Shown here: positions 1-64,000 of the stretch, in pieces | How the letters are laid out: every line of letters begins with the position of its first letter | Numbering within the stretch: position 1 is the stretch's first letter | Assembly: GCA_022821385.1 (NCBI GenBank) | Contig: JAJEDR010000056.1 | Coordinates: 28,038-92,037, forward strand | Source of the DNA: Rhodothermales bacterium | Lineage (GTDB): Bacteria > Bacteroidota > Rhodothermia > Rhodothermales > Bin80 | Length of the DNA stretch: 64,000 bases | Direction: 5' to 3' | Notes under the pieces: model-generated | Seen by the model: the letters and a program-made list of their open reading frames with translations, nothing else | Database searches by the model: none | Told to the model about the DNA's origin: nothing | Translations under genes and position numbers: made by a program

Positions 1-815
1 CCGGCATTCATTATAAGCTGCCCGTACCGTCTGCACAGGTAAAGTCCTGCGTATTACTTGCAGGTCTGTGGGCCAAGGGACAGACGATTGTATATGAAAC
101 GGTTCGCTCACGTGACCACACGGAGCGTATGTTGAACCTCACGATACGCTCCTTTGACGACGGGCGTACGATACATTCCGATTCATCACATACAGTCCCT
201 CACGGTACGTTCACGCTCCCCGGTGATTTTTCCGCAGCCGCATTTATTCTGGTAGCTGCTTCCATTGCGGGGACTGCTCCTGTCCACATGTCAGGTGTTG
301 GACTCAACCCAAGTCGAACTGGTCTACTTGCTGTACTGAGACGGATGGGGGCGAACATTCAAATCAGCAATAAACGAACATCAGGCGTAGAACCTGTGGG
401 GGATCTGTCGGTGCGCAGGTATCCGTTGCACGGAGTCACCGTCAGAGGAGAGGAAATCCCTAATGTGATCGACGAAATCCCTGTAATCGCCGTGGCTGGT
501 GCCTTTGCGAATGGAGTGACCATCATACGCGATGCGACTGAGCTCCGGTACAAAGAATGTGACCGTATTAAGGCAACGGTGACCAACCTTCGGGCACTGG
601 GAGCCAAAGTGGAGGAATTTGAAGACGGATTGGCAGTCACCGGGCAGGTGCCGCTGCAAGGTACCAGAGTTTCAAGCTATGACGACCATCGCATTGCAAT
701 GGCCATGGGCGTGGCGGCTCTGGGAGTGCATGGCACTACAACCATTGAGGACGCTGACGCTGCCGCAGTGTCGTTCCCGGAATTCTGGGATACCATAGCC
801 GCACTGCAGGCGTAG
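1..815 (+). CDS. aroA: 3-phosphoshikimate 1-carboxyvinyltransferase (EPSP synthase), C-terminal part; the 5' end lies outside the window
   Basis: Frame 3 is open from base 3 (GIHYKLPVPSAQVKSCVLLAGLWAKGQT..RSRDHTERML) and runs into the listed ORF 129..815. The SAQVKS, RDHTERM and DDHRIAMA motifs are EPSP synthase hallmarks. Confidence 0.9.
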   Translation, partial: GIHYKLPVPSAQVKSCVLLAGLWAKGQTIVYETVRSRDHTERMLNLTIRSFDDGRTIHSDSSHTVPHGTFTLPGDFSAAAFILVAASIAGTAPVHMSGVGLNPSRTGLLAVLRRMGANIQISNKRTSGVEPVGDLSVRRYPLHGVTVRGEEIPNVIDEIPVIAVAGAFANGVTIIRDATELRYKECDRIKATVTNLRALGAKVEEFEDGLAVTGQVPLQGTRVSSYDDHRIAMAMGVAALGVHGTTTIEDADAAAVSFPEFWDTIAALQA

Positions 816-1147
816 TTCAACCGAAGCAGGACGCGGTAAAACCGTGGCTGCCAACGGGACGATCCCTATCTCGTATCTCACGCCTGAACGGGATGAAATC
901 CTCGTCGGCGCCTGCAGAAAAGAACCGTTCAATTTTGCGGCTATCGTGTGCGGTTGGCTTCTTGCCTCGCTCGAAGCTGCGACGGGCTGCGACGCAGTGA
1001 GAATTATTTGAATTCATGTCAAACGGAGAAAATGATTCCGTTTGCGACACCAATAACCGTTCAGTTGGACGTGTTGGGTTTCAAGGCACAAAATGAATCC
1101 CATTGTAAATCAGCACTAAGAGAGCAGCGCACACCTAGTTCAATTGG

Positions 1148-2755
1148 ATGGCACGAATGTGGCCGGTGATGTGTATTATGGACAAATTGGCTGTAGATAG
1201 ACGTAAGATGGATACGCATAAGGTTGAAACGATAATTCCTGCAAATCCATACACAAGGACGGAAATGAACACCTCTGGAGTCAAGTACTTAGGCAAAGTC
1301 TATACACCGAAGTGGATTGTGGATCATATGTTGCAAACCCTGTTTAATCAGTCCCTTGAGCAGATTAAGGTATGTGATCCCGCATGTGGAGAGGGAGACT
1401 TCCTCACCCCGATCGTTGAAGAAATTTGCAGGCGATTAGAAGGGGCGACAGCACATGAGCAGGCGGGGCTTCGCGCTACCTTGGAGCACATCACAGGATA
1501 TGATGTCGACGACGCAGCTGTAAGGAATTGTCGTCATAAACTCACGAAAATTGTGAACCAGATGCTGGGGTGGTCGTGGGATGATTCACGGTGGTGTATT
1601 CACCACGCAGATGCGTTGGACGCATGGAGGCGAGATCAGGGTACATTTGACTGGGTGATCGGAAATCCGCCTTATGTACGAATTCAGCACCTTGAAGTGG
1701 AGCGGAGGAAGAAAATTAAAAGCGGCGGCTGGAAATATTTTCGCGGAGCCAGTGATTTATATATTGTCTTCTTTGAGCTAGGCCTCCACCTGCTCAAAGA
1801 TCAGGGAGAACTCATGTACATCTCCCCGAGTGGGTGGCTCCGTAATGATGCAGGGATGACTCTGCGCGAGGACCTAGAGTTGAATCATGGAATCCACGCC
1901 CTCTACGACTTCGGGGATCATCAGGTATTCCCCGGCGTGAGCACCTACACATGTATCTCGCATATCTGTAAGGGAACCCCGGGTGAGAAAACAACGGTGT
2001 TCCGATACATCGGGGAGCGCTTTATTGGTTCATACAGGCTGGTGCAGTCGAACTCAGGCTGGGCGGTGGTAGACCGTGCTTCCTTGCTGCCAAAACCAGC
2101 AACTGTAACAAAACTGCGTGACATTGCGGATATTCATGTAGGGATTCAGACACTGGCCGATAAGGTCTTCATCCTGGAGGTAGTGGAGCAGAATGAGGAG
2201 TTCGTGGTGGTCCGGGTAGATGGTAAGCGTTTTCCCCTTGAGAACAAGGCAGTTCGCCGCATCCTAAAAGCCTCCGTCATGAAGCATGGGCGGGATAAGA
2301 TTGAGCGGGTAGTGATCTATCCATATGATCGCAAGGGAAGGCTCCTTCCCGAAGGAACATTCAAGAACCGGTTCCCAATGGCCTATTCGTGGCTGCTTGA
2401 CAATAAAGCGCGTCTTCTTGCTCGCGATAAAGGTACCTTCAGTCCCAAAAAATGGTTTGGCTTTGGAAGAGAGGTTGGCATACGGAGTGCGCTGGGAGAC
2501 AAGATTCTCACCTCGGGCATGAATCCGTCCCCGAACTTCCAGGTATGCGAAGACCCGGACGCTCTCTTTTATTCTGGATATTGCATAAAACCTCGACTCA
2601 ACATTGATCTGGGCGTACTTGCGAGAGAATTAAACAGCCCCGCAATGGCAGCACATGTACAGGCGTTTGCACAACCGTTCCGAGGAGGATGGTATAGCTA
2701 CGCGAAGCGTTACATTCAGGACTTCCCGGTGTCGCCCAATCTGGTTCGCGTGTGA
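1148..2755 (+). CDS. Type II N6-adenine DNA methyltransferase (gamma class, Eco57I/TaqI-like layout)
   Basis: The SAM motif I is VCDPACGEGDFL and the catalytic motif IV is GNPPYV. A long C-terminal region is consistent with a target-recognition domain. The true start may be an internal Met (MDKLAV, MDTHKV or MNTSGV). Confidence 0.8.
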   Translation: MARMWPVMCIMDKLAVDRRKMDTHKVETIIPANPYTRTEMNTSGVKYLGKVYTPKWIVDHMLQTLFNQSLEQIKVCDPACGEGDFLTPIVEEICRRLEGATAHEQAGLRATLEHITGYDVDDAAVRNCRHKLTKIVNQMLGWSWDDSRWCIHHADALDAWRRDQGTFDWVIGNPPYVRIQHLEVERRKKIKSGGWKYFRGASDLYIVFFELGLHLLKDQGELMYISPSGWLRNDAGMTLREDLELNHGIHALYDFGDHQVFPGVSTYTCISHICKGTPGEKTTVFRYIGERFIGSYRLVQSNSGWAVVDRASLLPKPATVTKLRDIADIHVGIQTLADKVFILEVVEQNEEFVVVRVDGKRFPLENKAVRRILKASVMKHGRDKIERVVIYPYDRKGRLLPEGTFKNRFPMAYSWLLDNKARLLARDKGTFSPKKWFGFGREVGIRSALGDKILTSGMNPSPNFQVCEDPDALFYSGYCIKPRLNIDLGVLARELNSPAMAAHVQAFAQPFRGGWYSYAKRYIQDFPVSPNLVRV

Positions 2756-2756
2756 C

Positions 2757-3482
2757 ATGTATGGTACACGAAAAGAACGATTCCTGAAGGCTGTGCAGAG
2801 GTCCTACGCCCGCTTTGTAGACACGAGTCCCCGCTCAAACGAAAAAATCAAGGTCCTCCATGGATGGGTTATTAAAGAACTTCGTGCAGTACTGGGCGAA
2901 CGGTACACCATCAAGGGACTTACCGAGGCGGGCGGAAAAGAGCAACGTGTGGACGGAAAATACTATCAGAAACAGGTTGATGTGGCAATTTCCAGAGAAG
3001 ATAATACGCTCGGGGTAGTGAGCATTAAGTTTGTCATGTCGAACTATCAACAGAACAAGAACAATTACTTTGAACAGCAACTTGGTGAAACTGCCAACCT
3101 GCGGAGGGGAAACATTGTATACGGCTACATCATGTTGATTCCACAACCCACACCGTACTTGAAACGGGGTGGAGAGGTGAAGAAGTACGAGGATGTGGAC
3201 GATCGTACCATTGACTTATACATGCGCCTGGGGGAGGATCATGGACAGCCCCATGTTCCCGATGTGCAGTGCATAGCACTGTTCCTCTTAACTGAACATA
3301 AAGGAGAGATCCGCCGACAATGTACCAGAGAAGACTTACCAGATTTGTCACCGGCAAACTTTGAAAATCTGGTTGGGCGTCTCAGCATTGATCATTTCTT
3401 CGAGAGCATGGAGTCCCTGATCAAGAGCAAGTATATCCAAACCAGAGGGTCTCCAGCTCACAGCTCTCATTTCCCCATATGA
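2757..3482 (+). CDS. Putative type II restriction endonuclease, partner of the upstream methyltransferase
   Basis: The ATG at 2757 lies one base after the methyltransferase TGA (2753-2755). The product is 241 aa. A PD-(D/E)xK-like core is plausible (VDVAISRED...VVSIKFVMS). I cannot name a family by eye, so the call rests on context. Confidence 0.5.
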   Translation: MYGTRKERFLKAVQRSYARFVDTSPRSNEKIKVLHGWVIKELRAVLGERYTIKGLTEAGGKEQRVDGKYYQKQVDVAISREDNTLGVVSIKFVMSNYQQNKNNYFEQQLGETANLRRGNIVYGYIMLIPQPTPYLKRGGEVKKYEDVDDRTIDLYMRLGEDHGQPHVPDVQCIALFLLTEHKGEIRRQCTREDLPDLSPANFENLVGRLSIDHFFESMESLIKSKYIQTRGSPAHSSHFPI

Positions 3483-4330
3483 CGCTCTGTTATAGATCAT
3501 GGATCTGACTAATAAGGACAGATTTCCCTGGTTTGACCCCGCCGACCTTCCACTAATGAAGAATTTCCGGACAAGTACAAAGTGAGGCTCGTACCAAAGG
3601 GCGAATTCCCTTTCCGCAGCGCATGTGGCGTCACGTCTGTGCAAATATCCCGAATTACTGGGAAACGCCATGCTCCAAGAGAGCCAGTAGATGTGGGGGC
3701 ATCTAGTTCCCATCCCAAAATTTGGAAAACAGACGTCCAAGTATGTTACTTCCTGGAAAAACCTATTGTCTCGTCCAATTGGCAATAGTAAAGATCATGA
3801 ATGAACCATTTTGACGTATCAACATGTCTCAAATGTGTAATGTTGGGATTATGGCGTAAATCCAAACGTTCTGAATCCTGAACATCTTATTAACCAAGCG
3901 TATTAACGAGTCCAGTCGTTCTCCAGCAAGACATCAGCAAGTTCCATGGCGAGGTCCGAAACGACATCAGTGATCTCCACAAAGGCCAAAAGATGATAAC
4001 AAATTCCATGGACAGGCTTGACAGCCGCGTCTTACGTATGAAAGTCCTGCTACCGTCCACACCTTGGAGTCATAACAAGGGACCAGTCAGGCGTTGAGCA
4101 AACCTCTTGGTCGTCCAGATCTGGTGCACACTGAAAATTTGTCCAAATCGTATTTGATTCAAATCAAACGCTTCCCCCGGTCGGAAGCAGTGCGGTCAAG
4201 CGGGGCCAACGGACGGTAGCTTCTACCCCACACGAAATTAACCGGACGTAAAGGGATTTCTACCCTTTCAAACCAGTGTTCGGGGTTGACTGCCAAGTAT
4301 TTCTGGACCACGCGGCCAAGCGTCTGACGG

Positions 4331-5467
4331 TCACAAACCGCGATCGCCGATTAGAGCTGAAAGCATCGCATCGTTCGTTGGAAAGGTGCGCATATGACGG
4401 GTCAAAGCCTGCATAGCTTCCATTGGTCGACGACTGTTGAGTACCTGAAACAGTCGATTGTGCTTTTGCATCGATTGTCCCAAAAGCAACTCCTCATTGC
4501 GTGTTCCTGATTTTCGGAGATTAATCGCAGGCCAAACGCGCCGATGCGCCATTTGCCGATCCAGTACTATCTCTGCGTTGCCTGTACCTTTGAACTCCTC
4601 AAAGATTACATCATCCATCCGGCTTCCGGTCTCAATCAAGGCTGTGGCGATGAGCGTGAGCGAACCACCATCCTCAATATTACGTGCGCTTCCGAACAGG
4701 CGTCGAGGAATCCGCATCGCCCCAGAATCCAGGCCCCCTGACATCGTTCGTCCCGACCCCTCTCCCCAAAGATTGAATGTTCGTCCAAGACGTGTCAGCG
4801 AATCCAGTAGGAGAACGACATCATCTCCCAGTTCTACCAAACGTTTAGCATATTCAAATGCCAAAACCGACACACGCACATGATTGAACTCTTCTTCATC
4901 ACTGGAGCTGGCAAATACTGTGGCTTTTGTGCTACGCCGAAAGTCTGTTACCTCTTCGGGACGCTCATCTACCAGAAGTGCAACCAAATGAATATCGGGA
5001 TGATTTTGTGTCAGTGACGCGGCAATTTCCTTGAGAATAATGGTTTTCCCCGTACGAGGTGGGGCCACAATCAATGCCCGCTGTCCCTTGCCGATCGGAC
5101 ATGCCAGATCCACAACCCGCATCGTTATATCATTAGGGCCTTTGACCAGGTTCAGTTTTGTGTCTGGGTAAACGATCTGCCCCTTCTCAAACTCAATCAG
5201 GTTTGCCCACGCCGTGGGGCGTTTGCCCATTACAGTTACCAAGCGGGACACCTGCAGATCTCCTCTCCTACCCGGCCGCGCATACCCTTCTAGCACCACC
5301 CCATCACGTAACCTGTAGCGGCTTATAAACGAAGGCGGGCAGAACGGATCGCTCTTGCTCTTTGGCATACCTGACTTCAATGCCCGCACGAAACCGAACT
5401 TGCGGTCTCCTATGATCTCGAGCATTCCCTTGAACGGCTTCTCAGGTCGCTTGGCTTTTGGAGCCAT
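4331..5467 (-). CDS. rho: Transcription termination factor Rho (short form, no N-terminal helical bundle)
   Basis: The OB/CSD-like RNA-binding part is GMLEIIGDRKFGFVR. The Walker A is APPRTGKT and DERPEEVT is also present. The listed ORF starts with TTG at 5470, and ATG at 5467 is the likely start. An in-frame stop lies 4 codons upstream. Confidence 0.9.
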   Translation of the reverse strand: MAPKAKRPEKPFKGMLEIIGDRKFGFVRALKSGMPKSKSDPFCPPSFISRYRLRDGVVLEGYARPGRRGDLQVSRLVTVMGKRPTAWANLIEFEKGQIVYPDTKLNLVKGPNDITMRVVDLACPIGKGQRALIVAPPRTGKTIILKEIAASLTQNHPDIHLVALLVDERPEEVTDFRRSTKATVFASSSDEEEFNHVRVSVLAFEYAKRLVELGDDVVLLLDSLTRLGRTFNLWGEGSGRTMSGGLDSGAMRIPRRLFGSARNIEDGGSLTLIATALIETGSRMDDVIFEEFKGTGNAEIVLDRQMAHRRVWPAINLRKSGTRNEELLLGQSMQKHNRLFQVLNSRRPMEAMQALTRHMRTFPTNDAMLSALIGDRGL

Positions 5468-5808
5468 CAATCGTATGTTTCAGAATTGCTGGCCTTACCA
5501 GCGATATATGTTTGGAATAAAGTACCTGTGCCTAGACATCGGGCACACAAGAGGGATGAACTTCAGACGCAATGCTACTGCGCAGAACACCTTAGGAAAC
5601 TACACACAATGCACCCGTATCCCGGATAACGCTTATGTCCTTTTCACGGGTCACAGGAAGCTCCAATGAGAGCACCCCGCCGCGCGGTTTCACCAATCCC
5701 GGACATAGTGTACAACCCTTCCCAGTCCGCACCACGCACCGCACGAGGCAATCCGTACGACACCCGCTCTAACATCCGAAACCTGCCACAGTTCCAATAT
5801 AGGCGCCC

Positions 5809-6441
5809 GTGTACAACTCTTATACCTATTGGTCCGACAAGATAACAATGGATATGCTCAAATATGAAAAGGTCCTTTGGAATCAGGGCCTGACATATGT
5901 TGGCGGAATCGACGAGGTTGGTCGAGGCGCGCTGGCGGGCCCGGTGATAGCCGCGGCCGTCATATTACCTCCCGCTATTGTAGTTGACGGAGTTTTCGAC
6001 AGCAAGAAGCTCGGAAAACGTGCACGCGAGAATGCCCTGGCCAATATTTGCGAAATCGCCATAGACATCGGAATTGGTCACGCAACCCCCGAAGAGATCG
6101 CGGAATTCAATATTGTTGGAGCATCATTGCTCGCCATGCAACGTGCGATTGACTTAATGGATTGTCCGCCACAGGCACTCCTTGTTGATGGCAATCGCCA
6201 TATTCCGAGCGCTGGCTGCCCACAATTTGCGCTTGTTAAGGGGGATCAACGCAGTCAGACTATTGCGGCAGCCTCTATAGTCGCCAAAGTAACCCGTGAT
6301 CATCTCATGTACCAGCTCCATCTAGACAACCCTGATTACGGCTGGGCTACTAATGTTGGCTACCCCACTTCTAAACATTACCGTGCACTCCGTGAAATCG
6401 GTCCCAGCACGCATCATCGACGTTCATTCCGACTCCTATAA
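5809..6441 (+). CDS. rnhB: Ribonuclease HII
   Basis: The GIDEVGRGALAGPV and DSKKL motifs are present. The listed start is a GTG at 5809; an ATG at 5848 (MDMLKYE) is an alternative. Confidence 0.9.
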   Translation: MYNSYTYWSDKITMDMLKYEKVLWNQGLTYVGGIDEVGRGALAGPVIAAAVILPPAIVVDGVFDSKKLGKRARENALANICEIAIDIGIGHATPEEIAEFNIVGASLLAMQRAIDLMDCPPQALLVDGNRHIPSAGCPQFALVKGDQRSQTIAAASIVAKVTRDHLMYQLHLDNPDYGWATNVGYPTSKHYRALREIGPSTHHRRSFRLL

Positions 6442-6953
6442 GCTTCCCAGCACTTCTCTGCCGCAACCTCGGGGGATACACCATCCACATTAATTGTCTG
6501 GTGTGCTTGCCGGTACATTGGCTCCCGTTCTTCAAGAAGACAGCGAATCCGGTCCTCCATTTGAGCAACGTCCAAAGGCCTGCCTTCCTGATCCTGTAAT
6601 AAAGGACGTTCTGTCCTGTCAGCCCGGAGTCTGCGCACCAGTTCCGGTATGCCTACACGGAGATACAGAACCTCGGCTTTCTTCAGAGACCAGGCCCGGT
6701 TTTCCGGGTCTATGAACGTCCCGCCTCCCAGTGCACAAACGATACCATTCGGCAGTGATTGTAGGGCTGTGGACTCCACCCTCCGAAAAGCTTTTTCGCC
6801 CCGCTCAGAGAAGATTTCCGCTATTGAGCATCCCGCTATGTCGGCGATACGATCATCCAGATCAATGAATTCAACGGCAAGCCGGGCGGCCAGTAATTCT
6901 CCCGTTACACTTTTACCGCATCCCATGAAACCTGTGAGAAAAATTCTGGACAT
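6414..6953 (-). CDS. aroK: Shikimate kinase
   Basis: The P-loop is GFMGCGKS and the LGGG motif is present. Size is about 180 aa. The 3' end overlaps rnhB convergently by 28 nt. Confidence 0.9.
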   Translation of the reverse strand: MSRIFLTGFMGCGKSVTGELLAARLAVEFIDLDDRIADIAGCSIAEIFSERGEKAFRRVESTALQSLPNGIVCALGGGTFIDPENRAWSLKKAEVLYLRVGIPELVRRLRADRTERPLLQDQEGRPLDVAQMEDRIRCLLEEREPMYRQAHQTINVDGVSPEVAAEKCWEAYRSRNERR

Positions 6954-7611
6954 AACGTCTGCCTGGATGCGGGACGATTGTGTGGAACGCTAACGTGGAT
7001 GATAAGGAATTACGACGGAATCAGGTTTTGGTTGGTTTAGCGGAAATGGTGTGCTTCGACAGGATTTGGGCCGTATGCGTCCTGGCTTGCCGCTGAATAC
7101 CTAATCAGGGGGTATTCCGGGGAAATTACGCTGCATTTCGAGGATTCGGCCATGTTGGGCGTAATCCCCCGAACTTTCCATCAGAGACGTTATTCTGTTC
7201 CCATTCCGTATCCGTTGTTCTTGAACCGATCGAATTGCAGTATAATCTCTGCACAAGTTTCTCGTCGTAAGTGCATTCCGACCTGTGACCCGGTTCAACC
7301 GGAATCCGCGCGCTGCTCCAATCCTCTCTGAACCTCTGCCCTGGTCTCAAATTCACGCCCAAGTCTTGTCACAGACTCGAAATTACCTTCGCCCGACACT
7401 CTTTCGTAAATACCTCGGCAGAAAAACCTGACACAATTTCCAAATACAAATGTACTCTAGGGAACATAGGATTCACGAACGGTCGCATCTTCTCAGTTCT
7501 GATTCAGAGAAGATATCTGTGCATGATCCCAGAGCGGTGCATAAATCGCACGGTTCGTAATACCTATTCTGTCCTATCTCTTAGTACCATCTACGTGAGA
7601 ACTGACTTTTC

Positions 7612-8382
7612 ATGTCCAGATATGCATTACTGCTGGAGTATGACGGTTCAGAGTTTAACGGCTGGCAACGACAAAGTACGGGCCCAACTATACAGGCAAC
7701 CGTTGAAAACGCTCTCCAAACCTTCACTCGTCAAAAGTACCTGCAGGTTACCGGCTCTGGTCGCACAGATGCGGGCGTACATGCAAGGGGGCAAGTGGCG
7801 CATTTTGAATGCGAAACCCTTCCCGATCATGCATTTCAACGCTTGGTAAAATCACTCAACGGGCTCTTACCCCCCACTGTTGCAGTACGTGCTGCAGCAC
7901 CAGTACATGAGAACTTTCATGCACGATATGACGCAAGGTTGAGAAGATATCACTACTATGTTTCGACCGAACCGCAGGCCCTCGAACGCAATCGTCGATT
8001 AGCGATTTACTCCTCGCCAGATTTTGAGCGAATGAATCACGCATGCGCTCTTCTTATCGGAAACCAACATTTTGGAGCGTTCTGCCGTACACGCAGCGCA
8101 ACCGTTAACCGTATCTGCAGCATCGTGCGGGCGCAATGGGAGCCGGAAATACGTTCCGGCTGCTGGCGATTTGTGGTGGAGGCAGACCGGTTCTTGCATG
8201 GTATGGTACGTGCACTGGTGGGCACGCTACTGGAAATCGGGCGCGGCAAACGACCTGTTCAGGATATGAAGCGTATCCTGGCAACACAGGATCGGCGTGA
8301 GTCCGGCGTAGCTGCACCTGCATATGGCCTCGTGCTTGAACATGTGGTATATGATATCCCGATCTTTGGAGGCAGCGACTGA
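7612..8382 (+). CDS. truA: tRNA pseudouridine(38-40) synthase
   Basis: YDGSEFNGWQRQ and GSGRTDAGVHARGQVAHF (containing the catalytic Asp) are present. Confidence 0.9.
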   Translation: MSRYALLLEYDGSEFNGWQRQSTGPTIQATVENALQTFTRQKYLQVTGSGRTDAGVHARGQVAHFECETLPDHAFQRLVKSLNGLLPPTVAVRAAAPVHENFHARYDARLRRYHYYVSTEPQALERNRRLAIYSSPDFERMNHACALLIGNQHFGAFCRTRSATVNRICSIVRAQWEPEIRSGCWRFVVEADRFLHGMVRALVGTLLEIGRGKRPVQDMKRILATQDRRESGVAAPAYGLVLEHVVYDIPIFGGSD

Positions 8383-8385
8383 TTC

Positions 8386-9702
8386 ATGCGACACTGGTGG
8401 CTTATCGTATTGGGGCTCGTGGCGTGTGAACGTCCATTCGTTGAAACCATCCGGCCGGAACTCGTAGTCCTGGAGCCCGATCTTTCCGAAGTGCAGACTA
8501 TTCCTGTGATTCAGCTACGCGTGCAGTCTGCTCACTTTCGGGCGGTAGGAGGCGTTTTGCTGAATGGCGTACCAATGGATCCCGCTCCCCCAGGACCTGC
8601 TTTCTGGCAAATATCCGTCGGCTTGCGGCTTGGTCTTAACACACTAGTACTTGAGGCAACAGATGTGGAGAATGTCTCCCGGGTAGATACTGCTTATGCT
8701 GTTTATCTGCCTCACCGCATTTCGTTAAATGCACCTTCGTTGCCCGAAGGACGAGGAGGACACTCTATCGTCCGCCTCCGCGATGGAGACCTGATGGTTA
8801 CCGGAGGGGCCAGCACGCAAGGAGGGGCCGCGCGAGGGGAATCATTCCTGTTAGCTTCCAACTCCGGGATTTTTGGTCTCATGCAGGAACGCCTGTTAAC
8901 TCCGAGAACCGGTCACACCTCTACGGTTCTCCCGAATGGTCAGGTGTTGATTGTCGGGGGAAGCAGGGTTGACTCACCCACTAATGTCGGAGAATTGATC
9001 GAATCCGTAGAAATCTTTGACCCTGACGCATCCAGGCGCGGCTTCCGGGAGATACCTGTCAGCGGGCAACCGATCCGCCGCGTGTACCATGCTGCTGTAC
9101 TGCGCCAGTCTGGCAATGAATTATTTCTCGATCTTATCGGAGGTAATGGCGATACACGCTATGGCAGCAGTCCCTTCTTTGGTGTGCGACAGGATCTGCG
9201 CACCTTCAGGATTGAGCCCGATGAGCTTATCGCTTTAAATACAAACTCCTCCGCTCCATTTATTGACGAGCCCGTAGCCGGATATACTGTAACCCGAACG
9301 CAACCTAACTCGTATCTCTTATTAGGAAGCCGATTCATAAATAACTCTGCCATCAACGGAAACCTACGCATTGATTATCCGGGAGGCACCGGGTTGTTTA
9401 TATCGGGTCTGCCGGAGTTTTTGCTGCCTCGCACTGCGCATGCAACGGCATCGGTTCTCAGCGGCGTATACACGACCTTTGGTGGACATCAAAGCACCTC
9501 CTCGGATGTGCTAACTCAAATGGAGGTATTTAATGAACAAGCGAATCAATTTTTTGCAATGCGACCTTCACAGGCTATGGTGGGTCGCTATCGTCATACC
9601 GCCACTCCTTCGGGATTGCGGTCCGTACTGTTGGTCGGGGGGTTTGCCCGAAATGGAACAGCCATCACGGCCTCAGAGTATTTTGTAGTTTCTACTGAGT
9701 AG
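8386..9702 (+). CDS. Kelch-repeat beta-propeller lipoprotein (function unknown)
   Basis: The signal peptide has a lipobox-like Cys (LGLVAC). Repeated R.(G/Y)H....L..G...v.GG units occur, for example GRGGHSIVRLRDGDLMVTGG, PRTGHTSTVLPNGQVLIVGG and GRYRHTATPSGLRSVLLVGG. Confidence 0.65.
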   Translation: MRHWWLIVLGLVACERPFVETIRPELVVLEPDLSEVQTIPVIQLRVQSAHFRAVGGVLLNGVPMDPAPPGPAFWQISVGLRLGLNTLVLEATDVENVSRVDTAYAVYLPHRISLNAPSLPEGRGGHSIVRLRDGDLMVTGGASTQGGAARGESFLLASNSGIFGLMQERLLTPRTGHTSTVLPNGQVLIVGGSRVDSPTNVGELIESVEIFDPDASRRGFREIPVSGQPIRRVYHAAVLRQSGNELFLDLIGGNGDTRYGSSPFFGVRQDLRTFRIEPDELIALNTNSSAPFIDEPVAGYTVTRTQPNSYLLLGSRFINNSAINGNLRIDYPGGTGLFISGLPEFLLPRTAHATASVLSGVYTTFGGHQSTSSDVLTQMEVFNEQANQFFAMRPSQAMVGRYRHTATPSGLRSVLLVGGFARNGTAITASEYFVVSTE

Positions 9703-9723
9703 CCTCGATAATTTTCAGGACAA

Positions 9724-9906
9724 ATGCGTCTGGACTTGCTTCTTCGTTGGATCGTGATCGCGATTGTAATTGTCGCAGTGGTCGTATTGCTGGATGTTAT
9801 ACTCGGGCTGGTGGTAGGATTGGCCAGGGCTGCAATGCCAATCCTGATCATTCTCTTTCTGGTAGGTGTAGTTGTGCGGATCATTGGCGGTAGGCGCTCT
9901 CTGTAG
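9724..9906 (+). CDS. Small hydrophobic membrane protein (hypothetical)
   Basis: The 60-aa ORF has two predicted TM stretches. It fits exactly between the neighbouring same-strand genes (stop at 9906, tadA start at 9912). Confidence 0.4.
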   Translation: MRLDLLLRWIVIAIVIVAVVVLLDVILGLVVGLARAAMPILIILFLVGVVVRIIGGRRSL

Positions 9907-9911
9907 AGGGC

Positions 9912-10391
9912 ATGACATTGTCACAATTGCTTGAGCCAGATCGTCGCTTTATGAAGTCTGCCCTTCGGCAGGCTGAGCAGGCAAGAGACAAGGGAGAAGT
10001 ACCTGTCGGGGCCGTAGTCGTTAGAGATCAGCAGATTGTGGGTCGAGGCCACAACCTGGTTGAATCCTTGCGTGATCCGACCGCACATGCCGAAATGATT
10101 GCGATCACTGCGGCGTGTGAAACACTTCAATCCAAAGTTCTGAAAGCGTGTACGCTGTATGTCACACTGGAGCCGTGCCCCATGTGTGCAGGCGCAATCG
10201 TACTTGCTCGTTTGGATCGCCTGTGCTATGGAGCTATGGATGCGAAGGCAGGTGCTGCCTCCTCCCTGTATAATATCCCGCAGGATGAACGCTTAAACCA
10301 CCAAGTGGAAGTAGTCAGTGGTGTGGAAGCGGAACAAGCCGAACATCTACTCCGGGATTTTTTTCAGCAACTCAGAAGAGCTTCTTCATGA
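9912..10391 (+). CDS. tadA: tRNA adenosine(34) deaminase
   Basis: The zinc-binding motifs HAEMIAI and PCPMCAGA are present. Confidence 0.9.
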   Translation: MTLSQLLEPDRRFMKSALRQAEQARDKGEVPVGAVVVRDQQIVGRGHNLVESLRDPTAHAEMIAITAACETLQSKVLKACTLYVTLEPCPMCAGAIVLARLDRLCYGAMDAKAGAASSLYNIPQDERLNHQVEVVSGVEAEQAEHLLRDFFQQLRRASS

Positions 10392-10436
10392 GCGACCATA
10401 CCGCAACAGACTGCACATCATCTAGATAGACCGGAT

Positions 10437-11441
10437 ATGCAGGATATTGTAATTATCGGGGCCGGCCCGGTGGGCCTAGCTTGCGGAATTCAGGCTGCAA
10501 AGCATGACCTGAATGCCGTCATCATAGAAAAAGGGACGATTGTCAACTCACTAGTCGGCTATCCTACGCACATGGAGTTCTTCTCCACGGCCGAACTCCT
10601 AGAGATTGGTGGACATCCGTTTCCCACGCTAAATACCAAACCTACGCGCCCCGAAGCACTTCAATACTATCGTCGGGTCGTAGCCAGGGAAGCCTTGAAT
10701 CTGCAGCTTTATGAGCACGTACAGCGCGTGGAAGGTGCTGATAATGATTTCAAGGTTATCACGACCAAAGGAACGTATCTATGTCGCAAGGTAATTGTCG
10801 CGACCGGGTTTTTTGATATCCCCAACGCCCTGGGAGTCCCTGGTGAGAACCTCCCGAAGGTCACACACTACTACCGAGAACCTTATGCCTACGCCGAACA
10901 ACATGTGGCCGTCATCGGAGCCAAGAATTCAGCTGCAAAAGCTGCTCTGGAATGCTATCATTTTGGGGCTAAGGTCTCTCTGATTCATCGTGGAGATGCT
11001 CTTTCTGAAAAGATCAAGTACTGGATTAAGCCGGACATTGAGAACCGCATCAAGGAAGGAAGCATTACTGCGTGCTTCAACACACGGGTAACTGCGATTG
11101 AGCCCGGCCACCTACTCCTAGAAGGACCGGCGGGGCCCTCTAAATTGAAAAATGATTTTGTGATTGCCATGACCGGCTATCGCCCAGATTTTGCCTTCCT
11201 GGAAACACTGGGTATTGACATAAAGGATGATGCGTCCTGCACTCCTGTTCACCATGCCGAGACCTTTGAAACCAACCGTCAAGGCCTGTATCTGGCCGGC
11301 ACTGTATGCGGCGGACTTCACACAAGCCGCTGGTTTATTGAGAATGGACGCTTCCATGCTGCGCAAATCATTCGTCATATCAAGACAGGTACAGTCGAGC
11401 CTCTACAGCTTCAGGAACGCTACTGGAAAACTGCCGAATAG
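10437..11441 (+). CDS. ypdA: YpdA-family FAD-dependent disulfide reductase (putative bacillithiol disulfide reductase)
   Basis: The N-terminal IIGAGPVGLACG dinucleotide fold is followed by EKGTIVNSLVGYPTHMEFFST, typical of YpdA. A second GAKNSAAKAA fold is present. Confidence 0.75.
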   Translation: MQDIVIIGAGPVGLACGIQAAKHDLNAVIIEKGTIVNSLVGYPTHMEFFSTAELLEIGGHPFPTLNTKPTRPEALQYYRRVVAREALNLQLYEHVQRVEGADNDFKVITTKGTYLCRKVIVATGFFDIPNALGVPGENLPKVTHYYREPYAYAEQHVAVIGAKNSAAKAALECYHFGAKVSLIHRGDALSEKIKYWIKPDIENRIKEGSITACFNTRVTAIEPGHLLLEGPAGPSKLKNDFVIAMTGYRPDFAFLETLGIDIKDDASCTPVHHAETFETNRQGLYLAGTVCGGLHTSRWFIENGRFHAAQIIRHIKTGTVEPLQLQERYWKTAE

Positions 11442-12364
11442 GCAAACTTCCAAGACTGCATCCTGCGAGAAGGTAGCCATTTGCTCCTGAAACCCGATGA
11501 ACTGCAGACCGACGCTACCTATCCACCACTGCTGGTACCTCCCCCTACCTGCCCTCTTTGCGCAAGTGCTCCCAGTTAGGGGACTTGTTGCATGCCCCGC
11601 TTGAGACTGAACCACTTAAAGACGCATAGATCAACCCGCCGAGGACATTCTTGGAAACGCAATCGACCCACAGGTTCTGATCGCGTGTTTTATTGGCTTT
11701 ATAGAGCTTGTTTCTTGCCAAGAACATCACCTTTGCAATTCTCAATACTTTTGCGGCATTCCTCCACACGAACGAGATCAGACATGTATGGTTCTGACTA
11801 TATCATAGCGGAAGCGGAACTCCCCAGAAACAGAATGTCTTATGAGTTAATAATTAAAAACCAATATTTCCCATTATATCACAGAGAAAGAACATAATTA
11901 ACGGTGAAAATACTCGAAGTGTTATTATCTTTGTACGCAAAGTTTCCTGTCCATGATGACCTGCTGGCTGTGCAATATTCACAGGGCGAGTGCTTTGAGC
12001 CTATTCGCCCGAAGCACTCGTGGTCGTCAAGGCTGGAAACCGTATTGTAAATCCCACGGGGTCCTATTTGTGATCTGGCCCCGGTTCTAGATTTTGGAGT
12101 TTTGCAGGAGATTCAAACTCTTCCATAATCCTTACCGATTGCCAAAGACACGCAGCAAAACTCAATATTTGTGGAGATTGACAAGGAGGGATTCTGGCTA
12201 TTCTACTTGCAAATACTCTCACTCATACTATGCTAACTCGGCTGCCGAACCAATATGAACAGTCCTCTCTGCAAGCATTCGCCCATAACATATCGAATAC
12301 AATCTGGGATTCTCACTGTTGATTCGCACCAATAGCCTACAATGCACATACCTGCAGCAATTCC

Positions 12365-15300
12365 ATGCCTCCGTTAATGAATTTTATGGGTCAAACATTC
12401 CAATGGATACGGCCCCGAATTGGAATCATTCTACTCCTAGCGCTGTGGACCATTCCAGCAGGGTGGACTACGCATTCAATTCCGGAAAAAACGGGAATAG
12501 TACCTGAATCAGGCCCACATCTAGACCCCGTTGCTCTCACGATCCCCGAATGTTGGCAACCCAATAGTGCAATTGCGCAACCTATTAGCATCGTGGGGGA
12601 AGCAACTACTAGGTCCCATATTAAATGTTATGTGCATGGGCAGTCGCCTATTTCAGTGCCAATCCCTGAAACAACCTCCTCGGACAATAACCCGCCTAAT
12701 GGTAGAACTAACGCCAACTTCGGCTTTGATTTTAATCCCTCAGCAGACAGAAAAACCGAAACACGTTCTTTCATCATTTACACCGATATAGATATACTTT
12801 TCGAAAACGCCGGTGCTACTACAATTACAGTCACGGCTGAGGTCGATGGAGTTTCCCCCTTCAATACAGCTACCACGCTCCCGATAACTGTCACCGGGTC
12901 CGGGGTGGCCTCAGCTGTAGATTTTGCTTCTGTCCCAAATTTCAATATCGTTGTTCCGGGTGGTGCCACAAGTGGCTCGGCAACCTTCACACTCACACCG
13001 GAAAATGATCTCGTAGACGAAACGGATGAAACCATCACTGTAGCCAGCACAAGCGCACTAGTAAACGGAACGGATGAGATTTCACTGAGAGATGACGATG
13101 CTCCGCCAACCGGTATCAGCCTTGATGCTACGCCAAATGTCGCCCAAGAGAACGAAGGAGCTCAAATTATCACGGTCACCGCTACCGTTGATGGGCGAAC
13201 AACCTATTCCACGGCACAATCTATCCCAATCACCGTCACAGGCACGCTCACAGCCGGTGCAGTTGATTTTATACCTGTGCCAGATTTCAGTATTGAGATA
13301 CCGGCTGAAAGCAGTTCCGGCAGCACAACCTTTACACTGACACCTGAAGATGATTCGGTGGCTGAAACAGACGAGACCATCACCATAGCCAGCTCAAATG
13401 CAGCCGTAACAAACACAATCACCTTCCTTCTCCGCGATGATGATGGAGCGCCAAGGGGAATCAATATTCTTACCAACACAAGTGCAGTTTATGAGGACCT
13501 TGGTGCACAGGATGTCATAGTCACTCTAGAAGTTTCCGGCTCCACAACCTATCCAACAGATCAAACAGTACCACTTACTGTCACGGGCACAGGTGCCACC
13601 GGCGTGGTTGGGTTTGATCCCGTTGCGAACTTCAACATTGTACTCCCTGCACAGGCATTGACCGCAAGCTCAACGCTTACAATCACGCCTGTAAACAATT
13701 TAGTTGATGAGGCGAATGAAACGATTACTTTGGCCAGTTCTTCTCCAGAAGTAACCGGACCAGCAACCATCAATCTTATAGATGATGACCCGACTCCCTC
13801 AATTACACTGAACGCTGCACCGTCAACTATCAGTGAAGCCGATGGTGCCACCCAGGTCACGATTACTGCAGGCTGGAATGGTCAGGTAGTCTTTCCGATT
13901 GACCACCTGATCCCGCTATCCATTACTGGATCAGGCTCGGATGCTGCCGTAGACTTTACATCGGTCACAAACCTCGATCTCCACGTAGCTGCTGGAGCGA
14001 GTGGTGGAACTGCAACATTTACCCTCACGCCTATTGATGACTCAGAAGAAGAAGTAGATGAAGTCATCACCATATCCAGTACAAGTACACTCGTAAGTGC
14101 ACCGGCAACCATCACCCTGACCGATGATGATGCCACACCCAGTATTCGTCTTTCCGCGACACCAGGTTCCGTTCGCGAAGGTGATGGACCCACAGCAATA
14201 ACCGTGACCGCTACGGTGGATGGTGCTACCACAATCGGCGCCTCGCTGATTCTACCCATAAATGTCAGCGGGTCGGACGTGCCTGAAGCCGCTGACTTTG
14301 CGCCGGTCGCAGATTTCAATCTCACTATTGATGCGGGCAATTCTACCGGTTCAGCTGCTTTCATACTCACCCCCGAGAACGACACCGAAAATGAACTCAA
14401 CGAATTAATTACAATAGCCAGTACCAGCGCACTTGTGACTAATCATACGACCATCACTCTGATTGACGATGATGCCGCCCAAGTGGCGCTTTCCGTGACT
14501 CCAGCAACCATCCACGAAAATCGTGGAACGCAAACCGTCTCTGTAACCGGTACACTCGATGGCGTCCGGGCATTCCCGACAGACCGCGTAGTCACACTAT
14601 CGATCAGCGCAAGCGGCAACCCCGATGCCGTGGACTTTGAACCTGTTGCTGACGTTGATCTGGCTTTTCAGTCCGGCTCCTTTACAGCCACCGAGGTGTT
14701 TGATTTGACGCCAATTGATGATCTGGAATTCGAATCAGACGAAACGATCACCGTAGCCGGTTCCGATGCTATCGTCACCGGCCCGGCATTTATAACCTTG
14801 TTAAATGATGATATAGAACCGGAAGGCATCGTTCTGGAGGCTTCACCGAGCGTCATCAATGAGGATGCCGGCCTGACCAAGGTAACGGTTACTGCCAATG
14901 TACAGGGGCTTACGCGCTACTCCACTGACCAGGAGATTGTTCTGGCTATAACCGATGATGGTGATCCGACTTCGGTAGCGTACACATCTGTTAACGAAAT
15001 CACACTGACAATTCCGGCAGGCGCAGCATCTGGATATGCTGAATTCGATGTCACACCCGAAAACAACAACCTCTACCAGTCCGATGGAACCGTCACGATC
15101 GGCAGCTCCAATGCCCTTGTATTGAACACAACTGACCTTACACTTGCGAACGACGATGCAGCGCCAACGGGGATCGTCCTGTCAGCCCAGCCTACCTCAA
15201 TCTCCGAGGACGCCGGTCCAACCCGGGTAACGATTACCGCCAATGTACAAGGGGACACGCGCTACTCCACAGACCAAAGGATTGTCCTAGACATAACCGA

Positions 15301-17908
15301 TGACGGTGATCCGACTTCGGTAGCGTACACATCTGTCAGCGAAATCATACTGACTATTCCGGCAGGCGCAGCATCTGGAAATGCTGATTTCGAAATCACA
15401 CCCGACAACAACAATGTTCACCAGCCAAATGGAGCCGTAACGATCAGCAGTTCCAACACCCTCGTATTGAATACAACTGACCTCACACTCGAGAACGACG
15501 ATGCCGCGCCGACGGGGATCGTCCTGTCAGCCCAGCCCACATCAATCTCGGAGGACGCCGGTCCAACCACGATAACTGTCACTGCTGCTGTACAAGGAGA
15601 GACAACTTACGCCACTGAACAAACCATAACCGTAACAGCGAGCAGTTCTGGACAGGTATATGCGGTCGATTTTGCCGCAGTCCCGGATTTTGTAATCACA
15701 ATCCCGGCCGAATCCACCAGTGCCAGCACCATCATTGAGCTTGTCCCCGAAAATGATCAGGAAGACGAACAGGACGAAACCATCACTTTAAGTAGCACGA
15801 ATTCCCTCGTTATACAGGGAAGCAGTATTACGATTGTGGATGACGATCAGGCACCCACGGGTATAGCCGTATCAGTCAACCCCGATGTAGTTGCTGAAAA
15901 TTCTGGACCCACTGAGGTGACGGTAACTATTACTGTAACTGGAGGCACACGGTACGCAGAAGAAAAAGCGTTAACCTTGAGCGTTGCCGGCTCTGGCCTG
16001 CCCGGAGCAGTAGGCTTTGCACCAATTTCCCCGATCATGCTGTCGCTCCCCCCTGGGGAAGACGTGCTCTCAACAACTTTTTCGCTGGAACCTGTAGACA
16101 ATCTGCTAGATGAGCCCGATGAGATCTTGACGATAGCTGTTGCTGGAGATGATGTTGGGGCCGAGGCGCAGCTTTCCCTTACGGACGATGATCCTGAGCC
16201 GGCTGGATTTGCCTTGACCGTGACTCCCGAAATTGTCGTAGAGGGGGACGGCCCGACTAATGTCAGTGTGACCGCTACTGTTATGGGGATCTCGCGGTAT
16301 TCAGCCATGCAAACTCTTGACATCTCCGTCACTGATGCAATTGCCGGAGCGGTTGGCTATGAGAATATTCCCGACTTTACCATTGAAGTCGCTCCCGGTA
16401 CAGATTCGGGCACTAACACCTTCATACTAACCCCGAAAGAGAATACCGTCAGGGAAACTGATGCAACAATTACGATAACTGCCCTGCATATGGGCAAAAC
16501 TATCAACGTAAGGCTTTTGCTTCGGGATGACGATCAGGCAACTGTGCGGGCGTCTGATGTAAATGCTGCTCTGCTACCTGAGGCAACCAGAGCCATGATT
16601 GCCAGCGCAGTAGGGGCAGTCAGTAATCGTATTGACGGGTTCAGGAATACCCACTCAGCATCTTCGGGGAATTTTTCGAGTACGCTGTCCGGTTTGATGA
16701 TGAGATTCCGTGACGGTACACCCTACACGGGATCTGTAGCCGCGTCTACCTGGACTTCCCGACTTAGTAATACCTCGCTGTCCGCGAGCTTGAATGGACG
16801 CATCACGGTTTGGGGGCATGCAGATTATCGTGCGCTATCCGGCAACAACGCCGACTACCCCCTTGGCTATGACGGAGATGTCAGCGGTTTTCATGCTGGT
16901 GCTGATATGACCCTTGGCCGGTTTCTTGTCGGAATTTCTGCATCACAGTTTGATGGTGATCTGGATTACGAATACAGTGGCAGCACAGGCCAGGTAAACC
17001 TTAGCGCGCCTGTAAAAGGGCTGTATCAGATCGACGCACGTACACTCAGTCCCTATGTGAACTGGTCCTGGAGCGCGAATTCTGGAATATGGACCATGGC
17101 CAGTTTTGGCGCAGGCGACGTAGAACTTTCTGATCCAGACATGGCTCCTGAACGGTCTGAGACTTCTTTGCAGGCCTTCGCTGCGGGGGTTGATTTGCGA
17201 TTGATTACGGCTCAAAGCGGCTTTTCTCTTACGGTAAAGGGAGCCGCGTGGACAGGACAAATGGATCTGGATGAAAATACAAGTCGCATAAGTGGGTTGG
17301 CCGTAAATGTCCGTCGCATCCAGATGTCATTTGAGGGAGCATACCGCATCGGACTTGCATCAAAGGGGATGTTTCAACCCTTCATTGAAGCTGGCATGCG
17401 AGGCGATGGAGGGGACGGACAAACAGGGTTAGGCGTGGAACTGGGAGGAGGTGCACGCCTCGCTTTGCCCTCCGCAGGACTTCGATTTACAGGACAAGGG
17501 CGTGCACTTGTCGCCCATAAAGGCAATATCGACGAATGGGGATTTGGTGGTATGCTGAGTTATTCCCACGGTGATCATACCGGGCCGACGCTGGAATTGG
17601 GATCATATACGGGTCATACGCTTGGTGGTACTCAAAAAATCTGGAACGATGCCGCATGGTTCGCTGAACATACTCGGGGGCGTGCCAAGACAAGGTTGCA
17701 GTCGTTGCTGGGCTATGGATTTGAAGTGAGCACCGGAACTGTCATGCCTTATACCGGAATAGAACTGGAGCGTGGTGTTAATACACGAATGGGAGCAGAG
17801 TATCGCTTTGGAGATCGATTGAGTGTTCGGCTGGAAGCTTCCAACCGCATAGCATCACATACACACAACTTATCCCCCGTCGTACACGGATCAATCACGC
17901 TGCGTTAA
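12365..17908 (+). CDS. Giant surface protein: signal peptide, about 11 Calx-beta repeats, C-terminal autotransporter-like outer-membrane beta-barrel
   Basis: The product is 1847 aa. The N-terminal hydrophobic signal is IGIILLLALWTIPAGW. Repeats of about 115 aa each end in a DDD/NDD motif. The last ~450 aa show alternating-hydrophobic beta-strand patterns. Confidence 0.85.
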   Translation: MPPLMNFMGQTFQWIRPRIGIILLLALWTIPAGWTTHSIPEKTGIVPESGPHLDPVALTIPECWQPNSAIAQPISIVGEATTRSHIKCYVHGQSPISVPIPETTSSDNNPPNGRTNANFGFDFNPSADRKTETRSFIIYTDIDILFENAGATTITVTAEVDGVSPFNTATTLPITVTGSGVASAVDFASVPNFNIVVPGGATSGSATFTLTPENDLVDETDETITVASTSALVNGTDEISLRDDDAPPTGISLDATPNVAQENEGAQIITVTATVDGRTTYSTAQSIPITVTGTLTAGAVDFIPVPDFSIEIPAESSSGSTTFTLTPEDDSVAETDETITIASSNAAVTNTITFLLRDDDGAPRGINILTNTSAVYEDLGAQDVIVTLEVSGSTTYPTDQTVPLTVTGTGATGVVGFDPVANFNIVLPAQALTASSTLTITPVNNLVDEANETITLASSSPEVTGPATINLIDDDPTPSITLNAAPSTISEADGATQVTITAGWNGQVVFPIDHLIPLSITGSGSDAAVDFTSVTNLDLHVAAGASGGTATFTLTPIDDSEEEVDEVITISSTSTLVSAPATITLTDDDATPSIRLSATPGSVREGDGPTAITVTATVDGATTIGASLILPINVSGSDVPEAADFAPVADFNLTIDAGNSTGSAAFILTPENDTENELNELITIASTSALVTNHTTITLIDDDAAQVALSVTPATIHENRGTQTVSVTGTLDGVRAFPTDRVVTLSISASGNPDAVDFEPVADVDLAFQSGSFTATEVFDLTPIDDLEFESDETITVAGSDAIVTGPAFITLLNDDIEPEGIVLEASPSVINEDAGLTKVTVTANVQGLTRYSTDQEIVLAITDDGDPTSVAYTSVNEITLTIPAGAASGYAEFDVTPENNNLYQSDGTVTIGSSNALVLNTTDLTLANDDAAPTGIVLSAQPTSISEDAGPTRVTITANVQGDTRYSTDQRIVLDITDDGDPTSVAYTSVSEIILTIPAGAASGNADFEITPDNNNVHQPNGAVTISSSNTLVLNTTDLTLENDDAAPTGIVLSAQPTSISEDAGPTTITVTAAVQGETTYATEQTITVTASSSGQVYAVDFAAVPDFVITIPAESTSASTIIELVPENDQEDEQDETITLSSTNSLVIQGSSITIVDDDQAPTGIAVSVNPDVVAENSGPTEVTVTITVTGGTRYAEEKALTLSVAGSGLPGAVGFAPISPIMLSLPPGEDVLSTTFSLEPVDNLLDEPDEILTIAVAGDDVGAEAQLSLTDDDPEPAGFALTVTPEIVVEGDGPTNVSVTATVMGISRYSAMQTLDISVTDAIAGAVGYENIPDFTIEVAPGTDSGTNTFILTPKENTVRETDATITITALHMGKTINVRLLLRDDDQATVRASDVNAALLPEATRAMIASAVGAVSNRIDGFRNTHSASSGNFSSTLSGLMMRFRDGTPYTGSVAASTWTSRLSNTSLSASLNGRITVWGHADYRALSGNNADYPLGYDGDVSGFHAGADMTLGRFLVGISASQFDGDLDYEYSGSTGQVNLSAPVKGLYQIDARTLSPYVNWSWSANSGIWTMASFGAGDVELSDPDMAPERSETSLQAFAAGVDLRLITAQSGFSLTVKGAAWTGQMDLDENTSRISGLAVNVRRIQMSFEGAYRIGLASKGMFQPFIEAGMRGDGGDGQTGLGVELGGGARLALPSAGLRFTGQGRALVAHKGNIDEWGFGGMLSYSHGDHTGPTLELGSYTGHTLGGTQKIWNDAAWFAEHTRGRAKTRLQSLLGYGFEVSTGTVMPYTGIELERGVNTRMGAEYRFGDRLSVRLEASNRIASHTHNLSPVVHGSITLR
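12782..16540 (+). repeat. In-frame array of Calx-beta-type coding repeats (~330-345 nt period)
   Basis: The recurrent pattern is ..ITVTATVDG.T.YSTDQ.I.L.VTG.....AVDF..V.DF.I.IPAG..SG...F.LTPE.D...E.DETITI.S........I.L.DDD..P. I counted eleven D/N-DD boundaries. Confidence 0.8.
14816..15568 (+). repeat. Near-identical tandem duplication (2 full 345-nt units plus the head of a third) inside the Calx-beta array
   Basis: The units start at 14816, 15161 and 15506. Units 1 and 2 share exact runs such as ggtgatccgacttcggtagcgtacacatctgt (32 nt) and attccggcaggcgcagcatctgga (24 nt). Units 2 and 3 share acggggatcgtcctgtcagcccagcc (26 nt). Confidence 0.9.
16547..17908 (+). other. Autotransporter-like (type Va) beta-barrel domain of the giant protein
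   Basis: A helical linker (VNAALLPEATRAMIASAVGAVSNRIDGF) is followed by at least 12 amphipathic strands, for example RITVWGHADYRAL, VSGFHAGADMTL, LQAFAAGVDLRLI, GVELGGGARLAL and LSVRLEASNRI. The terminal residues are ..SITLR, not the usual aromatic. Confidence 0.6.
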
Positions 17909-18388
17909 CGTGACCTGGGCGGGGCACCCTCGTTAGCTGAATATTGCACCGCGTCTGATTGCGGATTTAATGTTCAACTGCGTAACACGCCGGGATAGCC
18001 GACGGTTTCCTTGGCCGATTTATCCGTGCTTCCGCCTTCAGCGAGTCCACAGACGTTTGTTTTGATACCGATGGAGAAGCCCATATCCTTTTGGGTGAAT
18101 CCATATTGATCCAAGATGATTGGGAGGCGGGCTTATGCACCGAAACCGCTACGGTCACTTTCTGCTGAGGGAGTTAACTGCCCTTGCTAATGAACCAATG
18201 GACGCCCATGTCTTTCGGTAATACCGCAATTCGTGTAGAGTGATTGATTTCCGTCTACACCATATTGACGCATTTCATGGAAACAGTTCGAGATTCCGCG
18301 GTACATCACAGCTTATTGACCTCGTTGCGGCGGATGCTGGGGTTATGGAATAGGATGCAGCTGCTTGTAACCAAGCAACGTATTTTAC

Positions 18389-19663
18389 ATGGAACCCCAG
18401 CCGCCGAACCTTGTCCAATTACGCTTCACACGGTATCTCATTGTGATGGCTGAATCACATCATCTCAGACCGTCCGCCCCTCTCACCGCTGCTCGTGATC
18501 GAGGGCCCTCCCGGTATTTTCACGGCCGAATACGGAGCCAGCGCAATTTCAAGGAACTGTTGCACCGTGCGACTCAGGCGGGGAATGGAACGACATTCCT
18601 AATTCAGGGACCTCCTGGTGTGGGGAAGACTGCCCTGGTTTATGAATGCAAACGTCACGCTTTAGAAGGTGGCTGGGATGTAGCCTCTGTTAACCCTCCG
18701 ACTCTTTGGGATCCAAACGAAATGCTGTACGCTCTTGGGCGAGGGAGCAGACTGAGACTGACGGGGGGGTCTGGGAAAGTTGGCGTAGATGCAGTTGTGA
18801 AAATCGAGGCGGGATTGGATTTTTCAGTAAACCAGGAAACCCGTACGGTACTGCAAGTGCTTAGGGGTGGGAAGAAGCCCCTACTCCTCGCCTTGGACGA
18901 AGCTCAAGCACTGGGCAAGCCAAATATTCCGCCATCTGATCAGGTGGGCGTTGTGAACAGTGTCCTTAACAACATCCACAATGGGGACTTGGATAGACCT
19001 GTCATTCTTTTGGCAGCGGGTTTAGGGACGACCTTGAAGTCCTTCGGGAGACTTGGAATTTCGAGGTTTGCAGCGCACTGTGTTGTGGAATTAGGGGCAT
19101 TGAGTAAGGAGGATGAGCGTGCGGTGATCCGGGATTGGATCAAAAAGGAGGGTAGAGCCAAAGGAGATCCAACAGGATGGATTGATGCGATCTCGCGGGA
19201 AACGCATGGATGGCCCCAGCATATCCAAACCTATGCGGACATCGCTGCAGAGCAGCTAAAGGCAGATGGCGGAATTATGACTCCAGAGGGGTTGCGCGTT
19301 GTACTGGAAGCGGGACGGGAATATCGTCAGGTGTATTACAAGCAACGAGTAGATGACTTTCGTGTAGATCAGCTCCGCAGTTTGGCAAGAACCATTGCGG
19401 CTGTCCCCCAGGGAGAGCCTACTGAGTATAGAGATATAGTGTCTTCTCTGGCACGGGACTATGGCGATGATGGGGCGGAAACTTTATTCAAGAGCTTGGA
19501 AGAGCAAGGGTTGCTAGCGCGGAGTGGGATGGGGTATGCTGTCCCCATTCCCTCGATGCATGCATGGCTGAGGGACGAGTATGTCCGAGAGAAGATTGAA
19601 TTCCCTCGCGACCCGCAGAAGGGACAAAGCAGTCACGAGCAGAGTTCCGGGTTGGAACATTAA
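18389..19663 (+). CDS. Orphan P-loop NTPase (AAA_16 / ORC-Cdc6-like ATPase with probable C-terminal winged helix)
   Basis: FHGRIRSQRNFKELL precedes the Walker A GPPGVGKT. The Walker B is LLLALDEAQAL. The likely true start is the ATG at 18446 (MAESHH). The gene is flanked on both sides by roughly 450-480 bp without convincing ORFs. Confidence 0.6.
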   Translation: MEPQPPNLVQLRFTRYLIVMAESHHLRPSAPLTAARDRGPSRYFHGRIRSQRNFKELLHRATQAGNGTTFLIQGPPGVGKTALVYECKRHALEGGWDVASVNPPTLWDPNEMLYALGRGSRLRLTGGSGKVGVDAVVKIEAGLDFSVNQETRTVLQVLRGGKKPLLLALDEAQALGKPNIPPSDQVGVVNSVLNNIHNGDLDRPVILLAAGLGTTLKSFGRLGISRFAAHCVVELGALSKEDERAVIRDWIKKEGRAKGDPTGWIDAISRETHGWPQHIQTYADIAAEQLKADGGIMTPEGLRVVLEAGREYRQVYYKQRVDDFRVDQLRSLARTIAAVPQGEPTEYRDIVSSLARDYGDDGAETLFKSLEEQGLLARSGMGYAVPIPSMHAWLRDEYVREKIEFPRDPQKGQSSHEQSSGLEH

Positions 19664-20116
19664 CTTCGGTGCGCCCCGACCCAACTCTTATTCGATGGTC
19701 GCGGTGGAAAGGGCTCATACAGGCGAAATACCGAATGTTTTTTGCAACGTCAAGGTGCAAAATAGAGCTTAATTATGAACCGTTATCGTACTTGACGGAC
19801 GTTACCTCCAATATTTCGGGGGAGGCCTTTATTCCTTCCAAGTGGCCGTATGGAAATTATCCGGGAACCTCGAAAATCTCGGCTACATCGCCCAAGTAAG
19901 GGTCGAAATGTTAGTTTTGGGCACAACATCAAGGACGTATACTGCCCTTGCGATCCAAGCGTTACGCCGAATACGCATTGACTATACGGAACGTTACCAC
20001 AAACCCACCTCCCGCCATGCCATTCCCTACTTCACCAATCACCGAATCTGTCTTGCCACGGATTCGATGATAGGATTAAACCAAAATTCCCGCAGTGTAC
20101 GGCTGTCGGCACCTAA

Positions 20117-20611
20117 CTACATGCCCAGACTCCCTCTCACTGCGTCCATCACATCCTCATCAATCTCTAAATAGCCCTGTTCACGGGCATAACTCTCGAC
20201 ATTCCGCTTGACCATAGGCCGGATATAGTGGGGAATTGCTTCAATGCGAGCCAGTGCCTCTGCCGTCCAGACAGGCTTTTTCGGTTCAGACTCCGCAGCC
20301 CCAATTGCGTCGTTGACCATCCCCGTGAAAGGACATTTACCACCTGTACCTGAGGGAGGTCCCTCTGGCGACTCCTCCTGGACCGATGCAAGATTTGATC
20401 GAAGGGTTTCCATGGGCTCCTCCGGTGTGGTTCGCCCGCCGATCCTTACACCCAGTGAGCGAACCATCTGGGTCTCGGCCCTGTTGGTCAACATCGCTGT
20501 CTGCACTGAACAGGTCGGACACTCATACACGATGGACATTGAGCCGTCAAATGGACCATGCGTAGACTTTAATGCCATTGGCTGGTCACAGGGAACACAC
20601 AAAAATTTCAC
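20117..20611 (-). CDS. Zn-ribbon plus PCP_red-domain protein (last gene of the bd-like operon)
   Basis: The N-terminal CVPC...CPTC ribbon is followed by a linker with a KCPFTG motif. The C-terminal VWTAEALARIEAIPHYIRPMVKRNVESYAREQGYLEIDEDVMDAV (nt 20138-20272) matches the BchB C-terminal PCP_red pattern W..eA...L..iP.f.R...r...E.yAr..G...It. The GTG start overlaps the upstream stop (GTGA at 20608-20611). Confidence 0.7.
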   Translation of the reverse strand: MKFLCVPCDQPMALKSTHGPFDGSMSIVYECPTCSVQTAMLTNRAETQMVRSLGVRIGGRTTPEEPMETLRSNLASVQEESPEGPPSGTGGKCPFTGMVNDAIGAAESEPKKPVWTAEALARIEAIPHYIRPMVKRNVESYAREQGYLEIDEDVMDAVRGSLGM

Positions 20612-21462
20612 TTTGATTGATTTTTAAGCCAGAAATGTACTCGTTGGGCTACATCCAGGATCGCATTGGCGGCCGGATGCCCCGCATGCACCTCAATGTA
20701 AGATCTGCCCGTCTCCAAAAAATCGGCAAGCGTAACATTGAACGGAATAGCGCCCAAATAGGGGACACCATGCCGCTCAGCCAGTTCCTCCACCGCCTCG
20801 GTCCCGATAAACATCTGCTCTTTACATCTACACTCCGAACAAATCATCGTACTCATGTTCTCAACCACACCGGCAATCCGCACATTCGCAACATTCAATG
20901 CCATCAAAATAGAACGGGAAACAACCGTCATCGCCGTCTGTGATGCCGTAGAAACAACAATTGCACCCGTCAGATCCGGTAACAGGTCCGCCAAATTCTG
21001 AAGCCGTTCGGCACCAGGGGGCAAATCTATCAGCAACACATCCAGATCACCCCAATCGGTGTCTGAAAGCAATTCCCGAAGTGCACTCATCTCAACCATT
21101 GAACGCCAAGTATAGGCGCCCTGCTGGGATGATGCTTCCCACACGAGCGGGGTTTCGTCCTCCGGCAAAAACATATCCATGGACATGACCGGCACACCGT
21201 ACGCGTTACGGGCAGCGATCATTGCACCATTTTTCGGTGACGGCTTATGGTCTCTTACTCCCATCATACGCGCCATGCAGGGCCCATTCAAATCTGCATC
21301 CAATACGCCCGTACGCACCCCCAACCTAGTCAGCCCATCCGCCAGACAGGCAGTCACAGTACTTTTTCCAACCCCTCCTTTTCCACTCATCACCGCGAAA
21401 ATACTCCCGATCCGCGCCAGACGCTCCTTTAGCCGATCGTGCTGCTGGGCAACTTGTCCCAA
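20608..21462 (-). CDS. Mrp/NBP35/ApbC-like P-loop ATPase (SIMIBI class; putative Fe-S cluster carrier)
   Basis: The deviant Walker A is SGKGGVGKST and DLPPG is present. A CSEC pair sits where Mrp proteins carry CxxC. Confidence 0.75.
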   Translation of the reverse strand: MGQVAQQHDRLKERLARIGSIFAVMSGKGGVGKSTVTACLADGLTRLGVRTGVLDADLNGPCMARMMGVRDHKPSPKNGAMIAARNAYGVPVMSMDMFLPEDETPLVWEASSQQGAYTWRSMVEMSALRELLSDTDWGDLDVLLIDLPPGAERLQNLADLLPDLTGAIVVSTASQTAMTVVSRSILMALNVANVRIAGVVENMSTMICSECRCKEQMFIGTEAVEELAERHGVPYLGAIPFNVTLADFLETGRSYIEVHAGHPAANAILDVAQRVHFWLKNQSK

Positions 21463-21503
21463 GACATCAGATCCTCCATCGGACGCTATATCGTGGTAGG
21501 TTT

Positions 21504-23438
21504 TCAGTTATCCGAGCCAGCTTGCGCTTGTTCCTGGATCATTTCCTCCATCAGCTTTATCCCTTCCTTTATCCCTTCCTCGGTGATTGCAAGCGTGATC
21601 AGGTTCGTCTTCGAGGCACGTGCAACCGCTTCTACACGTTCCTTGGTGCGTGTACGCATGAAGCCCTCCGGAACCCGGCTCAGCCGCGCACGGGCATTTC
21701 TTGCCCACAAAAACTCTCCATCTTGTAACAAGTCCTCTGCGGCCTTCCTGGTTGGGGCTTCACGTGAGCCATCAGCATACTCACCAACCGTCTTCAAATG
21801 TCCTCCAGGTGTGAGGTTCTGCAGTTCTTCGGCATTACCGGTCAACACCGCACGCACCATACCCAGCGTGATCGTGGGTACGCGCTGTACGCGTGCCCGT
21901 TTTTCAATCTGTGCCTTGGCCCGGCGCATCTGGTAGCCGTCAGGAACAGAACGAAGTTCTTTTAGTGCTTCCTTGGTCCATTGCAGGCGGACATCATCAA
22001 AGGTTTGTTGCTCCTGTGAACCACCCTCCAGTTTGGCCAACTGCGTGATCGCATCCTTGTCCAGCTTCTGGAATGCCTCCGCAGGGCTGCCACAAACGGC
22101 GCATCGCACGGGGTCAAAGTCACGCGCTGAATATCCACACTGACTGCAAATCCATGTTACAGAATCTCTGTTTGCGATTTCCTTGGCCGCGGTATCCTCT
22201 GCAATTATGCCCATCTTGATCATGGACGAGCGCGGCAGGATATTACCCATAGCCTGTTCAACTATCTTTCGGGTGATCACGGAATGTCCACGCTCCATGG
22301 CCCACCGATGAATTGTTGTGCGTGCGATGCCACGAGCGAAGTCGGGAGCAGTATTCAGGAGGCGTGTGGCAGGCTCCGTCCATAACATGGATTCCTCTGC
22401 GCTCACGTCTACAGGTGGCACATACCGCTTACTGGATAGCAAGATATTACATGGCGCTTGGCGGAGAAGATTCTCCGTGTTGCTCCCGATGTCCATATCC
22501 TCATCACTGTGCACCCCGATACGTCCCAGAACCAGCAGCCACGGCTCTTCACGCCTGACGTACTGCAGCATCTTCTCGAATGCCTTGCCGTCAAGCAAAG
22601 TGATCTTTAGATCTACCTCAGCTTCATCCGCAATTCGTCTGGCAATATCCAGATGTGACTGATATATCTTGGCAAGTCCGGTGTCAATAACCTCTTCGTG
22701 CAACTGCTCCTGCTCCTTGAACCTGAAGACCTTTGATGCTTTTTCCGTCAGCACGTTAACAATGCTGTTGAACATTGCATAATGCAGGTAGGGATCATAT
22801 ACCGACACCGCTTCAACCTGGCGCCCCGTTTTCTGACCAAGCTCAAGCGCAGTGCGCAGGCCCGCAAAAGACTCTGGACTGCCGTCAATTCCCACGACAA
22901 TATTGCCCTCGGGCTTTCCGTCAACGCTGATCGTTCCCGGATCAAGATTCTTGATCACCAAAGTGTCTGTGCGTACCCGACGGGTGACACGCTCACATAC
23001 ACTCCCTATGGTACTGTCCTTAACAGCCCCCAAACCCAGCGCACCCATGATAACGAGGTCATAGTCACTCTCGTCAATGTCCTGAGCAATCACCTTCCAG
23101 TTCTTGCCGTCATACATTTTCGGTTCAAACGGCACACCAGCGGCTTTACAACGCTCTTCTGCCACAACCAGGTAAGAATCACTGATGAGCTCGAGTCCCA
23201 TTGTGATCAACGTGTCGTGAATCTTGCGCTGCTTCTCCATCGCTTCCTCAATCAGGTATTCTTCTGGAAGCGTGTATTCCATTTGTTTGAAACGATAATC
23301 ATGCATACGTGCCGCGTACGCATGACTCGCTACAACCGTCGAATCAAATTGTCCAGCAAGGGATACCGCCATATCAATGGCACTGAGCGAATGCTCAGAA
23401 TTGTCAACCGGTACGAAAATCTTCTTGTACATGAGCAT
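21504..23438 (-). CDS. Multidomain protein: tandem universal stress protein (USP) domains, three PCP_red domains and a rubredoxin-like Zn ribbon
   Basis: USP-like units cover aa 3-165 and 178-336 (KKIFVPVDNSEHS and NIVVGIDGSPES). The PCP_red-like units are LWTEPATRLLNTAPDFARGIARTTIHRWAMERGHSVIT, LQWTKEALKELRSVPDGYQMRRAKAQIEKRARVQRVPTIT and FLWARNARARLSRVPEGFMRTRTKERVEAVARASKTNLIT (nt 21564-22385). The ribbon is WICSQCG..RCAVCG. Confidence 0.7.
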   Translation of the reverse strand: MLMYKKIFVPVDNSEHSLSAIDMAVSLAGQFDSTVVASHAYAARMHDYRFKQMEYTLPEEYLIEEAMEKQRKIHDTLITMGLELISDSYLVVAEERCKAAGVPFEPKMYDGKNWKVIAQDIDESDYDLVIMGALGLGAVKDSTIGSVCERVTRRVRTDTLVIKNLDPGTISVDGKPEGNIVVGIDGSPESFAGLRTALELGQKTGRQVEAVSVYDPYLHYAMFNSIVNVLTEKASKVFRFKEQEQLHEEVIDTGLAKIYQSHLDIARRIADEAEVDLKITLLDGKAFEKMLQYVRREEPWLLVLGRIGVHSDEDMDIGSNTENLLRQAPCNILLSSKRYVPPVDVSAEESMLWTEPATRLLNTAPDFARGIARTTIHRWAMERGHSVITRKIVEQAMGNILPRSSMIKMGIIAEDTAAKEIANRDSVTWICSQCGYSARDFDPVRCAVCGSPAEAFQKLDKDAITQLAKLEGGSQEQQTFDDVRLQWTKEALKELRSVPDGYQMRRAKAQIEKRARVQRVPTITLGMVRAVLTGNAEELQNLTPGGHLKTVGEYADGSREAPTRKAAEDLLQDGEFLWARNARARLSRVPEGFMRTRTKERVEAVARASKTNLITLAITEEGIKEGIKLMEEMIQEQAQAGSDN

Positions 23439-23456
23439 TAACGCGTAAACCGCGCA

Positions 23457-23786
23457 TCAATAGACATAAGGAATTCGATCACGCACATAACGAAGTCTAT
23501 CAATCACATAATCCATTTCCGGGCGGTCACTGATAGCGGCCACGTTCAATAACGCGGCGTCAAGAAAAGCTCCACACGAACCTCTCTCTTCTTCATCTGC
23601 CTTCTCTACACAGGCAATGAACCGCCTGAGTTCAAACCGTGTTTTGACCAATTGGTTACGTGTATCCGAGGAAGGATCCGCAACTGCAATGTGTCGGGAA
23701 AGTCGCCTGACCTCCAATCCGAGGATTGGAGGAACCATCTGACGAAACTGCTGCCAGGGTAAATATTGAATCTCGTTTTCAACCAT
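23457..23786 (-). CDS. Hypothetical 109-aa protein inside the operon
   Basis: The ATG at 23786 lies 2 nt after the ferredoxin stop (23779-23781). The listed ORF start at 23801 is a TTG. I saw no recognisable motif. Confidence 0.5.
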   Translation of the reverse strand: MVENEIQYLPWQQFRQMVPPILGLEVRRLSRHIAVADPSSDTRNQLVKTRFELRRFIACVEKADEEERGSCGAFLDAALLNVAAISDRPEMDYVIDRLRYVRDRIPYVY

Positions 23787-23997
23787 TGGCCGTCCGCGCA
23801 ACGGTTGAGACAGGCTCTTCTCTCATTTCGGGAATCGGCTGAATAGCATCAACCTCACAAAAGGCCAAGCACTCCATAAAATCTGTACACTCGGGCTCAA
23901 TCACGTAGATCGGATCGTCAACCCTTATAGCCTCAATTGGGCACATGTCTACACAATCACCACATGCCGTACACTCCTGCGTAATGTAGAATGGCAT
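23779..23997 (-). CDS. Small 4Fe-4S ferredoxin
   Basis: A CTACGDCVDMCP cluster motif is present, plus a second, degenerate CTDFMECLAFCEVDAI motif. Confidence 0.75.
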   Translation of the reverse strand: MPFYITQECTACGDCVDMCPIEAIRVDDPIYVIEPECTDFMECLAFCEVDAIQPIPEMREEPVSTVARTANG

Positions 23998-24000
23998 ATT

Positions 24001-25245
24001 CTAAACGAGGTGTATTGGTTTTCTGGAAAAGGCGGGCGCTGTACCAAATGCCTTGGACCGCTGCATACCACTGAGTGCGCCATTCATAACCTCAGTGGTG
24101 ATACTTGAAACGCCTTTGTTGCGAGCGTACGCTTCGACGCCTTTCCGCGTCTTGTTACGAATGAACGAAATAGGAATCCGCCCAAGACGCTCCTGGGCGG
24201 CCTGATCCCAATGCAGTACCGCCTCCGGCAAAGCTGCGCCCGTGGGCTGATAGGCGCAGCCGGGGTCTTCTGCCAAATAATCCCCCGTGGCAGCGAAGGC
24301 CCGACACCGACAACCGCCGCATAGATCTTTGAACTCACATGCACCACAGCGCCCCTTCAGGTTTGCCGTTTCCCTAAGTTCTGCAAAAACGGCGGAACTG
24401 TCCCAGATTGTCGTGAAAGACTCCTCCAGCACACTTCCAGCCACAACATCCATATAGGGACAGGGCGTAACATTTCCCTCCGGTGTAATTCTGCAGTATT
24501 CTGTTGCTGCCATGCATCCACCGCTTTCGAGCCCCCCGCGCCCCATAGCGTAGGCAATCTGCTTGAATTGGGGTGCACACTTGCTGCGTACCAACATGGG
24601 GCGATAGTCCTCCTGCAGATCGACCAGTCGCGTCAGCATGGCTTCCGTCGCCGCAGCCGAGAGATCAGTCATCCCTTGTCCCCGTCCGGTCTGCACCAGA
24701 AAATACAGATTGAACGACCATGCCCCATGATCCCGCGCAAAATCCAGAAGTGCGGAAATCTCGTCGTAGTTCTCTTCCATGACCGTTGTTTGCACGAGCA
24801 CTTCCAGCCCCTCTTCCCGACAGATTTCCAATGCGCGTACTGAGTGCTGCCAGGCATTACGTCCACCCCTGAATGCGTTGTGACGATCAGGATCAGCGGA
24901 ATCTATACTGATCCCGACTCCTTTGACGCCACACTCAACCATCTTGCGGGCAACAGCACGCGTCACAAGCACGCCGTTGGTACCCATCACGACCCACATG
25001 CCCATTCCGCTCGCGGTCTCCGCAAGATGGTAGATATCTTTCCGCAGGAGTGGTTCTCCCCCCGTCAATATCAGCATTTCAGTGCCGAGAGTCCGCATTT
25101 CACCAAGCAATGCTAGGCACTCATCGGTGGTCAGCTCCCGATCAGCGGCGCGTCCGGCAGACAAGTAGCAATGTGGGCACTGTAAATTGCATTTCTTGGT
25201 CAGATTCCACGATACGAGCGACGGTATGTACGTCCTCCTGTCCAC
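24001..25245 (-). CDS. Radical SAM/SPASM enzyme (NirJ/AhbC/AhbD/PqqE-like) with a C-terminal PCP_red domain
   Basis: The CNLQCPHC motif (nt 25168-25191) is CX3CX2C, and TGGEPLL is present. The SPASM-type Cys cluster is GRCGACEFKDLCGGCRCRAF. The C-terminal LHWDQAAQERLGRIPISFIRNKTRKGVEAYARNKGVSSITTEVMNGAL lies at nt 24073-24216. Confidence 0.8.
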   Translation of the reverse strand: MDRRTYIPSLVSWNLTKKCNLQCPHCYLSAGRAADRELTTDECLALLGEMRTLGTEMLILTGGEPLLRKDIYHLAETASGMGMWVVMGTNGVLVTRAVARKMVECGVKGVGISIDSADPDRHNAFRGGRNAWQHSVRALEICREEGLEVLVQTTVMEENYDEISALLDFARDHGAWSFNLYFLVQTGRGQGMTDLSAAATEAMLTRLVDLQEDYRPMLVRSKCAPQFKQIAYAMGRGGLESGGCMAATEYCRITPEGNVTPCPYMDVVAGSVLEESFTTIWDSSAVFAELRETANLKGRCGACEFKDLCGGCRCRAFAATGDYLAEDPGCAYQPTGAALPEAVLHWDQAAQERLGRIPISFIRNKTRKGVEAYARNKGVSSITTEVMNGALSGMQRSKAFGTAPAFSRKPIHLV

Positions 25246-25248
25246 TGC

Positions 25249-26784
25249 TTAAGCGGTTTTCCTGCGACGCGCCCGTAAATTCACCAGGGCCACAATCAAC
25301 AGCTCTGCCCCCAACACAATCAGGAACCACTTTGCCATGGGGAGCACCGCAGATTGCGTCTCCATTGGTTGCAGATACAGATGGTACCACGCCGAAATCC
25401 CACGCTTGTTGCCTCGCTCCCCGTTAAACCCGTCCCATACAGTAAAAGAAATCGGGACAAACGTCGCTTCCGACATCGTCAACTCTCCCCGGCTACGAGG
25501 ACCCTTGAACTGGACGGTCCAAACCCCATCTTCGTAGCTAGCAGATCTTTCCAGGGCGATCCCGTTATCAGCGATCCGCCCCGACCCCTGCCCCGTTAAC
25601 ACCGCAGCTGAATCCGTAGCAAGATCCGTGTACCAGATACTCATCGGAAACCTGCTGTCTCCAAACATGAAGTACGGGCGTTCCAGTCCCTCTGGCGTAC
25701 GGGACGGCAGGAGTGCTGCCACTGCATCCGACCACCCATCCATTAGCGTATCCGGCTGTGCCGGATCAAACATTGGCACCTCAATCCCCGGGTTATTCAT
25801 GCCTTCGGTTTCTGCGGTCATATCGTGCCACTGCAGCTGGATTGCGATCTCTGATTCGTTGTAAACCGCCTTAACACTTATGCCATTGACGCCGGGATAG
25901 AAAGCACGCCCAGGCTCAATTATCTGGCCTACGATCGGAAAATACGTTTCAGGTGCTGCTTCAAAAAGACTATCGCCCAACACGAGTTCACCCGACCGCC
26001 CCTGCACCGTAACCGTCGTACCATAGTCCGGGGTATCTCTCGACAGCGACCATACATAATCCACTAAAGCCCACCGATCCTCCTCGTCAATCGTTTGCTC
26101 ATACGAAGGCATCGGCGTCCCATTCAGACCAGTCATGAAGGTCCGATATATATCCTCACGTGTAGCACTGGCTCTGAATGTCCAGCGCTTGGTCATGTCT
26201 GCCGCTCGAATAGGGTATCCCCAGTCATCCACGAGTTCTGGGGCGCTCTCGCCATTTCCGCGGCCGTTCTCGCCATGACAGTCGGCACATTGATTGGCTT
26301 CAAATACCTCTCGCCCACGTGCCAAGTGGTCCGGGTCTGCTGAATATGAGGGCGCACGCGGGATCTCTACCACCGTAGGATTGCCGTACGGCCCATCAAA
26401 AGCAGACTCAAATGTCTTGAGGTAATAGGCTAGGTTGGTGATTTCCGTCTCTGACAGGATCCCTTCCCAGGCAGGCATACTCGTATACGGCATCCCGAGG
26501 CGAATACTCCGCTTGATATCTTCTGTGGTGGGAAGTTCGCCGCTCGCTGTGGAACGGAACTTATAGTTGCCCGAAGTAAAATCTCTCGGCGTGGGGCGCA
26601 GGTAGGGCGTCGCCACGGCACTAGCATCTCCCTCATAGCCATGGCAGTGCGCACACTTGATATCGTAGACTTCCTTGCCCTCAGCGCGTTGCGCCTCAGT
26701 GCCAAGATCGTTCTCCTGTTGTGCAACCGCAGGGTTAGCGATGTACACCAGCAATAAAGTCAGCAAAATTCGCATCCTCGTCAT
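25249..26784 (-). CDS. Dihaem c-type cytochrome fused to an EB_dh-like (ethylbenzene dehydrogenase gamma / type II DMSO-reductase haem-b subunit-like) domain, C-terminally membrane anchored
   Basis: A signal peptide is present. The haem motifs are CAHCH (nt 26641-26655) and CADCH. A ~230-aa beta-rich domain contains WHDMTAE...FTVWDGFNGERGNKRGISAWY. The C-terminal TM helix is WFLIVLGAELLIVALVNL. Confidence 0.7.
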   Translation of the reverse strand: MTRMRILLTLLLVYIANPAVAQQENDLGTEAQRAEGKEVYDIKCAHCHGYEGDASAVATPYLRPTPRDFTSGNYKFRSTASGELPTTEDIKRSIRLGMPYTSMPAWEGILSETEITNLAYYLKTFESAFDGPYGNPTVVEIPRAPSYSADPDHLARGREVFEANQCADCHGENGRGNGESAPELVDDWGYPIRAADMTKRWTFRASATREDIYRTFMTGLNGTPMPSYEQTIDEEDRWALVDYVWSLSRDTPDYGTTVTVQGRSGELVLGDSLFEAAPETYFPIVGQIIEPGRAFYPGVNGISVKAVYNESEIAIQLQWHDMTAETEGMNNPGIEVPMFDPAQPDTLMDGWSDAVAALLPSRTPEGLERPYFMFGDSRFPMSIWYTDLATDSAAVLTGQGSGRIADNGIALERSASYEDGVWTVQFKGPRSRGELTMSEATFVPISFTVWDGFNGERGNKRGISAWYHLYLQPMETQSAVLPMAKWFLIVLGAELLIVALVNLRARRRKTA

Positions 26785-26787
26785 CGG

Positions 26788-27621
26788 TTAATGCGGCATG
26801 CCCTGCGCCCGTGGTTCGAATCCGGTGAACTCATATAGAAATATGATCACATCCCAAATCTCTTCTTCCGTAAGAAAATCTTCCCATGCCGGCATTGCGC
26901 TTGACCATGGCGTTGATTCCGACGGTAGTCCCGGAGCTCCTTTTGCAATTCGCCAGAACAGATAGGACTCCTGGAGCATTGCGATAGTCGTTGCATCATT
27001 GAAGTTTGCCGGAAGCGGGTCATACCCATGCGCAAACATCCCGGCCCCCTCCATATTATCCCCGTGACAGTAGAAACAGTTCTCAAAGTAAATCCGCCGT
27101 CCATTAGCAACATGCTCTGCAAAGGCTGCTTCATCCGTATGCTGGAGCTCACGGATGGGGTTATTGGCGGTTGTCAGATTAATCGAGGTGCCCTGAAAGG
27201 TTATTGAGGACGGGGGTGGCGGGTGTATCGTGCGACCACTGGAAGGTGGCTGCGGCGCCTCGTTCATACTGGCAAAGATCCAGGCAGCCACTGCTCCTGG
27301 AATCACTAACATAACAATCAGCAATGCAACCCTATACTGACGGGTCACCATGAAGCGTACGATAGATTCCTTGGCCTGCTTCAGCTCTTCATTATCCGCC
27401 GACAGATACGCAACCAGCGCAATCGTGATGATCGCCATGAACAGCACGATAATTGAATTCGGCAGCGGCGGATTAATGCCGTACGAGAAAGCGGCCCACA
27501 GCGCAGCCCACCATATCCCCATCCAGGCTAGACGATTAAGCTTGACCCAGCGTGTCACCACGAACTGGATCAGAACCATCGCTGCTGCTATCGCAAGAAG
27601 CATAAAAAGATTCATGGACAA
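26788..27621 (-). CDS. Membrane-bound monohaem cytochrome c (4 N-terminal TM helices)
   Basis: The hydrophobic N-terminal half is followed by a CFYCH haem motif and a class I cytochrome c-like tail (MPAWEDFLTEEEIWDVIIFL). Confidence 0.75.
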   Translation of the reverse strand: MSMNLFMLLAIAAAMVLIQFVVTRWVKLNRLAWMGIWWAALWAAFSYGINPPLPNSIIVLFMAIITIALVAYLSADNEELKQAKESIVRFMVTRQYRVALLIVMLVIPGAVAAWIFASMNEAPQPPSSGRTIHPPPPSSITFQGTSINLTTANNPIRELQHTDEAAFAEHVANGRRIYFENCFYCHGDNMEGAGMFAHGYDPLPANFNDATTIAMLQESYLFWRIAKGAPGLPSESTPWSSAMPAWEDFLTEEEIWDVIIFLYEFTGFEPRAQGMPH

Positions 27622-27641
27622 ACAATATCAATTCAGTAAGC

Positions 27642-28433
27642 CTAAAGCGAAGCTAGATAATCTACCAGGGCCTGCAGTTCCGAAGCAGATACCTGTTCAT
27701 GAAAACCGGTGGCATCAAGCATGGCGGTCATTACCCCGGCAACAAAGCCCTCAGTTACTGTTGCATCTGGGTCCACAATAGCTTCGTAGATTTCCGCCTT
27801 GGACATGCGTCCACCCAAGCCTTGAAGCGTTGGTCCAGCAGCCGCTGTACCATCAAGGGTATGACAGGTATTACACAGGTACGCCGCGAACAGTGTTTCT
27901 GCATCCCGATTCCCCCCTACCGCCGCCGGAGCAACGTCCTGTGATGCAGGCGCTTGGCCCTGCCATTCAAGTTGCGTATCCATCGTAACCGTCGGTGTTC
28001 CGCCAAGAGATTGCAGGTAGGCAATCACGGTGAGTATCTCCTGATCTGTAAGTGCAATCGGCGGACGGGCAACGTTGGGCATTCCGGCCACATAACCTTC
28101 CAGAACGTACGCGTTCGGATCATACATGGACTCTGCCAGATAGTAAACATCACTTTGCCCCGCAACACGTTCTCCAGCTATAGCACCAATACCGGCCAGA
28201 TCCGGGAAACGCAACCCGGTTCCATGGTCGCCCATTGTGTGGCACGTCAGGCAGGTCCCTTTGCCGGCCACAATTTCCTCACCAATGGGAATCATCTCCT
28301 CTGTAGTAAGATTGGCGCCAATCTCTATATCCTCAGGCGGCTCTGTTCGCTTCTGTGGTACCCACAAACTGACGTACCAATAGAAAACGCTGACCACAAT
28401 GGTGAATCCAAATATTTTCAGGGCCTGTTTCAC
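27642..28433 (-). CDS. Membrane-anchored dihaem cytochrome c
   Basis: An N-terminal TM anchor is followed by the CLTCH and CNTCH motifs, each with a distal Met region. Confidence 0.8.
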   Translation of the reverse strand: MKQALKIFGFTIVVSVFYWYVSLWVPQKRTEPPEDIEIGANLTTEEMIPIGEEIVAGKGTCLTCHTMGDHGTGLRFPDLAGIGAIAGERVAGQSDVYYLAESMYDPNAYVLEGYVAGMPNVARPPIALTDQEILTVIAYLQSLGGTPTVTMDTQLEWQGQAPASQDVAPAAVGGNRDAETLFAAYLCNTCHTLDGTAAAGPTLQGLGGRMSKAEIYEAIVDPDATVTEGFVAGVMTAMLDATGFHEQVSASELQALVDYLASL

Positions 28434-28460
28434 TGGACTGCCTACCGGTCTGTTGGTTTA

Positions 28461-30236
28461 TTAAGAATCTATAGGTGCGGATGCTTCCGCTTTACTCCAT
28501 CGAGAACCCGATTTGGGTTCCCAATCCTTTCGACCGGAAAGTCCGGCCAGGAAGAAAACAATCGCGATCAACAGGAAGAAAACAATAACAATCGCGCTCA
28601 CAACACCCCCAGCATAACCCAGTGTGGGGGTAAACGCATCTACGGAGGTGTCGCGTACTACACCATACACATGCCAATGCTGACGCATACCAGCACGAAC
28701 ATAGCCCATGAGGCCCATCAGCCAGGTAAACGTGATCGCCAGGAAGAAAAGGGCATACTGCGATCGAGCCGAAATTTTTCCCCACACGATTTCCCCGCGG
28801 GACTTTGCATTCTTGAACAGGAAAATATCAATGACCGTCACAGATATCATCGCAAACAATACAGACATCACCTGTGGCTGACTCAGTCCAATACGCGTTT
28901 GGGCATCCACAAAGTACCCGTAAACACCCAGAAATACGACGTAGATCACCACTGCAGCAAATATGCCGAATTGAACCCAGTTCCCGGTCTTGGCCCACGA
29001 AACGGTCGCCTCCTTGTTCGCACGCCGATAGAGCAGGAAGCTGACATAGGTTGTGAGTATGAGCAGGTTAACCGCGGTATTCTTCGCGCTCATCACACCC
29101 AGAACATTCAGTATAGGATGATGTGAACCTCCCATTGCGCGGGCCTCTTCCACCGTCGCAACAAGCGAATGCGGGGTTGCCCACACGATAAAACAAAGCG
29201 TAATGATGCCCAGAAGGTATTTGATAAACCCTCGGAAGCGTTCTGCCCCCGGTATCCGGGCCATGCTTAGCCACAGATAGTAGTTGGCCGCCAGGAACAG
29301 GTTACCAATCAGTACCGCCTGCACGATAAACAACCACGAGAACGTACCTCCCATCAACGTGATTCCAAGGCTCTGGTCGTACGCGTAAATCTCAACCCCC
29401 AACCAGTAACCCGCAAACGGGAGGGGCAGCAATGCACAAATGGCCACAAAAATACCTATGTACCCCATCCAGTCGTAATGAGCCCGGGCCTCCAGTGTTT
29501 TCGCGCCCAAAAATTTGAAGGCGCCGTAAGCTGCCCCGATAGCTCCCCCAAAAGCCACATTGGCAATAATCCGGTGGATGTTGATGGGCATCCAGATGTA
29601 ATTGTTGATTGCCTCCCAGATATTGGTCAGGTTGCCCATCTCGTCAATTCCATTGGGCGTGTTCATGAACGTCAACCAGGCATTGGCAATGAACATGATC
29701 GCCGTGCCCACGATGTTGAGCATCACCCCTAGGAACAAGTGCAGGCGGGGGGAGAGTTTCCCCCAGCCGTAGTAATACGCGTAGAGGAAAAACGCTTCAA
29801 GAAAGAACAGCAGGACATACGGTAAAAAGGTCCAACTGAATATCTTGACCAGATATTGGGTAAGCGCTGGATAAAAGACGATCAGCCCGAAGGTAAGCAG
29901 CGCACCCAGGGTTGCCGTGAATGAGAACGACACCGAAAGCAACTTCGTGAAATCGTAGGCCAGTTGGTCATAGCGCCGGTCCCCCGTCTTGTAGCCGATG
30001 AACTCAATGACGAGCGCAAAAATGGGAACTGCTAACACAAACGCTGCAAACATCAAATGCAACTCGGCGACCGCCCACATAAGCACACGGCTGCTTATGA
30101 AAGGCAGCGCCCTGTACTCGGGATCGGCCTCCTGGGGGGCAGCCCAGGCTGACTCAGAACACAGAGCCACTAACACCAATACGAGGATTCCCAGAGGAAT
30201 CCTCAGCATCCACGATCTTCGATCAATTGTCAGCAT
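28461..30236 (-). CDS. Cytochrome bd subunit I (CydA)-family membrane protein, non-canonical (no CydB partner, no long Q-loop)
   Basis: Four motifs resemble canonical CydA motifs: AVAELHLMFAAF (His19 region), FFLEAFFLYAYYYGW (FFLES..FFFGW), NAWLTFMNTPNG (N.WMQ.P.G) and HRIIANVAFGGAIGAAYGAF (His186 region). GMRQHWHVYGV resembles GRQPW.VYG. I count about 13 TM segments plus a signal-like N-terminus. Confidence 0.75.
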   Translation of the reverse strand: MLTIDRRSWMLRIPLGILVLVLVALCSESAWAAPQEADPEYRALPFISSRVLMWAVAELHLMFAAFVLAVPIFALVIEFIGYKTGDRRYDQLAYDFTKLLSVSFSFTATLGALLTFGLIVFYPALTQYLVKIFSWTFLPYVLLFFLEAFFLYAYYYGWGKLSPRLHLFLGVMLNIVGTAIMFIANAWLTFMNTPNGIDEMGNLTNIWEAINNYIWMPINIHRIIANVAFGGAIGAAYGAFKFLGAKTLEARAHYDWMGYIGIFVAICALLPLPFAGYWLGVEIYAYDQSLGITLMGGTFSWLFIVQAVLIGNLFLAANYYLWLSMARIPGAERFRGFIKYLLGIITLCFIVWATPHSLVATVEEARAMGGSHHPILNVLGVMSAKNTAVNLLILTTYVSFLLYRRANKEATVSWAKTGNWVQFGIFAAVVIYVVFLGVYGYFVDAQTRIGLSQPQVMSVLFAMISVTVIDIFLFKNAKSRGEIVWGKISARSQYALFFLAITFTWLMGLMGYVRAGMRQHWHVYGVVRDTSVDAFTPTLGYAGGVVSAIVIVFFLLIAIVFFLAGLSGRKDWEPKSGSRWSKAEASAPIDS

Positions 30237-30344
30237 TACAGTTATCAGACAGACAGCGCAGCAGGTGAGTCATAGGCAAACAAACAGGAACAGGAAAATA
30301 AGCAATGATCTTCAAGTTGCGCCTCTCAAGATGATCAGATTAGG

Positions 30345-30352
30345 TATTTTTG
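30345..30352 (+). promoter_or_regulatory. Candidate Bacteroidota-type -7 promoter box (TAnnTTTG) for the DoxX gene
   Basis: TATTTTTG lies 55 nt upstream of the ATG at 30407, in the 170-bp divergent spacer between the bd-like operon and the DoxX gene. Confidence 0.25.
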
Positions 30353-30369
30353 GGCTTGCGTGGCCCAAA
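30349..30369. promoter_or_regulatory. Perfect 7-bp inverted repeat (tttgggc-N7-gcccaaa) overlapping the candidate promoter box
   Basis: Read directly from the sequence. It could be an operator or an RNA hairpin. No T-run follows it. Confidence 0.3.
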
Positions 30370-30406
30370 TTAGTTATTTTCAACCGTAAGGTAAAAAATT
30401 TTCAGT

Positions 30407-31579
30407 ATGCTCCAAAAATTTGACGCGTGGCTTGACGAATATCGTGAAATTGCCTTTGACCTGATCCGTATCTATCTGGGCATCGGCCTGTTTGCACGAG
30501 GGATTCTTTTTTTGTTTGACGCATCAACGCTCGTGGCGCTTCTACCAGAAGGCGCACCGGCGTGGCTTTCCGAAAGCTGGGTGCATCTCTTCGTAGCCGG
30601 GTTTCACATGGTAGGCGGACTGCTGATCACAGCCGGATTCTGGACACGCATCGCCGCCCTCTCCCAGATTCCCATTCTTTTTGGAGCAGTGTTTTTGAGT
30701 CTGGGAAGTTTGTTTTCGGCAAACCAGTCGCTGGAACTGTCCTCGCTAGTGCTCTTCATGTTGCTCCTGGTCGTGATCTGTGGATCGGGGAACTGGAGCC
30801 TTGATCGACTGATCGGGAATTCCCCGAACGATTTACGGCAACTGCTGGCCAAACTGTATCGCTTCCGTGCACACGCCTTTGATCTTCTGCGTATGTACCT
30901 GGGGCTCGGCCTGCTTATCCGGGGCATGCTATTCATTGCGGATGCAAACAGCTTCATGGACCTCATCGGCGCGAATTCATCGGCTATGCTACGGTCTAGC
31001 GTTCTGCTGCACTATGTTGCACTGTCGCACTTGCTGGGCGGTTTCATGCTGCTGACCGGACTGCTTTCACGCGTTGGTGCACTGATCCAGATTCCCGTCC
31101 TCGTGGGGGCAGTGTTTGTTGAAGAGATGGCCGGGGGGCTGACCGCGGGTACACAGGGCTTTGAGATCGCCATGCTGACCCTGTTCCTGCTGATCCTGAT
31201 CTTCCTCTACGGATCGGGCCAGATCTCCAGCGATCACTATTTCTTCAAGCGAACCAGCGGACCTACGCCAACGCGCACCACCGTGACCGGGCAGGCGGCG
31301 GAGATCCTTAGTCAGGATGTACCAAAGGATCGTGAATTCGCAAACCCAGTCGACATTCTTGCAGTCCCGGAGGCATTGACCTCCGAAGAATCCATCAAGG
31401 AAATCATCTCAAACCCCTATATCGTGTCCCAGGCTCGATACAGTTTCTGGGGCTGGGCCTTGTTCCTGATGGATGTGACCCCGCAGCCAAAAGAGATTGT
31501 GTTCCGAGATGTCCACAGTGGACAGATTCTGCGTCGCAGCAAGGACCCCAGCGTCATCCAACAATTCAGATACCGATAA
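30407..31579 (+). CDS. Tandem DoxX-family membrane protein with a C-terminal soluble extension
   Basis: Two similar ~135-aa units are present (FDLIRIYLGIGLFARG...HMVGGLLITAGFWTRIAALSQIPILFGAVF and FDLLRMYLGLGLLIRG...HLLGGFMLLTGLLSRVGALIQIPVLVGAVF). Confidence 0.75.
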   Translation: MLQKFDAWLDEYREIAFDLIRIYLGIGLFARGILFLFDASTLVALLPEGAPAWLSESWVHLFVAGFHMVGGLLITAGFWTRIAALSQIPILFGAVFLSLGSLFSANQSLELSSLVLFMLLLVVICGSGNWSLDRLIGNSPNDLRQLLAKLYRFRAHAFDLLRMYLGLGLLIRGMLFIADANSFMDLIGANSSAMLRSSVLLHYVALSHLLGGFMLLTGLLSRVGALIQIPVLVGAVFVEEMAGGLTAGTQGFEIAMLTLFLLILIFLYGSGQISSDHYFFKRTSGPTPTRTTVTGQAAEILSQDVPKDREFANPVDILAVPEALTSEESIKEIISNPYIVSQARYSFWGWALFLMDVTPQPKEIVFRDVHSGQILRRSKDPSVIQQFRYR

Positions 31580-32054
31580 CCCCTGCGCTGCGGAGATACT
31601 GATCTTCTTTTCTTCGCATGGTTCGTACACCTTCGGAGGTATCGTCCTCATACCCCAGCAGATGGAGCATGCCGTGCACGATGTACCGGCAGACCTCTTC
31701 GGTATAGGTGGCCGAATAGGCGTTACAGTGGATTTGCGCAAAATCCAGGCTCACATAGATTTCGCCATCTAATGCCGCTTCATCACTGAGAGAAAAACTC
31801 AAGACATCCGTATCATAATCTGCCTTCTTCCAGGACCTGTTCAGCTCACGCAACTGTTCAGCACTCATGAGGGTGATTTCCAGTTGCCGGAGGCATTGAC
31901 CTTCCCCCTCGGCCACTTGAGCTACCAGATGCTCTATGAGATTCGGATCAAAATCAAGCTTTTGGTGCGCAACAGTGACTGATAATTCACCTTCCGGCGC
32001 GTCTGTGGTCAGGTCTGGCCAGTGATCAGGCGGGGTTTTCATCCTCATCATCAA
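31566..32054 (-). CDS. ybeY: rRNA maturation endoribonuclease YbeY
   Basis: The HGMLHLLGYED zinc-binding motif is present and the size is about 150 aa. Confidence 0.85.
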   Translation of the reverse strand: MMMRMKTPPDHWPDLTTDAPEGELSVTVAHQKLDFDPNLIEHLVAQVAEGEGQCLRQLEITLMSAEQLRELNRSWKKADYDTDVLSFSLSDEAALDGEIYVSLDFAQIHCNAYSATYTEEVCRYIVHGMLHLLGYEDDTSEGVRTMRRKEDQYLRSAGVIGI

Positions 32055-32508
32055 ACGTGAACCCTTCCAGGGCCCCCTCAGCCATCAGGAAAGAAATCAC
32101 ACTGTTTGAAATCTGCCGGGGCATTTTGGTGTAATCCATATCCAGCAGACGTCGGTCATAATTCGCATAAAGCTGACACCAGGCTGTGGCCTGCACAATG
32201 AGTGCGTTTACGACATTGTCCCCCTTCGCATAGAAGATTACTTCCTGGAACTCCTCCTCGGCTACTAGACCTGTGCACCCGACCAGATGAAGCTGTCCAC
32301 TTACCGTTTCGGCAGTCACAATGTGGCCGGAAATTTCCCCCTTGAGCTCTCCCGGAAATTCAACATCTATTGAGATCTCCAGGTTGATGGTCTGGCCAAG
32401 CTCTTCGTTCGTGACCTCGTAGCGTACAACGTGGTCCTGTCGTTTGGGCACTGTACCCAGTGCACGACCGATCCGTTCAAAGTCGTGTTCGTGAAACTGA
32501 AACGCCAT
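32026..32508 (-). CDS. Hypothetical acidic-tailed protein
   Basis: The 160-aa ORF overlaps the ybeY start by 29 nt on the same strand. I saw no recognisable motif. Confidence 0.55.
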   Translation of the reverse strand: MAFQFHEHDFERIGRALGTVPKRQDHVVRYEVTNEELGQTINLEISIDVEFPGELKGEISGHIVTAETVSGQLHLVGCTGLVAEEEFQEVIFYAKGDNVVNALIVQATAWCQLYANYDRRLLDMDYTKMPRQISNSVISFLMAEGALEGFTFDDEDENPA

Positions 32509-32537
32509 TTTTGATACTAGCTGATCTGATCCTCAAG

Positions 32538-35489
32538 CTACTGAATTTCGTCTTGAACTCCCGAGTCCTGTCCGGCGGAATCCTGTGTTGATATCCCTAC
32601 TACATTCCCGGAGCTGTCAAAAATTGTTCCTTCTGGCAGCCCCATCATCAATGCACGCATTTGATCAGCGGTAATGTTTGCCTCCTCCCCGAAATCTTCA
32701 CGAATATTATTCTCAAATGCCGCGGCCCCCTCGTAATCCTCCGCCTGTACGTACGCTCTTCGTATTGCATCCACCAAGGCATAGTTCATCTGTTCCATTC
32801 TCTGCGAGATATTAGGTAATCTCAGCCTGTGTCTGACGAGGGGTTCGGCAAATTGAAGGATTTGCAAGGCCTTGGTGTAATCACGCGCCTGCTCATAAAC
32901 CTGTGAAATGTACATGAAAGAAGCAAAGTCTCCCGGGATCGTCGTAAACGGTATTTTTTCCAACAATCCGTCCATGAGGGCAACGCCTTCCTCCACTTGA
33001 CCATCCTCTATCAACGCGATAGCCGTCTGCGCAAAAATATTCCTGTAGTTGTCCACCATATTCCGAATATTCGCGTCATAGTAAACCTTGGGGTTATTCA
33101 GGTTCCTGAACCTGAACGTCTTTAGCCGCTCTGGGGTTACTCCAAGTTCGACCCGCCCCTGAGAATCCTCGTGGCGTATCGGAACGACACGTAAAGCCTT
33201 GCCTTCCAGCTGGAAATAATTCTGCAAATCCAGACGACCATCGGGTGCCACGGTTACAGCAAAGTACACTGGACGTTTCCATCCATCGGCAGCTGCTCCA
33301 GCAACTATATTTAGGGCAGCCCAGTCTGCCCCATATATGAGATGCGTTGTCTCACCAGTCTGCGGATCCGTACTAAGTGGCCGACCACGCAGTGTCCAGG
33401 TCATTGAGCTGTCGATCATGCCCCGGTCAGCCTGGCCGATGAATACTTCTGATTCCTCGGAAAAGAGCGCTGTATCAACAGGTAACTGAAATGTTCTTGG
33501 CTCCCATAAACTGGCACTTAGACCATCTATATCTCTATCAGACATTCTTATGGGTAACGGAGATGATTCCCGCGAATGCTGATTCTTGAGTTGCCGCACG
33601 TACCACGGTGTATTCAACAGAGAGAGGTTTGCAACGCGTACATCCCTTCGAACACCTTCGACTTCCTGCGCATACCAGAGAGGAAAGGTGTCGTTATCAC
33701 CATTCGTGAACAGGATCCCGTCCGCCGCGACGCTCATTAGCATATTATGCGCGTAGTCGGGTGCAATGTAACGACCAGATCGATCGTGGTCGTCAAAATT
33801 TTCCATGGTCATCCAACCCGGAACGGCCAGAAATACTATCGCAGCAACAACCCACGTTAGATTGCGGAACACATCGCCTATTGCATCCCGCACGAGCCGG
33901 AGAAACCCGCTAGCTCCAATTCCAATCCACAGACTGAAAGCAAAAAAGCTCGCGACATACGAATAATCCCGCTCCCGGGGCTGCATCGGTGTCTGATTGA
34001 GATAGAGGATTATCCCCACACCGGTGACCAAAAACAGGATCAGCACACTGAACGCCCGCCGCCAGTCCCTGCGGAAGTGATAAAGCATTCCAAAGAGACC
34101 CAGCAGCAATGGCAGTGCAAAGTATCTGTTGCGACTTGCTTTTTCGCTGGGAGTCTGCTGGAATGTTTCGTTTGGCCCATCAATGAAAGTGATTCCCGTT
34201 ATCTGCCGCGCCCCTTCAACATCACTCTCCCGTCCAGAGAAATTCCATAGAAAATAACGCAGGTACATATGCCCCAACTGATACCTCCAGAAGAATTCCA
34301 TGTCGGAGTTGTAGCGCCGATAGACATTTACATGCTGCGGCGAAGGTGAATATCGTCGGGGAAACAGCTTTTCGTTGTTTTCATCGAAACCACCGGTCGC
34401 GTTATTGAAGCTGGGTCCACTTAAAATGGGCGTTTCGCCGTACTGCTCACGCTCCAGATAGGATACGATTGCTTCCGGGGTTTCGGGGTCATTTTCGTCA
34501 ATGGGCGGATCAGCTGCGCTGCGAATAAAGATGACTGCGTAGCTAGAGTACCCAATCAGCACCATAAGCAGACATACCGCAACAAGGTTCGCAGTCTGTA
34601 GTTGCCGTTTATGCGTCATCCATACAGCTGCAACAACTCCAAGAGCCACCAACAGCAACACGATCAATGGTTGTCCGGTTTCTCCGGCAAGCCCCGGCAG
34701 TTTTTGTACGATCCCCGGGTAAATGACAAGAAATGCAACGGACGCTACTACGAGCGTTAGAAGAATAGCCTGCCAGCGCTTTCTCGACTTCCAGTCAGGC
34801 TGTCCCTGAACATCCCATTCCTTGCGATCGTACTCGACAAAAAAGAAGATCAGTGCAATAAAAAAGAGTGCTAGTAAACTCAAAAGGTGCACACCGATGG
34901 CCAATCCAAACAAATAGGCGACCAGTACAAGTATCCGGTTGGCCCCTAATCCCAGGCGATCACGCGTATTGGCAAGTTCTTCCCGCGCGAGATCGCTCCA
35001 TTTCATGATCAGCCACACCACGAGTGCGGTAAAAAGCATAGACATCGCATACACCTCCGCCTCCACTGCATTGAACCAGAATGAATCCGTAACTGCAAAC
35101 GTGCAGGCCCCAACCACGCCCCCGAACCGCTGAACAAAAGTAGCCGAGACAGGACCGCTATTCCCCCCACGCGTGTTCGGGGTGAACTCCCGGAGCAATC
35201 GAACAATGATCCAATACGTTAACAGTATCGTGAATGCACTGGAAAACACCGAAACCAGATTGACCGACAGCGCAACCAAGTCTGAGGGAACAAACATGGA
35301 AAAAAGCCGCCCGACCAACATATAGAAGGGAGCCCCCGGGGGATGTGATACCTGCAGTCCATGTGCAATCGCAATAAACTCTCCTGCGTCCCAAAAACTC
35401 GCTGTGGGGGCAACAGTCAGAAGGTACAGCACCAGCGCATACGCAAATACTCCAATAGATACAAATAGGCCTGCACCCTGAGATTTCAT
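32538..35489 (-). CDS. DUF2723-family (protein O-mannosyltransferase-like) polytopic membrane glycosyltransferase
   Basis: The N-terminal LYLLTVAPTASFWDAGEFIAIAHGLQVSHPPGAPFY is characteristic of the family. Many TM helices are followed by a large TPR-like C-terminal region. Confidence 0.75.
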   Translation of the reverse strand: MKSQGAGLFVSIGVFAYALVLYLLTVAPTASFWDAGEFIAIAHGLQVSHPPGAPFYMLVGRLFSMFVPSDLVALSVNLVSVFSSAFTILLTYWIIVRLLREFTPNTRGGNSGPVSATFVQRFGGVVGACTFAVTDSFWFNAVEAEVYAMSMLFTALVVWLIMKWSDLAREELANTRDRLGLGANRILVLVAYLFGLAIGVHLLSLLALFFIALIFFFVEYDRKEWDVQGQPDWKSRKRWQAILLTLVVASVAFLVIYPGIVQKLPGLAGETGQPLIVLLLVALGVVAAVWMTHKRQLQTANLVAVCLLMVLIGYSSYAVIFIRSAADPPIDENDPETPEAIVSYLEREQYGETPILSGPSFNNATGGFDENNEKLFPRRYSPSPQHVNVYRRYNSDMEFFWRYQLGHMYLRYFLWNFSGRESDVEGARQITGITFIDGPNETFQQTPSEKASRNRYFALPLLLGLFGMLYHFRRDWRRAFSVLILFLVTGVGIILYLNQTPMQPRERDYSYVASFFAFSLWIGIGASGFLRLVRDAIGDVFRNLTWVVAAIVFLAVPGWMTMENFDDHDRSGRYIAPDYAHNMLMSVAADGILFTNGDNDTFPLWYAQEVEGVRRDVRVANLSLLNTPWYVRQLKNQHSRESSPLPIRMSDRDIDGLSASLWEPRTFQLPVDTALFSEESEVFIGQADRGMIDSSMTWTLRGRPLSTDPQTGETTHLIYGADWAALNIVAGAAADGWKRPVYFAVTVAPDGRLDLQNYFQLEGKALRVVPIRHEDSQGRVELGVTPERLKTFRFRNLNNPKVYYDANIRNMVDNYRNIFAQTAIALIEDGQVEEGVALMDGLLEKIPFTTIPGDFASFMYISQVYEQARDYTKALQILQFAEPLVRHRLRLPNISQRMEQMNYALVDAIRRAYVQAEDYEGAAAFENNIREDFGEEANITADQMRALMMGLPEGTIFDSSGNVVGISTQDSAGQDSGVQDEIQ

Positions 35490-35683
35490 ATTATAACTGA
35501 CATGGATGAACGTAAAAACGGAACCAGTGTAACTACGGACTGGAACGCGTGTTGCCGGATCGAGGGTTAAAAACAGGTTGCTCGCAGTCTACGGCCTGGA
35601 TTTCCGGCTTTGCCATGCTATGAATGCGCAGCCCAAGGATCCTTTAATGACCAGCTCTGCACCAGTAAGTTTGGATTAATACC

Positions 35684-37171
35684 ATGAATATAGTCCCCAA
35701 TATTATTCATCGTATGGTCCTGCGTCAACTTCCCGGTCCATTGCTGGGTTGGTTGGGTATGCTGCTTTTTTTGCTGTTAATGCAGTTTCTCATCAAGTTT
35801 CTGCCGGAACTGACCGGGCGTGACTTACCAATTGGAATCGTACTGGAACTCATCGCCTACAACCTGGCCTATATGGTGGTCTTGTCCGTACCGATGGCGG
35901 CACTATTGACTTCCCTAATGGTCTTCGGGTCACTGGCAGAATCTCGCACGTGGGTGGTGATCCGCAATTGTGGTATTACGCTGTGGGGGCTGACGTGGCC
36001 GGTATTTGCTGCCGCCATCTTCCTCACCTGGGGCATGGTCTACTTTAACAACGTGTTGCTGCCGGAATCAAACTTCAGAGCACGCAATATGTGGGAAACG
36101 ATCCGCACTGCCCGACCAGGATTCAGCTTAGAGCCCGGTGTATTCTACCAAGAAATTGATGACTACAGCATTCTGGTTGGCGAGCGGAATGGCAACCTCC
36201 TTCAGGACATTCTTATCTACGACTACACGCAAGGGGGCGTCAATGGCGCAACCATCCGGGCAAACAGGGGGGAACTGGTTCCACTTGGGAACGCGGTCAA
36301 CCTCATTCTGAACGATGGCGAAATGCACCGACTCACTCGCCGATCCGATGCACAAGGGACTGAACGATATGAAAAACTTGCCTTTGAGCGCCTACAGCTG
36401 CGTCTAGATCTCAGTGAGCTTGGGTTTCAGGTGCGTGATCCGTCCACCGGATATCGGTCGGATCGCTCCACTCCAATGGACCGCATGCTCAGCATCGTGG
36501 ATTCACTCGAGATCCGACTGTCAGAACAAGAAGCTGAGTTACGCGGCAGTATGCCGATGCCGCCCCCTGAACAAGAACCTGACGTTATGTCTACGGATGT
36601 TTCTCCCAGGAGCTCCTTGGAATGGCTTCGCAGTGAATCATTCTCCGCTTCAACTTCCGGTGCTAACCCAACAGAAGCAACAACAATGGCGCCTCGCGCC
36701 ATCCTGGACGGTTTAACCGAAGATCAAATGAAGCGCACTTACCAGCGTGCACGTGATTACGGCCGGGATGCCCGAAGCTCTATTGGCGGTAAAGGCAGAA
36801 ACCTGGAGCGTACAGCTTCGGCCATCAACCGCTATAAGGTCGAAATTCACAAGAAGTATTCGATTTCCGTCGCATGCTTCATTTTCGTCCTTATTGGCAT
36901 ACCACTTGGATTGAGTATCCGCCGGGGTGGTCTTGGAACTGCCGGAATGGTAGCAGTTGGCATTTTTCTCTTTTATTGGGTCACGCTGGTTCAGGGAGAA
37001 AAATTGGCAGACCGGGGGCTGCTCAGCCCCTGGATAGGCATGTGGTGCGCAAACATCATCATTGGCTTTGTCGGGATTTGGCTCTTCGTAAGGGTTTCGC
37101 TTGACATGCGTGCCCGACCACGCTATACCGGTAAATTCTTGTCAAGATATCTCACTGCAAAAGCGGAGTAG
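35684..37171 (+). CDS. LptF/LptG (YjgP/YjgQ) family permease with an enlarged periplasmic insert
   Basis: The N-terminal IIHRMVLRQLPGPLLGWLGMLLFLLLMQFLIKF and the TM pattern (3 N-terminal and 3 C-terminal helices) fit the family. A ~120-aa Ser/Pro/Glu-rich insert is present. Confidence 0.7.
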   Translation: MNIVPNIIHRMVLRQLPGPLLGWLGMLLFLLLMQFLIKFLPELTGRDLPIGIVLELIAYNLAYMVVLSVPMAALLTSLMVFGSLAESRTWVVIRNCGITLWGLTWPVFAAAIFLTWGMVYFNNVLLPESNFRARNMWETIRTARPGFSLEPGVFYQEIDDYSILVGERNGNLLQDILIYDYTQGGVNGATIRANRGELVPLGNAVNLILNDGEMHRLTRRSDAQGTERYEKLAFERLQLRLDLSELGFQVRDPSTGYRSDRSTPMDRMLSIVDSLEIRLSEQEAELRGSMPMPPPEQEPDVMSTDVSPRSSLEWLRSESFSASTSGANPTEATTMAPRAILDGLTEDQMKRTYQRARDYGRDARSSIGGKGRNLERTASAINRYKVEIHKKYSISVACFIFVLIGIPLGLSIRRGGLGTAGMVAVGIFLFYWVTLVQGEKLADRGLLSPWIGMWCANIIIGFVGIWLFVRVSLDMRARPRYTGKFLSRYLTAKAE

Positions 37172-37567
37172 ATCGCTGTGTGCGTTGTTAAGAACGGCTG
37201 TATATCATTGATTTGCCCCCTAAGCCAATAACGACTTGCTCTCTGCCTCTTTGAAATTTCCGTCTGACAATTTGCCGTCTCCATGAATGCATCCGCGCGT
37301 ATACACACGTACGACTCTTGGAGAAGGTTATCCCTATATTTATCACAAGATGCTGCACTAGGGAATCGATTTCATGTGCCGCTTAGTGCACCTCTCGGAC
37401 CCTACAGAAAGAACCTCGCAAATCGCCATTTCCAATTAGCAACCACCGGCACAAGCTGTCCTAACACTGCCAACGGACTGCGCTCGCACTGCAAGCGAAA
37501 CCTAAACAAGAATTCCGGCTATCAGTAGCCATGGTAGACATAATTGGATACCGACCACTTTATGCAT

Positions 37568-38941
37568 CTACATAAGCCAACGCAAACTGGCAAAGAGTGA
37601 CGCCAATACTCCCAGGGTTGCAAAGGCCGGATTGATCAAGTTTGCTCGAAGGGGCGGCCCGTAGATTCGCGGCATCAGCAAGTAGAAGACCATTGCCACG
37701 ATGCCTATGGCCAACAGACCGAGTCCTAGATCGCTCAAAAGGCCCAGAACCTCGGAGCCCGAAGCGTCGAAATCCATCTGACCTGTTCCTCGGGCGAAGG
37801 GGATGAGCAACGTTGGAACATAGATGAGCATCCAGCCGAGCCCTATCGCACCGATCAGCCGCACCGAACGGCGTCCCCGTTCGGGCTGGAGACTGATCCG
37901 TGAGACACCGTAAAGAGAGAGTTGGGCCGCAAACGTAGTGGCGAACGGTATAAGCAACCATCCCTCCTGGGCGATAGAATGAACAAATAGCCAGAGGAGT
38001 GCACCGCCGGCAATTGAGAGCATAGTGTATACAGTGTGGGAGCGTCGCTCGCTTGAGCGCGGCCACGCCAGCGTATGGATCACAAAAAAGACGAACGGAG
38101 CTATGAGCCACTGCCAGCCGCCCAGTGCAAAGGCCGCGTAGCCGAAAAGCGCACAACCAATGAGTGCACTGTCATCAAGCTTGCTGCGATACCGCCAAGC
38201 CAATGCAAACGCACCAAAGATGATGGCAGCCAACAGGCGGAAGAGGAGCAGCTGGGCGTCCTGATCGAGGTAGAGACGCAGAAATGCATGCGCACCTAGG
38301 GGAATGAAAAAATTGTCCAACCCGCGCCATGCCACAAGCTCAAGCATCATGACGAGGAGCGCAAGGATCGTCGCGATGAGAACGGCCTCCGCACGACCCG
38401 TGTCGGTCAAGAGTAGAAGCGGAAGGTGAGCGCTAAAAAATGCCACGAGGAAGAATGCCAATGACCCCTCAATGCTCTTGTAGCCATCCGAGGTCTTGTA
38501 TTGCGTTTGCCCGTAGCGAATACCCACCAGAGCTGCAACTGCATCAGCCAGCGCCAGCGTAAGGATCGGAACGACGTAGAGCAACCACTCGCCTTGGCTG
38601 ACTATGAAGAGCAGCGTGACCGAAATCGGGTAGTAAATCTCGCCGAGGCTGTCCCGGCCTACGCCGCCCAGAACGGTTCCAATGCCGCTGCGCAAGTTGC
38701 GGATTGACCGCGTTACCAACAAGGCCGTACACGCGAGTACGGCCAGCACGACCATCGGCCATGCCTGATCAAATACCCACGGTAGCGGAAGAACGACCAA
38801 CCCCATGCCGACATGGACCCCCTTGCGGAGAACCTCAGGATGAAAACGACTCCTCTTCTCCACTGCCTTGAGACCAACCAAAAGCACAGCGAGCGCAGCC
38901 AGCACGGCCGCCATGGCAAGGAGGTTTGATACGAGTGTCAT
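37568..38941 (-). CDS. Polyprenol (phytol/dolichol) kinase / CdsA-like CTP-transferase-family membrane protein with an extra ~240-aa C-terminal membrane domain
   Basis: RKGVHVGMG and LADAVAALVGIRYGQTQYKTSDGYKSIEGSLAFFLVAFF resemble the G-D-x-x-A-x-x-x-G...K-S-x-E-G motif of the VTE5/SEC59/CdsA family. Confidence 0.55.
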   Translation of the reverse strand: MTLVSNLLAMAAVLAALAVLLVGLKAVEKRSRFHPEVLRKGVHVGMGLVVLPLPWVFDQAWPMVVLAVLACTALLVTRSIRNLRSGIGTVLGGVGRDSLGEIYYPISVTLLFIVSQGEWLLYVVPILTLALADAVAALVGIRYGQTQYKTSDGYKSIEGSLAFFLVAFFSAHLPLLLLTDTGRAEAVLIATILALLVMMLELVAWRGLDNFFIPLGAHAFLRLYLDQDAQLLLFRLLAAIIFGAFALAWRYRSKLDDSALIGCALFGYAAFALGGWQWLIAPFVFFVIHTLAWPRSSERRSHTVYTMLSIAGGALLWLFVHSIAQEGWLLIPFATTFAAQLSLYGVSRISLQPERGRRSVRLIGAIGLGWMLIYVPTLLIPFARGTGQMDFDASGSEVLGLLSDLGLGLLAIGIVAMVFYLLMPRIYGPPLRANLINPAFATLGVLASLFASLRWLM

Positions 38942-38955
38942 CTATGCACGACAGT

Positions 38956-40092
38956 TCAATCAGGAGCTGAGCCATCTGCACGGCGGCCCGCTCCTGCTGT
39001 GACTGTTTCGACAACAAAACGGCTGTAGAAGAACGCCTTGTCTTGGAGATGAAGCCTCTCGGCAAGCTCCGTGTGCGAATTAAGGGTATGGGACAACTCC
39101 GGTGGACGACTGCGAGGCACCAGCATGTTCCAGTACGCGAATCGCGCCCCGTCGCGCGAGCGTGCGGCTAGTTTTGAGAGCAGCTCATGAAAATTCTCGT
39201 CGGACATGTATTCGAAAATGTCGCTAAGGTTGTAGCAGTCGACTCGAAGTTCAGGCTCGGACGCGAGAAGTTCCTCAATCGACATACAATGCCATTCCAG
39301 CCGGTCCAGATTCTCCCGGATGACGTCGAAATTCTCTCTCCTTAATGCATGCGGAAGAGCCGTGGTGTGACGGCCGGTGAGTATCCACTGGAGGTAGGGG
39401 TTGGCCGCGGGGTCGAGTTCGGTAAGAGCGTGCTTTGCGCGCGCAAGGATCCGTTCCGAAACCGAACCCTCGACATAGCGGAAAAAGGCCGGATCCCGTC
39501 CCATCCTACCCATTACGAAGCGAGAAAAGAAAAGTCGAAAAAGGAATTCCCAGCGCCGGTTGGCCCAGTGCCGATCGTAGAAGCGACGGCGTTCCTCTGC
39601 AGTGCCTCCGGCCAGAAGTCGCTCGACTCGTTGCCGGGAATGGATCCAAGGCAGTATCTTGTTACGAAAGGCCGCGAAGTACTCCTCGAACTTGCCGGCG
39701 GAGCCGATGCCGGCTCGGACGAGCTGCGGGCGAGCGTCCCAAAAGGCCCGGGCTTCGGCTTTGAGAACACCGCGGCACCGTAGATAAAGTGCTTCCCGAT
39801 CGTCGCATTCCCGCGAACCGATCAATTGAAGAAGCTGGTCGTGGTTAAGCACCCGATAGGCCGCGACTCGCAACTCGAGGCATGCCAATTGGGCTGGATT
39901 CATATCGACAGCTATCACACGGGCCGGACTACGTGAAAGTAGTGAGAGTGAGTTTTCCCCCGCCGAAGCAATAGAAAGGCAGACATCCCCTTCTTTGACG
40001 CCAAGTGCTTCCAAGAGGATATCGGCGTCCTCCCAGCACTGTGCATAGCGAATGAACGAGAAGTCGGCGCGGGCTGCTGCTTCAGTACTCAT
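38956..40092 (-). CDS. BtaA/DUF3419-family protein (SAM-dependent 3-amino-3-carboxypropyl transferase-like)
   Basis: IRYAQCWEDADILLEAL and the SAM-fold motif VCLSIASAGENSL are present. The start overlaps the upstream stop (ATGA at 40089-40092). Confidence 0.65.
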   Translation of the reverse strand: MSTEAAARADFSFIRYAQCWEDADILLEALGVKEGDVCLSIASAGENSLSLLSRSPARVIAVDMNPAQLACLELRVAAYRVLNHDQLLQLIGSRECDDREALYLRCRGVLKAEARAFWDARPQLVRAGIGSAGKFEEYFAAFRNKILPWIHSRQRVERLLAGGTAEERRRFYDRHWANRRWEFLFRLFFSRFVMGRMGRDPAFFRYVEGSVSERILARAKHALTELDPAANPYLQWILTGRHTTALPHALRRENFDVIRENLDRLEWHCMSIEELLASEPELRVDCYNLSDIFEYMSDENFHELLSKLAARSRDGARFAYWNMLVPRSRPPELSHTLNSHTELAERLHLQDKAFFYSRFVVETVTAGAGRRADGSAPD

Positions 40093-42827
40093 GCGTCGGC
40101 CTCCTTCCTCGATTGTGTAGAATGCTTGCTGTCATCCGAATCAGGCTCGGATTCAGGCCCGGCATCCAGGCGCACCGTGCCATGTGCGCCATCCATCTCC
40201 ACCCAACTGCCACTTTTGATCCGGGTGGTAACACCAGGGATGGAGACGATAGCGGGGATCCCCATTTCCCGTGCCACGATTGCCGAATGCGAAAGCAAGC
40301 TGCCGCGCTCAACCAATATTCCGGCAGCGGCCGGGAAGAGCATGATCCATCCAGGATCGGTACGCTCCGCTACCAGGATCTCTCCCTGTTGCAGCTCGGC
40401 CCCTCGTGGATCACGAATTACGCGCGCCCGGCCCTTCACGATACCGGGACAGCAACCAATGCCGCGAAGTGCATCCGTCCCTTGGGCTTCGTTGTCTTCG
40501 GCCCGACTCGCTGCGTTCTCAGCGTAGCTATTGGCAATGTAGGGGGCTCCAAAGGTTTCGAACCGGTCGGCTGGAGTTTCGAGTTTGGCGTAGCGCTCGA
40601 AGGCGCGACGGCGAATGCCTGCGAGACCACGAAGATCCTGGCATGTGACGGCTCCCTCGGTGTAAGACAAGATTTCATCGATGTCCAGGTAGAAGATGTC
40701 ACGTGGATCATCAAGGACGCCCTCGGCAAGGAATCTGCGCCCGATCTCGAGGAAGATTCTGCGTACGCGACCAAAAAGACGGGTGCGCTCAAACCTCAGA
40801 TTCTCACGATCACGCACGCGCCTCCGGGCATTGCGAAGTACCCAAGCGAAGATAGTACGCCGCAGAATGCGCCTGCCCAAGGCACGACGAACCCTCTCCT
40901 CGGCGCGCCTCCGCACGTCCGAAGAGATACCGCTCTCGAACGCTTGACCGCGTGCAAGCCTGGCGGCGGCGTGACCGATTGAGCGCAGCAAGGGCTCAGG
41001 GTCATCAAACAACGTCGTGGACTCAAGTTTGAGCTCATCGAGACAGCGGTCACCGAAAACATTGAGGTAATCGTCGTAGAGCCGCGCCAACTCGTTGTGG
41101 TCGCGCAAGGACCGGATGGCCGCCGTCGTTGCACCGTGGCAGAGCACATCAATCAACTCGTCGCGTCGCGCCGCGAGTGTGGCCATCTCGACGATGCGCC
41201 TCGCGGGCTCGGCACTGATCATGCCTCCTTGATCGCACACCAAGTCGTTTTGCAGGGAATCGTGTTCGTCCTTCTCGCCGGGACACCACCCGGACGTCAG
41301 ACGACCGAGCACACCGAAAAAAATCATGGCAAAGAAGTCGTTGATCAACGGCGCATCCCAGCGCGTAAGCAGTGTCGACTCAAGCGCGCGGTAGTCGGCT
41401 GCGAGTTGATCAAGACGCCTTGCATCAAGGGGCGGGTCCGGCGGAGCGAGCGCACGGTTTAGGCGGTCATAAAACCTTTCAATCATGTGTGGTAGCCGGA
41501 CTTGGTTGACTACCATTCCAGCCATGGTGTACATCATTCGAAGCAGGTCAAGTAGGCGCGCCGACCGGGAGGCGTTGGATTGCGTAGCCGTGATCTCGTC
41601 TGGAAGGCCCTCGCGGACGCCCATCATCTGCTCCATGAAGCGGCGATTGAATGTATAGCCCGGCAGCATCGCGATTACGCGATACCAGTTAAGGAGGTTG
41701 TAATAGACGCGACCGCGGATCAGCCCAAGCATTCGCTGAAATGTTAGATCGTTGGCTGCAATTCTAGCCTTGGAAACACCCAGAAGACGACAGAATTCGC
41801 GGTACACACCCTCGTAGGCATGCAGCGCAAAACTGAAGGTCAGTGGCGTGGTGATTCCGTTGTAGCTCTCTACGATGTTTGAATTGTCCCAGATGGCACG
41901 AACGCCGTCGGGATCCGGAGTGGCTACCAGAGAGGTGATCGGCCGCGATTGCAGCAGGAATAGATCCCCATCGTACATTGCCCACTCAATATCTTGGGGT
42001 CGTCCGAAGTGCCGCTCTGCGCGGCGCGCTAGCTCCGCAACCCGCATGGCCTGCTCATCAGTGAGCGACGGTTCGGAGGCCGCAGGCTCCAGGATTTCCT
42101 GCGTGGCAACGCCGAGGGGACTGTCAGGGGCCGGCCGATGTGCGAGTTGCTTGGCCACAATATTGCGCTCAAGGATCGTTCCGTCAAAATGGACCCGCCA
42201 AGTATCAGCATCGGCATCCCCACCAACCAGCGCCGTACCTAGGCCGCGTAGCGCGGAAACAACCGCAACGGAGCGACGTCCGGTAACCGGGTCAGCGCTG
42301 AAGGCGACCCCAGAGACCTCGCTGTCCACCATCGCCTGCACCAATACTGCTGGAGCCTGTGGTAGACCTGACAAGTCATTCTCGCGCCGGTAGGCCAGAA
42401 CGCGTTCGCTGAACCCAGACCTCCAAACATCGACTACGCGAGTCGGCAGATACTCGCGGGTCACGGACAGAAAGCTGTCGAACTGACCGGCAAATGAGTG
42501 CTCCACTCCGTCCTCCTGAATTCCAGACGAGCGCACCGCGACGAAACGACTGTCGCTGCTCAGTGCTGCGAAATGCCCCTCTACTTCCTCCATGACCTTG
42601 GACGCCGGTAGGACCTCGGCAAAGAACGCGCGAATGCTTTCCTGATTCTCCGCTTCGAGCAGGGTCCGGCGCTGAACCGGCGAAAGACTGGCTTCAAAGG
42701 CATTCGGCGCAATGACAAACCACACCGGAATCTTCAAGCCGGTGCGGGAGAGTGAGGCTAGAGCTGCTGCCTTGCCCCCCATCCGGCCAACATCAACCCC
42801 ACTCAGTTCTGAAAGCACAAAGTTCAT
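40089..42827 (-). CDS. PEP-synthase-like phosphotransferase with rifampicin-phosphotransferase-type domain order (ATP-grasp, unknown central domain, C-terminal His swivel)
   Basis: The N-terminal PPDK_N-like motif is GGKAAALASLSRTGLKIPVWFVI. The C-terminal PEP-utilizer swivel motif is GSLLSHSAIVAREMGIPAIV. The ATG at 42827 forms ATGA with the UbiA stop; the listed ORF start at 42911 is probably too long. Confidence 0.7.
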   Translation of the reverse strand: MNFVLSELSGVDVGRMGGKAAALASLSRTGLKIPVWFVIAPNAFEASLSPVQRRTLLEAENQESIRAFFAEVLPASKVMEEVEGHFAALSSDSRFVAVRSSGIQEDGVEHSFAGQFDSFLSVTREYLPTRVVDVWRSGFSERVLAYRRENDLSGLPQAPAVLVQAMVDSEVSGVAFSADPVTGRRSVAVVSALRGLGTALVGGDADADTWRVHFDGTILERNIVAKQLAHRPAPDSPLGVATQEILEPAASEPSLTDEQAMRVAELARRAERHFGRPQDIEWAMYDGDLFLLQSRPITSLVATPDPDGVRAIWDNSNIVESYNGITTPLTFSFALHAYEGVYREFCRLLGVSKARIAANDLTFQRMLGLIRGRVYYNLLNWYRVIAMLPGYTFNRRFMEQMMGVREGLPDEITATQSNASRSARLLDLLRMMYTMAGMVVNQVRLPHMIERFYDRLNRALAPPDPPLDARRLDQLAADYRALESTLLTRWDAPLINDFFAMIFFGVLGRLTSGWCPGEKDEHDSLQNDLVCDQGGMISAEPARRIVEMATLAARRDELIDVLCHGATTAAIRSLRDHNELARLYDDYLNVFGDRCLDELKLESTTLFDDPEPLLRSIGHAAARLARGQAFESGISSDVRRRAEERVRRALGRRILRRTIFAWVLRNARRRVRDRENLRFERTRLFGRVRRIFLEIGRRFLAEGVLDDPRDIFYLDIDEILSYTEGAVTCQDLRGLAGIRRRAFERYAKLETPADRFETFGAPYIANSYAENAASRAEDNEAQGTDALRGIGCCPGIVKGRARVIRDPRGAELQQGEILVAERTDPGWIMLFPAAAGILVERGSLLSHSAIVAREMGIPAIVSIPGVTTRIKSGSWVEMDGAHGTVRLDAGPESEPDSDDSKHSTQSRKEADA

Positions 42828-43777
42828 ATCAATTCTCTCAAGAATAGCGGAGCCGGTCCCAAACTCAGGTAAAGCACAAGCGTCCAAACTCCAGACCAAT
42901 TTTCGATCCACTTGCCTGCCTGCGGAGTTTGGCGACGCAGAAAGCTCAATCCTGTGAACACCGCAACGCCGAAAGTCATGCTGAGGACAATCGCCAGTGG
43001 CAGGAAGAAATCAATCCGGTGTGCGGCTATGCAGGCGCAAGCGAGCGTGAGCCCCATTACCAACCACCATGCACCCAGCGCCCGCTTCCGACCCCACACG
43101 GCAGAATACGTGGGTACGCCCTGCTCCTCATCTTGCGGACTGCGAATCTTACGACCGATTTCGATCACCATGCCATTGAATAGGCTGGCCAGCAGAAACC
43201 AGAAGAGCCCGGATGGAGGATAGCCCTGATAGGCCAGCCAGTCGGTGCTCGTCGCATAAAGATCGACGAGCGGCATGATGGCCATGTGTGAAATCATGTA
43301 CGTAAGGGGTTTGCCGCGCAGCCATTTCTCCACGAAGAACTCCTTGCTCATCAGCGCTTGGTATGTCCAGGTTACAAGAAGCAAGACCAGAAGCCGTGCG
43401 TCCAACCAAAGGGCTAAGCCGACCTGAACAATGGCGCCCAGTACGAAGAGGCTGCCTAACTCGCGCAAGCTCACCAGACCTCGCGGTACTGGACGGTACG
43501 GCCGATATAGCGCGTCCTCTTCTTCATCCTTGAACTCGTCTGCGATTCGTAGCTGGAGAAAGAAGATCAGGCAGGAACCGAACGCAACTACCACGGACAA
43601 GAGACTGGGCCATCCAGCAGTCGATCGCAGCATCCAAGCGAAGGCGACGGCACTAAAACTGAAGGCAAGGATCAGCGGCCCGTGCTGCACGAGCGGGAAA
43701 CGCTCCTTCTGGTACACCCACCAGCGCAAAATCCCCTTGCTGCGGGCGGTGCTTGAGACCTTTTCTCCGCCAGTCAT
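42824..43777 (-). CDS. UbiA-family prenyltransferase
   Basis: I count about 8 TM helices. The Asp-rich loop is RIADEFKDEEEDALYRPYRPVPRG. The ATG at 43777 forms ATGA with the HMGR stop (43774-43777); the listed start at 43867 is probably too long. Confidence 0.65.
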   Translation of the reverse strand: MTGGEKVSSTARSKGILRWWVYQKERFPLVQHGPLILAFSFSAVAFAWMLRSTAGWPSLLSVVVAFGSCLIFFLQLRIADEFKDEEEDALYRPYRPVPRGLVSLRELGSLFVLGAIVQVGLALWLDARLLVLLLVTWTYQALMSKEFFVEKWLRGKPLTYMISHMAIMPLVDLYATSTDWLAYQGYPPSGLFWFLLASLFNGMVIEIGRKIRSPQDEEQGVPTYSAVWGRKRALGAWWLVMGLTLACACIAAHRIDFFLPLAIVLSMTFGVAVFTGLSFLRRQTPQAGKWIENWSGVWTLVLYLSLGPAPLFLRELI

Positions 43778-45045
43778 CGCGCCAGCGTTTGGTGCGCCCT
43801 CGTGAAACCATGCGACGACAACGCGGCACTGATTGATAGCTCGCCTGCCAGCACCAGAGCCGCGCATACCTCGGCAAAAGCCGCCGAATTTCCCGGACCG
43901 GCCAGCTTGAGAATATCCATACAGGCATTCTGACTCGGCAGGCCTGTCCCGCCTCCAACCGTGCCCAAGATGAGATTGGGAAGCATGATCGAAGCATACA
44001 GGCCGCCTTCTTCAGCAGACTCAAAACGGGTCACACCCACAGCAGATTCGGCTACGCAGGCAGCATCCTGGCCGCAGGCAATGAAGAGGGCCGCCATTCC
44101 GTTGGCATAATGCCCCTGTATCCCAATGTTGCCACTCATGACACCGCCGATTGTCGCAGCGCGGTAGAAGTCCAGCATTCGGCGGGCATTTGTCTTCAGA
44201 TGTCCTTCGAGGATTTCCCGCGTAAGCGTAACCTCTGCCGTAACCTTTTTTCCACGAACGTTCTGAAAGGACAGATGGGATGCCTTCTTGTCTCCCGAAT
44301 GATTGCCTTCGACAAACCAGTAGGCGGGCTGAACCGGAGTCTGATCCAGAATGAAGCGGCAAACCGCATCAGTCGCAATCGTGACCATATTCTGTCCTGA
44401 AGCATCGCCGGTAACAAATTCGAAAATCAGGTAGATGTGGTTGCCCTCAACATTAAAGCGGGTACGGATGAGCAGACCATGACGTGTGGTGGACGCGGCT
44501 ATTTCCCTGAACGTCTCCACATGCTCGCTGGCCCACATGATGAACTTACCGACCTCGATCAGATTGTTGAATGCGAAGACGGGAGCACGAGTGACGCCCT
44601 CCCAAATTGCAGCTGCAGTACAGCCACCAGCCTGAGTGATGGCCTGCGCCCCCCGCGTGTAGGACGCTACGAGAGCGGCTTCCGTCGTGGCAAGGGGCAC
44701 ATAGTAGTCTTCTTGCGCGAATAGCCCCCGAACTCGCAACGGTCCTGCAAGCCCAATCGGAATCTTCGCAGTACCGATAAAGTTCTCGATGTTCTTGCTG
44801 TACGAACTCATCTGTTGACGCGTCATGGCATCAAATAGCTGTTGCCTCACCGATGCGTCTACATCTAGCATTTGCCAGCGTTGATCAACTGCCTCGGAAG
44901 AAATTGTCCCGGGCGCATCGCCTCGGGATACGCTTGGTGGGATGCCTTCCAATGAAGGCATCAGATCCTGCTCGATTTCCTGAGGGGAGCGTTCGGCGAG
45001 CAGGCGCTTGAAATAGCCCTGCACGCCCCGGAGATCAGCTGACAT
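43774..45045 (-). CDS. Class I hydroxymethylglutaryl-CoA reductase (catalytic domain only)
   Basis: ENFIGTAKIPIGLAGPL, PLATTEAALVAS (catalytic Glu), TGDASGQNMV, SGDKKAS (Asp/Lys) and the C-terminal SSHGF (His) are present. Confidence 0.8.
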   Translation of the reverse strand: MSADLRGVQGYFKRLLAERSPQEIEQDLMPSLEGIPPSVSRGDAPGTISSEAVDQRWQMLDVDASVRQQLFDAMTRQQMSSYSKNIENFIGTAKIPIGLAGPLRVRGLFAQEDYYVPLATTEAALVASYTRGAQAITQAGGCTAAAIWEGVTRAPVFAFNNLIEVGKFIMWASEHVETFREIAASTTRHGLLIRTRFNVEGNHIYLIFEFVTGDASGQNMVTIATDAVCRFILDQTPVQPAYWFVEGNHSGDKKASHLSFQNVRGKKVTAEVTLTREILEGHLKTNARRMLDFYRAATIGGVMSGNIGIQGHYANGMAALFIACGQDAACVAESAVGVTRFESAEEGGLYASIMLPNLILGTVGGGTGLPSQNACMDILKLAGPGNSAAFAEVCAALVLAGELSISAALSSHGFTRAHQTLAR

Positions 45046-46642
45046 GGCGTTTGAGTTCTTTTTCGAGTGATGAGTAGTCTATTTTTGCGTTGTGACGGCG
45101 ATCAACCGGTATTCGCGGCAGTCGCACCACCCTGTCGAGATGTGCCCAGGATAGCGCCTCTAACACGCGTCGCTCCGCGTCCGCTGGAGCTCGCGGACCC
45201 AGCTGTACAGCAAGCAGGCGCTCGCCGCTGAGTCTAGCAAGGGCGCTACGCTCGATCCAGTCCAAATTGCTTGCTGCACATTCCGCGGCGAAGGGATAGA
45301 TCGTGCCACGCGTGTCCTGAATGACGGCGCCAGCGCGCCCTAGAAGCCATAGCCGACCTTCGGCGTCCATATAGCCAGCGTCACCGGTACGATGCCAAAC
45401 CTCGCTTCCAACGCGGAACTTGGTTTCCTCGTCACCAACTCCGTTCAGGTAGCCGGTAAGAACATGGGGACCGCAAACAATGATTTCGCCCGGGTGCTCC
45501 GGAGGGAGTATTAAATCAGCGAACTCTTGCGCACTCGTGGCCGGCAGGGGCTCTCCCCATCGGTTGTCCGCAATACGAAGGTCAATTTGATGCACAGGCC
45601 TTCCGACCAGAAGCCCCTTTCCAGCATACATTGCGGCCAGATCGCTGGCACTCGCATCGTCCCAGTCAAGATGTGATATGGGCTCTGCCTCTGTGGACCC
45701 ATAGACCACAATAACTCGACCCTGTGGCATCGCCGCGCGAAGTTCATGCAACAGACGGGGAAAGACAGGAGCGCCGCCAGTATAAAGTTTTTCGAGCATG
45801 CCAAGGCGTACCCTTCCTTTCTCGCTTTCTTTCCCTGCAGCTTCACGGGCCCCCTCAAGCAACCTGTCGTACAGCGCCGGAGAGCCAACGGTCCGAGTAA
45901 TGCCGTGGTGCTCGAGTTGCTGAAGAACCGGGCCAGGCTCTATGAAGCCGGGTCGCCGGAGGTCGCATTGCGGAATTATTGAAGTGACGCCTGAGGCCAT
46001 ATTGGCTAGTACAAAGATCGGCAGGGTAGCGAGATCGACTTCACGGGGTTCCAGGTCGATGGACTCTGCCAAAACAGAATGCTGAGCCCGCAAAAATCCA
46101 TGACTGCGGACTGTCGCCTTAGGCTGTCCGGTGCTCCCGCTTGTGAATGTGAGTAGAGCTTCGTGCGACGAATTGCAAGTAGCGATCGAGTCCCGGGGGC
46201 TCAGATGTTTGAGTGTGGACCAGCGAACTGCGTTAGGGGCCCAACCTGCAGTTACGAAGTGGTGCTTGACTTGACGTAAACCTTTACAGATAAAACGTAA
46301 TATATGCGCCCGCGCCGGACCTAGGAAAGCCTTCGGACGAGCAATCTCGCAACACTGTTCAATATGTCTCCGTCCTGCAGACGGATCAAGCACAGTGGCC
46401 ACCAGCCCAAGACGGAAGATGCCCAGGAGTGCAACGTAGAGCTCAATGGACATCGGCTGAAAAAGAAGCACTCGATCACCCTTAGTCAACCCTGACATGC
46501 GAAACAACGCCGCAGCCCTGGCCGACCGTTCGGCAATCTGGGCAAAACTGAGCGTGCGGGTCCCTCTTCCAGCCCCTTCAACAATAGCCGGTCGGTCAGG
46601 GTATCTTGCGGCCTGCTCAATCAAGATATGACAGATATTCAC
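45035..46642 (-). CDS. ANL-superfamily adenylate-forming enzyme (acyl-CoA ligase / OleC-like)
   Basis: TSGSTGQPK, YGSTE, HRTGDAGY and the C-terminal PVDRRHNAKIDY are present. Confidence 0.8.
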   Translation of the reverse strand: MNICHILIEQAARYPDRPAIVEGAGRGTRTLSFAQIAERSARAAALFRMSGLTKGDRVLLFQPMSIELYVALLGIFRLGLVATVLDPSAGRRHIEQCCEIARPKAFLGPARAHILRFICKGLRQVKHHFVTAGWAPNAVRWSTLKHLSPRDSIATCNSSHEALLTFTSGSTGQPKATVRSHGFLRAQHSVLAESIDLEPREVDLATLPIFVLANMASGVTSIIPQCDLRRPGFIEPGPVLQQLEHHGITRTVGSPALYDRLLEGAREAAGKESEKGRVRLGMLEKLYTGGAPVFPRLLHELRAAMPQGRVIVVYGSTEAEPISHLDWDDASASDLAAMYAGKGLLVGRPVHQIDLRIADNRWGEPLPATSAQEFADLILPPEHPGEIIVCGPHVLTGYLNGVGDEETKFRVGSEVWHRTGDAGYMDAEGRLWLLGRAGAVIQDTRGTIYPFAAECAASNLDWIERSALARLSGERLLAVQLGPRAPADAERRVLEALSWAHLDRVVRLPRIPVDRRHNAKIDYSSLEKELKRHVS

Positions 46643-46718
46643 AGTCGCTCACGTTAAACGACAAATAACAGTTTCATTGCAGGTTCACACACGACAACAT
46701 TAGCCACCCTGTACTGGA

Positions 46719-46738
46719 CTAAGGCTAATCAGCCTTAG
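46719..46738. promoter_or_regulatory. Perfect 8-bp inverted repeat (ctaaggct-aatc-agccttag) in the GNAT to ligase spacer
   Basis: Read directly from the sequence. It lies 77 nt upstream of the ligase start and 231 nt downstream of the GNAT stop. No U-tract follows on the transcribed strand. Confidence 0.3.
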
Positions 46739-46969
46739 ACGCCCCTAATTTAACCAATCGGTATGATGTTTCCGCAGTGTGGGCTAATAGTTTGTGGCTT
46801 TGGTTGGTTTGGTGTCGTTTTTCGTGGGATTTCGGGGAGATTTTGATCAAATTTACCTGCTCATGTACATGCCAAGATCCCCAACCTCAACTCAAACCAC
46901 ACTTGGCTTACCCGGAAGTTAAAATGCGCAAACAGAATTAAAACGATGGTTGTAATGGTCACAGCACGG

Positions 46970-47959
46970 CTACAGGGGTTTCTCGTACAGCGTGTAGCGA
47001 CGGATAGTAGTCCCGTAGTGGCTCGAAATACGCCGTGACCAGTTGGTCTCCTGCATAAGCGCATGAATGGCGCGTACGAATCCGAGGCCACGTGCCGCCC
47101 GTTGACATTCATCCATTAGCATTCCACCGATTCCGTGTCCGCCGTATTCTGGATGCACAGCCATAGACTTTACAATTGCCGTGCGTGTAGGCTCGCCCCT
47201 CCCCGATTCCAACAGGTCCGGGATCGCGAAGATGAAGCCTATAAGTTGCTCGCCGTGGTCCGCGAGAAGTACCATTTCGGGCAAAAGATATTCGCGGATT
47301 GGAGCGTACGTAGCCAGAAACTTCTCAAATGAAATGGGGCTGTAAAGTAGATTGCGCGTAAATGCGACTAGAGATAGCTCATGGATGGCCGCGAGTTCGT
47401 CCTCGAAACGCGCCAATTCGAACGTCCGTAAGGTGATGCCGTTGCGCTCAAGCTCGGTTCGCCGCTTGTCGGAGCGGGAATCAACTCGGCTAAGGTCGGC
47501 ATTGAGCGCCGAGGTATAGGTCGCCATGGGCACGAATCCGGCGTCACTGAAATGCCCCGGCCACTCGTCTGGATTGTCCGGCTCCAAAAAGAATGCCGGT
47601 TCGGTCCCGCGGTCGGTCAGCAGCCTGTAGCGGTGCCATGTGGACCCGTCCATCGGACCAATGACCCGTTTACGTCCCTCAACCCGATGTCGGTGCGAGG
47701 CGTGCTCTAACAGTTCCTTTCCGGCATCGGCGTTGGCTGCTGCATAGTGACCAACAAGACCGTCCGATGTCGACGCTCCACTAGCATCGCACCTTTCCCA
47801 CAGCGAACAACGGGCGACTAGCGCACCAGTCGTGTCGTGGAGTGCCAAGTGGCACATTGGATTGGTAGACTGGAAGCTCTCAGGGTTCAACAACTCCACC
47901 GACCCATCCCGCAAGGACATCAGATCTTCTATGCGCTTGACAATGGTAAGTGAATTCAT
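46970..47959 (-). CDS. Two-lobed GNAT-family N-acyltransferase
   Basis: The C-terminal acetyl-CoA-binding type motif is IVKSMAVHPEYGGHGIGGMLMDE. An N-terminal GNAT-like half is also present. Confidence 0.65.
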   Translation of the reverse strand: MNSLTIVKRIEDLMSLRDGSVELLNPESFQSTNPMCHLALHDTTGALVARCSLWERCDASGASTSDGLVGHYAAANADAGKELLEHASHRHRVEGRKRVIGPMDGSTWHRYRLLTDRGTEPAFFLEPDNPDEWPGHFSDAGFVPMATYTSALNADLSRVDSRSDKRRTELERNGITLRTFELARFEDELAAIHELSLVAFTRNLLYSPISFEKFLATYAPIREYLLPEMVLLADHGEQLIGFIFAIPDLLESGRGEPTRTAIVKSMAVHPEYGGHGIGGMLMDECQRAARGLGFVRAIHALMQETNWSRRISSHYGTTIRRYTLYEKPL

Positions 47960-48909
47960 AGCTCCTACGGCTCTCAGACTTTGCCCAACCTCACCGCAAA
48001 TGAAACTGGCTCTTCCTGCTGTATATATTAACTGGTCTTCCCACTCTGTACTATACAGACGGCCCCCGTACCGGGCTAATCCGTGTTAGGTTCCCCTGAT
48101 CATGCTATTTCGGTATGACCATTCCGCGGTTTTGAGTTGAAACCTCTTGGATCCAGTGTGCTAATGCCCGAAATATCGTCCCAAGCCGGGAAAATGGAGG
48201 ATGATATAATTCACTCCGAATCGCAGCGGTTTCTTAGCGCTCATGTTGGACAAGCACACCATCTACGACGTAAGTGGGCTTAATGACTGAGCGTTATTCG
48301 GACCAAAGGCACAACTCCGGATCACGAACTTGGCGGGATCTTGGTAATATTCTAGTTCCTGCTCGGTATCTGCAGATGGCACGGAGTGACTCATCACCGT
48401 GGAGGATCGCCATATTGCCAAGACATTGACGTATCCCCGAAAAATTGGGGAAACATTTGCCGCTCAAATGGAACTGCCTTATGATCCCTCAACCTTCCTC
48501 ACACGGGCTGCATTACGATCCCGGGGCTGGCCTGTATCAGCCCCCAGTTGGATAGGCCCGCCATCGAACAACTCACTATGACCTCTGAGCAGGTTTTCCC
48601 GTACATAACAGCCGGATCTGACTAGCGCCAGCCGCTAACATTAACCAATCATTTGACTCGAAACGGTACCGCAAATGGCCGAACAGTCCTTGAAAACGTA
48701 CGTGGGACTCACCCCAGGCTTGGACCGAATGGACCCCTCATCGGATGGCCACCTCTTGACCAACCTACCCAAATATTCGTTCGGGAATCGTTCCACTGAA
48801 AGTGTGTACAATTGATCATACGTGCGGGTAATTGGTTGGAGGCTAGCCGCGCATTTTTGCTAAATCTCTACGGCCGCCAGTACAATCATAGGAACCATCT
48901 GACCACTTA

Positions 48910-49584
48910 ATGCTCTACTTGGTACCCACTCCCATCGGCAATTTGGCTGACGTTACATTCCGTGCGATAGAGGTGCTGGGGACCGTAGATCTTGTGGCCT
49001 GCGAAGATACCCGACGTTCCGCTATCCTTTTAACGCACTACGGTATCGACACGCCAACGATCAGCTACCATGATCATAACGAGCGCCAACGCGCACCGCA
49101 GTTGATAGAACGAATGGAGGCGGGACAACAGGTGGCTCTGATCAGTGACGCGGGTTCGCCTGGACTGAGCGATCCCGGGTTTTATCTAGTCCGCCTATGC
49201 TGGGAGAAAAACATCCCCGTGCAGGCACTACCCGGGTCCACTGCACTGATTCCTGCGCTCACTGCAAGTGGACTGCCTTCTGAATGTTTTGTGTTTGAGG
49301 GATTTCTGCCCCATAAAAAAGGCCGCAATAAGCGCTTGGAAGCAATTCGTGCAGAGACGCGCACAATTGTACTCTACGAGAGTCCACACCGGCTCATCCG
49401 AACACTGAATGACCTGGTAAATACTCTGGGACCCGAACGTACCGGGGCAGTTGCCCGGGAGTTAACCAAAAAATTTGAAGAAATCCATCGAACGAGTCTG
49501 CAAAGACTACTTGAATATTTTCGTAGCAAGACTACAATCAAAGGGGAATTCGTGATTATCATTGCACCCCCTGCCTTTAACTGA
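48910..49584 (+). CDS. rsmI: 16S rRNA (cytidine1402-2'-O)-methyltransferase
   Basis: MLYLVPTPIGNLADVTFRAIEVL..ACEDTR is present. Confidence 0.9.
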   Translation: MLYLVPTPIGNLADVTFRAIEVLGTVDLVACEDTRRSAILLTHYGIDTPTISYHDHNERQRAPQLIERMEAGQQVALISDAGSPGLSDPGFYLVRLCWEKNIPVQALPGSTALIPALTASGLPSECFVFEGFLPHKKGRNKRLEAIRAETRTIVLYESPHRLIRTLNDLVNTLGPERTGAVARELTKKFEEIHRTSLQRLLEYFRSKTTIKGEFVIIIAPPAFN

Positions 49585-49591
49585 ACCGTAC

Positions 49592-50233
49592 ATGTCTACC
49601 ACTTACGTCACACCATTCACATTTAGTGACTTTGCCACGAACTGCTATGTCTGCCATAGTGACGGGGAAGCTGTCATTGTGGATGCCAGCTGTTCGACTG
49701 ACAAAGAAACCTCGGAAATTGTCAACTATGTCAACGCAAACAATCTTAGCGTGCGGCATCTGTTACTCACGCATGCACACATTGACCATATCCTGGGGTG
49801 CAACACTTTGGCGAAGCAGTTCGGCCTTGCATGGCAAGCCCACCGAGATACCTCCATCTGGCTTACTGGGGCACCAGCTCAGGCATTACTGTACGGCATA
49901 CGAATGATGCAGCCCCCCAAAGTCGGTAACTGGCTAAATGAAGGGGATATTGTACAATTTGGGAGTGCCCAATGGCGGATCCTGCACACTCCCGGGCACG
50001 CGCCTGGCTCGATCTGTTTTGTGGATGAGGCCAACGATTTTGTCATCGCCGGTGATGTGCTTTTTAGTCAATCCATCGGACGAACAGACTTGCCAGGCGG
50101 AAATATGGGAACCCTCATGGCATCCATTTTCCAGAAACTGCTCACGCTGCCAAACAACACGCTAGTCTATTCCGGCCACGGCCCGTCTACCACAATCGGT
50201 GCTGAGCGCAGGGACAATCCATTTCTGGTGTAG
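49592..50233 (+). CDS. MBL-fold metallo-hydrolase (glyoxalase II-like)
   Basis: THAHIDH and HTPGHAPGS are present. The ATG at 49592 follows the rsmI stop; the listed TTG at 49562 overlaps rsmI. Confidence 0.8.
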   Translation: MSTTYVTPFTFSDFATNCYVCHSDGEAVIVDASCSTDKETSEIVNYVNANNLSVRHLLLTHAHIDHILGCNTLAKQFGLAWQAHRDTSIWLTGAPAQALLYGIRMMQPPKVGNWLNEGDIVQFGSAQWRILHTPGHAPGSICFVDEANDFVIAGDVLFSQSIGRTDLPGGNMGTLMASIFQKLLTLPNNTLVYSGHGPSTTIGAERRDNPFLV

Positions 50234-50237
50234 TGGC

Positions 50238-51353
50238 CTACAGTAGGTTCTCCTCGAGTGTGTCATCAATCATGACCCTCACCTCCTGATCTGTCGGCCG
50301 GCTGTCCAATCCCATAATGGAGTTATATACCAGTTCTCCCATGTGCTCGCATTTGGCATAGCGGTCATCTCCATGGAACTCACACAGGCTTTCTGCCAAT
50401 TGGCGAACATGGTCTGAATTGGCAATTTTGTCTTTCCGCATCACTTCAAGGAGCGCATGCACACGCCCATCACTGACACTGACACGATGGGCCATCAATG
50501 CCCGTTCCTCTCTGCGATACTGCGCCACCACCGTCGGGGCCAGTACTTCTTGGACCGCTTTCATCAAGGGTGCATTGGCCTTGTAGGCCTGTGGGCGATA
50601 AACTTCAATATTCCGGTGGTGGCTCTGCTGATCAAAATCAATAGCTCGAAACCGATAGTGATGCTTCTCAAAATCCCGCGTAATGTTAACCACAAAATTA
50701 CCCGTATGCATATCGCCAAGCAGCTGTAACAGACAGCGCGTATCGAATTTGACAAACTGCTTGGCCAATCGCACGAGGTCGAAGCGGCTCTCTGGCATGT
50801 CATTCGCAAGGAATACATCCCCTGGAACCCCCACGATATGCTCTTCTATAGTAGTGTCACCCCGAACAAAGTAGTGGATTCGGCTAGGTGAGAGAAGGTG
50901 CTCCAGTTCCAGGCCGTAAATGCGGTTCGCATCGGTTTTCTTAACGTAATAGTAGTCGCAGTTCTCGTTGAGAGCGTTAACCATCCTCACCCTGTATGGC
51001 ATAGTGTTCCCGTACACGCACAGATCAACCCGATCTACATACAGATGCTGTACGATTGAAAGATCCCCGTGGGCTTTCAAATCGGCATAGGTTAATACGA
51101 GGTCATCATTGATTTCCCGTTGCTCACTTGGAGGATAAAACACGCTCATCCATAGCGTATCCTTGCCATCCTCACCATATAACGGCACTCCTTCTACATA
51201 TCGGCTGAGATCCTGATAACGAACCCCCCTTGTCTGAAGCCGGCCATAACGCTTCAGATACCCTCCGAGATCTTTGTTGACCGGGTAAAATGCCTTCTTT
51301 CGGCTTACCAGATGCCGATCAAGATGCGCCACATTTGAACCAGTGTTCTCCAT
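50238..51353 (-). CDS. Hypothetical protein with protein-kinase-like catalytic motifs
   Basis: LGDMHTGNFVV resembles the HxDxxxxN catalytic loop of Kdo, RIO and ABC1-type kinases. It is followed by AIDFDQ, which is DFG/DFD-like. Confidence 0.45.
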   Translation of the reverse strand: MENTGSNVAHLDRHLVSRKKAFYPVNKDLGGYLKRYGRLQTRGVRYQDLSRYVEGVPLYGEDGKDTLWMSVFYPPSEQREINDDLVLTYADLKAHGDLSIVQHLYVDRVDLCVYGNTMPYRVRMVNALNENCDYYYVKKTDANRIYGLELEHLLSPSRIHYFVRGDTTIEEHIVGVPGDVFLANDMPESRFDLVRLAKQFVKFDTRCLLQLLGDMHTGNFVVNITRDFEKHHYRFRAIDFDQQSHHRNIEVYRPQAYKANAPLMKAVQEVLAPTVVAQYRREERALMAHRVSVSDGRVHALLEVMRKDKIANSDHVRQLAESLCEFHGDDRYAKCEHMGELVYNSIMGLDSRPTDQEVRVMIDDTLEENLL

Positions 51354-51645
51354 GAAATCAAAGCTTTGTTTCCGGTAGGAACTCGGTCAGCCCATCCTGA
51401 ACACCCTGTATATCGTAAGGAATGAAATGTTGAGTATCCTTTGGTGTCTTGGGGTTAAGAGTTACGAAGAAGTTAAGGCTAAGAATTTAGATTTAGCCAG
51501 ACCTCTCCGATCTTCTCCCAGCGCTAGACAAAACGGTACTTTCTTTTTCATCATGTTACGTGGATAACTCCCCGGGAAAAACCAATTGTCTCCTGTGCTT
51601 TGCGCGCTCGGGCAGAGCACAGCGTGAAAGGCGCATAGAGTGCTA

Positions 51646-52470
51646 TCATTTGTAGCCTGTCAGTTTACTGGACATACCAACCAGTTGAATAGCCTTAAAA
51701 TTATCTCTTGTTTGGTGACCCTCACTAGATTGTTTTTGTCTGTCATCTATTTTGATTGCGGTCGTGACGGGGGCAAACCTCCTTTCGTATCCCTCGTCCA
51801 GAATTGAACAATTGAAGTAATCGATTCCCAGCCTTCGGTCTTCGCCGTGAGAACTGTGAATATGGCCGAAAAATACTGCCTTCAGCCTTGGGAGATTCTG
51901 ACATCGAAGATACAAATCTTTGCTGCCAAGGTAGTCAGTGGGGCGAACGTACTTTGGCAATACGGGGCCGACCGTATCCATAATTGAATATGGAGGACCA
52001 TGGCTCACGAGCACGTCAATCGTGGCGGGAATGTTGTCCGTGTACATGGACATGTCATAACCCTGAAAAAACCATCTCCCAAACGGAGGGGTATGAGGCA
52101 AGCCCCAAAACCTTATTCGGGTTCCTTTGCTGGCTATGATGGCTGCTCCACTGTTCATTAAAAGGTGGCCACCTGCCCTTACTATTTCTGACTGGCAGTT
52201 CTCCGGCATGAATTCACAAATCTGGTCATGATTGCCCGGAACTACCATGATTGCCCTGAACTGGTCCCTAACGACGGCCAGTTCTCGCAAAAACTTTCGC
52301 CATGACCGCCTGTGGCTGTCATAGATCACGGACTTGGTTAGGTGGTCTGTTCTGCCAGTAGTGAAATCTCCACAGTGAATGAGAATGTCACTTTCGTAAT
52401 CCCTTAGCAGGTCTGGCAAAGCGACTTGTCCGTGCGTGTCACTGATTGCAGTAATTGTAAGTTCAGCCAT
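51646..52470 (-). CDS. Calcineurin-like metallophosphoesterase
   Basis: The ISDTHG, HCGDF, PGNHD and FGHIH motifs appear in the canonical order. Confidence 0.8.
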   Translation of the reverse strand: MAELTITAISDTHGQVALPDLLRDYESDILIHCGDFTTGRTDHLTKSVIYDSHRRSWRKFLRELAVVRDQFRAIMVVPGNHDQICEFMPENCQSEIVRAGGHLLMNSGAAIIASKGTRIRFWGLPHTPPFGRWFFQGYDMSMYTDNIPATIDVLVSHGPPYSIMDTVGPVLPKYVRPTDYLGSKDLYLRCQNLPRLKAVFFGHIHSSHGEDRRLGIDYFNCSILDEGYERRFAPVTTAIKIDDRQKQSSEGHQTRDNFKAIQLVGMSSKLTGYK

Positions 52471-53014
52471 ACTAGAAGTGATTTGTATAATGCTTCAAGG
52501 CGTAAACTTCAAGCCGTACTCCCAGCTGCGCAACTTCCACGGAAGACGACGCGAGTTAGGTCGGCGTGCACGCAGGTTCTGGCTCTACCAACTCGGCCGC
52601 AGACCTGATCAGGCTATTCGGCTTCAATACCCCGCTCTATAGCTGGTTTTACCTTTAATTTTTATGGACAAAGACGCAAGCCGCCGCAGACGAAGAAACT
52701 GCAGGTCCAAAGTTTTGAAGCTTCTGTAACTTCTCTCGACGGTTTTCACTCCTTGGGTCTTCCTACTGAATCGTTCTGCCATAACGTTGGATTGTTCCTG
52801 GCAAGTGCATTGCACACCCCTTTGAGACGGCATTCAAGCATCTCGGCCATTTCCACAACCTCCTTGACAACTGCCCCATTACGCCCTACCAAGCCTCCCC
52901 ACTTGCTCAACATTGTCCGAACGAACCGAACAACCTACGTACTTTACACGACCAACAGGATATACGGAAACAACGCCGCCTTGAGCTGTTGCTCATGGAG
53001 CAAAATTGTGTTGA

Positions 53015-55066
53015 ATGGGTTCTTGCGGTATGACCGGTAACCAGCCATTTTCACCGGCAGCGGGCGCTGGCACATCCAGCGAACCTCTGAAGGTATCGGT
53101 GATCATCGTTAACTATAACGTGAGGGACCTCCTTCGCCAGGCCCTCCGTAGCGTCAAACTATCACTGGCCGACATTCCTGCCGAAATAATTGTGATTGAC
53201 AATAATTCGGTAGATGGATCAGTCGGTATGTTGCGTGAGGAGTTTCCAGAAGTCTTGATCATTGCCAACCGCTCGAACGTTGGATTTTCTGCGGCTAACA
53301 ATCAGGGGATACGCATGGCAGGCGGGGAATATCTGTTCATCCTGAACCCGGACACAATTGTTGAGGAAGACACGATAAGCGTGCTTACGAATTTCATGGA
53401 CTCCCATCCAGATGCCGGAGCTATGGGATGCCGTATCCTTAACCCCGATGGGACCTTTGCTTTAGAGAGTCGCCGATCATTCCCTACCCCCGAAATTGCA
53501 TTCTACCGCATGATCGGACTTAGTCGAATATTTCCGCGAAGCAAAACTTTTGGCCGCTATAACCTCACATTCCTGCCTCAGGATGAAGTGGCAAAGGTTG
53601 ACGCGTTGAGCGGTTCGTGCATGTTTGTGCGAAGTACTGCGCTCATGGGATCGACAAATAACGAAACAGGCCCGGGCGGCGCTGGACTGTTTGATGAAAA
53701 ATTCTTCATGTATGGCGAAGACCTGGATCTGTGCTATCGCATCCAGAAAGCCGGCTGGGCAATCTACTACACACCGGAAACCCAGATCATTCACTACAAG
53801 GGTGAGAGTACAAAAAAGGGAGACCTCAGGTACGTACGTCTCTTCCACGGCGCGATGGCACGCTTTGCCAGAAAGCATTTGAGCGAAGATTATCCCAAAG
53901 CTTTCCTATGGGTTTTGCATCTGGCCGTCGTTGTGCGCGGGTTGATAACGGCATTCGGAAACACGCTGCGCCATAGAGCTGTGCGTGACTGGGTGTTATG
54001 TGTTGGTGTGGTGGCTGCACTGGGATTGTTTCGGTCCGTCCAGGCCGGAACACAATTCATGTCACTCTTTTATTGGGGCCTGTCTCCTCTGTTCGCTCTG
54101 ATTACGACTGGTGTGATAGCTGCCTCAGGAGGCTACCGGGCACGTAAGCCATATCTTGGACTTGTATTTCTGGGACTGGTGACAGCAGTCACCGCGCTGG
54201 CTGCACTATCATTCTTTGTAAAACAGATAGCATTCTCCCGTGCGGTTGTGATAGCCTGCCTGCCTGCCTGTATGCTGGTTCTGTCTGCGGTACGCCTGAT
54301 TCCCAGAACCCGCCAGCGCCTGCACCGCCGTACGCTCATCGCAGGAAATCTTTCCGATGCTGATTTTCAAGCTGTGCAGCAGATGCCACAGTACACTCTG
54401 GTAGGGATTGCAACACATAACGGTACGCGTAACGAGTCATCTACTCTGCCCCATTTTGGTGATTATGATCAGTTGCGTGACATTGTACGCGTACATGATA
54501 TTGAGTCCATAATTTTTGCTTCCGCGAGTCTGACGAACAAGAAAATTTTTGCCCTTATGCAGCAGCTTGCCGGCCTCCCCGTTCAAACGCATATCGTTGA
54601 TGCGGGACAGGACCACATGATCGGCAAAACGTCGATTGAAAAACTGGGCAAACCACCCCTTCTCGAGGCCGAAGAGGTGATCGGAGCCTTGCGCTCACAT
54701 ACTGCGCGCCGGGTGTCCGACATAATGGCTGCTTTGGCCGGAGCAATCATTCACCCGATTGTTTGGCTTGCTGCCAGGATGGCCGGCCCGCGCTCCCGAT
54801 GGATGCGAAGGAGCGAACGCATCAGACAGTGGCGTGCGGTTCTGCGAGGACAGCTCCCGCTAATAGGATTCCACGAGGGAAGCGAGTTTGTCCCTCCTGC
54901 CGAATGGCAACTGCAACCCGCAGTATTTGCAGTCAGCGAAATGCTCGGACCAAATATCAGACGTCCGACTGAGGAGATTGAACAGGCATACTGGTACTAC
55001 GTACGGAATCAGTCCGCCTTACTGGACTGGTTCATCGCCATACGCGCCCTGCGTGCACCGGCTTAG
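53015..55066 (+). CDS. Family 2 glycosyltransferase fused to a membrane / sugar-transferase-N-terminal-like region
   Basis: [40 protein letters not shown] make up the GT2 part. TM helices and a WcaJ-N-terminal-like linker ([10 protein letters not shown]...ESIIFAS) follow, but no recognisable catalytic sugar-transferase motif. Confidence 0.7.
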
Positions 55067-55115
55067 GAACAGTCCCCCCTCGCACTTGTTGATTCCGCCC
55101 ACTCCAGAGTCAAGG

Positions 55116-56108
55116 ATGCATAATAAATCCAATAAATTTCTACTGGACTTCGAGAAACCGATCGTTGAGCTTGAGCAAAAGCTTGACGAGATGCGGACCA
55201 TCGAAACGAGCGAGGCTGATCTCTCTCACGAAATTAACGCACTCGCAAAGCGTATCCAGGAGCTGCGCACTTCCGTCTACGGCAACCTGACCCGCTGGCA
55301 GCGTGTACAGATTGCCAGACATCCCCTGAGACCGTATACCAATGATTACATTTCTGCGCTCACGGAAGGGTTTACGGAATTGCACGGGGACCGATGCTTT
55401 GGTGATGATCCGGCAATTGTAAGCGGCTTCGCCACGCTGCGCGGCGAGCAATTCGACTATCAGGATCACACCATACTTGTAGTCGGACACCAGAAGGGGC
55501 GTGACACCAAAACACGCCGCTATCGCCGCTTCGGTATGCCCAATCCGGAAGGATACCGGAAAGCACGGCGACATATGCAACTTGCCGAAAAGTTTGGCAA
55601 ACCCATTGTCTGCCTGTTGGATACACCCGGCGCCTACCCTGGTATGGATGCAGAAGAGCGTGGACAGGCAGAAGCTATTGCCCGCAATCTTTTTGTCATG
55701 GCGCGCCTTGAAGTCCCGATTGTCATTGTCGTTATCGGAGAAGGGGCTTCAGGTGGCGCACTAGGCATTGGAGTTGGTGATCGTATGCTTATGCTGGAAA
55801 ACGCCTGGTATTCGGTGATCTCCCCGGAAAGCTGCTCATCCATTTTATGGAGGTCCTGGGATTATAAGGAAGAGGCTGCACGTGCTCTAAAGCTCACCGC
55901 ACCTGACCTGGTTGACGTAGGTATTGTTGATCAAATTGTGAAAGAACCGCTGGGCGGTGCACACTCCGATCCAGAAACGACGTACAAATATGTTGGCCAG
56001 GCCATTTGCGAGGCGCTGCAGGAACTGAAAACACTGCCCACGGAAGACCTGTTGAATCAACGCCTCAAGCGGTTCGACCAAATTGGCAAGTTTAACGTGG
56101 CGACATAG
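55116..56108 (+). CDS. accA: Acetyl-CoA carboxylase carboxyltransferase subunit alpha
   Basis: [27 protein letters not shown] and [26 protein letters not shown] are present. The listed ORF (54888) has a 76-codon upstream extension overlapping the preceding gene. Confidence 0.9.
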
Positions 56109-56115
56109 TGCCTTC

Positions 56116-57006
56116 ATGCTTGCCCGTGAACAATTCCCCGGCTATTTGTCACCAAAAAGCCTGACATGCATTCTCGAGATTGCTTTGGCGGAAGATGTCG
56201 GCGAGGGTGATATCACCTCAAACGCATTAATACCAGAACACTATCAAGGCAGGGGAACTCTGGTCATGCGGGAGAATGGCGTACTTGCCGGTCTAGTGCC
56301 AGCCCAACACACCTTCACGCTGGTTGATCCGACGGTAAAGTGTAGCTGGGTTTTCGAAGATGGTAAACGCGTACAGGCAGAGTCGGTAATCGGTACGGTC
56401 ACAGGTCCCCTACGGTCTATACTTACGGCTGAACGCCTCGCTTTGAACCTCCTGCAGCGAATGAGCGGGATTGCCACGGCAACCGCAACCATGATAGAAA
56501 GCATGCAGGGTAGCAAGTCCCTTGTTCGTGACACGCGTAAAACAGCCCCTGGATTACGACTCCTGGACAAATGGGCGGTCATGCTGGGCGGAGGAACCAA
56601 TCATCGCATAGGCCTATACGACCGAATACTGATCAAGGACAACCATATTGAGGCCGTTGGAGGCCTTGCAGCATCTGTGCGCCGCGCCGCAAAGAAACTG
56701 CCCCATTACCTGATTGACGTAGAAGCGCGTACGCTGGCGGAGGTTGAGGAAGCCATCACAGTTGCCGAACTGATTGACGTGCTCCTTCTTGATAATATGA
56801 CGGTCCTAAAAGATGATGGTACAATAGACTGCTCACGGTTAAAGCAGGCCGTAGATTATATTGACGGCCGCATAAAGACCGAGGCAACAGGTGGCATTAC
56901 GCTCAAGACAGCTCCAGTCATTGCAACAACGGGCGTGGACTATCTCTCCTGCGGTGCACTCACACACTCAGTTCGTGCGATAGACATTGCGCTCAATGTG
57001 TCCTAA
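56116..57006 (+). CDS. nadC: Nicotinate-nucleotide pyrophosphorylase (carboxylating)
   Basis: LAEDVGEGDITS, DTRKTAPGLR and ILIKDNH are present. The ATG at 56116 follows the accA stop (56106-56108). Confidence 0.9.
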   Translation: MLAREQFPGYLSPKSLTCILEIALAEDVGEGDITSNALIPEHYQGRGTLVMRENGVLAGLVPAQHTFTLVDPTVKCSWVFEDGKRVQAESVIGTVTGPLRSILTAERLALNLLQRMSGIATATATMIESMQGSKSLVRDTRKTAPGLRLLDKWAVMLGGGTNHRIGLYDRILIKDNHIEAVGGLAASVRRAAKKLPHYLIDVEARTLAEVEEAITVAELIDVLLLDNMTVLKDDGTIDCSRLKQAVDYIDGRIKTEATGGITLKTAPVIATTGVDYLSCGALTHSVRAIDIALNVS

Positions 57007-57157
57007 GACTGGAGAATTGTCCAAATATTGCCCGAACAAATGGCTCTAGACGCATAAACCACATGTCACTTTTACGAGGGTTGATATGGCATGCACACCA
57101 TACCATGTGTACTTTCGGCCTGGTACAGGAACTTCGCACCGCGGACAAATACAAAAA

Positions 57158-58411
57158 ATGACAACCCCGAGTGATACCACACGCGTCAACGAGAAGCGAT
57201 TTCTGGAAGATTTCTCACGGCTTACGCGGGATGGAGCTACGCCGGAAGGCGGGCTAAACAGACCCGCATTGAGTGATGCACATTTAGCTGCACGGGAAAC
57301 GTTCCGCAATATGATCCGGGAACGGGGCTTTTTGATTCGTGAAGACACTGCAGGCAACCTTTCCGCGTGCCATGCGCTCTCCGAGACAAGAAAACCCGTG
57401 CTGTTGTTGGGATCGCATCTTGACTCCGTAGCGAATGGTGGACGATTTGACGGTACACTGGGTATTGCAGCCGCATTCGAAGCGTTGCAGGTCTTGCGTG
57501 ATTATGAAGTGGATTCACAGATCGCTGTTGAGGTCATCGACTTCACAGACGAGGAGGGGACATGGGTTTCACTTCTTGGAAGCCGCGCCATGTCAGGACA
57601 ACTGACCCAAAAGGATTTGACCAACCCAAGAGGAGATCCAGAAGCTTTTCGACGGGCATTACAAAGGGCCGGACTGTCAATCGGCGGCCTTTTGGATGCT
57701 ACCCGACCTCCGGACAGACTGCAAGCCTACTTAGAACTACATATAGAACAAGGCACACGCCTTGAGCGCAGCGGGACTGATATCGGTGTAGTGACCGGCA
57801 TGGTCGGCATTCACATGTACCTAGTTACGTTCCTGGGACAAAGCAATCATGCTGGCACAACGCCCATGAACAAACGCCGCGATGCGGCGCTCGGTGCGGC
57901 CGAGTTCTGCCTCATGGTCCAGAAAACAGTAATGGACGATTACCCCGATTGCGTTGCCACGGTGGGGCGTATGGACTTCTCACCCGGTGCATTCAACATT
58001 GTGGCTAACCGCGTTACCGTATTCATGGAACTGCGCAGCGAGGATGCTACACGTGCAGGTGCACTGGAACAGGCCCTGCGGGAAACCTCCCTGAACACAT
58101 CTGTAAAGTTTGGCCTGAAGGTTGATTTCCAGCACCTTGAATCCGTTGCTGAACGCAAGATGGCGCCTACCATTGTTGAGCAATTTGAATCATCGGTCGA
58201 CCTGCTCGGACTGTCCAGCAGGCGTCTGCCCTCACTGGCCGGACATGACGCCCAGTCAATGGCAACCCTTTGTCCAGCCGGCCTGATATTCGTTCCCTCC
58301 GCGGGGGGATTCAGTCACTCGTTCCGTGAGTATACACCGTGGGAAGCCTGTGTCAAAGGCGCAAATGTACTGCTGCACACGGCAATGCAGCTTCTCAAGC
58401 CACCGGAATAA
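57158..58411 (+). CDS. M20-family amidohydrolase (allantoate amidohydrolase / N-carbamoyl-L-amino-acid hydrolase type)
   Basis: GSHLDSVANGGRFDGTLGIAAAFEAL is present. The likely start is the ATG at 57158 (MTTPSD). Confidence 0.75.
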   Translation: MTTPSDTTRVNEKRFLEDFSRLTRDGATPEGGLNRPALSDAHLAARETFRNMIRERGFLIREDTAGNLSACHALSETRKPVLLLGSHLDSVANGGRFDGTLGIAAAFEALQVLRDYEVDSQIAVEVIDFTDEEGTWVSLLGSRAMSGQLTQKDLTNPRGDPEAFRRALQRAGLSIGGLLDATRPPDRLQAYLELHIEQGTRLERSGTDIGVVTGMVGIHMYLVTFLGQSNHAGTTPMNKRRDAALGAAEFCLMVQKTVMDDYPDCVATVGRMDFSPGAFNIVANRVTVFMELRSEDATRAGALEQALRETSLNTSVKFGLKVDFQHLESVAERKMAPTIVEQFESSVDLLGLSSRRLPSLAGHDAQSMATLCPAGLIFVPSAGGFSHSFREYTPWEACVKGANVLLHTAMQLLKPPE

Positions 58412-58461
58412 ACCCTGTTCCCCCTCGTTAGGTACAACATCTCTGGATACAGGTAACTACC

Positions 58462-59859
58462 ATGCTGCAGGAGCAGAGCCGATTCTACCAACAACTGCTG
58501 TTCTTCATGGATATGCTGCTCGTTGGCTGTGCCTGGATTGCAGCGTACTACCTCCGGTTCGAGGTTCTCGTCACCTGGCCCGTTCCCCTTCCCGAGTGGC
58601 ATCCATTGAGTCGGTATCTGACATTTTTGCCATGGATTCTGATTTCTGCCGCACTCACTTTCTGGGCTTCAGGCCTCTATGTGCCGAATCGCGCGCAGCG
58701 TTGGACCACACTGATACGAAGTGTGGCTAAATCTGTCGGACTGGCACTAATCATCACGTTGGCGTTCCTTTCATTCTATCGCGACTTCAACGTTTCGCGA
58801 CTGACCATTTTACTATTTGCCGCACTGGCCCCCATCTCTATGGTGACACTGCGGCTTTCCATATATTTTTTCGTACGGAGCGCACGGCGACGCGGGCGAC
58901 ACCTGCGACGCGTTCTTATTGTCGGAGCCGGAACTGCCGGAAGACGACTCGCCAGGTCCTTTGAGCTTTATCCGTGGATGGGGTTCCAGGTGATTGGCTT
59001 TCTGGATGATCACAAAACCGACGAACCGGACGTTTTGGGGAAAGTGGATGATGTACTGCCGCTGCTGGATGCGGCGGAAAACCCAATCCATTACGTTTAT
59101 ATCGCCCTGCCCCTGCATGCAGTTGGTAAGATCGAAACACTCCTCAGCTCACTCTCTACACGCCTCGTGCATGTTTGCCTGGTTCCGGACCTCCTGCAAC
59201 ATGATATCATCAACAGCCGCATCACCGACGTAGATGGCCTCCCTGTGCTGCATATCATTGATGAAGCACCTATAGACTTTCGGAGGTTTGTCAAAAGATG
59301 CCTGGATGTTGTGTTTTCTTTGCTGGTGTTGATTATTCTTTCGCCGCTCCTGCTCATAATTGCCGCGTTGGTGCGTCTCTCTTCAAAGGGGCCCGTGCTT
59401 TACAAACAGGAACGTATGGGGCTCAACGGGTTGTGCTTCAATATGCTGAAGTTTCGCTCCATGCCAGTAACTGCCGAAAAAGAGTCCGGTGCGGTCTGGG
59501 CCAAAAAAGGTGAAAATCGGGCAACCCCAATTGGTCGTCTTCTCCGACGGACTTCCCTTGATGAACTGCCTCAGTTCATCAACGTGCTGACAGGAGACAT
59601 GTCCGTCGTTGGCCCGAGACCTGAAAGACCCGTGTTTATTGAGGATTTCAAGAACCGTATTCCACGCTATATGCTGCGACACAAAATGAAGGCAGGGATC
59701 ACCGGCTGGGCACAAGTCAATGGGTGGCGTGGAAATACCTCCCTGGAAAAACGCATTCAACATGATCTCTACTATATTCAGAACTGGTCCCTGTACCTGG
59801 ATATAAAAATCATGATCATGACCGTCTGGAAGGGATTTGTTAATCGTAACGCATACTGA
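58462..59859 (+). CDS. Polyprenyl-phosphate sugar phosphotransferase (WcaJ/WbaP-like initiating enzyme)
   Basis: Four or five N-terminal TM helices are followed by DELPQFINVLTGDMSVVGPRPERP. Confidence 0.85.
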   Translation: MLQEQSRFYQQLLFFMDMLLVGCAWIAAYYLRFEVLVTWPVPLPEWHPLSRYLTFLPWILISAALTFWASGLYVPNRAQRWTTLIRSVAKSVGLALIITLAFLSFYRDFNVSRLTILLFAALAPISMVTLRLSIYFFVRSARRRGRHLRRVLIVGAGTAGRRLARSFELYPWMGFQVIGFLDDHKTDEPDVLGKVDDVLPLLDAAENPIHYVYIALPLHAVGKIETLLSSLSTRLVHVCLVPDLLQHDIINSRITDVDGLPVLHIIDEAPIDFRRFVKRCLDVVFSLLVLIILSPLLLIIAALVRLSSKGPVLYKQERMGLNGLCFNMLKFRSMPVTAEKESGAVWAKKGENRATPIGRLLRRTSLDELPQFINVLTGDMSVVGPRPERPVFIEDFKNRIPRYMLRHKMKAGITGWAQVNGWRGNTSLEKRIQHDLYYIQNWSLYLDIKIMIMTVWKGFVNRNAY

Positions 59860-59868
59860 TTCGGCACC

Positions 59869-61881
59869 TTGATTCAGCTACAGGGCATTGATGTTGCACT
59901 TGGGGGAAACCAGATACTTGAGGGGCTGACCTGGACCCTTAAGGATGGTAAGCGCATTGGCTTGATCGGCCCCAATGGCGCAGGAAAAACAACACTTCTT
60001 CGCGTGATCGGAGGATACCTTGATCCCGATGACGGCCATGTAGCCCGTTCTGGCTCCGTTGGTTACCTAGCTCAGGATGTACAGGAAGTAACCTCCAGGC
60101 GATCGGTGATCGAAGAGACATTAACCGCCTTTGAGGCCATTGAGGCACTGCAGGATCGTGAAGAGTCGCTCACCCAGGCACTAGATCTCCCCGGGACAAA
60201 CCAGACAAAAATTCTGCGGGAGCTGGAAGCCATCCACGAACGTTTGGCGATCCAGGAGGCACATTCCGCACAGGCGCGCGCAGAGACGGTTCTGGAGGGG
60301 TTAGGGTTTTCGACCGATGACCTGACACGACCCGTAGACACCCTCTCTGGAGGTTATCGAATGCGGGTATCACTGGCACGCATCTTGCTCCAGAGGCCAG
60401 ATGTGTTGCTTCTCGATGAACCCACCAATCATCTTGATATCCTCAGTATAGACTGGCTGGAACAATACCTGAGCAGTTATGCCGGCACAGTTGTTCTGGT
60501 GTCACACGACCGGTACTTCCTCAACAGGATGATCAATACTGTCGCACACCTGTATCGCGGCCGCATTACAGAATATGCCGGGAACTATGATTACTTCCTA
60601 GTTGAACGGGAAAAACGACGGTCTCTTGAGCAGGCCGCCTACGAAAATCAGCAACGCGAAATCCTCCAGGCCGAGCGCTTCATCGCACGCTTCCGGTACA
60701 AAGCATCAAAAGCACGTCAGGTCCAGAGCCGGATAAAGCATCTCGAGAAACTTGAGCGTCTGCTGCCACCCGACTCACCAGATGCTCAGATTCGAATTCG
60801 GTTCCCATCGCCAAACCGGTCTGGGCGTACAGTCCTTTCTGTAAGCGAATTCTCGAAAACTTACGCAGGTACAGAAGAGCCGGATGTGTGTGTATTTGAC
60901 AAAGCTGGACCTCTCGAGATCACTCGTGGACAAAAAATTGCACTTATCGGCAAGAACGGTGCAGGTAAATCAACCCTGGCACGCATTCTTTTCGGAAGCG
61001 AGGCCATTGAAGGATCACGCAAAAAGGGACATAACGTGGAAACCCGGTTCTTTGCCCAGCATCAGGCAGATTCTCTGATCGCAACCGACACAGTACTTGA
61101 ATCGCTTGACCGGGAAGCCGTTGGGCGCGAAGAGGTTTACTTACGCACACTTCTCGGGGCGTTTCTGTTTACTGGTGACGATGTATTCAAGCCGGTTCAG
61201 GCCCTTTCCGGGGGTGAAAAGAGCCGTCTCGCACTCGCCAGAACACTCGTCAACCCAGCCAACTTTCTGATTCTGGATGAGCCGACCAACCATCTTGACA
61301 TCCAGTCCATCAAGGTGCTGATTGAAGCGCTTCGACAGTACAGTGGAACCTTCGTAATAGTGAGTCACGATCGGCATTTTCTTGACCATGTAACCAACGT
61401 GATCTGGCACATTGGCGATAAAGGGGTGCGCGCATACGAGGGTACTTATTCGGAGTATCAATGGGCGCTTACTCACGGATCCCTCAGCCGAATTGGGCAA
61501 GAGCGCCCGGCTGCGAAAAAGTCGGTCCGCAAGAACCGCACCCGATCCGGTGGGCCCAAAACCAAGGAAGAAAAACGGCGCGAGGCCGAGGCTCGTAATC
61601 GTGCATACCGTGACGCACAGATGAATGGACAGACTGCTACAGATGAGCTGACCCCTCATCAAAAACAGTGGCTGTGTGATGAAGCTGAATCGGCGATTGC
61701 AGAAGCTGAGTCGCGTAAGCGTACGGCGGAAATAGCGCTAGCGGATCCAAATGTTTACTCAAATCCGGTACATGCAAAAGAGGCGAGCGCAAACTACGCA
61801 TCTATTCAAAAAGAGTTGGACAATCTGTATGCACGCTGGGAGGCACTGGTGGAATCGTTGGGAGATCACTTACGTGAGTAG
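59869..61881 (+). CDS. ABC-F family ATPase (Uup/YheS-like)
   Basis: Two ABC cassettes are present (GPNGAGKTT/LSGGYRMR and GKNGAGKST/LSGGEKSR). There are no TM domains, and the C-terminal tail is basic and coiled-coil-like. The start codon is TTG. Confidence 0.85.
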   Translation: MIQLQGIDVALGGNQILEGLTWTLKDGKRIGLIGPNGAGKTTLLRVIGGYLDPDDGHVARSGSVGYLAQDVQEVTSRRSVIEETLTAFEAIEALQDREESLTQALDLPGTNQTKILRELEAIHERLAIQEAHSAQARAETVLEGLGFSTDDLTRPVDTLSGGYRMRVSLARILLQRPDVLLLDEPTNHLDILSIDWLEQYLSSYAGTVVLVSHDRYFLNRMINTVAHLYRGRITEYAGNYDYFLVEREKRRSLEQAAYENQQREILQAERFIARFRYKASKARQVQSRIKHLEKLERLLPPDSPDAQIRIRFPSPNRSGRTVLSVSEFSKTYAGTEEPDVCVFDKAGPLEITRGQKIALIGKNGAGKSTLARILFGSEAIEGSRKKGHNVETRFFAQHQADSLIATDTVLESLDREAVGREEVYLRTLLGAFLFTGDDVFKPVQALSGGEKSRLALARTLVNPANFLILDEPTNHLDIQSIKVLIEALRQYSGTFVIVSHDRHFLDHVTNVIWHIGDKGVRAYEGTYSEYQWALTHGSLSRIGQERPAAKKSVRKNRTRSGGPKTKEEKRREAEARNRAYRDAQMNGQTATDELTPHQKQWLCDEAESAIAEAESRKRTAEIALADPNVYSNPVHAKEASANYASIQKELDNLYARWEALVESLGDHLRE

Positions 61882-61893
61882 CGAATCGGTGCA

Positions 61894-63093
61894 ATGAGGT
61901 ATTACACACAGAAATATCTTCTGAAACTCGGAGCAATACTTATTGGGGGATTGGGCTGCACATTCTGTGTGCAGGCCCAAATCACACGATTGCCTCACGC
62001 GGACACAACCAGTGGAAACTATTTCGGAACTTCTGTAGCGCTGGACGGACCCCGCGCGATCGTTGGGGCAAGTGGAGAGGCATCCTGTGGAGTAGGTGCC
62101 GGAGCGGCCTATATCTTTGAGTTGGTGGATTCTACCGGTTACTGGCATGAAAAAGCACGACTCATCCCTTCGGATTGTGAGGAGGGCCTTGCTTTTGGTA
62201 GAAAAGTTGCGCTTGATGGCAATGTGGCCCTTGTAGCGGGCAGTCAGGAATATTTCGCTAACGAGCGTTCAAATGCAGTCTATGTGTTTGAACGGGACGA
62301 TACGGGCAACTGGATCCAGACCGGGCGGCTCACGAGTACCGGCCATAACCGGGAGGGACCAGCAGGTGCCGCCGTTGCCGTGCATAACGATCGAATACTC
62401 ATTACAACCGCAGGTGATGCAACACTCGGTAATCAACTTCACGGCACCGCCTACATCTACGAAAAGGTCGATAGCTCTTGGTCACTGAAGCATAAAATAA
62501 CTGGCAGCGACGATGTATCGGCCGGAATTTTTGGCGGTAATGCTGTACTCCACTCAAACCGATTGGCGGTCGCAGGCAGTGCCTACTTTAATCGGCGTGC
62601 AGGCTCAGTCTATCTATTCGAATATGACCGGAGTGGCGCTTGGTCAGAGGTTGCTAGGCTGGGAGGAATTGAAGGTTTTTTCATCTCGCTGGACCTGCAC
62701 GGCGATGAGCTGCTGGTTGGGCAGACCGGGGCTGGACAGAATGAGTCCGGGCAGGCAACTTTATTTGCACGCGATTCAACCGGAGCCTGGGTGAAGACTG
62801 CTATACTGGAACCCCCCTCACCCTACCGGAAAGGGGCTTTCGGTACAGAAGTGGCACTGCATGGAGACCGGGCTCTAGTCGTTGGCTACGACGAGCAACT
62901 CCGTCTGAATTTCAATGTCGATCGCGTGGTATACATATTCGCCCGCAGTAATGGACAGTGGCACTACCAAGGAATCATAGACATTGGAGAAGCTGCCTTC
63001 GGTAACTCCATTGATCTTTACAATCAGACCGCTCTGGTTGGTGCGTCAGGCAGCACAGATGCGGGAGCAGTTTACGTTATTCAGATCCGGTGA
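61894..63093 (+). CDS. Secreted FG-GAP-like beta-propeller repeat protein
   Basis: A signal peptide is present. Six or seven repeats have the form FG..VAL.G..ALVGA....G.vYvF. Confidence 0.6.
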   Translation: MRYYTQKYLLKLGAILIGGLGCTFCVQAQITRLPHADTTSGNYFGTSVALDGPRAIVGASGEASCGVGAGAAYIFELVDSTGYWHEKARLIPSDCEEGLAFGRKVALDGNVALVAGSQEYFANERSNAVYVFERDDTGNWIQTGRLTSTGHNREGPAGAAVAVHNDRILITTAGDATLGNQLHGTAYIYEKVDSSWSLKHKITGSDDVSAGIFGGNAVLHSNRLAVAGSAYFNRRAGSVYLFEYDRSGAWSEVARLGGIEGFFISLDLHGDELLVGQTGAGQNESGQATLFARDSTGAWVKTAILEPPSPYRKGAFGTEVALHGDRALVVGYDEQLRLNFNVDRVVYIFARSNGQWHYQGIIDIGEAAFGNSIDLYNQTALVGASGSTDAGAVYVIQIR

Positions 63094-63698
63094 ACACGCT
63101 CCTGGAAATTCTTGAAGAGCGACTACTGGAAAGTGTCGCTGTGCTTACGGGCATCCTGTGCGTCTGGTTTAATGTTCGCCAAAACATCTGGACCTGGCCG
63201 GTTGCCATCATCAGCAGTCTGCTTTTTGCCGTTGTGTTCTTTGAGGACCATCTCTACACAACCATGCTCCTCCAGGGACTCTTCATTGGCATATCTATCT
63301 ATGGATGGCGAACCTGGCTAACCGGTGGGCCCGAAGGCGGAACATTGCTGGTCACCCGACTCCGTCCCGTAGTTGGCTTGATACTTCTTGCATTGACTGT
63401 GACGGGAACCGCAGGATTTACTCTGCTGCTCAAATACCTGATAGGATCGCCCTACCCGTTAACAGAAGGCCTGACAACCACACTCAGCGTTATTGCCAGC
63501 TGGATGGCTGCCCGCAAAATTCTCGAGGGCTGGCTCGTCTGGATTGTTACTGATGCGATCTATGTTGGTCTCTTTATCGCCACTGAACTCTATCTAACTC
63601 TCCTCCTATACGTCCTCTACCTCGGTCTGGCCACCACAGGGTATATAGCCTGGCGAACCTCCTATCTGAGCAACACCATTCTGCGCGAGGCTACCTGA
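63090..63698 (+). CDS. pnuC: Nicotinamide riboside transporter PnuC
   Basis: The N-terminal LESVAVLTGILCVWFNVRQNIWTWPVAIISS is typical, and I count 7 TM helices. The GTG start overlaps the upstream TGA (GTGA). Confidence 0.8.
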   Translation: MNTLLEILEERLLESVAVLTGILCVWFNVRQNIWTWPVAIISSLLFAVVFFEDHLYTTMLLQGLFIGISIYGWRTWLTGGPEGGTLLVTRLRPVVGLILLALTVTGTAGFTLLLKYLIGSPYPLTEGLTTTLSVIASWMAARKILEGWLVWIVTDAIYVGLFIATELYLTLLLYVLYLGLATTGYIAWRTSYLSNTILREAT

Positions 63699-64000
63699 GT
63701 ACCCGCACGTAACTTATAGAGGTAGGTCCCACTTGGAAGCCCAACAGCATCAAATTGAGCAGAGTACTGTCCAGGCGGCTGCGTACGGTCCACCAGTGTC
63801 TGTATCCGTCGCCCCGTTAAATCGAAAACATCCAGTTTAACCCTTGACTGCACGCCAATGCGGTACTCAATAGTCGTCGCTGGATTGAATGGATTGGGGT
63901 AGTTCTGATGTAATGCAATAGAGTTAGGGATTTCAGCCGCAGGCTCAGCACCAGTATATATTGGATTTGATGGATTGGCAATAATGTCAAGCGGATCAAA
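63662..64000 (-). CDS. 3' end of a secreted protein with a T9SS (Por) C-terminal sorting domain; the rest lies outside the window
   Basis: I translated the minus frame by hand. It stays open from 64000 and reads ..LHQNYPNPFNPATTIEYRIGVQSRVKLDVFDLTGRRIQTLVD..GLPSGTYLYKLRAGTQVASRRMVLLR*. The listed ORF starts only at an internal GTG (63853). Confidence 0.8.
   Translation of the reverse strand, partial: FDPLDIIANPSNPIYTGAEPAAEIPNSIALHQNYPNPFNPATTIEYRIGVQSRVKLDVFDLTGRRIQTLVDRTQPPGQYSAQFDAVGLPSGTYLYKLRAGTQVASRRMVLLR

Follow-up and report, generated by a model that had tools for sequence, protein, structure and literature searches.

A cytochrome bd-like gene cluster of apparent OR-N2 type in a Rhodothermales bacterium is linked to a radical SAM/USP/PCP_red/Mrp module that also accompanies haem-copper oxidases

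The closest described relatives of the membrane complex analysed here are the OR-N2 (NIDE0901-like) members of the cytochrome bd superfamily, which appear in the literature as a "cytochrome bd-like oxidase" (Murali, Gennis & Hemp, 2021 preprint), as TO_1 of Nitrospirota and as the bd-like protein of NXR clusters. This class, described bioinformatically in 2013 and 2021 and never biochemically, comprises a 14-helix protein without Q-loop or CydB, several cytochromes c and an EbdC-like haem-b protein; no mention of radical SAM, USP, PCP_red or Mrp genes was found in its published descriptions. For the radical SAM gene discussed below, the relevant precedent is AhbD, an O2-independent coprohaem decarboxylase that is used also outside the full alternative haem pathway.

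The window, a stretch of 64,000 nucleotides from contig JAJEDR010000056.1 (assembly GCA_022821385.1), contains ten consecutive ORFs, all on the minus strand, which are given in the order of transcription:

G1, 28461..30236, minus strand: CydA-like membrane protein, 591 aa, OR-N2-type bd-like subunit by its apparent fit, no Q-loop
G2, 27642..28433, minus strand: dihaem cytochrome c with N-terminal anchor, 263 aa
G3, 26788..27621, minus strand: monohaem cytochrome c with four TM segments, 277 aa
G4, 25249..26784, minus strand: Sec-exported fusion of a dihaem cytochrome c and EB_dh (EbdC-like, putative haem b) with C-terminal TM anchor, 511 aa
G5, 24001..25245, minus strand: radical SAM/SPASM protein of the AhbD/NirJ2 group with C-terminal PCP_red, 414 aa
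G6, 23779..23997, minus strand: small [4Fe-4S] ferredoxin, 72 aa
G7, 23457..23786, minus strand: function-unassigned protein with ATG start, predicted four-helix bundle, 109 aa
G8, 21504..23438, minus strand: tandem ATP-type USP, PCP_red, rubredoxin-like Zn ribbon and two further PCP_red, 644 aa
G9, 20608..21462, minus strand: Mrp/ApbC/NBP35-type P-loop ATPase, putative Fe-S cluster carrier, 284 aa
G10, 20117..20611, minus strand: four-Cys ribbon plus PCP_red, 164 aa, 4-nt overlap with G9 (GTGA)

The initial annotation had read these ORFs as a ten-gene operon with the domains listed, and all ORFs, with their coordinates, and every domain call are borne out by ORF reading of the window and Pfam. 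Its gaps of 27, 20, 3, 3, 3, 18 and 41 nt and the GTGA overlap are right, whereas the 2-nt gap given for G6/G7 is wrong: the start of G7 overlaps the stop of G6 by 8 nt (ATGGTTGA). The GC content is 0.51-0.56 over the operon and similar in the flanks, in agreement with a base composition that matches the host. The five CxxCH motifs are divided 2+1+2 over G2, G3 and G4, and G5-G10 contain neither TM segments nor CxxCH haem-c motifs. The arrangement is far beyond chance because it recurs in other phyla, partly with a different gene order, and this recurrence also supports the earlier view of the genes as a conserved unit.

G1 begins with a signal-like helix followed by about 13-14 predicted TM helices and matches Pfam Cyt_bd_oxida_I (PF01654; E 9e-26) over profile positions 2-240 only. 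Its nearest solved structures are CydA chains both by sequence (9r2g_A, 1.4e-14; 5doq_A, 1.4e-11) and by fold, with all of the top 10 Foldseek matches of a low-confidence G1 model being CydA chains. Like the CydA of canonical CydAB(X), G1 has the homologous N-terminal helices, the histidines equivalent to H19 (H60) and H186 (H221) and a Glu equivalent to E107, and M382/N386 lie at the M393 position; the key ligand positions, whose loss would have spoken against the initial hypothesis, are thus kept in the alignment. The canonical E99 and E445 positions are Tyr and Ala. Unlike CydAB(X), the G1 system lacks the quinol site, has five extra helices and would take its input from cytochrome c. The reported absence of CydB and of a Q-loop-sized loop is confirmed, since no CydB-like gene is present among the scanned ORFs of the window (most ORFs of at least 150 aa) and predicted TM helices occupy the Q-loop position. 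Across 14 homologues, H60, Y140, E147, H166, H221, M382, N386 and W521 are invariant and A515 is nearly so, and the series H60/Y140/E147/H166/H221/M382-N386/A515/W521 agrees in residues and spacing with the entry for OR-N2 in Table S6.

G2 has two CxxCH motifs (C61, C187), one N-terminal TM segment and two stretches of Pfam Cytochrom_C, and G3 has one CxxCH (C182), Pfam Cytochrome_CBB3 and four TM segments, of which those listed span about 5-23, 49-75 and 98-116. G4 carries two CxxCH motifs, a TM segment at 483-501 and an EB_dh domain (42.7 bits, Pfam cut-off 33.3), and matches the NCBIfam gamma subunit of type II DMSO reductases at 57.6 bits, which is under the cut-off. On the basis of the signature residues and their spacing, the approximately 13-14 helices and the helices replacing the Q-loop, G1-G4 appear to fit the OR-N2 branch, with which they share the cytochromes c and the EbdC-like subunit. 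The proposal that the respiratory half is an undescribed system is accordingly not upheld. Unlike OR-N2 systems, this locus has only one CydA-like gene and lacks an OR-N1 partner; neither NXR nor bc-type genes are present in the window.

The remaining genes form a second group, for which a literature search found no descriptive paper. G5 contains Radical_SAM (from residue 14), SPASM and PCP_red domains in Pfam, a CNLQCPHC motif and the SPASM cysteines, and is approximately 70% identical between phyla. The best NCBIfam matches are NirJ2 (344.7 bits) and AhbD (300.1 bits), both under their 500-bit cut-offs; PqqE scores 159 bits and peptide maturase models score lower still. By these scores (345/300 versus 159), G5 is closest to the AhbD/NirJ2 haem enzymes, yet under their equivalog cut-offs, and the likely substrate class is an iron tetrapyrrole. 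The resemblance to AhbD, NirJ2 and NirJ of haem and haem d1 synthesis covers residues 10-334 and includes the CX3CX2C and SPASM cysteines; the differences are the added C-terminal PCP_red and the oxidase-gene partners in place of ahbABC or nir genes. G6 matches NCBIfam FdxA_fam (43.5 bits) and many ferredoxin models. G7, which could also start from the TTG at 23801, has no match in Pfam, NCBIfam or PADLOC; its AF2 single-sequence model (pLDDT 86.9) shows four helices and has no significant PDB match, and it is matched by just 58 clusters out of 1.84 billion representatives.

G8 contains two Usp, three PCP_red and one RUBY_RBDX domain in Pfam, with CSQC...CAVC cysteine motifs and an ATP motif (G-2x-G-9x-G-S) that can be read in both USP domains, and its homologues, at least 5906, are named only "universal stress protein". 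G9 (Pfam ParA/NUBPL, 222.8 bits) resembles the Mrp/ApbC/NBP35 carriers, including MrpORP, in its NUBPL/ParA fold, its deviant Walker A (GKGGVGKS) and its C-terminal CxxC (CSEC), but falls under the equivalog cut-offs of NCBIfam (MrpORP, 198.6 bits; ApbC, 161.9 bits) and differs in its oxidase-linked gene context. G10 has CVPC and CPTC motifs and a PCP_red domain (55.8 bits), and its residues 113-163 align to residues 460-510 of ChlB in the C-terminal domain (2xdq_B; E 6e-7). The five PCP_red copies in G5, G8 and G10, of approximately 45 residues each, are alike to this BchB/ChlB domain. An identity with DPOR was rejected, as the nitrogenase-like catalytic domains of BchN/BchB and BchL are missing. 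Additionally, the helix of DPOR that covers protochlorophyllide sits upstream of the PCP_red domain, which makes a tetrapyrrole-holding role for PCP_red a guess.

A G1 homologue is present in at least 592 GTDB species, and a census covered the 55 loci in which the sequence continues for at least 9 kb past the CydA-like gene on its downstream side. The cytochrome genes are nearly constant (G2 and G4 in 54 of the 55 loci, G3 in all 55), and the second group follows with G8 in 49, G9 in 37, G10 in 36, G5 in 32 and G7 in 16 loci, so that G8 is the accessory gene with the tightest linkage. Five further loci have the Mrp and Zn/PCP_red genes with the radical SAM gene unscored, in at least three of them because the fetched flank ends within that gene. 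The linkage is found in Rhodothermales, Calditrichia, Bacteroidota, Acidobacteriota, Myxococcota, Fibrobacteria and Gemmatimonadaceae; the two halves, whose separation in other genomes had been named as a possible refutation, therefore co-occur across phyla. In Acidobacteriota the gene order is G8-GNAT-G9-G10-G5, versus G5...G10 here. A chance adjacency of unrelated transcription units, to which the 41-nt gap before G9 and an IS605-family transposase gene between the halves in Rhodocaloribacter litoris might point, is contradicted by the census and by a linkage that survives rearrangement, and is highly improbable. G8 occurs without other module genes in 10 of the 55 loci and no module gene lies within 10 kb in 5, which indicates that the oxidase does not strictly need the module in cis.

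The module also stands directly behind COX2-COX1-COX3(-COX4) operons with no bd-like gene (L081, L087, L111 and L164) and beside both oxidase kinds in five loci (L083, L101, L106, L154 and L160). The G6 counterpart directly follows the radical SAM gene in L081 and comes one gene later in L164, and G4-like dihaem-c/EB_dh proteins are found upstream of COX2 in oxidase-linked loci. In a neighbour-joining tree, the haem-copper-linked copies are nested among the bd-linked copies. Because it lies directly behind A-type haem-copper operons that have no bd-like gene, the module is a portable accessory to terminal oxidases of both the bd-like and the A-type haem-copper kind, and the description of this block as the bd-like enzyme's "own" machinery cannot be maintained. 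That description is further weakened by a related radical SAM clade, 42-45% identical, which stands alone among housekeeping genes (including sucCD) and agrees better with a general function in haem synthesis than with one specific to oxidases.

We infer that G1-G4 most probably reduce O2, since ActA/ActB-like genes of the ACIII type precede G1 in 27 of 51 loci, just as act genes stand ahead of the O2 reductase in ACIII-caa3-type operons, and since the module is interchangeable between this cluster and haem-copper oxidases. The Tyr and Ala at the E99 and E445 positions weigh against this reading, as does a 14-helix bd-like protein, of unspecified subfamily, in the NXR gene cluster of Kuenenia, a strict anaerobe. 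Instead of reducing O2, G1-G4 might form a membrane hub, served by the module, through which the quinone pool exchanges electrons with periplasmic cytochromes c or molybdoenzymes, in an ACIII-like role or in reverse electron transport. In the paper on the Nitrospina genome, the 14-helix bd-like protein is termed "enigmatic", is noted to occur in the NXR cluster of anaerobic Kuenenia and is suggested to play an ACIII-like role. Marine Gemmatimonadaceae carry, immediately ahead of G1, a type II DMSO-reductase set (alpha, beta, NarJ-like and c2/EB_dh gamma), and an Acidobacteriota locus has ActA/ActB-like genes, then a cytochrome c, then G1. The same locus has no NrfD-like gene between the ActB-like gene and G1, a departure from ACIII-type operons, and the window has no act genes. 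A quinone hub is nevertheless unlikely, because G1 lacks the quinol-binding Q-loop, its homologues keep the H19-equivalent active-site ligand and the proton-channel Glu invariant, and the module is exchanged between this cluster and genuine haem-copper O2 reductases, a sign that the two have equivalent roles.

For G5-G10, O2-independent haem synthesis or modification with hand-over for oxidase assembly is the best reading, and the cofactor or maturation role first proposed for this half is retained. The rare PCP_red domain common to G5, G8 and G10 suggests one machine, and the five-gene set transfers as a block between oxidase types; both points stand against a mainly regulatory or stress function, in which G8 would sense energy or hypoxia and tune the oxidase and the rest would be housekeeping (an AhbD-type haem b synthase and an Fe-S carrier). 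Such a function is doubtful, although G8 is the most conserved partner and is solitary in ten loci, both of its USP domains retain the ATP motif, the radical SAM clade is solitary by sucCD and other housekeeping genes, and AhbD is known as a stand-alone enzyme. G5 could also modify a protein or peptide, through a cross-link or other change in an oxidase subunit or by maturing a RiPP whose precursor would be G7 or a small ORF, as SPASM enzymes often are peptide maturases, G5 has weaker matches to PqqE, mycofactocin and sactipeptide maturases (in the PDB, PqqE and SkfB) and the small orphan G7 lies nearby. However, tetrapyrrole enzymes score approximately twice as high (at most 159 bits for the others), the radical SAM domain starts too early to leave an N-terminal peptide-recognition domain, and G7 is missing from haem-copper-oxidase-linked loci and most bd-like loci, which makes a peptide substrate quite improbable.

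The whole is best explained by an OR-N2 complex with a module for oxidase biogenesis at scarce O2, to which we assign a probability of about 0.5. Electrons would enter from the periplasm via the five c-haems and the EbdC-like haem-b domain and pass to the CydA-like haem protein, while G5-G10 would be a cytoplasmic module that helps to build the oxidase under low O2. G5 may alter a side chain of an iron tetrapyrrole without O2, converting coprohaem to haem b or introducing a further modification, with ferredoxin G6 as the putative electron donor and Fe-S clusters possibly loaded by G9. The PCP_red-domain proteins G8 and G10 may hold or pass on the product or dock partners, and the ATP-binding USP domains of G8 may provide gating by energy state. 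The class of G1-G4 was already described bioinformatically, and the linkage to G5-G10 is the newer result: a helper set behind two unrelated oxidase kinds in many phyla points to an undescribed step in the building of oxidases.

The ten minus-strand ORFs of the operon (G1-G10, window 20117-30236) are present where the initial annotation placed them, and every domain that it named is confirmed with Pfam. The lengths of the junctions are also as annotated, except between the ferredoxin gene (G6) and the gene of a 109-aa protein (G7), for which a 2-nt gap had been given: reading of the sequence reveals that the ATG of G7 overlaps the stop codon of G6 by 8 nt (ATGGTTGA; window 23779-23786), and a longer G7 ORF with a TTG start, extending to 23801, is also open. 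The base composition of the operon resembles that of its flanks. Five CxxCH motifs are found in the operon, split 2+1+2; G5-G10, a cytoplasmic module, lack membrane segments. The promoter and terminator scans over the operon yield counts equal to those of shuffled controls, neither Rfam RNA elements nor tRNAs are found in the window, and domain scans of its ORFs reveal no haem-synthesis gene. The window belongs to a Rhodothermales MAG, and the chromosome OZ244794.1 (locus L001) encodes a protein with 98% identity to G1. The surroundings of the operon contain the following features.

Features of the window outside the operon
1148-2755, plus strand: Eco57I/N6_Mtase-type methylase-like protein, with no relation to the operon finding
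12365-17908, plus strand: giant 1847-aa ORF; many repeats of ~100 residues, in which "TVTATV...DDD" motifs abound, and a C-terminal part resembling an outer-membrane barrel; no Pfam family at E <= 1e-5
18389-19663, plus strand: 424-aa AAA_16 ATPase, on the opposite strand just past G10, where the operon has its 3' end; unrelated to the finding
30407-31579, plus strand: membrane protein of 390 aa that matches DoxX twice, transcribed divergently from the operon
38000-46700, all minus strand: block of raised GC (0.57-0.59, against ~0.51-0.53 elsewhere) encoding a DUF3419/methyltransferase-like protein, a 940-aa PPDK_N and PEP-utilising mobile-domain protein, a UbiA prenyltransferase, an HMG-CoA reductase and an AMP-binding enzyme; possibly an isoprenoid/lipid cluster

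Homologues of the DoxX protein are limited to six closely related loci (L001-L005 and L030), and because the divergent gene is kept in close relatives only, it probably lies outside the conserved system.

Judged from its sequence and predicted fold, G1 is homologous to CydA. It matches Cyt_bd_oxida_I (PF01654) with an E value of 9e-26 over profile positions 2-240 only, CydA chains from the PDB match it at 1e-14 and 1e-11, and the top 10 Foldseek matches are CydA chains throughout, as obtained with a weak AlphaFold model (pLDDT 53.7, from a shallow 14-sequence alignment) that was used for the helix count and a coarse fold match only. H60 of G1 aligns with H21 of 5doq_A, the active-site histidine (H19 in E. 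coli), and H221 aligns with the H186-equivalent haem b558 histidine in 9r2g_A, with a shift of one residue when aligned to 5doq_A; both residues are invariant among the G1 homologues.

The cytochrome bd superfamily was divided into qOR, OR-C and OR-N by Murali, Gennis and Hemp (2021 preprint), whose Table S6 describes OR-N2 as having 14 helices, with H19, E107, H126, H186 and W441 kept, E99 replaced by Y, M393 present as M or N and E445 as S or A. The counterparts in G1 are H60, Y140, E147, H166, H221, M382/N386, A515 and W521, all fully or almost fully conserved across 14 homologues of 70-91% identity; their spacing is that of the reference TKS59798.1 in Table S6, the residues having been mapped via spacing and a HMMER alignment to CydA chains rather than a joint alignment with this reference. 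After an N-terminal signal-like helix, 13-14 helices are predicted; this number and the mapped signature residues of G1 fit OR-N2. In contrast to the canonical quinol-oxidising cytochrome bd (qOR), G1 has predicted helices in place of the Q-loop and its quinol site, and E99 and E445 of qOR are replaced by Y140 and A515, respectively. No CydB-like gene is found among the ORFs scanned in the window (most ORFs of at least 150 aa). The helix count and the helices replacing the Q-loop are exactly those of the bd-like protein that Lücker and colleagues (2013) called "conspicuous" and "enigmatic" in NXR gene clusters, and later work places the NIDE0901-like OR-N2 subunit in the putative terminal oxidase of Nitrospirales.

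The next three genes supply the operon partners of this class. G2-G4 carry cytochrome c domains in Pfam, and G4 additionally contains an EB_dh domain (PF09459, 42.7 bits against a cut-off of 33.3), which together correspond to the multiple cytochromes c and the EbdC homologue of OR-N2 operons. Because the residues, spacing, helices and operon partners all match, the initial view of the respiratory half as an unmapped gene combination is not borne out; by these sequence features, G1-G4 adds a member to a class that has been recognised and catalogued but is still uncharacterised. G4 shares its EB_dh domain with the gamma subunit of type II DMSO reductases but scores 57.6 bits against TIGR03477, below the subfamily cut-off of 169.85, and no molybdopterin or Fe-S (alpha/beta) partner subunit is present in the window.

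In other genomes, different genes stand upstream. ACIII-type ActA/ActB-like genes precede the bd-like genes in 27 of 51 loci. In L033 (5472-9794) and 22 other loci from Acidobacteriota and relatives, the CydA-like gene is directly preceded by three genes, in the order QrcA/ActA-like multihaem cytochrome, ActB-like protein (QrcB+QrcC-like, 1041 aa) and monohaem cytochrome c, with no NrfD-like gene between the ActB-like and CydA-like genes. On a marine Gemmatimonadaceae contig (L165, 2061-9863), the bd-like genes are immediately preceded by a type II DMSO-reductase set, which encodes the molybdopterin subunit (1183 aa), the Fe-S subunit, a NarJ-like chaperone and a gamma subunit of the c2/EB_dh type. 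A second, divergently transcribed CydA-like paralogue, 45-50% identical to G1, is found at L046 6774-8747 and L053 6911-8977; both loci are without the accessory module, and the two CydA-like genes possibly correspond to the OR-N1/OR-N2 pair known from Nitrospirota.

When one genome was scanned for each GTDB species, at least 592 loci with a relative of G1 were detected. Of these, 80 were fetched, and the module genes were counted in the 55 loci whose flank extends at least 9 kb past G1 on the downstream side. G2, G3 and G4 follow G1 almost everywhere.

Occurrence of module genes downstream of the CydA-like gene
USP/PCP_red protein (G8): 49 of 55 loci
Mrp ATPase (G9): 37 of 55 loci
Zn/PCP_red protein (G10): 36 of 55 loci
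Radical SAM enzyme (G5): 32 of 55 loci

In five further loci, the Mrp and Zn/PCP_red genes are present and the radical SAM gene was not scored, in at least three of them because the flank ends within this gene. G8 occurs alone in 10 of the 55 loci, and the whole module is missing from five. The carriers include Rhodothermales, Calditrichia, other Bacteroidota, many Acidobacteriota, Myxococcota, Fibrobacteria and Gemmatimonadaceae (L165). The gene order varies: in Acidobacteriota, G1-G4 are followed by G8, a GNAT acetyltransferase gene, G9, G10 and G5, such that G5 is not the first module gene. The linkage thus outlasts rearrangement across phyla, which is strong evidence for a functional tie between the two halves; chance adjacency is excluded by this census, and the co-occurrence on which the initial annotation staked its proposal holds across phyla.

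The module also contains lineage-specific extra genes. The GNAT acetyltransferase gene lies within it in 28 of 55 loci (for example L033 16977-17849), and other insertions are seen at L081 7216-8112, L009 16422-17024, L021 16332-17126 and L164 9522-10004 and 11245-11961; among them are, in Chloroflexi, an alpha/beta hydrolase, and elsewhere several proteins of 160-264 aa that have no annotation. The USP/PCP_red protein of L165 is 1039 aa long and has an additional N-terminal PCP_red domain.

The module proteins bear only generic database names ("universal stress protein", "radical SAM protein"). G5 is an Fe-S-rich enzyme that comprises Radical_SAM, SPASM and PCP_red domains, an architecture kept at ~70% identity across phyla, and contains the cluster motif C19-x3-C23-x2-C26 and conserved C-terminal (SPASM) cysteines. 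Its best curated families are the haem enzymes NirJ2 (344.7 bits) and AhbD (300.1 bits), with which it shares the CX3CX2C motif and the SPASM cysteines, although both scores are below the equivalog cut-off of 500. AhbD is an O2-independent coprohaem decarboxylase whose use is not confined to the full alternative haem pathway. Profile matches identify G6 as a small ferredoxin. G7, which matches nothing in Pfam or NCBIfam, is confidently predicted as a four-helix bundle with no meaningful structural neighbour found; it accounts for 58 clusters among 1.84 billion representatives and is restricted to Rhodothermales/Calditrichia-type operons. G8 contains two Usp domains (two stretches, 137 bits), three PCP_red domains and a rubredoxin-like ribbon, and the USP motif G-2x-G-9x-G(S/T) is read twice in its sequence (GALGLGAVKDSTIGS and GRIGVHSDEDMDIGS), which assigns the predicted USP domains to the ATP-binding type. 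G9 has a NUBPL/ParA domain (PF10609, 222.8 bits) and resembles the Mrp/ApbC/NBP35 Fe-S carriers in its P-loop domain, deviant Walker A (GKGGVGKS) and CxxC (as CSEC), with scores below the equivalog cut-offs of these families. G10 carries a PCP_red domain, the C-terminal domain of BchB that is common to three module proteins. The NCBIfam BchB matches cover profile positions ~456-535 only, and a dark-operative protochlorophyllide reductase (DPOR) was rejected since the nitrogenase-like catalytic domains, BchN and BchL are all missing. An anti-phage defence system was likewise rejected, as PADLOC gave only a weak P-loop match and, at 77 bits, a generic radical SAM likeness to viperins.

The initial annotation had regarded the radical SAM/PCP_red/Mrp block as the bd-like enzyme's own machinery. 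The block is, however, also found behind haem-copper oxidase genes. One such locus, from a Chloroflexi MAG and with no CydA-like gene, reads COX2, COX1, COX3, COX4, DUF420, redoxin, USP/PCP_red, hydrolase, Mrp, PCP_red, radical SAM and ferredoxin. A second haem-copper locus (L164) contains a c2/EB_dh protein, a CarboxypepD_reg-like protein, COX2, COX1, COX3 and COX4, followed by USP/PCP_red, Mrp, PCP_red, a 160-aa protein, radical SAM, a 238-aa protein and ferredoxin. A reverse census of 80 metagenome loci places the module beside bd-like genes, haem-copper oxidase genes or both, and the haem-copper-linked copies nest among the bd-linked ones in a neighbour-joining tree; a mostly marine clade of 42-45%-identical radical SAM proteins is solitary among housekeeping genes. 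The whole arrangement is present in Rhodocaloribacter litoris, so identified by its protein annotations (L083; CP076718.1, a single 4.5-Mb record), in which an IS605 OrfB/TnpB-family gene (8615-9775) lies exactly between the cytochrome c/EB_dh gene (G4) and the radical SAM gene (G5), splitting the halves, and COX1/COX3/COX4 lie 3 kb beyond. The core portable set is G5, G6, G8, G9 and G10. The initial interpretation is thus supported in part: the halves are linked, whereas the respiratory half was already catalogued and the module is not bd-specific. A CarboxypepD_reg-like protein of ~250 aa recurs beside COX2/COX1 or after the G4 homologue (L164 2197-2976, L165 15095-15820, L083 17708-18484).

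We infer that G1-G4 reduces O2 because the active-site ligand is conserved, ACIII-type genes lie upstream in 27 of 51 loci and the module is interchangeable with true O2 reductases. Replacement at the E99 and E445 positions counts against this assignment, as does a 14-helix bd-like protein in the NXR cluster of the anaerobic Kuenenia. G1-G4 may instead be a cytochrome c/quinone or molybdoenzyme-coupling hub, a reading favoured by the type II DMSO-reductase genes that immediately precede G1 in Gemmatimonadaceae and by the Acidobacteriota ActA/ActB-like genes that lack an NrfD-like gene ahead of G1.

For G5-G10, the reading that best fits family resemblance and gene context is O2-independent haem synthesis or modification and hand-over, which would serve oxidase assembly at low O2. 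In the most far-reaching version, G5, G6, G8, G9 and G10 could constitute an unrecognised, widespread terminal-oxidase biogenesis pathway, in which the radical SAM enzyme would make or modify the oxidase haem without O2 and the PCP_red proteins would hand the product to bd-like and haem-copper oxidases; we hold this reading tentatively, at a probability of about 0.3. The G5 step would then be an anaerobic counterpart of O2-dependent coprohaem decarboxylation or of a haem a/d-type side-chain change. G5 may also be a protein-modifying enzyme; its scores for PqqE and the peptide maturases are well under those for NirJ2 and AhbD. Alternatively, the module may have a regulatory role, in which G8 would be the central component and G5 a general haem b synthase. 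Two ideas were considered for PCP_red, namely a docking domain for a NifH/Mrp-like ATPase and a tetrapyrrole cap; its role within DPOR is not established in the available DPOR papers.

The searchable literature yielded no account of the accessory module or of its association with both bd-like and haem-copper oxidases: searches for PCP_red/PF08369 and for radical SAM with USP and terminal oxidase gave no relevant result, and the bd-like oxidase papers examined do not mention the module genes. OR-N2-type bd-like oxidases occur in at least 592 species and are considered the principal, or even the sole, terminal oxidase in important nitrifiers. A conserved cytoplasmic set beside both kinds of oxidase provides a concrete handle on how oxidases are built and allows tests of how an uncharacterised class of oxidases is assembled and which cofactors it contains, which is of interest for bioenergetics. 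If the radical SAM enzyme performs an O2-independent haem-maturing step, this would explain how microaerobes assemble high-affinity oxidases before O2 arrives and would assign a function to thousands of genes whose sole label is "universal stress protein" or "radical SAM protein". The biogenesis-pathway reading would also give PCP_red a function outside chlorophyll synthesis, and OR-N2 enzymes might then contain a new haem species.

What the first reader, a model, noticed from the sequence alone, without database searches (positions are those of the whole stretch)
20117..25245. Five PCP_red (BchB C-terminal) domains on three proteins, with a NirJ/AhbD-like radical SAM enzyme, ferredoxin and Mrp-like ATPase
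The ~45-aa pattern W..eA...L..iP.f.R...r...E..Ar..G...IT occurs five times: at nt 20138-20272, three times within 21564-22385, and at 24073-24216. In protochlorophyllide reductase this domain forms part of subunit B, at the tetrapyrrole substrate site. Among SPASM proteins, the radical SAM enzyme resembles by eye the haem-modifying NirJ/AhbC/AhbD group, but SPASM enzymes also crosslink peptides. An Mrp/NBP35-type ATPase and a ferredoxin would supply Fe-S clusters and electrons. I infer a tetrapyrrole-handling or haem-modifying module serving the adjacent cytochromes. The route to the chlorin haem d of bd oxidases is, to my knowledge, unresolved. The alternative is protein or peptide maturation of the cytochromes or of the 109-aa ORF product.
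Basis: inference. Interest (0 to 1): 0.8.

Follow-up and report, generated by a model that had tools for sequence, protein, structure and literature searches.

The report
AhbD-like haem synthase with PCP_red partners
A respiratory-oxidase operon of an uncultured Rhodothermales bacterium carries what is most likely an oxygen-independent, AhbD-type haem-synthesis enzyme, fused to and flanked by copies of a small domain otherwise known from chlorophyll synthesis, whose role here is unknown.

Summary
Pfam finds all five PCP_red domains above its threshold, on three proteins. A radical SAM/SPASM enzyme, a ferredoxin and an Mrp-type ATPase lie beside them, in one tightly packed 10-gene minus-strand operon (20117-30236). 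That operon also encodes a bd-like (OR-N-type) oxidase subunit and three c-type cytochromes.

The radical SAM enzyme belongs to a tight clade, 65-80% identical across about ten phyla and always fused to PCP_red. The clade is sister to an AhbD (haem b synthase), not to NirJ, AhbC or peptide maturases.

In other lineages its orthologue sits directly beside hemY (CgoX-like), hemH and, in two loci, chdC. These are the terminal genes of the coproporphyrin-dependent haem pathway. Every one of 45 well-flanked loci carries respiratory or haem-synthesis genes.

The most likely function is an O2-independent coproheme decarboxylase co-expressed with respiratory oxidases. Nothing supports haem d synthesis, and peptide maturation is unlikely. 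The 109-aa ORF is a folded four-helix bundle and is not co-conserved with the enzyme.

The PCP_red accessory proteins remain uncharacterised. One carries a conserved Cys-Pro haem-regulatory-type motif. I rate this a new variant of a known kind, of moderate interest.

The parts
28461..30236 (-). bd-like oxidase subunit I homologue (591 aa, at least 12 hydrophobic segments, no CxxCH). It is the first gene of the operon, and no cydB follows it.
   Evidence: Pfam Cyt_bd_oxida_I 90.8 bits over residues 49-286 only. PDB alignment to CydA (9r2g, 5doq) covers the N-terminal helices only, with His/Glu/His positions aligned. This fits the OR-N family of bioRxiv 10.1101/2021.01.16.426971. Hydropathy.
27642..28433 (-). 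Membrane-anchored dihaem cytochrome c (263 aa; CxxCH at residues 61 and 187).
   Evidence: Pfam Cytochrom_C 65.1 bits; motifs and N-terminal TM.
26788..27621 (-). Monohaem cytochrome c with an N-terminal membrane domain (277 aa; CxxCH at residue 182).
   Evidence: Pfam Cytochrome_CBB3 41.1 bits.
25249..26784 (-). Dihaem cytochrome c fused to an EB_dh (haem b-binding, DMSO-reductase type II gamma-like) domain, with a C-terminal TM (511 aa).
   Evidence: Pfam Cytochrom_C 85.2 bits and EB_dh 42.7 bits. NCBIfam DMSO_red_II_gam 57.6 bits, sub-threshold.
24001..25245 (-). Radical SAM / SPASM / PCP_red fusion (414 aa), an AhbD-type enzyme. CX3CX2C lies at residues 19-26 (nt 25168-25191). There is no N-terminal RRE domain.
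24058..24216 (-). PCP_red domain at the C-terminus of the radical SAM enzyme (residues 344-396).
   Evidence: Pfam 45.8 bits. PDB hit to the 63-aa PCP_red NMR structure 2kru. All 120 listed homologues carry PF08369.
23779..23997 (-). Small ferredoxin (72 aa, 7 Cys; first motif CxxCxxCxxxC).
   Evidence: Pfam Fer4 families; NCBIfam FdxA_fam 43.5 bits, below the cutoff of 65; Cys positions.
23457..23786 (-). 109-aa cytoplasmic four-helix-bundle protein of unknown function. It overlaps the ferredoxin gene by 8 nt.
   Evidence: 24 homologues, none named and none with a Pfam domain. Conserved along its whole length with 2 conserved Cys. AF2 pLDDT 89.8, four helices. No significant PDB fold match.
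21504..23438 (-). Usp-Usp-PCP_red-rubredoxin-like-PCP_red-PCP_red protein (644 aa). Both Usp domains carry the G-x2-G-x9-G-S nucleotide-binding motif.
   Evidence: Pfam Usp 137.2 bits, PCP_red 76.5 bits (3 stretches), RUBY_RBDX 21.6 bits. Motifs. 5906 homologues, named only 'universal stress protein'.
22233..22388 (-). PCP_red copy 1 of the 644-aa protein (residues 351-402).
21831..21986 (-). PCP_red copy 2 of the 644-aa protein (residues 485-536).
21558..21713 (-). PCP_red copy 3 of the 644-aa protein (residues 576-627).
20608..21462 (-). Mrp/ApbC/NUBPL-type P-loop ATPase (284 aa), a putative Fe-S cluster carrier.
   Evidence: Pfam PF10609 222.8 bits. NCBIfam MrpORP 198.6 and ApbC 161.9 bits, both below equivalog cutoffs. 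GKGGVGKS and CSEC motifs.
20117..20611 (-). 164-aa protein: an N-terminal CxxC...CxxC zinc-ribbon-like domain, a linker and a C-terminal PCP_red domain (nt 20120-20275). It overlaps the Mrp gene by 4 nt.
   Evidence: Pfam PCP_red 55.8 bits. PDB hits to the BchB C-terminus (2xdq, 8vqi, 2ynm, 2kru). Orthologue alignment.
20321..20338 (-). K-C-P-F-T-G motif (residues 92-97) in the 164-aa protein, a Cys-Pro 'haem regulatory motif'-type sequence.
   Evidence: [KR]-C-P-F-[TSP]-G is conserved in 20 of 22 aligned orthologues from Rhodothermales, Latescibacterota, Myxococcota and Marinimicrobia, and absent in the two Chloroflexi. Reading it as a haem-binding motif is inference from general knowledge of CP motifs.

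Best explanation
The 414-aa protein is an AhbD-type radical SAM haem synthase. It most likely converts Fe-coproporphyrin III (coproheme) to haem b without oxygen, by oxidatively decarboxylating two propionate side chains to vinyl groups. It would be the anaerobic or micro-oxic counterpart of ChdC/HemQ in a coproporphyrin-dependent pathway.

Its gene is co-transcribed with a cytochrome-c-dependent bd-like (OR-N-type) oxidase. Haem supply and the haem-rich oxidase would then be made together when oxygen is scarce. This parallels the known linkage of hemN with cbb3 oxidase genes in proteobacteria, which I cite from memory.

For the other proteins I infer these roles. The ferredoxin supplies or accepts electrons. 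The Mrp-type ATPase loads the enzyme's three [4Fe-4S] clusters. The PCP_red domains act as tetrapyrrole lids or docking modules, as the homologous C-terminus of BchB does over protochlorophyllide. There is one on the enzyme, three on a nucleotide-binding Usp protein and one on a zinc-ribbon protein with a Cys-Pro motif. Together they could assemble a cytoplasmic complex that holds, senses or passes on coproheme or haem.

Shown here: domain content, clade membership, synteny, haem-gene adjacency in orthologues and motif conservation. Inferred: the substrate and product, and every role assigned to Fdx, Mrp, Usp and PCP_red.
For: - All five PCP_red domains, the radical SAM/SPASM core, the ferredoxin and Mrp are confirmed.
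- NCBIfam ranks the AhbD-type models first: NirJ2 345 bits and AhbD 300, ahead of NirJ 207, AhbC 186 and PqqE 159. The score profile is nearly the same as that of a genuine AhbD encoded in an ahbC-ahbD-ahbAB cluster on a Paenibacillus plasmid (440/324/250/199/194).
- In an NJ tree the family is monophyletic (100%). It is sister to that AhbD in 92% of 200 bootstraps, apart from NirJ, AhbC/NirJ1, TIGR04053 and MftC.
- Orthologues 65-70% identical to the window protein lie next to a HemY-type oxidase in 16-18 of 80 loci (TIGR00562, 299 bits against a cutoff of 97.85).
- Orthologues lie next to ferrochelatase in 6-7 loci (PF00762, 1.2e-84; TIGR00109, 210 against 124.6).
- Orthologues lie next to ChdC in 2 loci (PF06778, 1.4e-38; order chdC-hemH-hemY).
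- The adjacent HemY is CgoX-like. It scores 304 bits to B. subtilis CgoX against 248 to M. xanthus PgoX. It has the CgoX markers F227 and R364 and lacks the PgoX marker R95 (criteria from PMC10740692).
- AhbD is already known in coproporphyrin-pathway organisms that lack the other Ahb enzymes (PMC13564367).
- All 45 loci with at least 8 kb on both sides contain cydA-like, COX1, ActC, HemY or HemH.
- The operon genes are separated by -8 to 41 nt.
- All module proteins lack TM segments and signal peptides, so they are cytoplasmic, where haem is made.
- The conserved [KR]CPF motif in the 164-aa protein is shown.
Against: - The curated equivalog cutoffs for AhbD and NirJ2 (500 bits) are not reached, and identity to the reference AhbD is only about 37%.
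- A published precedent shows that an AhbD homologue of similar distance with an extra domain was repurposed for a non-haem substrate: Gms, the GMGT lipid synthase (PMC11214058).
- No haem-synthesis gene lies in this 64-kb window or within 10 kb of the enzyme in any of the 26 well-flanked Rhodothermales loci. I could not check whether this lineage makes coproheme at all.
- Where chdC is adjacent, the enzyme is redundant rather than required.
- The ferrochelatase next to it resembles human-type enzymes more than Firmicute CpfC, so the pathway type is not settled in Myxococcota.
- The accessory PCP_red proteins track the bd-like oxidase (all 35 cydA-like loci have them) and are missing near the enzyme in Acidobacteriota. 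They may therefore serve the oxidase rather than catalysis.
- PCP_red has no conserved His, Cys or Met that could ligate haem.
Confidence: 0.55

Rival explanations
1. The enzyme is a haem-modifying radical SAM enzyme. It makes a specialised haem (a side-chain-altered b-type or chlorin-type haem) needed by the bd-like OR-N oxidase or by neighbouring haem-copper oxidases. The PCP_red proteins deliver that cofactor.
For: The enzyme lies in the same operon as the bd-like oxidase in 35 of 45 loci, and the PCP_red accessory genes are present in all 35. The family is a distinct long-branch clade with an extra tetrapyrrole-enzyme domain, below the AhbD cutoffs. AhbD relatives are known to change substrate (NirJ; Gms). 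In two loci a normal ChdC is already present, so a second, different reaction is conceivable. The haem content of OR-N enzymes is not reported in the literature I could search.
Against: The same orthologue (65-70% identical) occurs without any cydA-like gene in Acidobacteriota, Multivoradales and Chloroflexi, next to chdC-hemH-hemY, alternative complex III or cox genes. It is sister to AhbD, not NirJ. Classical bd-oxidase organisms do not need such a module (general knowledge). Only the N-terminal helices of the cydA-like protein align with CydA, and nothing here shows that it binds haem d.
Confidence: 0.2
2. The enzyme acts one step earlier, on metal-free coproporphyrinogen III. It would be a HemN/CgdH-like role in a protoporphyrin-dependent pathway, performing the same propionate-to-vinyl chemistry before HemY and ferrochelatase.
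For: The gene order hemH-hemY-rSAM in Myxococcota fits either pathway. Myxococcus HemY is a characterised PgoX (PMC10740692). The ferrochelatase next to the enzyme is closest to protoporphyrin-type (human) enzymes in the PDB. Bacteroidota generally use the protoporphyrin route (general knowledge).
Against: The enzyme is AhbD-like, not HemN-like. The adjacent HemY proteins score higher to CgoX, carry R364 (and F227 in L026) and lack the PgoX-specific R95. chdC, which only makes sense with coproheme, is adjacent in two loci.
Confidence: 0.08
3. The enzyme is a peptide or protein maturase. A SPASM enzyme would crosslink or modify the 109-aa ORF product or one of the cytochromes.
For: SPASM enzymes often modify peptides. 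PqqE, MftC and sactipeptide maturases appear among the weaker hits. A small conserved ORF with two conserved Cys lies two genes downstream.
Against: There is no RRE/PqqD-like domain; the radical SAM domain starts at residue 14. The 109-aa protein is predicted with high confidence to be a four-helix bundle, conserved from its first residue on, unlike a leader-core precursor. It is absent from Myxococcota, Chloroflexi and Acidobacteriota loci whose enzyme is equally conserved. The tree places the family with AhbD and away from MftC. The cytochromes are periplasmic or membrane proteins, while the enzyme is cytoplasmic.
Confidence: 0.05
4. The enzyme acts on a non-tetrapyrrole respiratory cofactor or lipid (for example a quinone or membrane-lipid modification), as in the Gms precedent.
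For: Gms is an AhbD homologue of about 36% identity with an added domain that acts on lipids. The third-best PDB sequence hit is the lipid enzyme Tes (7tol, 6.6e-12). The respiratory context would also suit a quinone enzyme.
Against: The added domain here comes from tetrapyrrole enzymes (BchB/BchZ). The recurrent direct neighbours are hemY, hemH and chdC, not lipid or quinone genes. The COG4001-type N-terminal extension of Gms is absent.
Confidence: 0.05

Closest known systems
AhbD (haem b synthase; radical SAM/SPASM coproheme decarboxylase of the siroheme-dependent pathway, e.g. Methanosarcina barkeri, Desulfovibrio; NCBIfam TIGR04545 and TIGR04055 'NirJ2')
   Same: It has the same radical SAM CX3CX2C motif plus a SPASM core with enough conserved Cys for two auxiliary clusters. 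AhbD-type models give the best HMM scores. It is sister to an Ahb-cluster AhbD in the tree (92%). Its orthologues have haem-synthesis neighbours.
   Different: It is only about 37% identical and falls below the curated cutoffs. It carries a C-terminal PCP_red domain that canonical AhbD (about 335 aa) lacks. No ahbA, ahbB or ahbC genes are nearby. It sits in aerobic or micro-oxic respiratory operons of diderm phyla and comes with dedicated PCP_red, Usp, Mrp and ferredoxin partners.
C-terminal domain of BchB/ChlB (and BchZ) of dark-operative protochlorophyllide reductase (Pfam PF08369)
   Same: All five copies match the Pfam model above threshold. They also match BchB C-termini in solved structures (2xdq, 2ynm, 8vqi) and the isolated domain 2kru.
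   Different: There is no nitrogenase-like Oxidored_nitro domain, no BchL/BchN and no photosynthesis genes. The domain is fused to a radical SAM enzyme, to tandem Usp domains with a rubredoxin-like knuckle, and to a zinc ribbon. It occurs in tandem arrays of 2-6 copies in 1648 protein clusters with no described function.
ChdC/HemQ (oxygen/peroxide-dependent coproheme decarboxylase of the coproporphyrin-dependent pathway)
   Same: It is proposed to catalyse the same net reaction. chdC is encoded next to the orthologous radical SAM gene in two loci, together with hemH and hemY.
   Different: The fold and chemistry are unrelated (Chlor_dismutase family against radical SAM). The relation proposed is that of aerobic and anaerobic isoenzymes, like HemF and HemN.
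hemN linked to cbb3 oxidase (ccoNOQP/fixNOQP) genes in proteobacteria (from memory, not checked here)
   Same: An oxygen-independent radical SAM haem-synthesis gene is placed beside, and presumably co-regulated with, a terminal oxidase used at low oxygen.
   Different: The enzyme family (HemN against AhbD-like), the substrate (coproporphyrinogen against coproheme) and the oxidase family (haem-copper cbb3 against bd-like OR-N) all differ. Here the gene is inside the oxidase operon.
OR-N family of cytochrome bd-like oxidases (Murali, Gennis and Hemp, bioRxiv 10.1101/2021.01.16.426971)
   Same: The operon's first gene shares only the N-terminal helices with CydA, lacks a partner CydB and the quinol-binding loop region, has many TM segments, and is followed by c-type cytochromes as likely electron donors.
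   Different: That paper's main text does not mention a radical SAM enzyme or PCP_red proteins in these operons (0 occurrences). I did not assign the subfamily (N1 or N2).
NirJ (haem d1 biosynthesis radical SAM enzyme)
   Same: It belongs to the same superfamily branch, is a tetrapyrrole propionate-processing radical SAM/SPASM enzyme, and shares 33-35% identity.
   Different: It scores 207 bits against a cutoff of 515. It forms a separate clade with AhbC (100% bootstrap). No nirS, nirF or nirDLGH context is present.

Membership tests
AhbD-type haem b synthase (TIGR04545 / TIGR04055) | Radical SAM CX3CX2C cluster motif | tested here: met
   CNLQCPHC at residues 19-26, invariant in 13 homologues.
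AhbD-type haem b synthase (TIGR04545 / TIGR04055) | SPASM domain with Cys for two auxiliary [4Fe-4S] clusters | tested here: met
   Pfam SPASM 37.8 bits. C244, C262, C300, C303, C309, C312, C314 and C330 are invariant. Cluster content itself cannot be tested here.
AhbD-type haem b synthase (TIGR04545 / TIGR04055) | Score above NCBIfam equivalog cutoff (500 bits) | tested here: not met
   345 bits (NirJ2) and 300 bits (AhbD). A Paenibacillus AhbD encoded in an ahbC-ahbD-ahbAB cluster also fails, at 440 and 324 bits.
AhbD-type haem b synthase (TIGR04545 / TIGR04055) | Phylogenetic grouping with AhbD rather than NirJ, AhbC or peptide maturases | tested here: met
   The NJ tree of 21 sequences places the family with the Paenibacillus AhbD in 92% of 200 bootstraps. 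There is only one AhbD reference and no ML tree.
AhbD-type haem b synthase (TIGR04545 / TIGR04055) | Encoded with haem-biosynthesis genes | tested here: inconclusive
   Not met in this window or in the Rhodothermales loci. Met for orthologues in Acidobacteriota, Myxococcota, 'Delta', Multivoradales and Opitutales MAGs: hemY in 16-18 loci, hemH in 6-7 and chdC in 2.
AhbD-type haem b synthase (TIGR04545 / TIGR04055) | Converts coproheme to haem b with SAM | not testable with these tools
   This needs an enzyme assay or genetic complementation.
PCP_red domain (Pfam PF08369) | Match to the Pfam HMM above the gathering score (32.5 bits) | tested here: met
   55.8, 76.5 (three stretches) and 45.8 bits. 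BchB chains are matched in the PDB.
DPOR/COR subunit B/Z (BchB, ChlB, BchZ) | Nitrogenase-like Oxidored_nitro core preceding PCP_red, with BchL/BchN partners | tested here: not met
   None of the three proteins has such a domain. NCBIfam BchB models match only their last ~55 residues (41-58 bits against cutoffs of at least 490).
RiPP / peptide-modifying radical SAM-SPASM maturases (PqqE, MftC, sactipeptide synthases) | RRE (PqqD-like) peptide-recognition domain or separate chaperone, plus an adjacent precursor peptide | tested here: not met
   There is no domain N-terminal to the radical SAM core. The only small ORF is a conserved four-helix bundle, absent from many orthologous loci. PqqE scores 159 bits (cutoff 381) and MftC 148 (cutoff 265).
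NirJ (haem d1 synthesis) | Equivalog score and nirS/nirF/nirDLGH neighbourhood | tested here: not met
   207 bits against 515. It forms a separate clade. No nir genes occur in the window.
OR-N bd-like oxidase | CydA N-terminal helices conserved, quinol-binding region and CydB absent, alternative electron donors encoded alongside | tested here: met
   The Pfam match covers only profile positions 2-240 of 418. The alignment to CydA structures stops at about residue 284. The next three genes are c-type cytochromes and there is no cydB. Subfamily placement was not tested.
Mrp/ApbC/NBP35 Fe-S carrier | Deviant Walker A GKGGxGK[ST] and a CxxC cluster-bridging motif | tested here: met
   GKGGVGKS at residue 27 and CSEC at residue 208. 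PF10609 scores 222.8 bits. The equivalog cutoffs (MrpORP 450, ApbC 348) are not reached.

The most novel reading that the evidence does not exclude
The PCP_red domain is a general cytoplasmic tetrapyrrole-handling module. The five copies here would form a dedicated relay: synthase-fused lid, then a nucleotide-gated Usp-(PCP_red)3 scaffold, then a zinc-ribbon/Cys-Pro haem-binding carrier. This relay would take newly made haem (or a new, radical-SAM-modified haem) from an AhbD-like enzyme and commit it to the bd-like OR-N and haem-copper oxidases. That would define a first haem-trafficking system for respiratory complexes in diderm bacteria, and a function for more than 1600 uncharacterised PCP_red protein clusters.
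Probability: 0.2. Interest if true: 0.8.

Novelty: new variant of a known kind. Interest (0 to 1): 0.55.

Why it matters
If the main reading holds, three things follow.

- A large set of uncultured aerobic or micro-oxic diderm bacteria has an oxygen-independent last step of haem synthesis that has not been described for them. At least 442 species representatives carry it, in Rhodothermales, Calditrichia, Latescibacterota, Myxococcota, Chloroflexi, Acidobacteriota and other groups. The step is wired directly into their respiratory-oxidase operons.
- This extends the known 'AhbD in coproporphyrin-pathway organisms' observation from Gram-positives to many diderm phyla.
- It provides a natural system, with candidate ferredoxin and Fe-S-carrier partners, for the open question of which redox partners AhbD-type enzymes use.

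Separately, it points to a function outside chlorophyll synthesis for the BchB C-terminal domain. It also flags a widespread, unannotated family of Usp-(PCP_red)n proteins, currently labelled 'universal stress protein'. And it gives a handle on the cofactor supply of the biochemically uncharacterised OR-N bd-like oxidases.

Tried and rejected
- **Literature.** Searches for PCP_red, PF08369 and 'PCP reductase family' found no relevant papers. A search for bd-like oxidase plus radical SAM found none. The OR-N paper does not mention radical SAM. A search for the role of the BchB C-terminal domain was uninformative.
- **Promoter and terminator scan** of 19300-31000: counts were no higher than in shuffles, so it says nothing about operon limits.
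- **PDB sequence search.** There is no AhbD or NirJ structure. The best hit is PqqE, so no structure-based substrate inference was possible.
- **Ferrochelatase typing** (CpfC or PpfC) through the PDB was inconclusive; only human-type hits appeared.
- **HemY typing for the Myxococcota locus L057.** The markers were mixed: R364 present, R95 absent, F227 unclear. The Acidobacteriota locus was clearer.
- **AlphaFold and Foldseek of the 109-aa protein.** The model is a confident four-helix bundle, but no match had E < 0.3.
- **The TP_methylase gene at 48910-49584** looked like a possible tetrapyrrole link. It is RsmI, a 16S rRNA methyltransferase (271 bits against 168).
- **Three further conserved unknown proteins in related loci** (264, 198 and 173 aa) gave no Pfam or NCBIfam hits.
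- **Not possible.** I did not run a second structure prediction, because the tool returns no inter-domain contacts and so could not show where PCP_red docks.
- **Haem d route.** I rejected this as the working hypothesis because the enzyme is equally conserved in loci without any cydA-like gene.

Full report
**What is there.**
The region lies in a single minus-strand gene string running from 30236 down to 20117. The ten genes are separated by -8 to 41 nt. In order they encode:
- a 591-aa bd-like oxidase subunit I homologue
- three c-type cytochromes, with five CxxCH motifs in all; one is fused to an EB_dh haem-b domain
- a 414-aa radical SAM/SPASM/PCP_red protein
- a 72-aa ferredoxin
- a 109-aa protein
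- a 644-aa Usp-Usp-PCP_red-rubredoxin-like-PCP_red-PCP_red protein
- a 284-aa Mrp/NUBPL ATPase
- a 164-aa zinc-ribbon/PCP_red protein

The string is bounded by a divergently transcribed DoxX-type membrane protein gene and a convergent AAA_16 ATPase gene. The closest genomes are Rhodothermales MAGs, at 95-97% protein identity.

**Check of the observation.**
All five PCP_red copies pass Pfam's gathering score (55.8 bits; 76.5 bits for three stretches; 45.8 bits; cutoff 32.5). They also match the C-termini of BchB chains and an isolated PCP_red NMR structure in the PDB. The 'NirJ/AhbD-like' impression is borne out. The best NCBIfam models are NirJ2 (345 bits) and AhbD (300), then TIGR04053 (255), NirJ (207), AhbC (186) and PqqE (159), all below their curated cutoffs.

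**The radical SAM enzyme is a distinct, very conserved, AhbD-related clade.**
The 120 best database homologues all have the same three-domain architecture. They remain 65-70% identical to the window protein in Chloroflexi, Calditrichia, Krumholzibacteriota, Acidobacteriota, Myxococcota and other phyla. A scan of one genome per species found relatives in 442 species.

For references I used annotated plasmid genes:
- NirJ from Roseibium and Paracoccus
- TIGR04053 proteins from Thermus, haloarchaea and Bacillus
- MftC
- a Paenibacillus plasmid cluster that NCBIfam identifies as ahbC (NirJ1, 596 bits), ahbD (NirJ2 440, AhbD 324) and a fused ahbA/B

In an NJ tree the family is monophyletic (100%) and sister to the Paenibacillus AhbD in 92% of 200 bootstraps. 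NirJ and AhbC form a separate, fully supported group. Identity to the AhbD reference is only 37.5%, so this is a sister clade rather than an orthologue in the strict sense.

**Genomic context across phyla.**
I compared 80 loci with up to 10 kb on each side. The 1 + 3 + 1 arrangement of PCP_red domains on three proteins, together with Mrp, is kept in Rhodothermales, Calditrichia, Latescibacterota, Marinimicrobia, Myxococcota and Chloroflexi.

Counts among the 45 loci with at least 8 kb on both sides:

| Gene | Loci (of 45) |
|---|---|
| bd-like cydA | 35 |
| Usp-(PCP_red)3 | 39 |
| Mrp | 38 |
| 164-aa protein | 38 |
| haem-copper oxidase subunit I (COX1) | 25 |
| HemY-type oxidase | 11 |
| alternative complex III ActC | 6 |

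All 45 have at least one respiratory or haem-synthesis gene. Three reverse look-ups starting from Usp-(PCP_red)3 homologues returned the same cluster.

That criterion is not met. The tie to the bd-like gene in particular is not universal, however. Chloroflexi place the module inside a COX2-COX1-COX3-COX4 cluster. Acidobacteriota and Multivoradales have only the enzyme, next to haem-synthesis, alternative complex III and cox genes.

**The decisive clue: haem-synthesis neighbours.**
In 16-18 loci the enzyme's gene is directly beside a HemY-family flavoprotein (TIGR00562, 299 bits against a cutoff of 97.85). In 6-7 loci a ferrochelatase is also there (PF00762, 1.2e-84; TIGR00109, 210 against 124.6). 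An example is the order hemH-hemY-rSAM in Myxococcota, with the PCP_red/Mrp/cytochrome/cydA-like genes on the other strand. In two loci, L064 and L042, a Chlor_dismutase-family ChdC/HemQ gene precedes hemH-hemY.

ChdC, CpfC and CgoX are the three terminal enzymes of the coproporphyrin-dependent pathway. By the published markers (PMC10740692), the Acidobacteriota HemY is CgoX-like. It scores 304 bits to B. subtilis CgoX against 248 to M. xanthus PgoX, has F227 and R364, and has no R95. The Myxococcota HemY leans the same way but less clearly. The ferrochelatase could not be typed. A recent review states that AhbD occurs in coproporphyrin-pathway organisms that lack the rest of the Ahb pathway (PMC13564367). 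That supplies the precedent.

**Most likely mechanism.**
[quoted passage not shown] It would be the radical SAM counterpart of ChdC, as HemN is to HemF. It is encoded inside or beside respiratory-oxidase operons, so haem supply would match oxidase synthesis at low oxygen.

The remaining roles are inference:
- The ferredoxin would serve reductive SAM cleavage or removal of the substrate-radical electron.
- The Mrp-type ATPase (Walker A and CxxC present) would deliver the three [4Fe-4S] clusters.
- The PCP_red domains would act as tetrapyrrole lids or docking modules, by analogy with the BchB C-terminus over protochlorophyllide. That analogy rests on my own knowledge of the DPOR structures and was not tested here.

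Two sequence observations add substance:
- Both Usp domains keep the G-x2-G-x9-G-S nucleotide-binding motif.
- The 164-aa protein has a [KR]-C-P-F-[TSP]-G motif conserved in 20 of 22 orthologues across four phyla. This is the form of Cys-Pro haem-regulatory motifs.

All six module proteins lack TM segments, so they should be cytoplasmic.

**Caveats.**
- The curated AhbD cutoffs are not met.
- A published AhbD homologue of similar distance that gained an extra domain, Gms, acts on lipids rather than haem (PMC11214058).
- No haem-synthesis gene lies within this window or near the enzyme in any of the 26 well-flanked Rhodothermales loci. I could not examine the rest of those genomes.
- The PCP_red accessory genes track the bd-like oxidase (35 of 35) and are missing near the enzyme in Acidobacteriota. 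They may therefore serve oxidase assembly rather than catalysis.
- PCP_red itself has no conserved His, Cys or Met, so it is not an obvious axial ligand donor.

**Rivals.**
It is weakened by the enzyme's equal conservation in loci without any cydA-like gene and by its AhbD rather than NirJ affinity.
- A HemN-like role on coproporphyrinogen is possible (about 0.08). It is disfavoured by the CgoX-like HemY and the adjacent chdC.
- Peptide maturation is unlikely (about 0.05). There is no RRE domain. The 109-aa ORF is a confidently predicted four-helix bundle (pLDDT 89.8), conserved from its first residue. It has only 24 detectable homologues and is absent from many orthologous loci. Its fold gave no significant PDB match.
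- A non-tetrapyrrole substrate is the remaining possibility (about 0.05).

**PCP_red beyond this operon.**
A profile of the five copies, searched against 1.84 billion representative proteins, found 1648 clusters at E <= 1e-3. The best 150 all have two to six copies. Of the 120 of these that I scanned with Pfam, 37 also have Usp domains, 21 a rubredoxin-like knuckle, 3-4 a radical SAM/SPASM core and one a haem-oxygenase-like domain. Public names are only 'universal stress protein' or 'radical SAM protein'. I found no paper on this domain outside DPOR.

**Novelty and verdict.**
The enzyme class (AhbD) and its occurrence in coproporphyrin-pathway organisms are known. New, as far as the searchable literature shows, are three things:
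- the PCP_red-fused subfamily
- its conserved partnership with multi-PCP_red/Usp, zinc-ribbon/PCP_red, Mrp and ferredoxin proteins
- its placement inside OR-N-type and haem-copper oxidase gene clusters across many diderm phyla

I rate it a new variant of a known kind, with interest 0.55.

Noticed in passing
window 12365-17908 (+): This 1847-aa ORF is made of many ~100-aa tandem repeats ('...ITVTA.V.G...Y...Q.I.LT..') followed by a C-terminal region that looks like an outer-membrane beta-barrel. It gave no Pfam family at E <= 1e-4.
   Followed up: partly
window ~37500-46700 (-): A block of raised G+C (57-59% against ~52%) encodes HMG-CoA reductase, a UbiA-family prenyltransferase, a 940-aa PEP-utilising/PPDK_N protein, DUF3419, an AMP-binding enzyme and a 457-aa protein with no family. 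It may be an isoprenoid or lipid-synthesis island.
   Followed up: partly
window 30407-31579 (+): A 390-aa membrane protein with two DoxX domains is transcribed divergently from the oxidase operon. The same gene is conserved at this position in 17 Rhodothermales loci (cluster 12).
   Followed up: no
L058:11293-12087, L044:12168-12764, L044:8097-8618 (also L094, L095): Many related loci (16, 10 and 19 respectively) carry three further conserved cytoplasmic proteins among or beside the module genes. They are about 264, 198 and 173 aa, and all are absent from the window. None has a Pfam or NCBIfam match.
   Followed up: partly
L045:8199-9074, L057:12551-13426 and other Myxococcota loci: In Myxococcota a GNAT acetyltransferase gene is inserted between the Mrp and Usp-(PCP_red)3 genes.
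   Followed up: no
L085:8615-9775 (Rhodocaloribacter litoris CP076718.1); L096:7349-7852, 12021-12383, 13330-13713: Small mobile or selfish genes have inserted between module genes without removing them. They are an IS605 OrfB/TnpB gene, 23S_rRNA_IVP genes and a PDDEXK_3 gene. R. litoris is a cultured, fully sequenced carrier and so is suitable for experiments.
   Followed up: no
L087 (Thermus thermophilus plasmid NZ_LR027520.1) and L093 (Halomontanus rarus plasmid): The related TIGR04053 radical SAM family lies next to a cd1-type nitrite reductase gene in Thermus. In a haloarchaeon it lies next to genes annotated as rSAM-partnered candidate RiPPs. This one NCBIfam family may therefore cover different functions.
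   Followed up: no
L083:2374-2616 and 12978-13352 (Chloroflexi MAG JACQYF010000102.1): In the Chloroflexi locus the module is embedded in a cox operon. That operon also holds a small AsnC_trans_reg/NapD-like gene, a DUF420 gene and, downstream, a Nitro_FeMo-Co (NifX/NafY-like) domain protein.
   Followed up: no
window 48910-49584 (+): This TP_methylase-family gene could be mistaken for a tetrapyrrole methylase. It is RsmI, the 16S rRNA C1402 2'-O-methyltransferase (TIGR00096, 271 bits against a cutoff of 168).
   Followed up: yes

What the first reader, a model, noticed from the sequence alone, without database searches (positions are those of the whole stretch)
28461..30236. CydA homologue with conserved haem-site motifs but a remodelled architecture
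Motifs equivalent to the canonical His19 region (AELHLMF), the Glu99 region (FFLEAFFLYAYYYGW), N.W...P.G (NAWLTFMNTPNG), the His186 region (HRIIANVAFGG) and GRQPW (here GMRQHW.VYG) are recognisable. The protein nevertheless differs from canonical CydA. It has a cleavable-looking N-terminal signal, about 13 TM segments rather than 9, and only short loops where the quinol-binding Q-loop should be. From memory, comparative-genomics work has noted bd-like CydA families lacking CydB and associated with c-type cytochromes, without biochemical characterisation. This would be such a member.
Basis: partly seen in the sequence, partly recalled or inferred. Interest (0 to 1): 0.7.

Follow-up and report, generated by a model that had tools for sequence, protein, structure and literature searches.

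The report
Cytochrome bd-like oxidase, OR-N2 type
This gene encodes a known but never purified relative of the cytochrome bd oxidase subunit CydA (the "OR-N2" or "bd-like" type), which lacks the quinol-binding loop and CydB and sits in a strictly conserved operon with three c-type cytochrome genes; it is one more member of a family already described by comparative genomics, not a new kind of enzyme.

Summary
The ORF at 28461-30236 (-) is real and is a true CydA homologue (Pfam Cyt_bd_oxida_I, E 9e-26, N-terminal half of the profile only). Foldseek's ten best PDB matches are all CydA chains.

It matches every residue-fingerprint position I could check of the "OR-N2" subfamily of Murali, Gennis & Hemp (2021), also called NIDE0901-like or bd-like clade I:
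- 14 hydrophobic helices, no Q-loop, no CxxCH.
- His19, Glu107, His126, His186 and the RQxW Trp are kept.
- Glu99 is Tyr, Glu445 is Ala, and Phe114/116 are Tyr/Tyr.

The operon holds three cytochrome c genes, one fused to an EbdC-like haem b domain. The 64-kb window contains no cydB and no second cydA.

One motif label is wrong: "FFLEAFF" is the Glu107 region, not Glu99.

At least 592 species genomes carry a relative that is 64% or more identical. The four-gene core is syntenic in 69 of 69 loci examined.

The most likely function is a cytochrome c-fed terminal O2 reductase. This is inferred and has never been shown for any member.

A cluster that travels with the operon deserves follow-up: an AhbD/NirJ2-like radical SAM gene, several PCP_red-domain genes and an Mrp gene.

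The parts
28461..30236 (-). OR-N2-type bd-like CydA, 591 aa. It has 13 TM helices plus an N-terminal signal or anchor, no CxxCH and no Q-loop.
   Evidence: ORF. Pfam PF01654 E 9e-26. PDB CydA hits. Fingerprint compared with Murali Suppl. Table 6. Topology.
30141..30236 (-). Codons 1-32: N-terminal signal-like segment MLTIDRRSWMLRIPLGILVLVLVALCSESAWA|APQ.
   Evidence: Sequence. AxA/AxG sites in close relatives and anchor-like segments in distant ones. Cleavage was not tested.
29379..30092 (-). Residues 49-286: the part homologous to canonical CydA TM1-5. It holds H60 (=His19), Y140 (=Glu99 position), E147 (=Glu107), Y154/Y156, H166 (=His126) and H221 (=His186).
   Evidence: Pfam envelope. hhalign aligns residues 49-212 with E. 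coli 8-177. MAFFT with E. coli CydA. All these residues are invariant in 57 family members.
28770..29378 (-). Residues 287-489: family-specific helices (about TM7-TM11) that replace the Q-loop and TM6/7 region. Invariant periplasmic-side residues include H356, E364, H372, H373, M382, K385, N386 and R448.
   Evidence: No significant match to canonical CydA here.
28539..28769 (-). Residues 490-566: the last two TM helices with YVRAGMRQHWHVYG. This is the GRQPW-like motif, with A515 at the Glu445 position, W521, and H520/H522.
   Evidence: The offsets agree with S563/W569 of the OR-N2 reference.
27642..28433 (-). Dihaem cytochrome c, 263 aa, with an N-terminal TM anchor (CLTCH, CNTCH).
   Evidence: Pfam Cytochrom_C. 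CxxCH and TM counts. Always the next gene, in 69/69 loci. Naturally fused to the CydA-like protein in P0121 and P0122.
26788..27621 (-). Membrane protein, 277 aa, with 3-4 TM helices and a C-terminal monohaem cytochrome c domain (CFYCH).
   Evidence: Present in 69/69 loci in the same position.
25249..26784 (-). 511 aa: signal peptide, dihaem cytochrome c domain, EB_dh (EbdC / type II DMSO-reductase gamma-like, haem b) domain and a C-terminal TM anchor.
   Evidence: Pfam EB_dh 8.7e-11 and TIGR03477 1e-15. Residues 34-248 match PDB 6h5l_B at 5.7e-48. Present in 69/69 loci.
24001..25245 (-). Radical SAM/SPASM enzyme of the AhbD/NirJ2 (tetrapyrrole-modifying) type with a C-terminal PCP_red domain. 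Its start is 3 nt after the preceding stop. Candidate accessory or maturation gene.
   Evidence: TIGR04055 345 bits and TIGR04545 300 bits, both below the 500 cut-off. Pfam. Near the operon in 39/56 loci. Same type in Acidobacteriota and Gemmatimonadota.
23457..23801 (-). 114-aa protein with no family match. Conserved next to the Usp-PCP_red gene in Rhodothermales and Calditrichia.
   Evidence: 21/56 loci.
21504..23438 (-). 644 aa: two Usp domains, three PCP_red domains and a rubredoxin-like zinc ribbon.
   Evidence: Pfam. Near the operon in 50/56 loci.
20608..21462 (-). Mrp/NUBPL-type P-loop NTPase (iron-sulfur cluster carrier family).
   Evidence: Pfam ParA/NUBPL 6e-66. Present in 37/56 loci.
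20117..20611 (-). 164-aa protein with a C-terminal PCP_red domain. It overlaps the previous gene by 4 nt.
   Evidence: Pfam. Present in 35/56 loci.

Best explanation
The gene encodes the catalytic membrane subunit of an OR-N2-type 'cytochrome bd-like' complex from an uncultured Rhodothermaceae bacterium.

Shown:
- It keeps the CydA N-terminal helices with the His19 equivalent (H60), the Glu107/His126 proton-path residues (E147, H166) and the His186 equivalent (H221).
- It has lost the Q-loop, the quinol-binding residues, Glu99 (now Tyr) and Glu445 (now Ala).
- It has gained about four TM helices and an N-terminal signal or anchor.
- It has no CydB partner gene nearby.
- It is always followed by three membrane-anchored cytochrome genes carrying five haem c motifs and one EbdC-like haem b domain.

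Inferred:
- The four proteins form one complex of about 19 TM helices.
- Electrons from a periplasmic donor (soluble cytochrome c or a periplasmic dehydrogenase) pass along the c and b haems to a low-spin haem at H221, and then to the active-site haem at H60 near the periplasmic face.
- O2 is reduced to water there, with protons drawn from the cytoplasm through the E147/H166 path. This would build membrane potential by charge separation, not by pumping, as in canonical bd oxidases.
- The downstream AhbD/NirJ2-like radical SAM, PCP_red and Mrp genes probably mature or supply a cofactor for the complex.
For: Homology and fold.

Fingerprint: identical to OR-N2 in Murali et al., Suppl. Table 6, with consistent offsets (H60, Y140, E147, Y154, Y156, H166, H221, M382/N386, A515, W521).

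Operon content: as described for OR-N2.

Synteny: the order cydA-like, dihaem c, TM-monohaem c, dihaem c-EB_dh is kept in 69/69 loci from Rhodothermales, Calditrichia, Acidobacteriota, Fibrobacteria, Myxococcota, Opitutales, Spirochaetaceae, Gemmatimonadota and KSB1.

Natural fusions: the CydA-like protein is fused to the dihaem cytochrome in P0121 and P0122, which argues for physical contact.

Topology: the predicted topology obeys the positive-inside rule. It puts H60, H221, H356, H372/373 and H520/522 on the periplasmic side and H166 on the cytoplasmic side.

Constraint: 64-99% identity across phyla, so the gene is under strong purifying selection.

Literature: the family is proposed as the terminal oxidase of Nitrospira and Nitrospinota, and its gene cluster was at the 98th expression percentile in Ca. 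Manganitrophus.
Against: - No member of OR-N has been purified, assayed or solved. As of 2024-2025, 'experimental confirmation ... still lacking' and oxygen affinity was 'unknown', and no OR-N chain is in the PDB.
- The canonical ligand of the second active-site haem (Glu445) and Glu99 are missing, so a bd-like di-haem O2 site is not assured.
- Homologues occur in the nxr cluster of the strict anaerobe Kuenenia.
- The AF2 model is only moderate (pLDDT 68), and coordinates could not be inspected. No haem geometry was checked.
- Complex formation was not modelled.
Confidence: 0.6

Rival explanations
1. The complex is not an oxidase. It is a membrane electron-transfer module that links periplasmic cytochromes or type II DMSO-reductase-family enzymes to the quinone pool, like an alternative complex III or for reverse electron flow. 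The CydA-like subunit would serve only as a haem b scaffold.
For: - Lucker et al. 2013 raise this possibility and note the gene in the nxr clusters of Nitrospina, Nitrospira and anaerobic Kuenenia.
- In a Gemmatimonadaceae locus the operon directly follows genes for an Nxr/Nar-like molybdoenzyme, an FeS subunit, a NarJ-like chaperone and a cytochrome c-EB_dh subunit.
- The EB_dh domain is the usual docking and haem b subunit of such enzymes.
- Glu445 and Glu99 are lost.
- A divergent DoxX-DoxX membrane protein gene lies upstream in close relatives.
Against: - All known quinol-binding residues and the Q-loop are absent.
- No molybdoenzyme is near the operon in the window or in most loci.
- The residues kept most strictly, His19, Glu107 and His126, are those of the O2 site and proton path.
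- DoxX is present in only 11/69 loci.
Confidence: 0.2
2. It reduces or detoxifies a different small molecule at the His-ligated haem, such as NO or H2O2, using cytochrome c electrons. It would not serve as a respiratory O2 reductase.
For: - Canonical bd oxidases also act in NO and O2 detoxification.
- The remodelled active site (Tyr for Glu99, Ala for Glu445, a cluster of invariant periplasmic His residues) could change substrate preference.
- The family is present in anaerobes.
- Universal-stress-protein domains occur in the co-conserved accessory gene.
Against: There is no positive evidence for any alternative substrate. The proposal that Nitrospira relies on this family for respiration, and its very high expression in Manganitrophus, fit O2 better.
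Confidence: 0.15
3. It is a canonical quinol-oxidising cytochrome bd subunit I, as automatic annotation says, with its cydB partner simply missed or encoded elsewhere.
For: Public annotations call relatives 'cytochrome ubiquinol oxidase subunit I'. Pfam PF01654 is hit.
Against: - The Pfam match covers only profile positions 2-240 of 418.
- There is no Q-loop and no K252/E257, and Glu99 and Glu445 are lost.
- No PF02322 or CydB-like ORF occurs among the multi-TM ORFs of the window.
- 81 of the related loci show no second cydA-like hit and two show only a partial one.
- cydB itself was searched for only in the window, not in the related loci.
Confidence: 0.03

Closest known systems
OR-N2 subfamily of the cytochrome bd superfamily (Murali, Gennis & Hemp 2021, bioRxiv 10.1101/2021.01.16.426971). 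The same group is called NIDE0901-like bd-like oxidase in Nitrospira (PMC12342949) and bd-like clade I / TO_1 in Ca. Manganitrophus (10.1101/2021.11.15.468770).
   Same: - 14 predicted helices.
- His19, Glu107, His126, His186 and the RQxW Trp kept.
- Tyr at Glu99, Tyr/Tyr at Phe114/116, Ser/Ala at Glu445, Met/Asn at the proposed Met393 site.
- No Q-loop.
- Operon with several cytochromes c plus an EbdC-like haem b subunit.
- Often no second CydA.
   Different: - Only 35-49% identical to the Nitrospirota-type members sampled (P0129, P0146, P0160).
- It lacks their 4-5-residue insertions.
- The window's clade is the stand-alone arrangement. In the Nitrospira-type arrangement OR-N2 is paired with OR-N1 and Rieske/cytochrome b genes.
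- Its host is a heterotrophic-lineage Rhodothermaceae bacterium, not a nitrifier.
Canonical quinol-oxidising cytochrome bd, CydA of E. coli bd-I (6rko_A) and Geobacillus (5doq_A), the qOR1/qOR3 types.
   Same: - TM1-5 fold and sequence.
- His19 and His186 ligands.
- Glu107/His126 proton-path residues.
- GRQPW-like motif near the C-terminus.
- N-out, C-in topology.
   Different: - No Q-loop or quinol site.
- No CydB or CydX.
- Glu99 is Tyr and Glu445 is Ala.
- About four extra TM helices and an N-terminal signal or anchor.
- Electron input presumably comes from c-type cytochromes.
OR-C family (bd-like CydA with fused haem c domains).
   Same: Both lack a quinol site and both presumably use cytochrome c as electron donor.
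   Different: OR-C has 8 TM helices and CxxCH motifs in the CydA polypeptide itself, and it keeps Glu99. The window protein has 0 CxxCH and 13-14 helices. Only rare relatives (P0121, P0122, P0150) are fused to cytochrome c.
Gamma subunits of type II DMSO-reductase-family enzymes (EbdC, NxrC, DMSO_red_II_gam TIGR03477), and the dihaem cytochrome chain 6h5l_B of a Kuenenia HAO-type complex.
   Same: The 511-aa subunit has an EB_dh haem b domain (E 1e-15). Its dihaem domain matches 6h5l_B at E 5.7e-48.
   Different: Here both domains are fused in one membrane-anchored protein and encoded with a bd-like oxidase. They are not encoded with a molybdoenzyme or an HAO.

Membership tests
OR-N2 (cytochrome bd superfamily) | Homology to CydA in the first four to five TM helices | tested here: met
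   Pfam PF01654 E 9e-26, residues 49-286. hhalign aligns residues 49-212 with E. coli 8-177. Foldseek's top 10 hits are all CydA.
OR-N2 (cytochrome bd superfamily) | His19 equivalent retained | tested here: met
   H60 aligns with E. coli H19 and Geobacillus H21. Invariant in 57/57 sequences.
OR-N2 (cytochrome bd superfamily) | Tyr at the Glu99 position, Glu107 retained seven residues later, Tyr/Tyr at Phe114/116 | tested here: met
   Y140, E147, Y154 and Y156. All invariant. The reference has Y183/E190/Y197/Y199.
OR-N2 (cytochrome bd superfamily) | His126 and His186 equivalents retained | tested here: met
   H166 and H221 are invariant. The offsets fit the reference H213/H269 once the reference's insertions are allowed for.
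OR-N2 (cytochrome bd superfamily) | Glu445 replaced by Ser/Ala, Trp six residues later, Met/Asn at the proposed Met393 site | tested here: met
   A515, W521, M382 and N386 lie at exactly +294, +300, +161 and +165 from the His186 equivalent, as in the reference.
OR-N2 (cytochrome bd superfamily) | 14 predicted TM helices; no Q-loop or quinol-binding residues | tested here: met
   Hydropathy and AF2 secondary structure give 13 helices plus 1 N-terminal segment. K252 and E257 have no counterpart and the loops are at most about 22 aa.
OR-N2 (cytochrome bd superfamily) | Operon with multiple cytochromes c and an EbdC homologue | tested here: met
   Three downstream genes with 2+1+2 CxxCH motifs and an EB_dh domain. 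Syntenic in 69/69 loci.
OR-N2 (cytochrome bd superfamily) | Phylogenetic placement inside the OR-N2 clade relative to the authors' reference sequences or HMMs | not tested
   The reference sequences (e.g. TKS59798.1) and the authors' HMMs could not be fetched. The only indirect evidence is 49% identity to an OR-N2-like gene in an OR-N1/Rieske/cytochrome b cluster.
OR-N2 (cytochrome bd superfamily) | O2 reductase activity with a non-quinol donor | not testable with these tools
   Never shown for any member.
Canonical cytochrome bd (qOR) subunit I | Q-loop with quinol-binding residues between TM6 and TM7 | tested here: not met
Canonical cytochrome bd (qOR) subunit I | Adjacent cydB (PF02322) partner | tested here: not met
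   No tblastn hit with E. coli CydB. No PF02322 among the multi-TM ORFs of the 64-kb window.
Canonical cytochrome bd (qOR) subunit I | Glu99 and Glu445 at the di-haem active site | tested here: not met
   Y140 and A515 occupy these positions.
OR-C (cytochrome bd superfamily) | CxxCH haem c motifs in the CydA polypeptide; about 8 TM helices | tested here: not met
   0 CxxCH motifs and 13-14 helices.

The most novel reading that the evidence does not exclude
The OR-N2 complex may use a tailored haem made or inserted by its own accessory system. That system would comprise the AhbD/NirJ2-like radical SAM-SPASM enzyme with a PCP_red (protochlorophyllide-reductase BchB C-terminal) domain, the Usp protein with three PCP_red domains, an Mrp/NUBPL Fe-S carrier and a small PCP_red protein.

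These genes stay next to the operon across several phyla even though their order is shuffled. If the idea holds, this would be a terminal oxidase with a previously unknown haem cofactor and biogenesis pathway. It would also explain how the active site works without Glu99 and Glu445.
Probability: 0.2. Interest if true: 0.75.

Novelty: new member of a known kind. Interest (0 to 1): 0.35.

Why it matters
The OR-N "bd-like" oxidases have been the presumed but unproven terminal oxidases of Nitrospira, Nitrospina and Ca. Manganitrophus since 2010. Those organisms are slow-growing and hard to work with biochemically.

This window shows that a very similar stand-alone four-subunit version is strictly conserved in Rhodothermales and many other phyla, at 64-99% identity. 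That group includes Rhodocaloribacter litoris, which has a complete genome (79% identity) and, as far as I recall, is a cultured thermophile.

Such a host would make the open question directly testable by purification, haem analysis and cryo-EM: does the complex reduce O2, from which donor, and with which haems? The gene itself adds no new principle.

Tried and rejected
- Promoter and terminator scan of 19.7-30.5 kb: counts equal to the shuffled expectation, so uninformative.
- hhalign of the family profile against E. coli CydA: only TM1-4 aligned, at probability 66%. The equivalence of the C-terminal RQxW motif therefore rests on the motif and on offsets only.
- The search for related loci with a divergent alignment failed because no conserved 7-10-column stretch was found. 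It was repeated with the close-family alignment.
- Literature search for PCP_red / PF08369 found nothing relevant. A search for OR-N structural or biochemical papers from 2022 on also found none.
- Contexts of two distant Nitrospirota-type relatives (P0285, P0160) turned out to be solitary genes and did not help.
- Tat export was considered because of 'DRRSWM' in the n-region. It was rejected because RR is not conserved outside Rhodothermales and a 13-TM protein is an unlikely Tat substrate.
- OR-C membership was rejected because there is no CxxCH.
- A pseudogene or decaying gene was rejected because of the intact ORF and extreme conservation.
The tool predicts single chains only, and the natural fusion proteins came from a source it does not accept.
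Full report
**Observation**

The ORF at 28461-30236 on the minus strand encodes 591 residues. It is a genuine CydA homologue.
- Pfam Cyt_bd_oxida_I scores E 9e-26, but only residues 49-286 match profile positions 2-240 of 418.
- phmmer against the PDB finds only CydA chains: M. smegmatis bd-II 9r2g_A at 1.4e-14 and Geobacillus 5doq_A at 1.4e-11.
- An AlphaFold2 model built on 57 family sequences (pLDDT 68, pTM 0.69) has CydA of E. coli, Mycobacterium, Corynebacterium and Geobacillus as its ten best Foldseek hits in the PDB (E 2e-9 to 2e-6). CydB chains come far behind.
- No NCBIfam model names the protein.

**Residue-level check**

This uses the PDB alignments, a MAFFT alignment with E. coli CydA taken from NC_000913.3 and hhalign.

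| E. coli residue or motif | Window residue | Result |
|---|---|---|
| His19 | H60 | conserved |
| Glu99 | Y140 | replaced by Tyr |
| Glu107 | E147 | conserved |
| His126 | H166 | conserved |
| ANGW..NP | N185/W187/P194 | conserved |
| His186 | H221 | conserved |
| Glu445 | A515 | replaced by Ala |
| Trp of GRQPW | W521 | conserved |

- The spacing Y140-E147 is seven residues, the one-residue deletion seen in Geobacillus.
- The C-terminal motif match is not significant on its own (-2.4 bits).
- K252 and E257 of the E. coli Q-loop have no counterpart.
- The Met393 equivalent is unresolved. M382 is invariant and sits where Murali et al. put it. MAFFT instead pairs R448 with E. coli R391, which leaves Gly at the Met position.

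**Architecture**

Hydropathy and the model's secondary structure give 13 TM helices after an N-terminal hydrophobic segment. The resulting topology is N-out after the first segment and C-in, and it obeys the positive-inside rule in every loop.
- H60, H221, H356, H372, H373, H520 and H522 fall on the periplasmic side. H166 falls on the cytoplasmic side.
- Residues 1-32 have the form of a Sec signal peptide with A-W-A|A. Close Rhodothermales relatives have similar AxA or AxG sites. KSB1- and Calditrichia-type relatives look like uncleaved anchors. Cleavage remains untested.
- The family-specific helices (about residues 287-489) occupy the place of the Q-loop and TM6/7.

**Surroundings**

On the same strand, with gaps of 27, 20, 3 and 3 nt, come these genes:
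- a TM-anchored dihaem cytochrome c (28433-27642);
- a 3-4-TM protein ending in a monohaem cytochrome c (27621-26788);
- a signal peptide, dihaem c, EB_dh and C-terminal TM protein (26784-25249);
- an AhbD/NirJ2-like radical SAM/SPASM enzyme with a PCP_red domain (25245-24001).

Then follow a 114-aa protein, a Usp-Usp-PCP_red x3 protein, an Mrp/NUBPL P-loop NTPase and a small PCP_red protein, down to 20117.

The dihaem domain of the 511-aa protein matches chain B of PDB 6h5l at E 5.7e-48. That entry is a Kuenenia stuttgartiensis HAO-type structure. From memory, it is the dihaem redox partner Kustc0457.

No cydB exists in the window. E. coli CydB gives no tblastn hit, and none of the multi-TM ORFs carries PF02322. 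No second cydA-like gene exists either.

**Relatives**

- More than 7,900 proteins match in the 5.8-billion-protein set. The best 120 are 72-99% identical and come from Rhodothermales, Calditrichota, KSB1, Latescibacteria and Gemmatimonadota.
- In the 50%-clustered library, 1,467 representatives match.
The window is 99% identical to an uncultured Rhodothermaceae MAG.
- In 57 sequences, 64% of columns are identical on average. H60, Y140, E147, Y154-156, H166, H221, H356, H372, H373, M382, N386 and H522 are invariant.
- tblastn of the window's proteins against 85 fetched loci shows the three cytochrome genes present and in the same order in 69/69 loci with enough downstream DNA.
- Among 56 loci with at least 9.5 kb downstream, the Usp-PCP_red gene is present in 50, the radical SAM in 39, Mrp in 37 and the small PCP_red gene in 35. 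Their order differs between Rhodothermales and Acidobacteriota.
- The radical SAMs of an Acidobacteriota and a Gemmatimonadota locus also score best to AhbD and NirJ2, below the equivalog cut-offs.
- Rare relatives are natural fusions: the CydA-like protein plus a TM helix plus the dihaem cytochrome (P0121, P0122), or an N-terminal cytochrome c fusion (P0150). These support physical association.
- A 49%-identical relative lies in a cluster with a second CydA-like gene, a Rieske protein and cytochrome b. This is the Nitrospira-type arrangement.
- Two Nitrospirota-type relatives are solitary genes.

**What is known**

- Murali, Gennis & Hemp (2021) split the bd superfamily into qOR, OR-C and OR-N.
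- Their Supplementary Table 6 lists for OR-N2: 14 TM helices, H19 kept, E99 to Y, E107 kept, H126 kept, F114/F116 to Y/Y, H186 kept, M393 to N/M, E445 to S/A, and Trp kept.
[quoted passage not shown] The main text notes that OR-N2 is often found without another CydA-like protein.
- Each of these listed positions is matched here. The offsets from the His186 equivalent to M382, N386, A515 and W521 are identical to the reference.
- Lucker et al. 2013 had already described 14-TM bd-like oxidases with a conserved N-terminal part, TM helices replacing the Q-loop and no quinol-binding residues. They called the function enigmatic and noted the gene in anaerobic Kuenenia.
- The NIDE0901-like protein of Nitrospira is OR-N2, and its oxygen affinity "still remains unknown".
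- In Ca. Manganitrophus the equivalent cluster (bd-like clade I, two cytochromes c and a periplasmic cytochrome b) was at the 98th expression percentile.
- The Nitrospinota study states that experimental confirmation of composition and function is still lacking.
- I found no structural or biochemical paper and no OR-N chain in the PDB.

**Mechanism**

Shown: the retained and lost residues, the topology prediction, the invariant operon, and the fusions.

Inferred:
- The four proteins form one complex.
- Electrons enter from the periplasm through five c haems and one b haem, and reach a haem at H221 and then the active-site haem at H60.
- O2 is reduced with cytoplasmic protons taken up through E147/H166, giving one charge per electron without pumping.
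- With Glu445 and Glu99 gone, the second active-site haem must be absent or held by another residue. The invariant periplasmic histidines (H522, H520, H373, H356) and M382 are candidates, but this could not be examined.

Rivals are a non-oxidase electron-transfer or quinone-linked module, and a reductase for another small molecule. Both remain possible because no member has been assayed. The "canonical quinol oxidase" annotation is refuted for this window.

**Verdict**

The gene is a new member of a known, uncharacterised kind.

The most useful new lead is outside the given coordinates. Tetrapyrrole-type radical SAM, PCP_red and Mrp genes are persistently linked with the operon. I did not find this linkage mentioned in the papers read, and it could point to a dedicated cofactor pathway.

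Noticed in passing
window 20117-25245 (-): A set of accessory genes follows the oxidase operon: an AhbD/NirJ2-like radical SAM-SPASM-PCP_red gene, a 114-aa ORF, Usp-Usp-PCP_red x3 with a rubredoxin-like ribbon, an Mrp/NUBPL ATPase and a small PCP_red protein. The set stays near it in Rhodothermales, Calditrichia, KSB1, Gemmatimonadota, Acidobacteriota and others, with shuffled order. It is not mentioned in the papers read. It may be a haem-tailoring or insertion system.
   Followed up: partly
window 30407-31579 (+): A divergently transcribed 390-aa membrane protein is made of two DoxX domains (weak DoxD similarity). It is conserved upstream of the operon only in close Rhodothermaceae relatives (11/69 loci). 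A link to quinones is conceivable but unsupported.
   Followed up: partly
L002/L003 (Gemmatimonadaceae metagenome scaffolds) 2061-9863: A type II DMSO-reductase-family gene set lies directly upstream of the OR-N2 operon: a 1183-aa molybdopterin subunit, a 428-aa FeS subunit, a NarJ-like chaperone and a cytochrome c-EB_dh subunit. A further cytochrome c/EB_dh pair lies before it. This recalls the nxr-linked bd-like genes of Nitrospina and Kuenenia.
   Followed up: no
P0121 (889 aa), P0122 (784 aa), P0150 (689 aa): These are natural fusions. In the first two, the CydA-like protein is followed by a TM helix and the dihaem cytochrome c. In the third, a Fibrobacterota protein, a cytochrome c domain sits at the N-terminus and the His19 and His186 equivalents are missing.
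   Followed up: partly
window 25249-26784 (-), residues 34-248: The dihaem cytochrome domain fused to the EB_dh domain is about 50% identical (E 5.7e-48) to chain B of PDB 6h5l, a Kuenenia stuttgartiensis HAO-type complex.
   Followed up: partly
L001 (Rhodocaloribacter litoris CP076718.1) 15447-16607: An IS605 OrfB/TnpB (Cas12f-like) gene is inserted between the dihaem c-EB_dh gene and the radical SAM gene. A small ferredoxin gene follows the radical SAM.
   Followed up: no
window 12365-17908 (+): An ORF of 1847 aa with no predicted TM segment and no Pfam match at E <= 0.001.
   Followed up: no
window about 38000-46700 (-): This stretch has higher G+C (0.57-0.59 against 0.51-0.53 elsewhere). 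It encodes DUF3419, a PPDK_N/PEP-utilizer protein, a UbiA prenyltransferase, HMG-CoA reductase and an AMP-binding enzyme. It looks like an isoprenoid or lipid-type gene cluster of possibly foreign origin.
   Followed up: no
L093 (JGI metagenome contig) 2946-12899: This cluster encodes a cytochrome c, a 567-aa CydA-like protein, a cytochrome c, a Rieske protein, cytochrome b, a 334-aa protein, a 620-aa CydA-like protein (49% identical to the window protein) and a cytochrome c. It is the paired OR-N1/OR-N2 plus bc-type arrangement described for Nitrospira.
   Followed up: no
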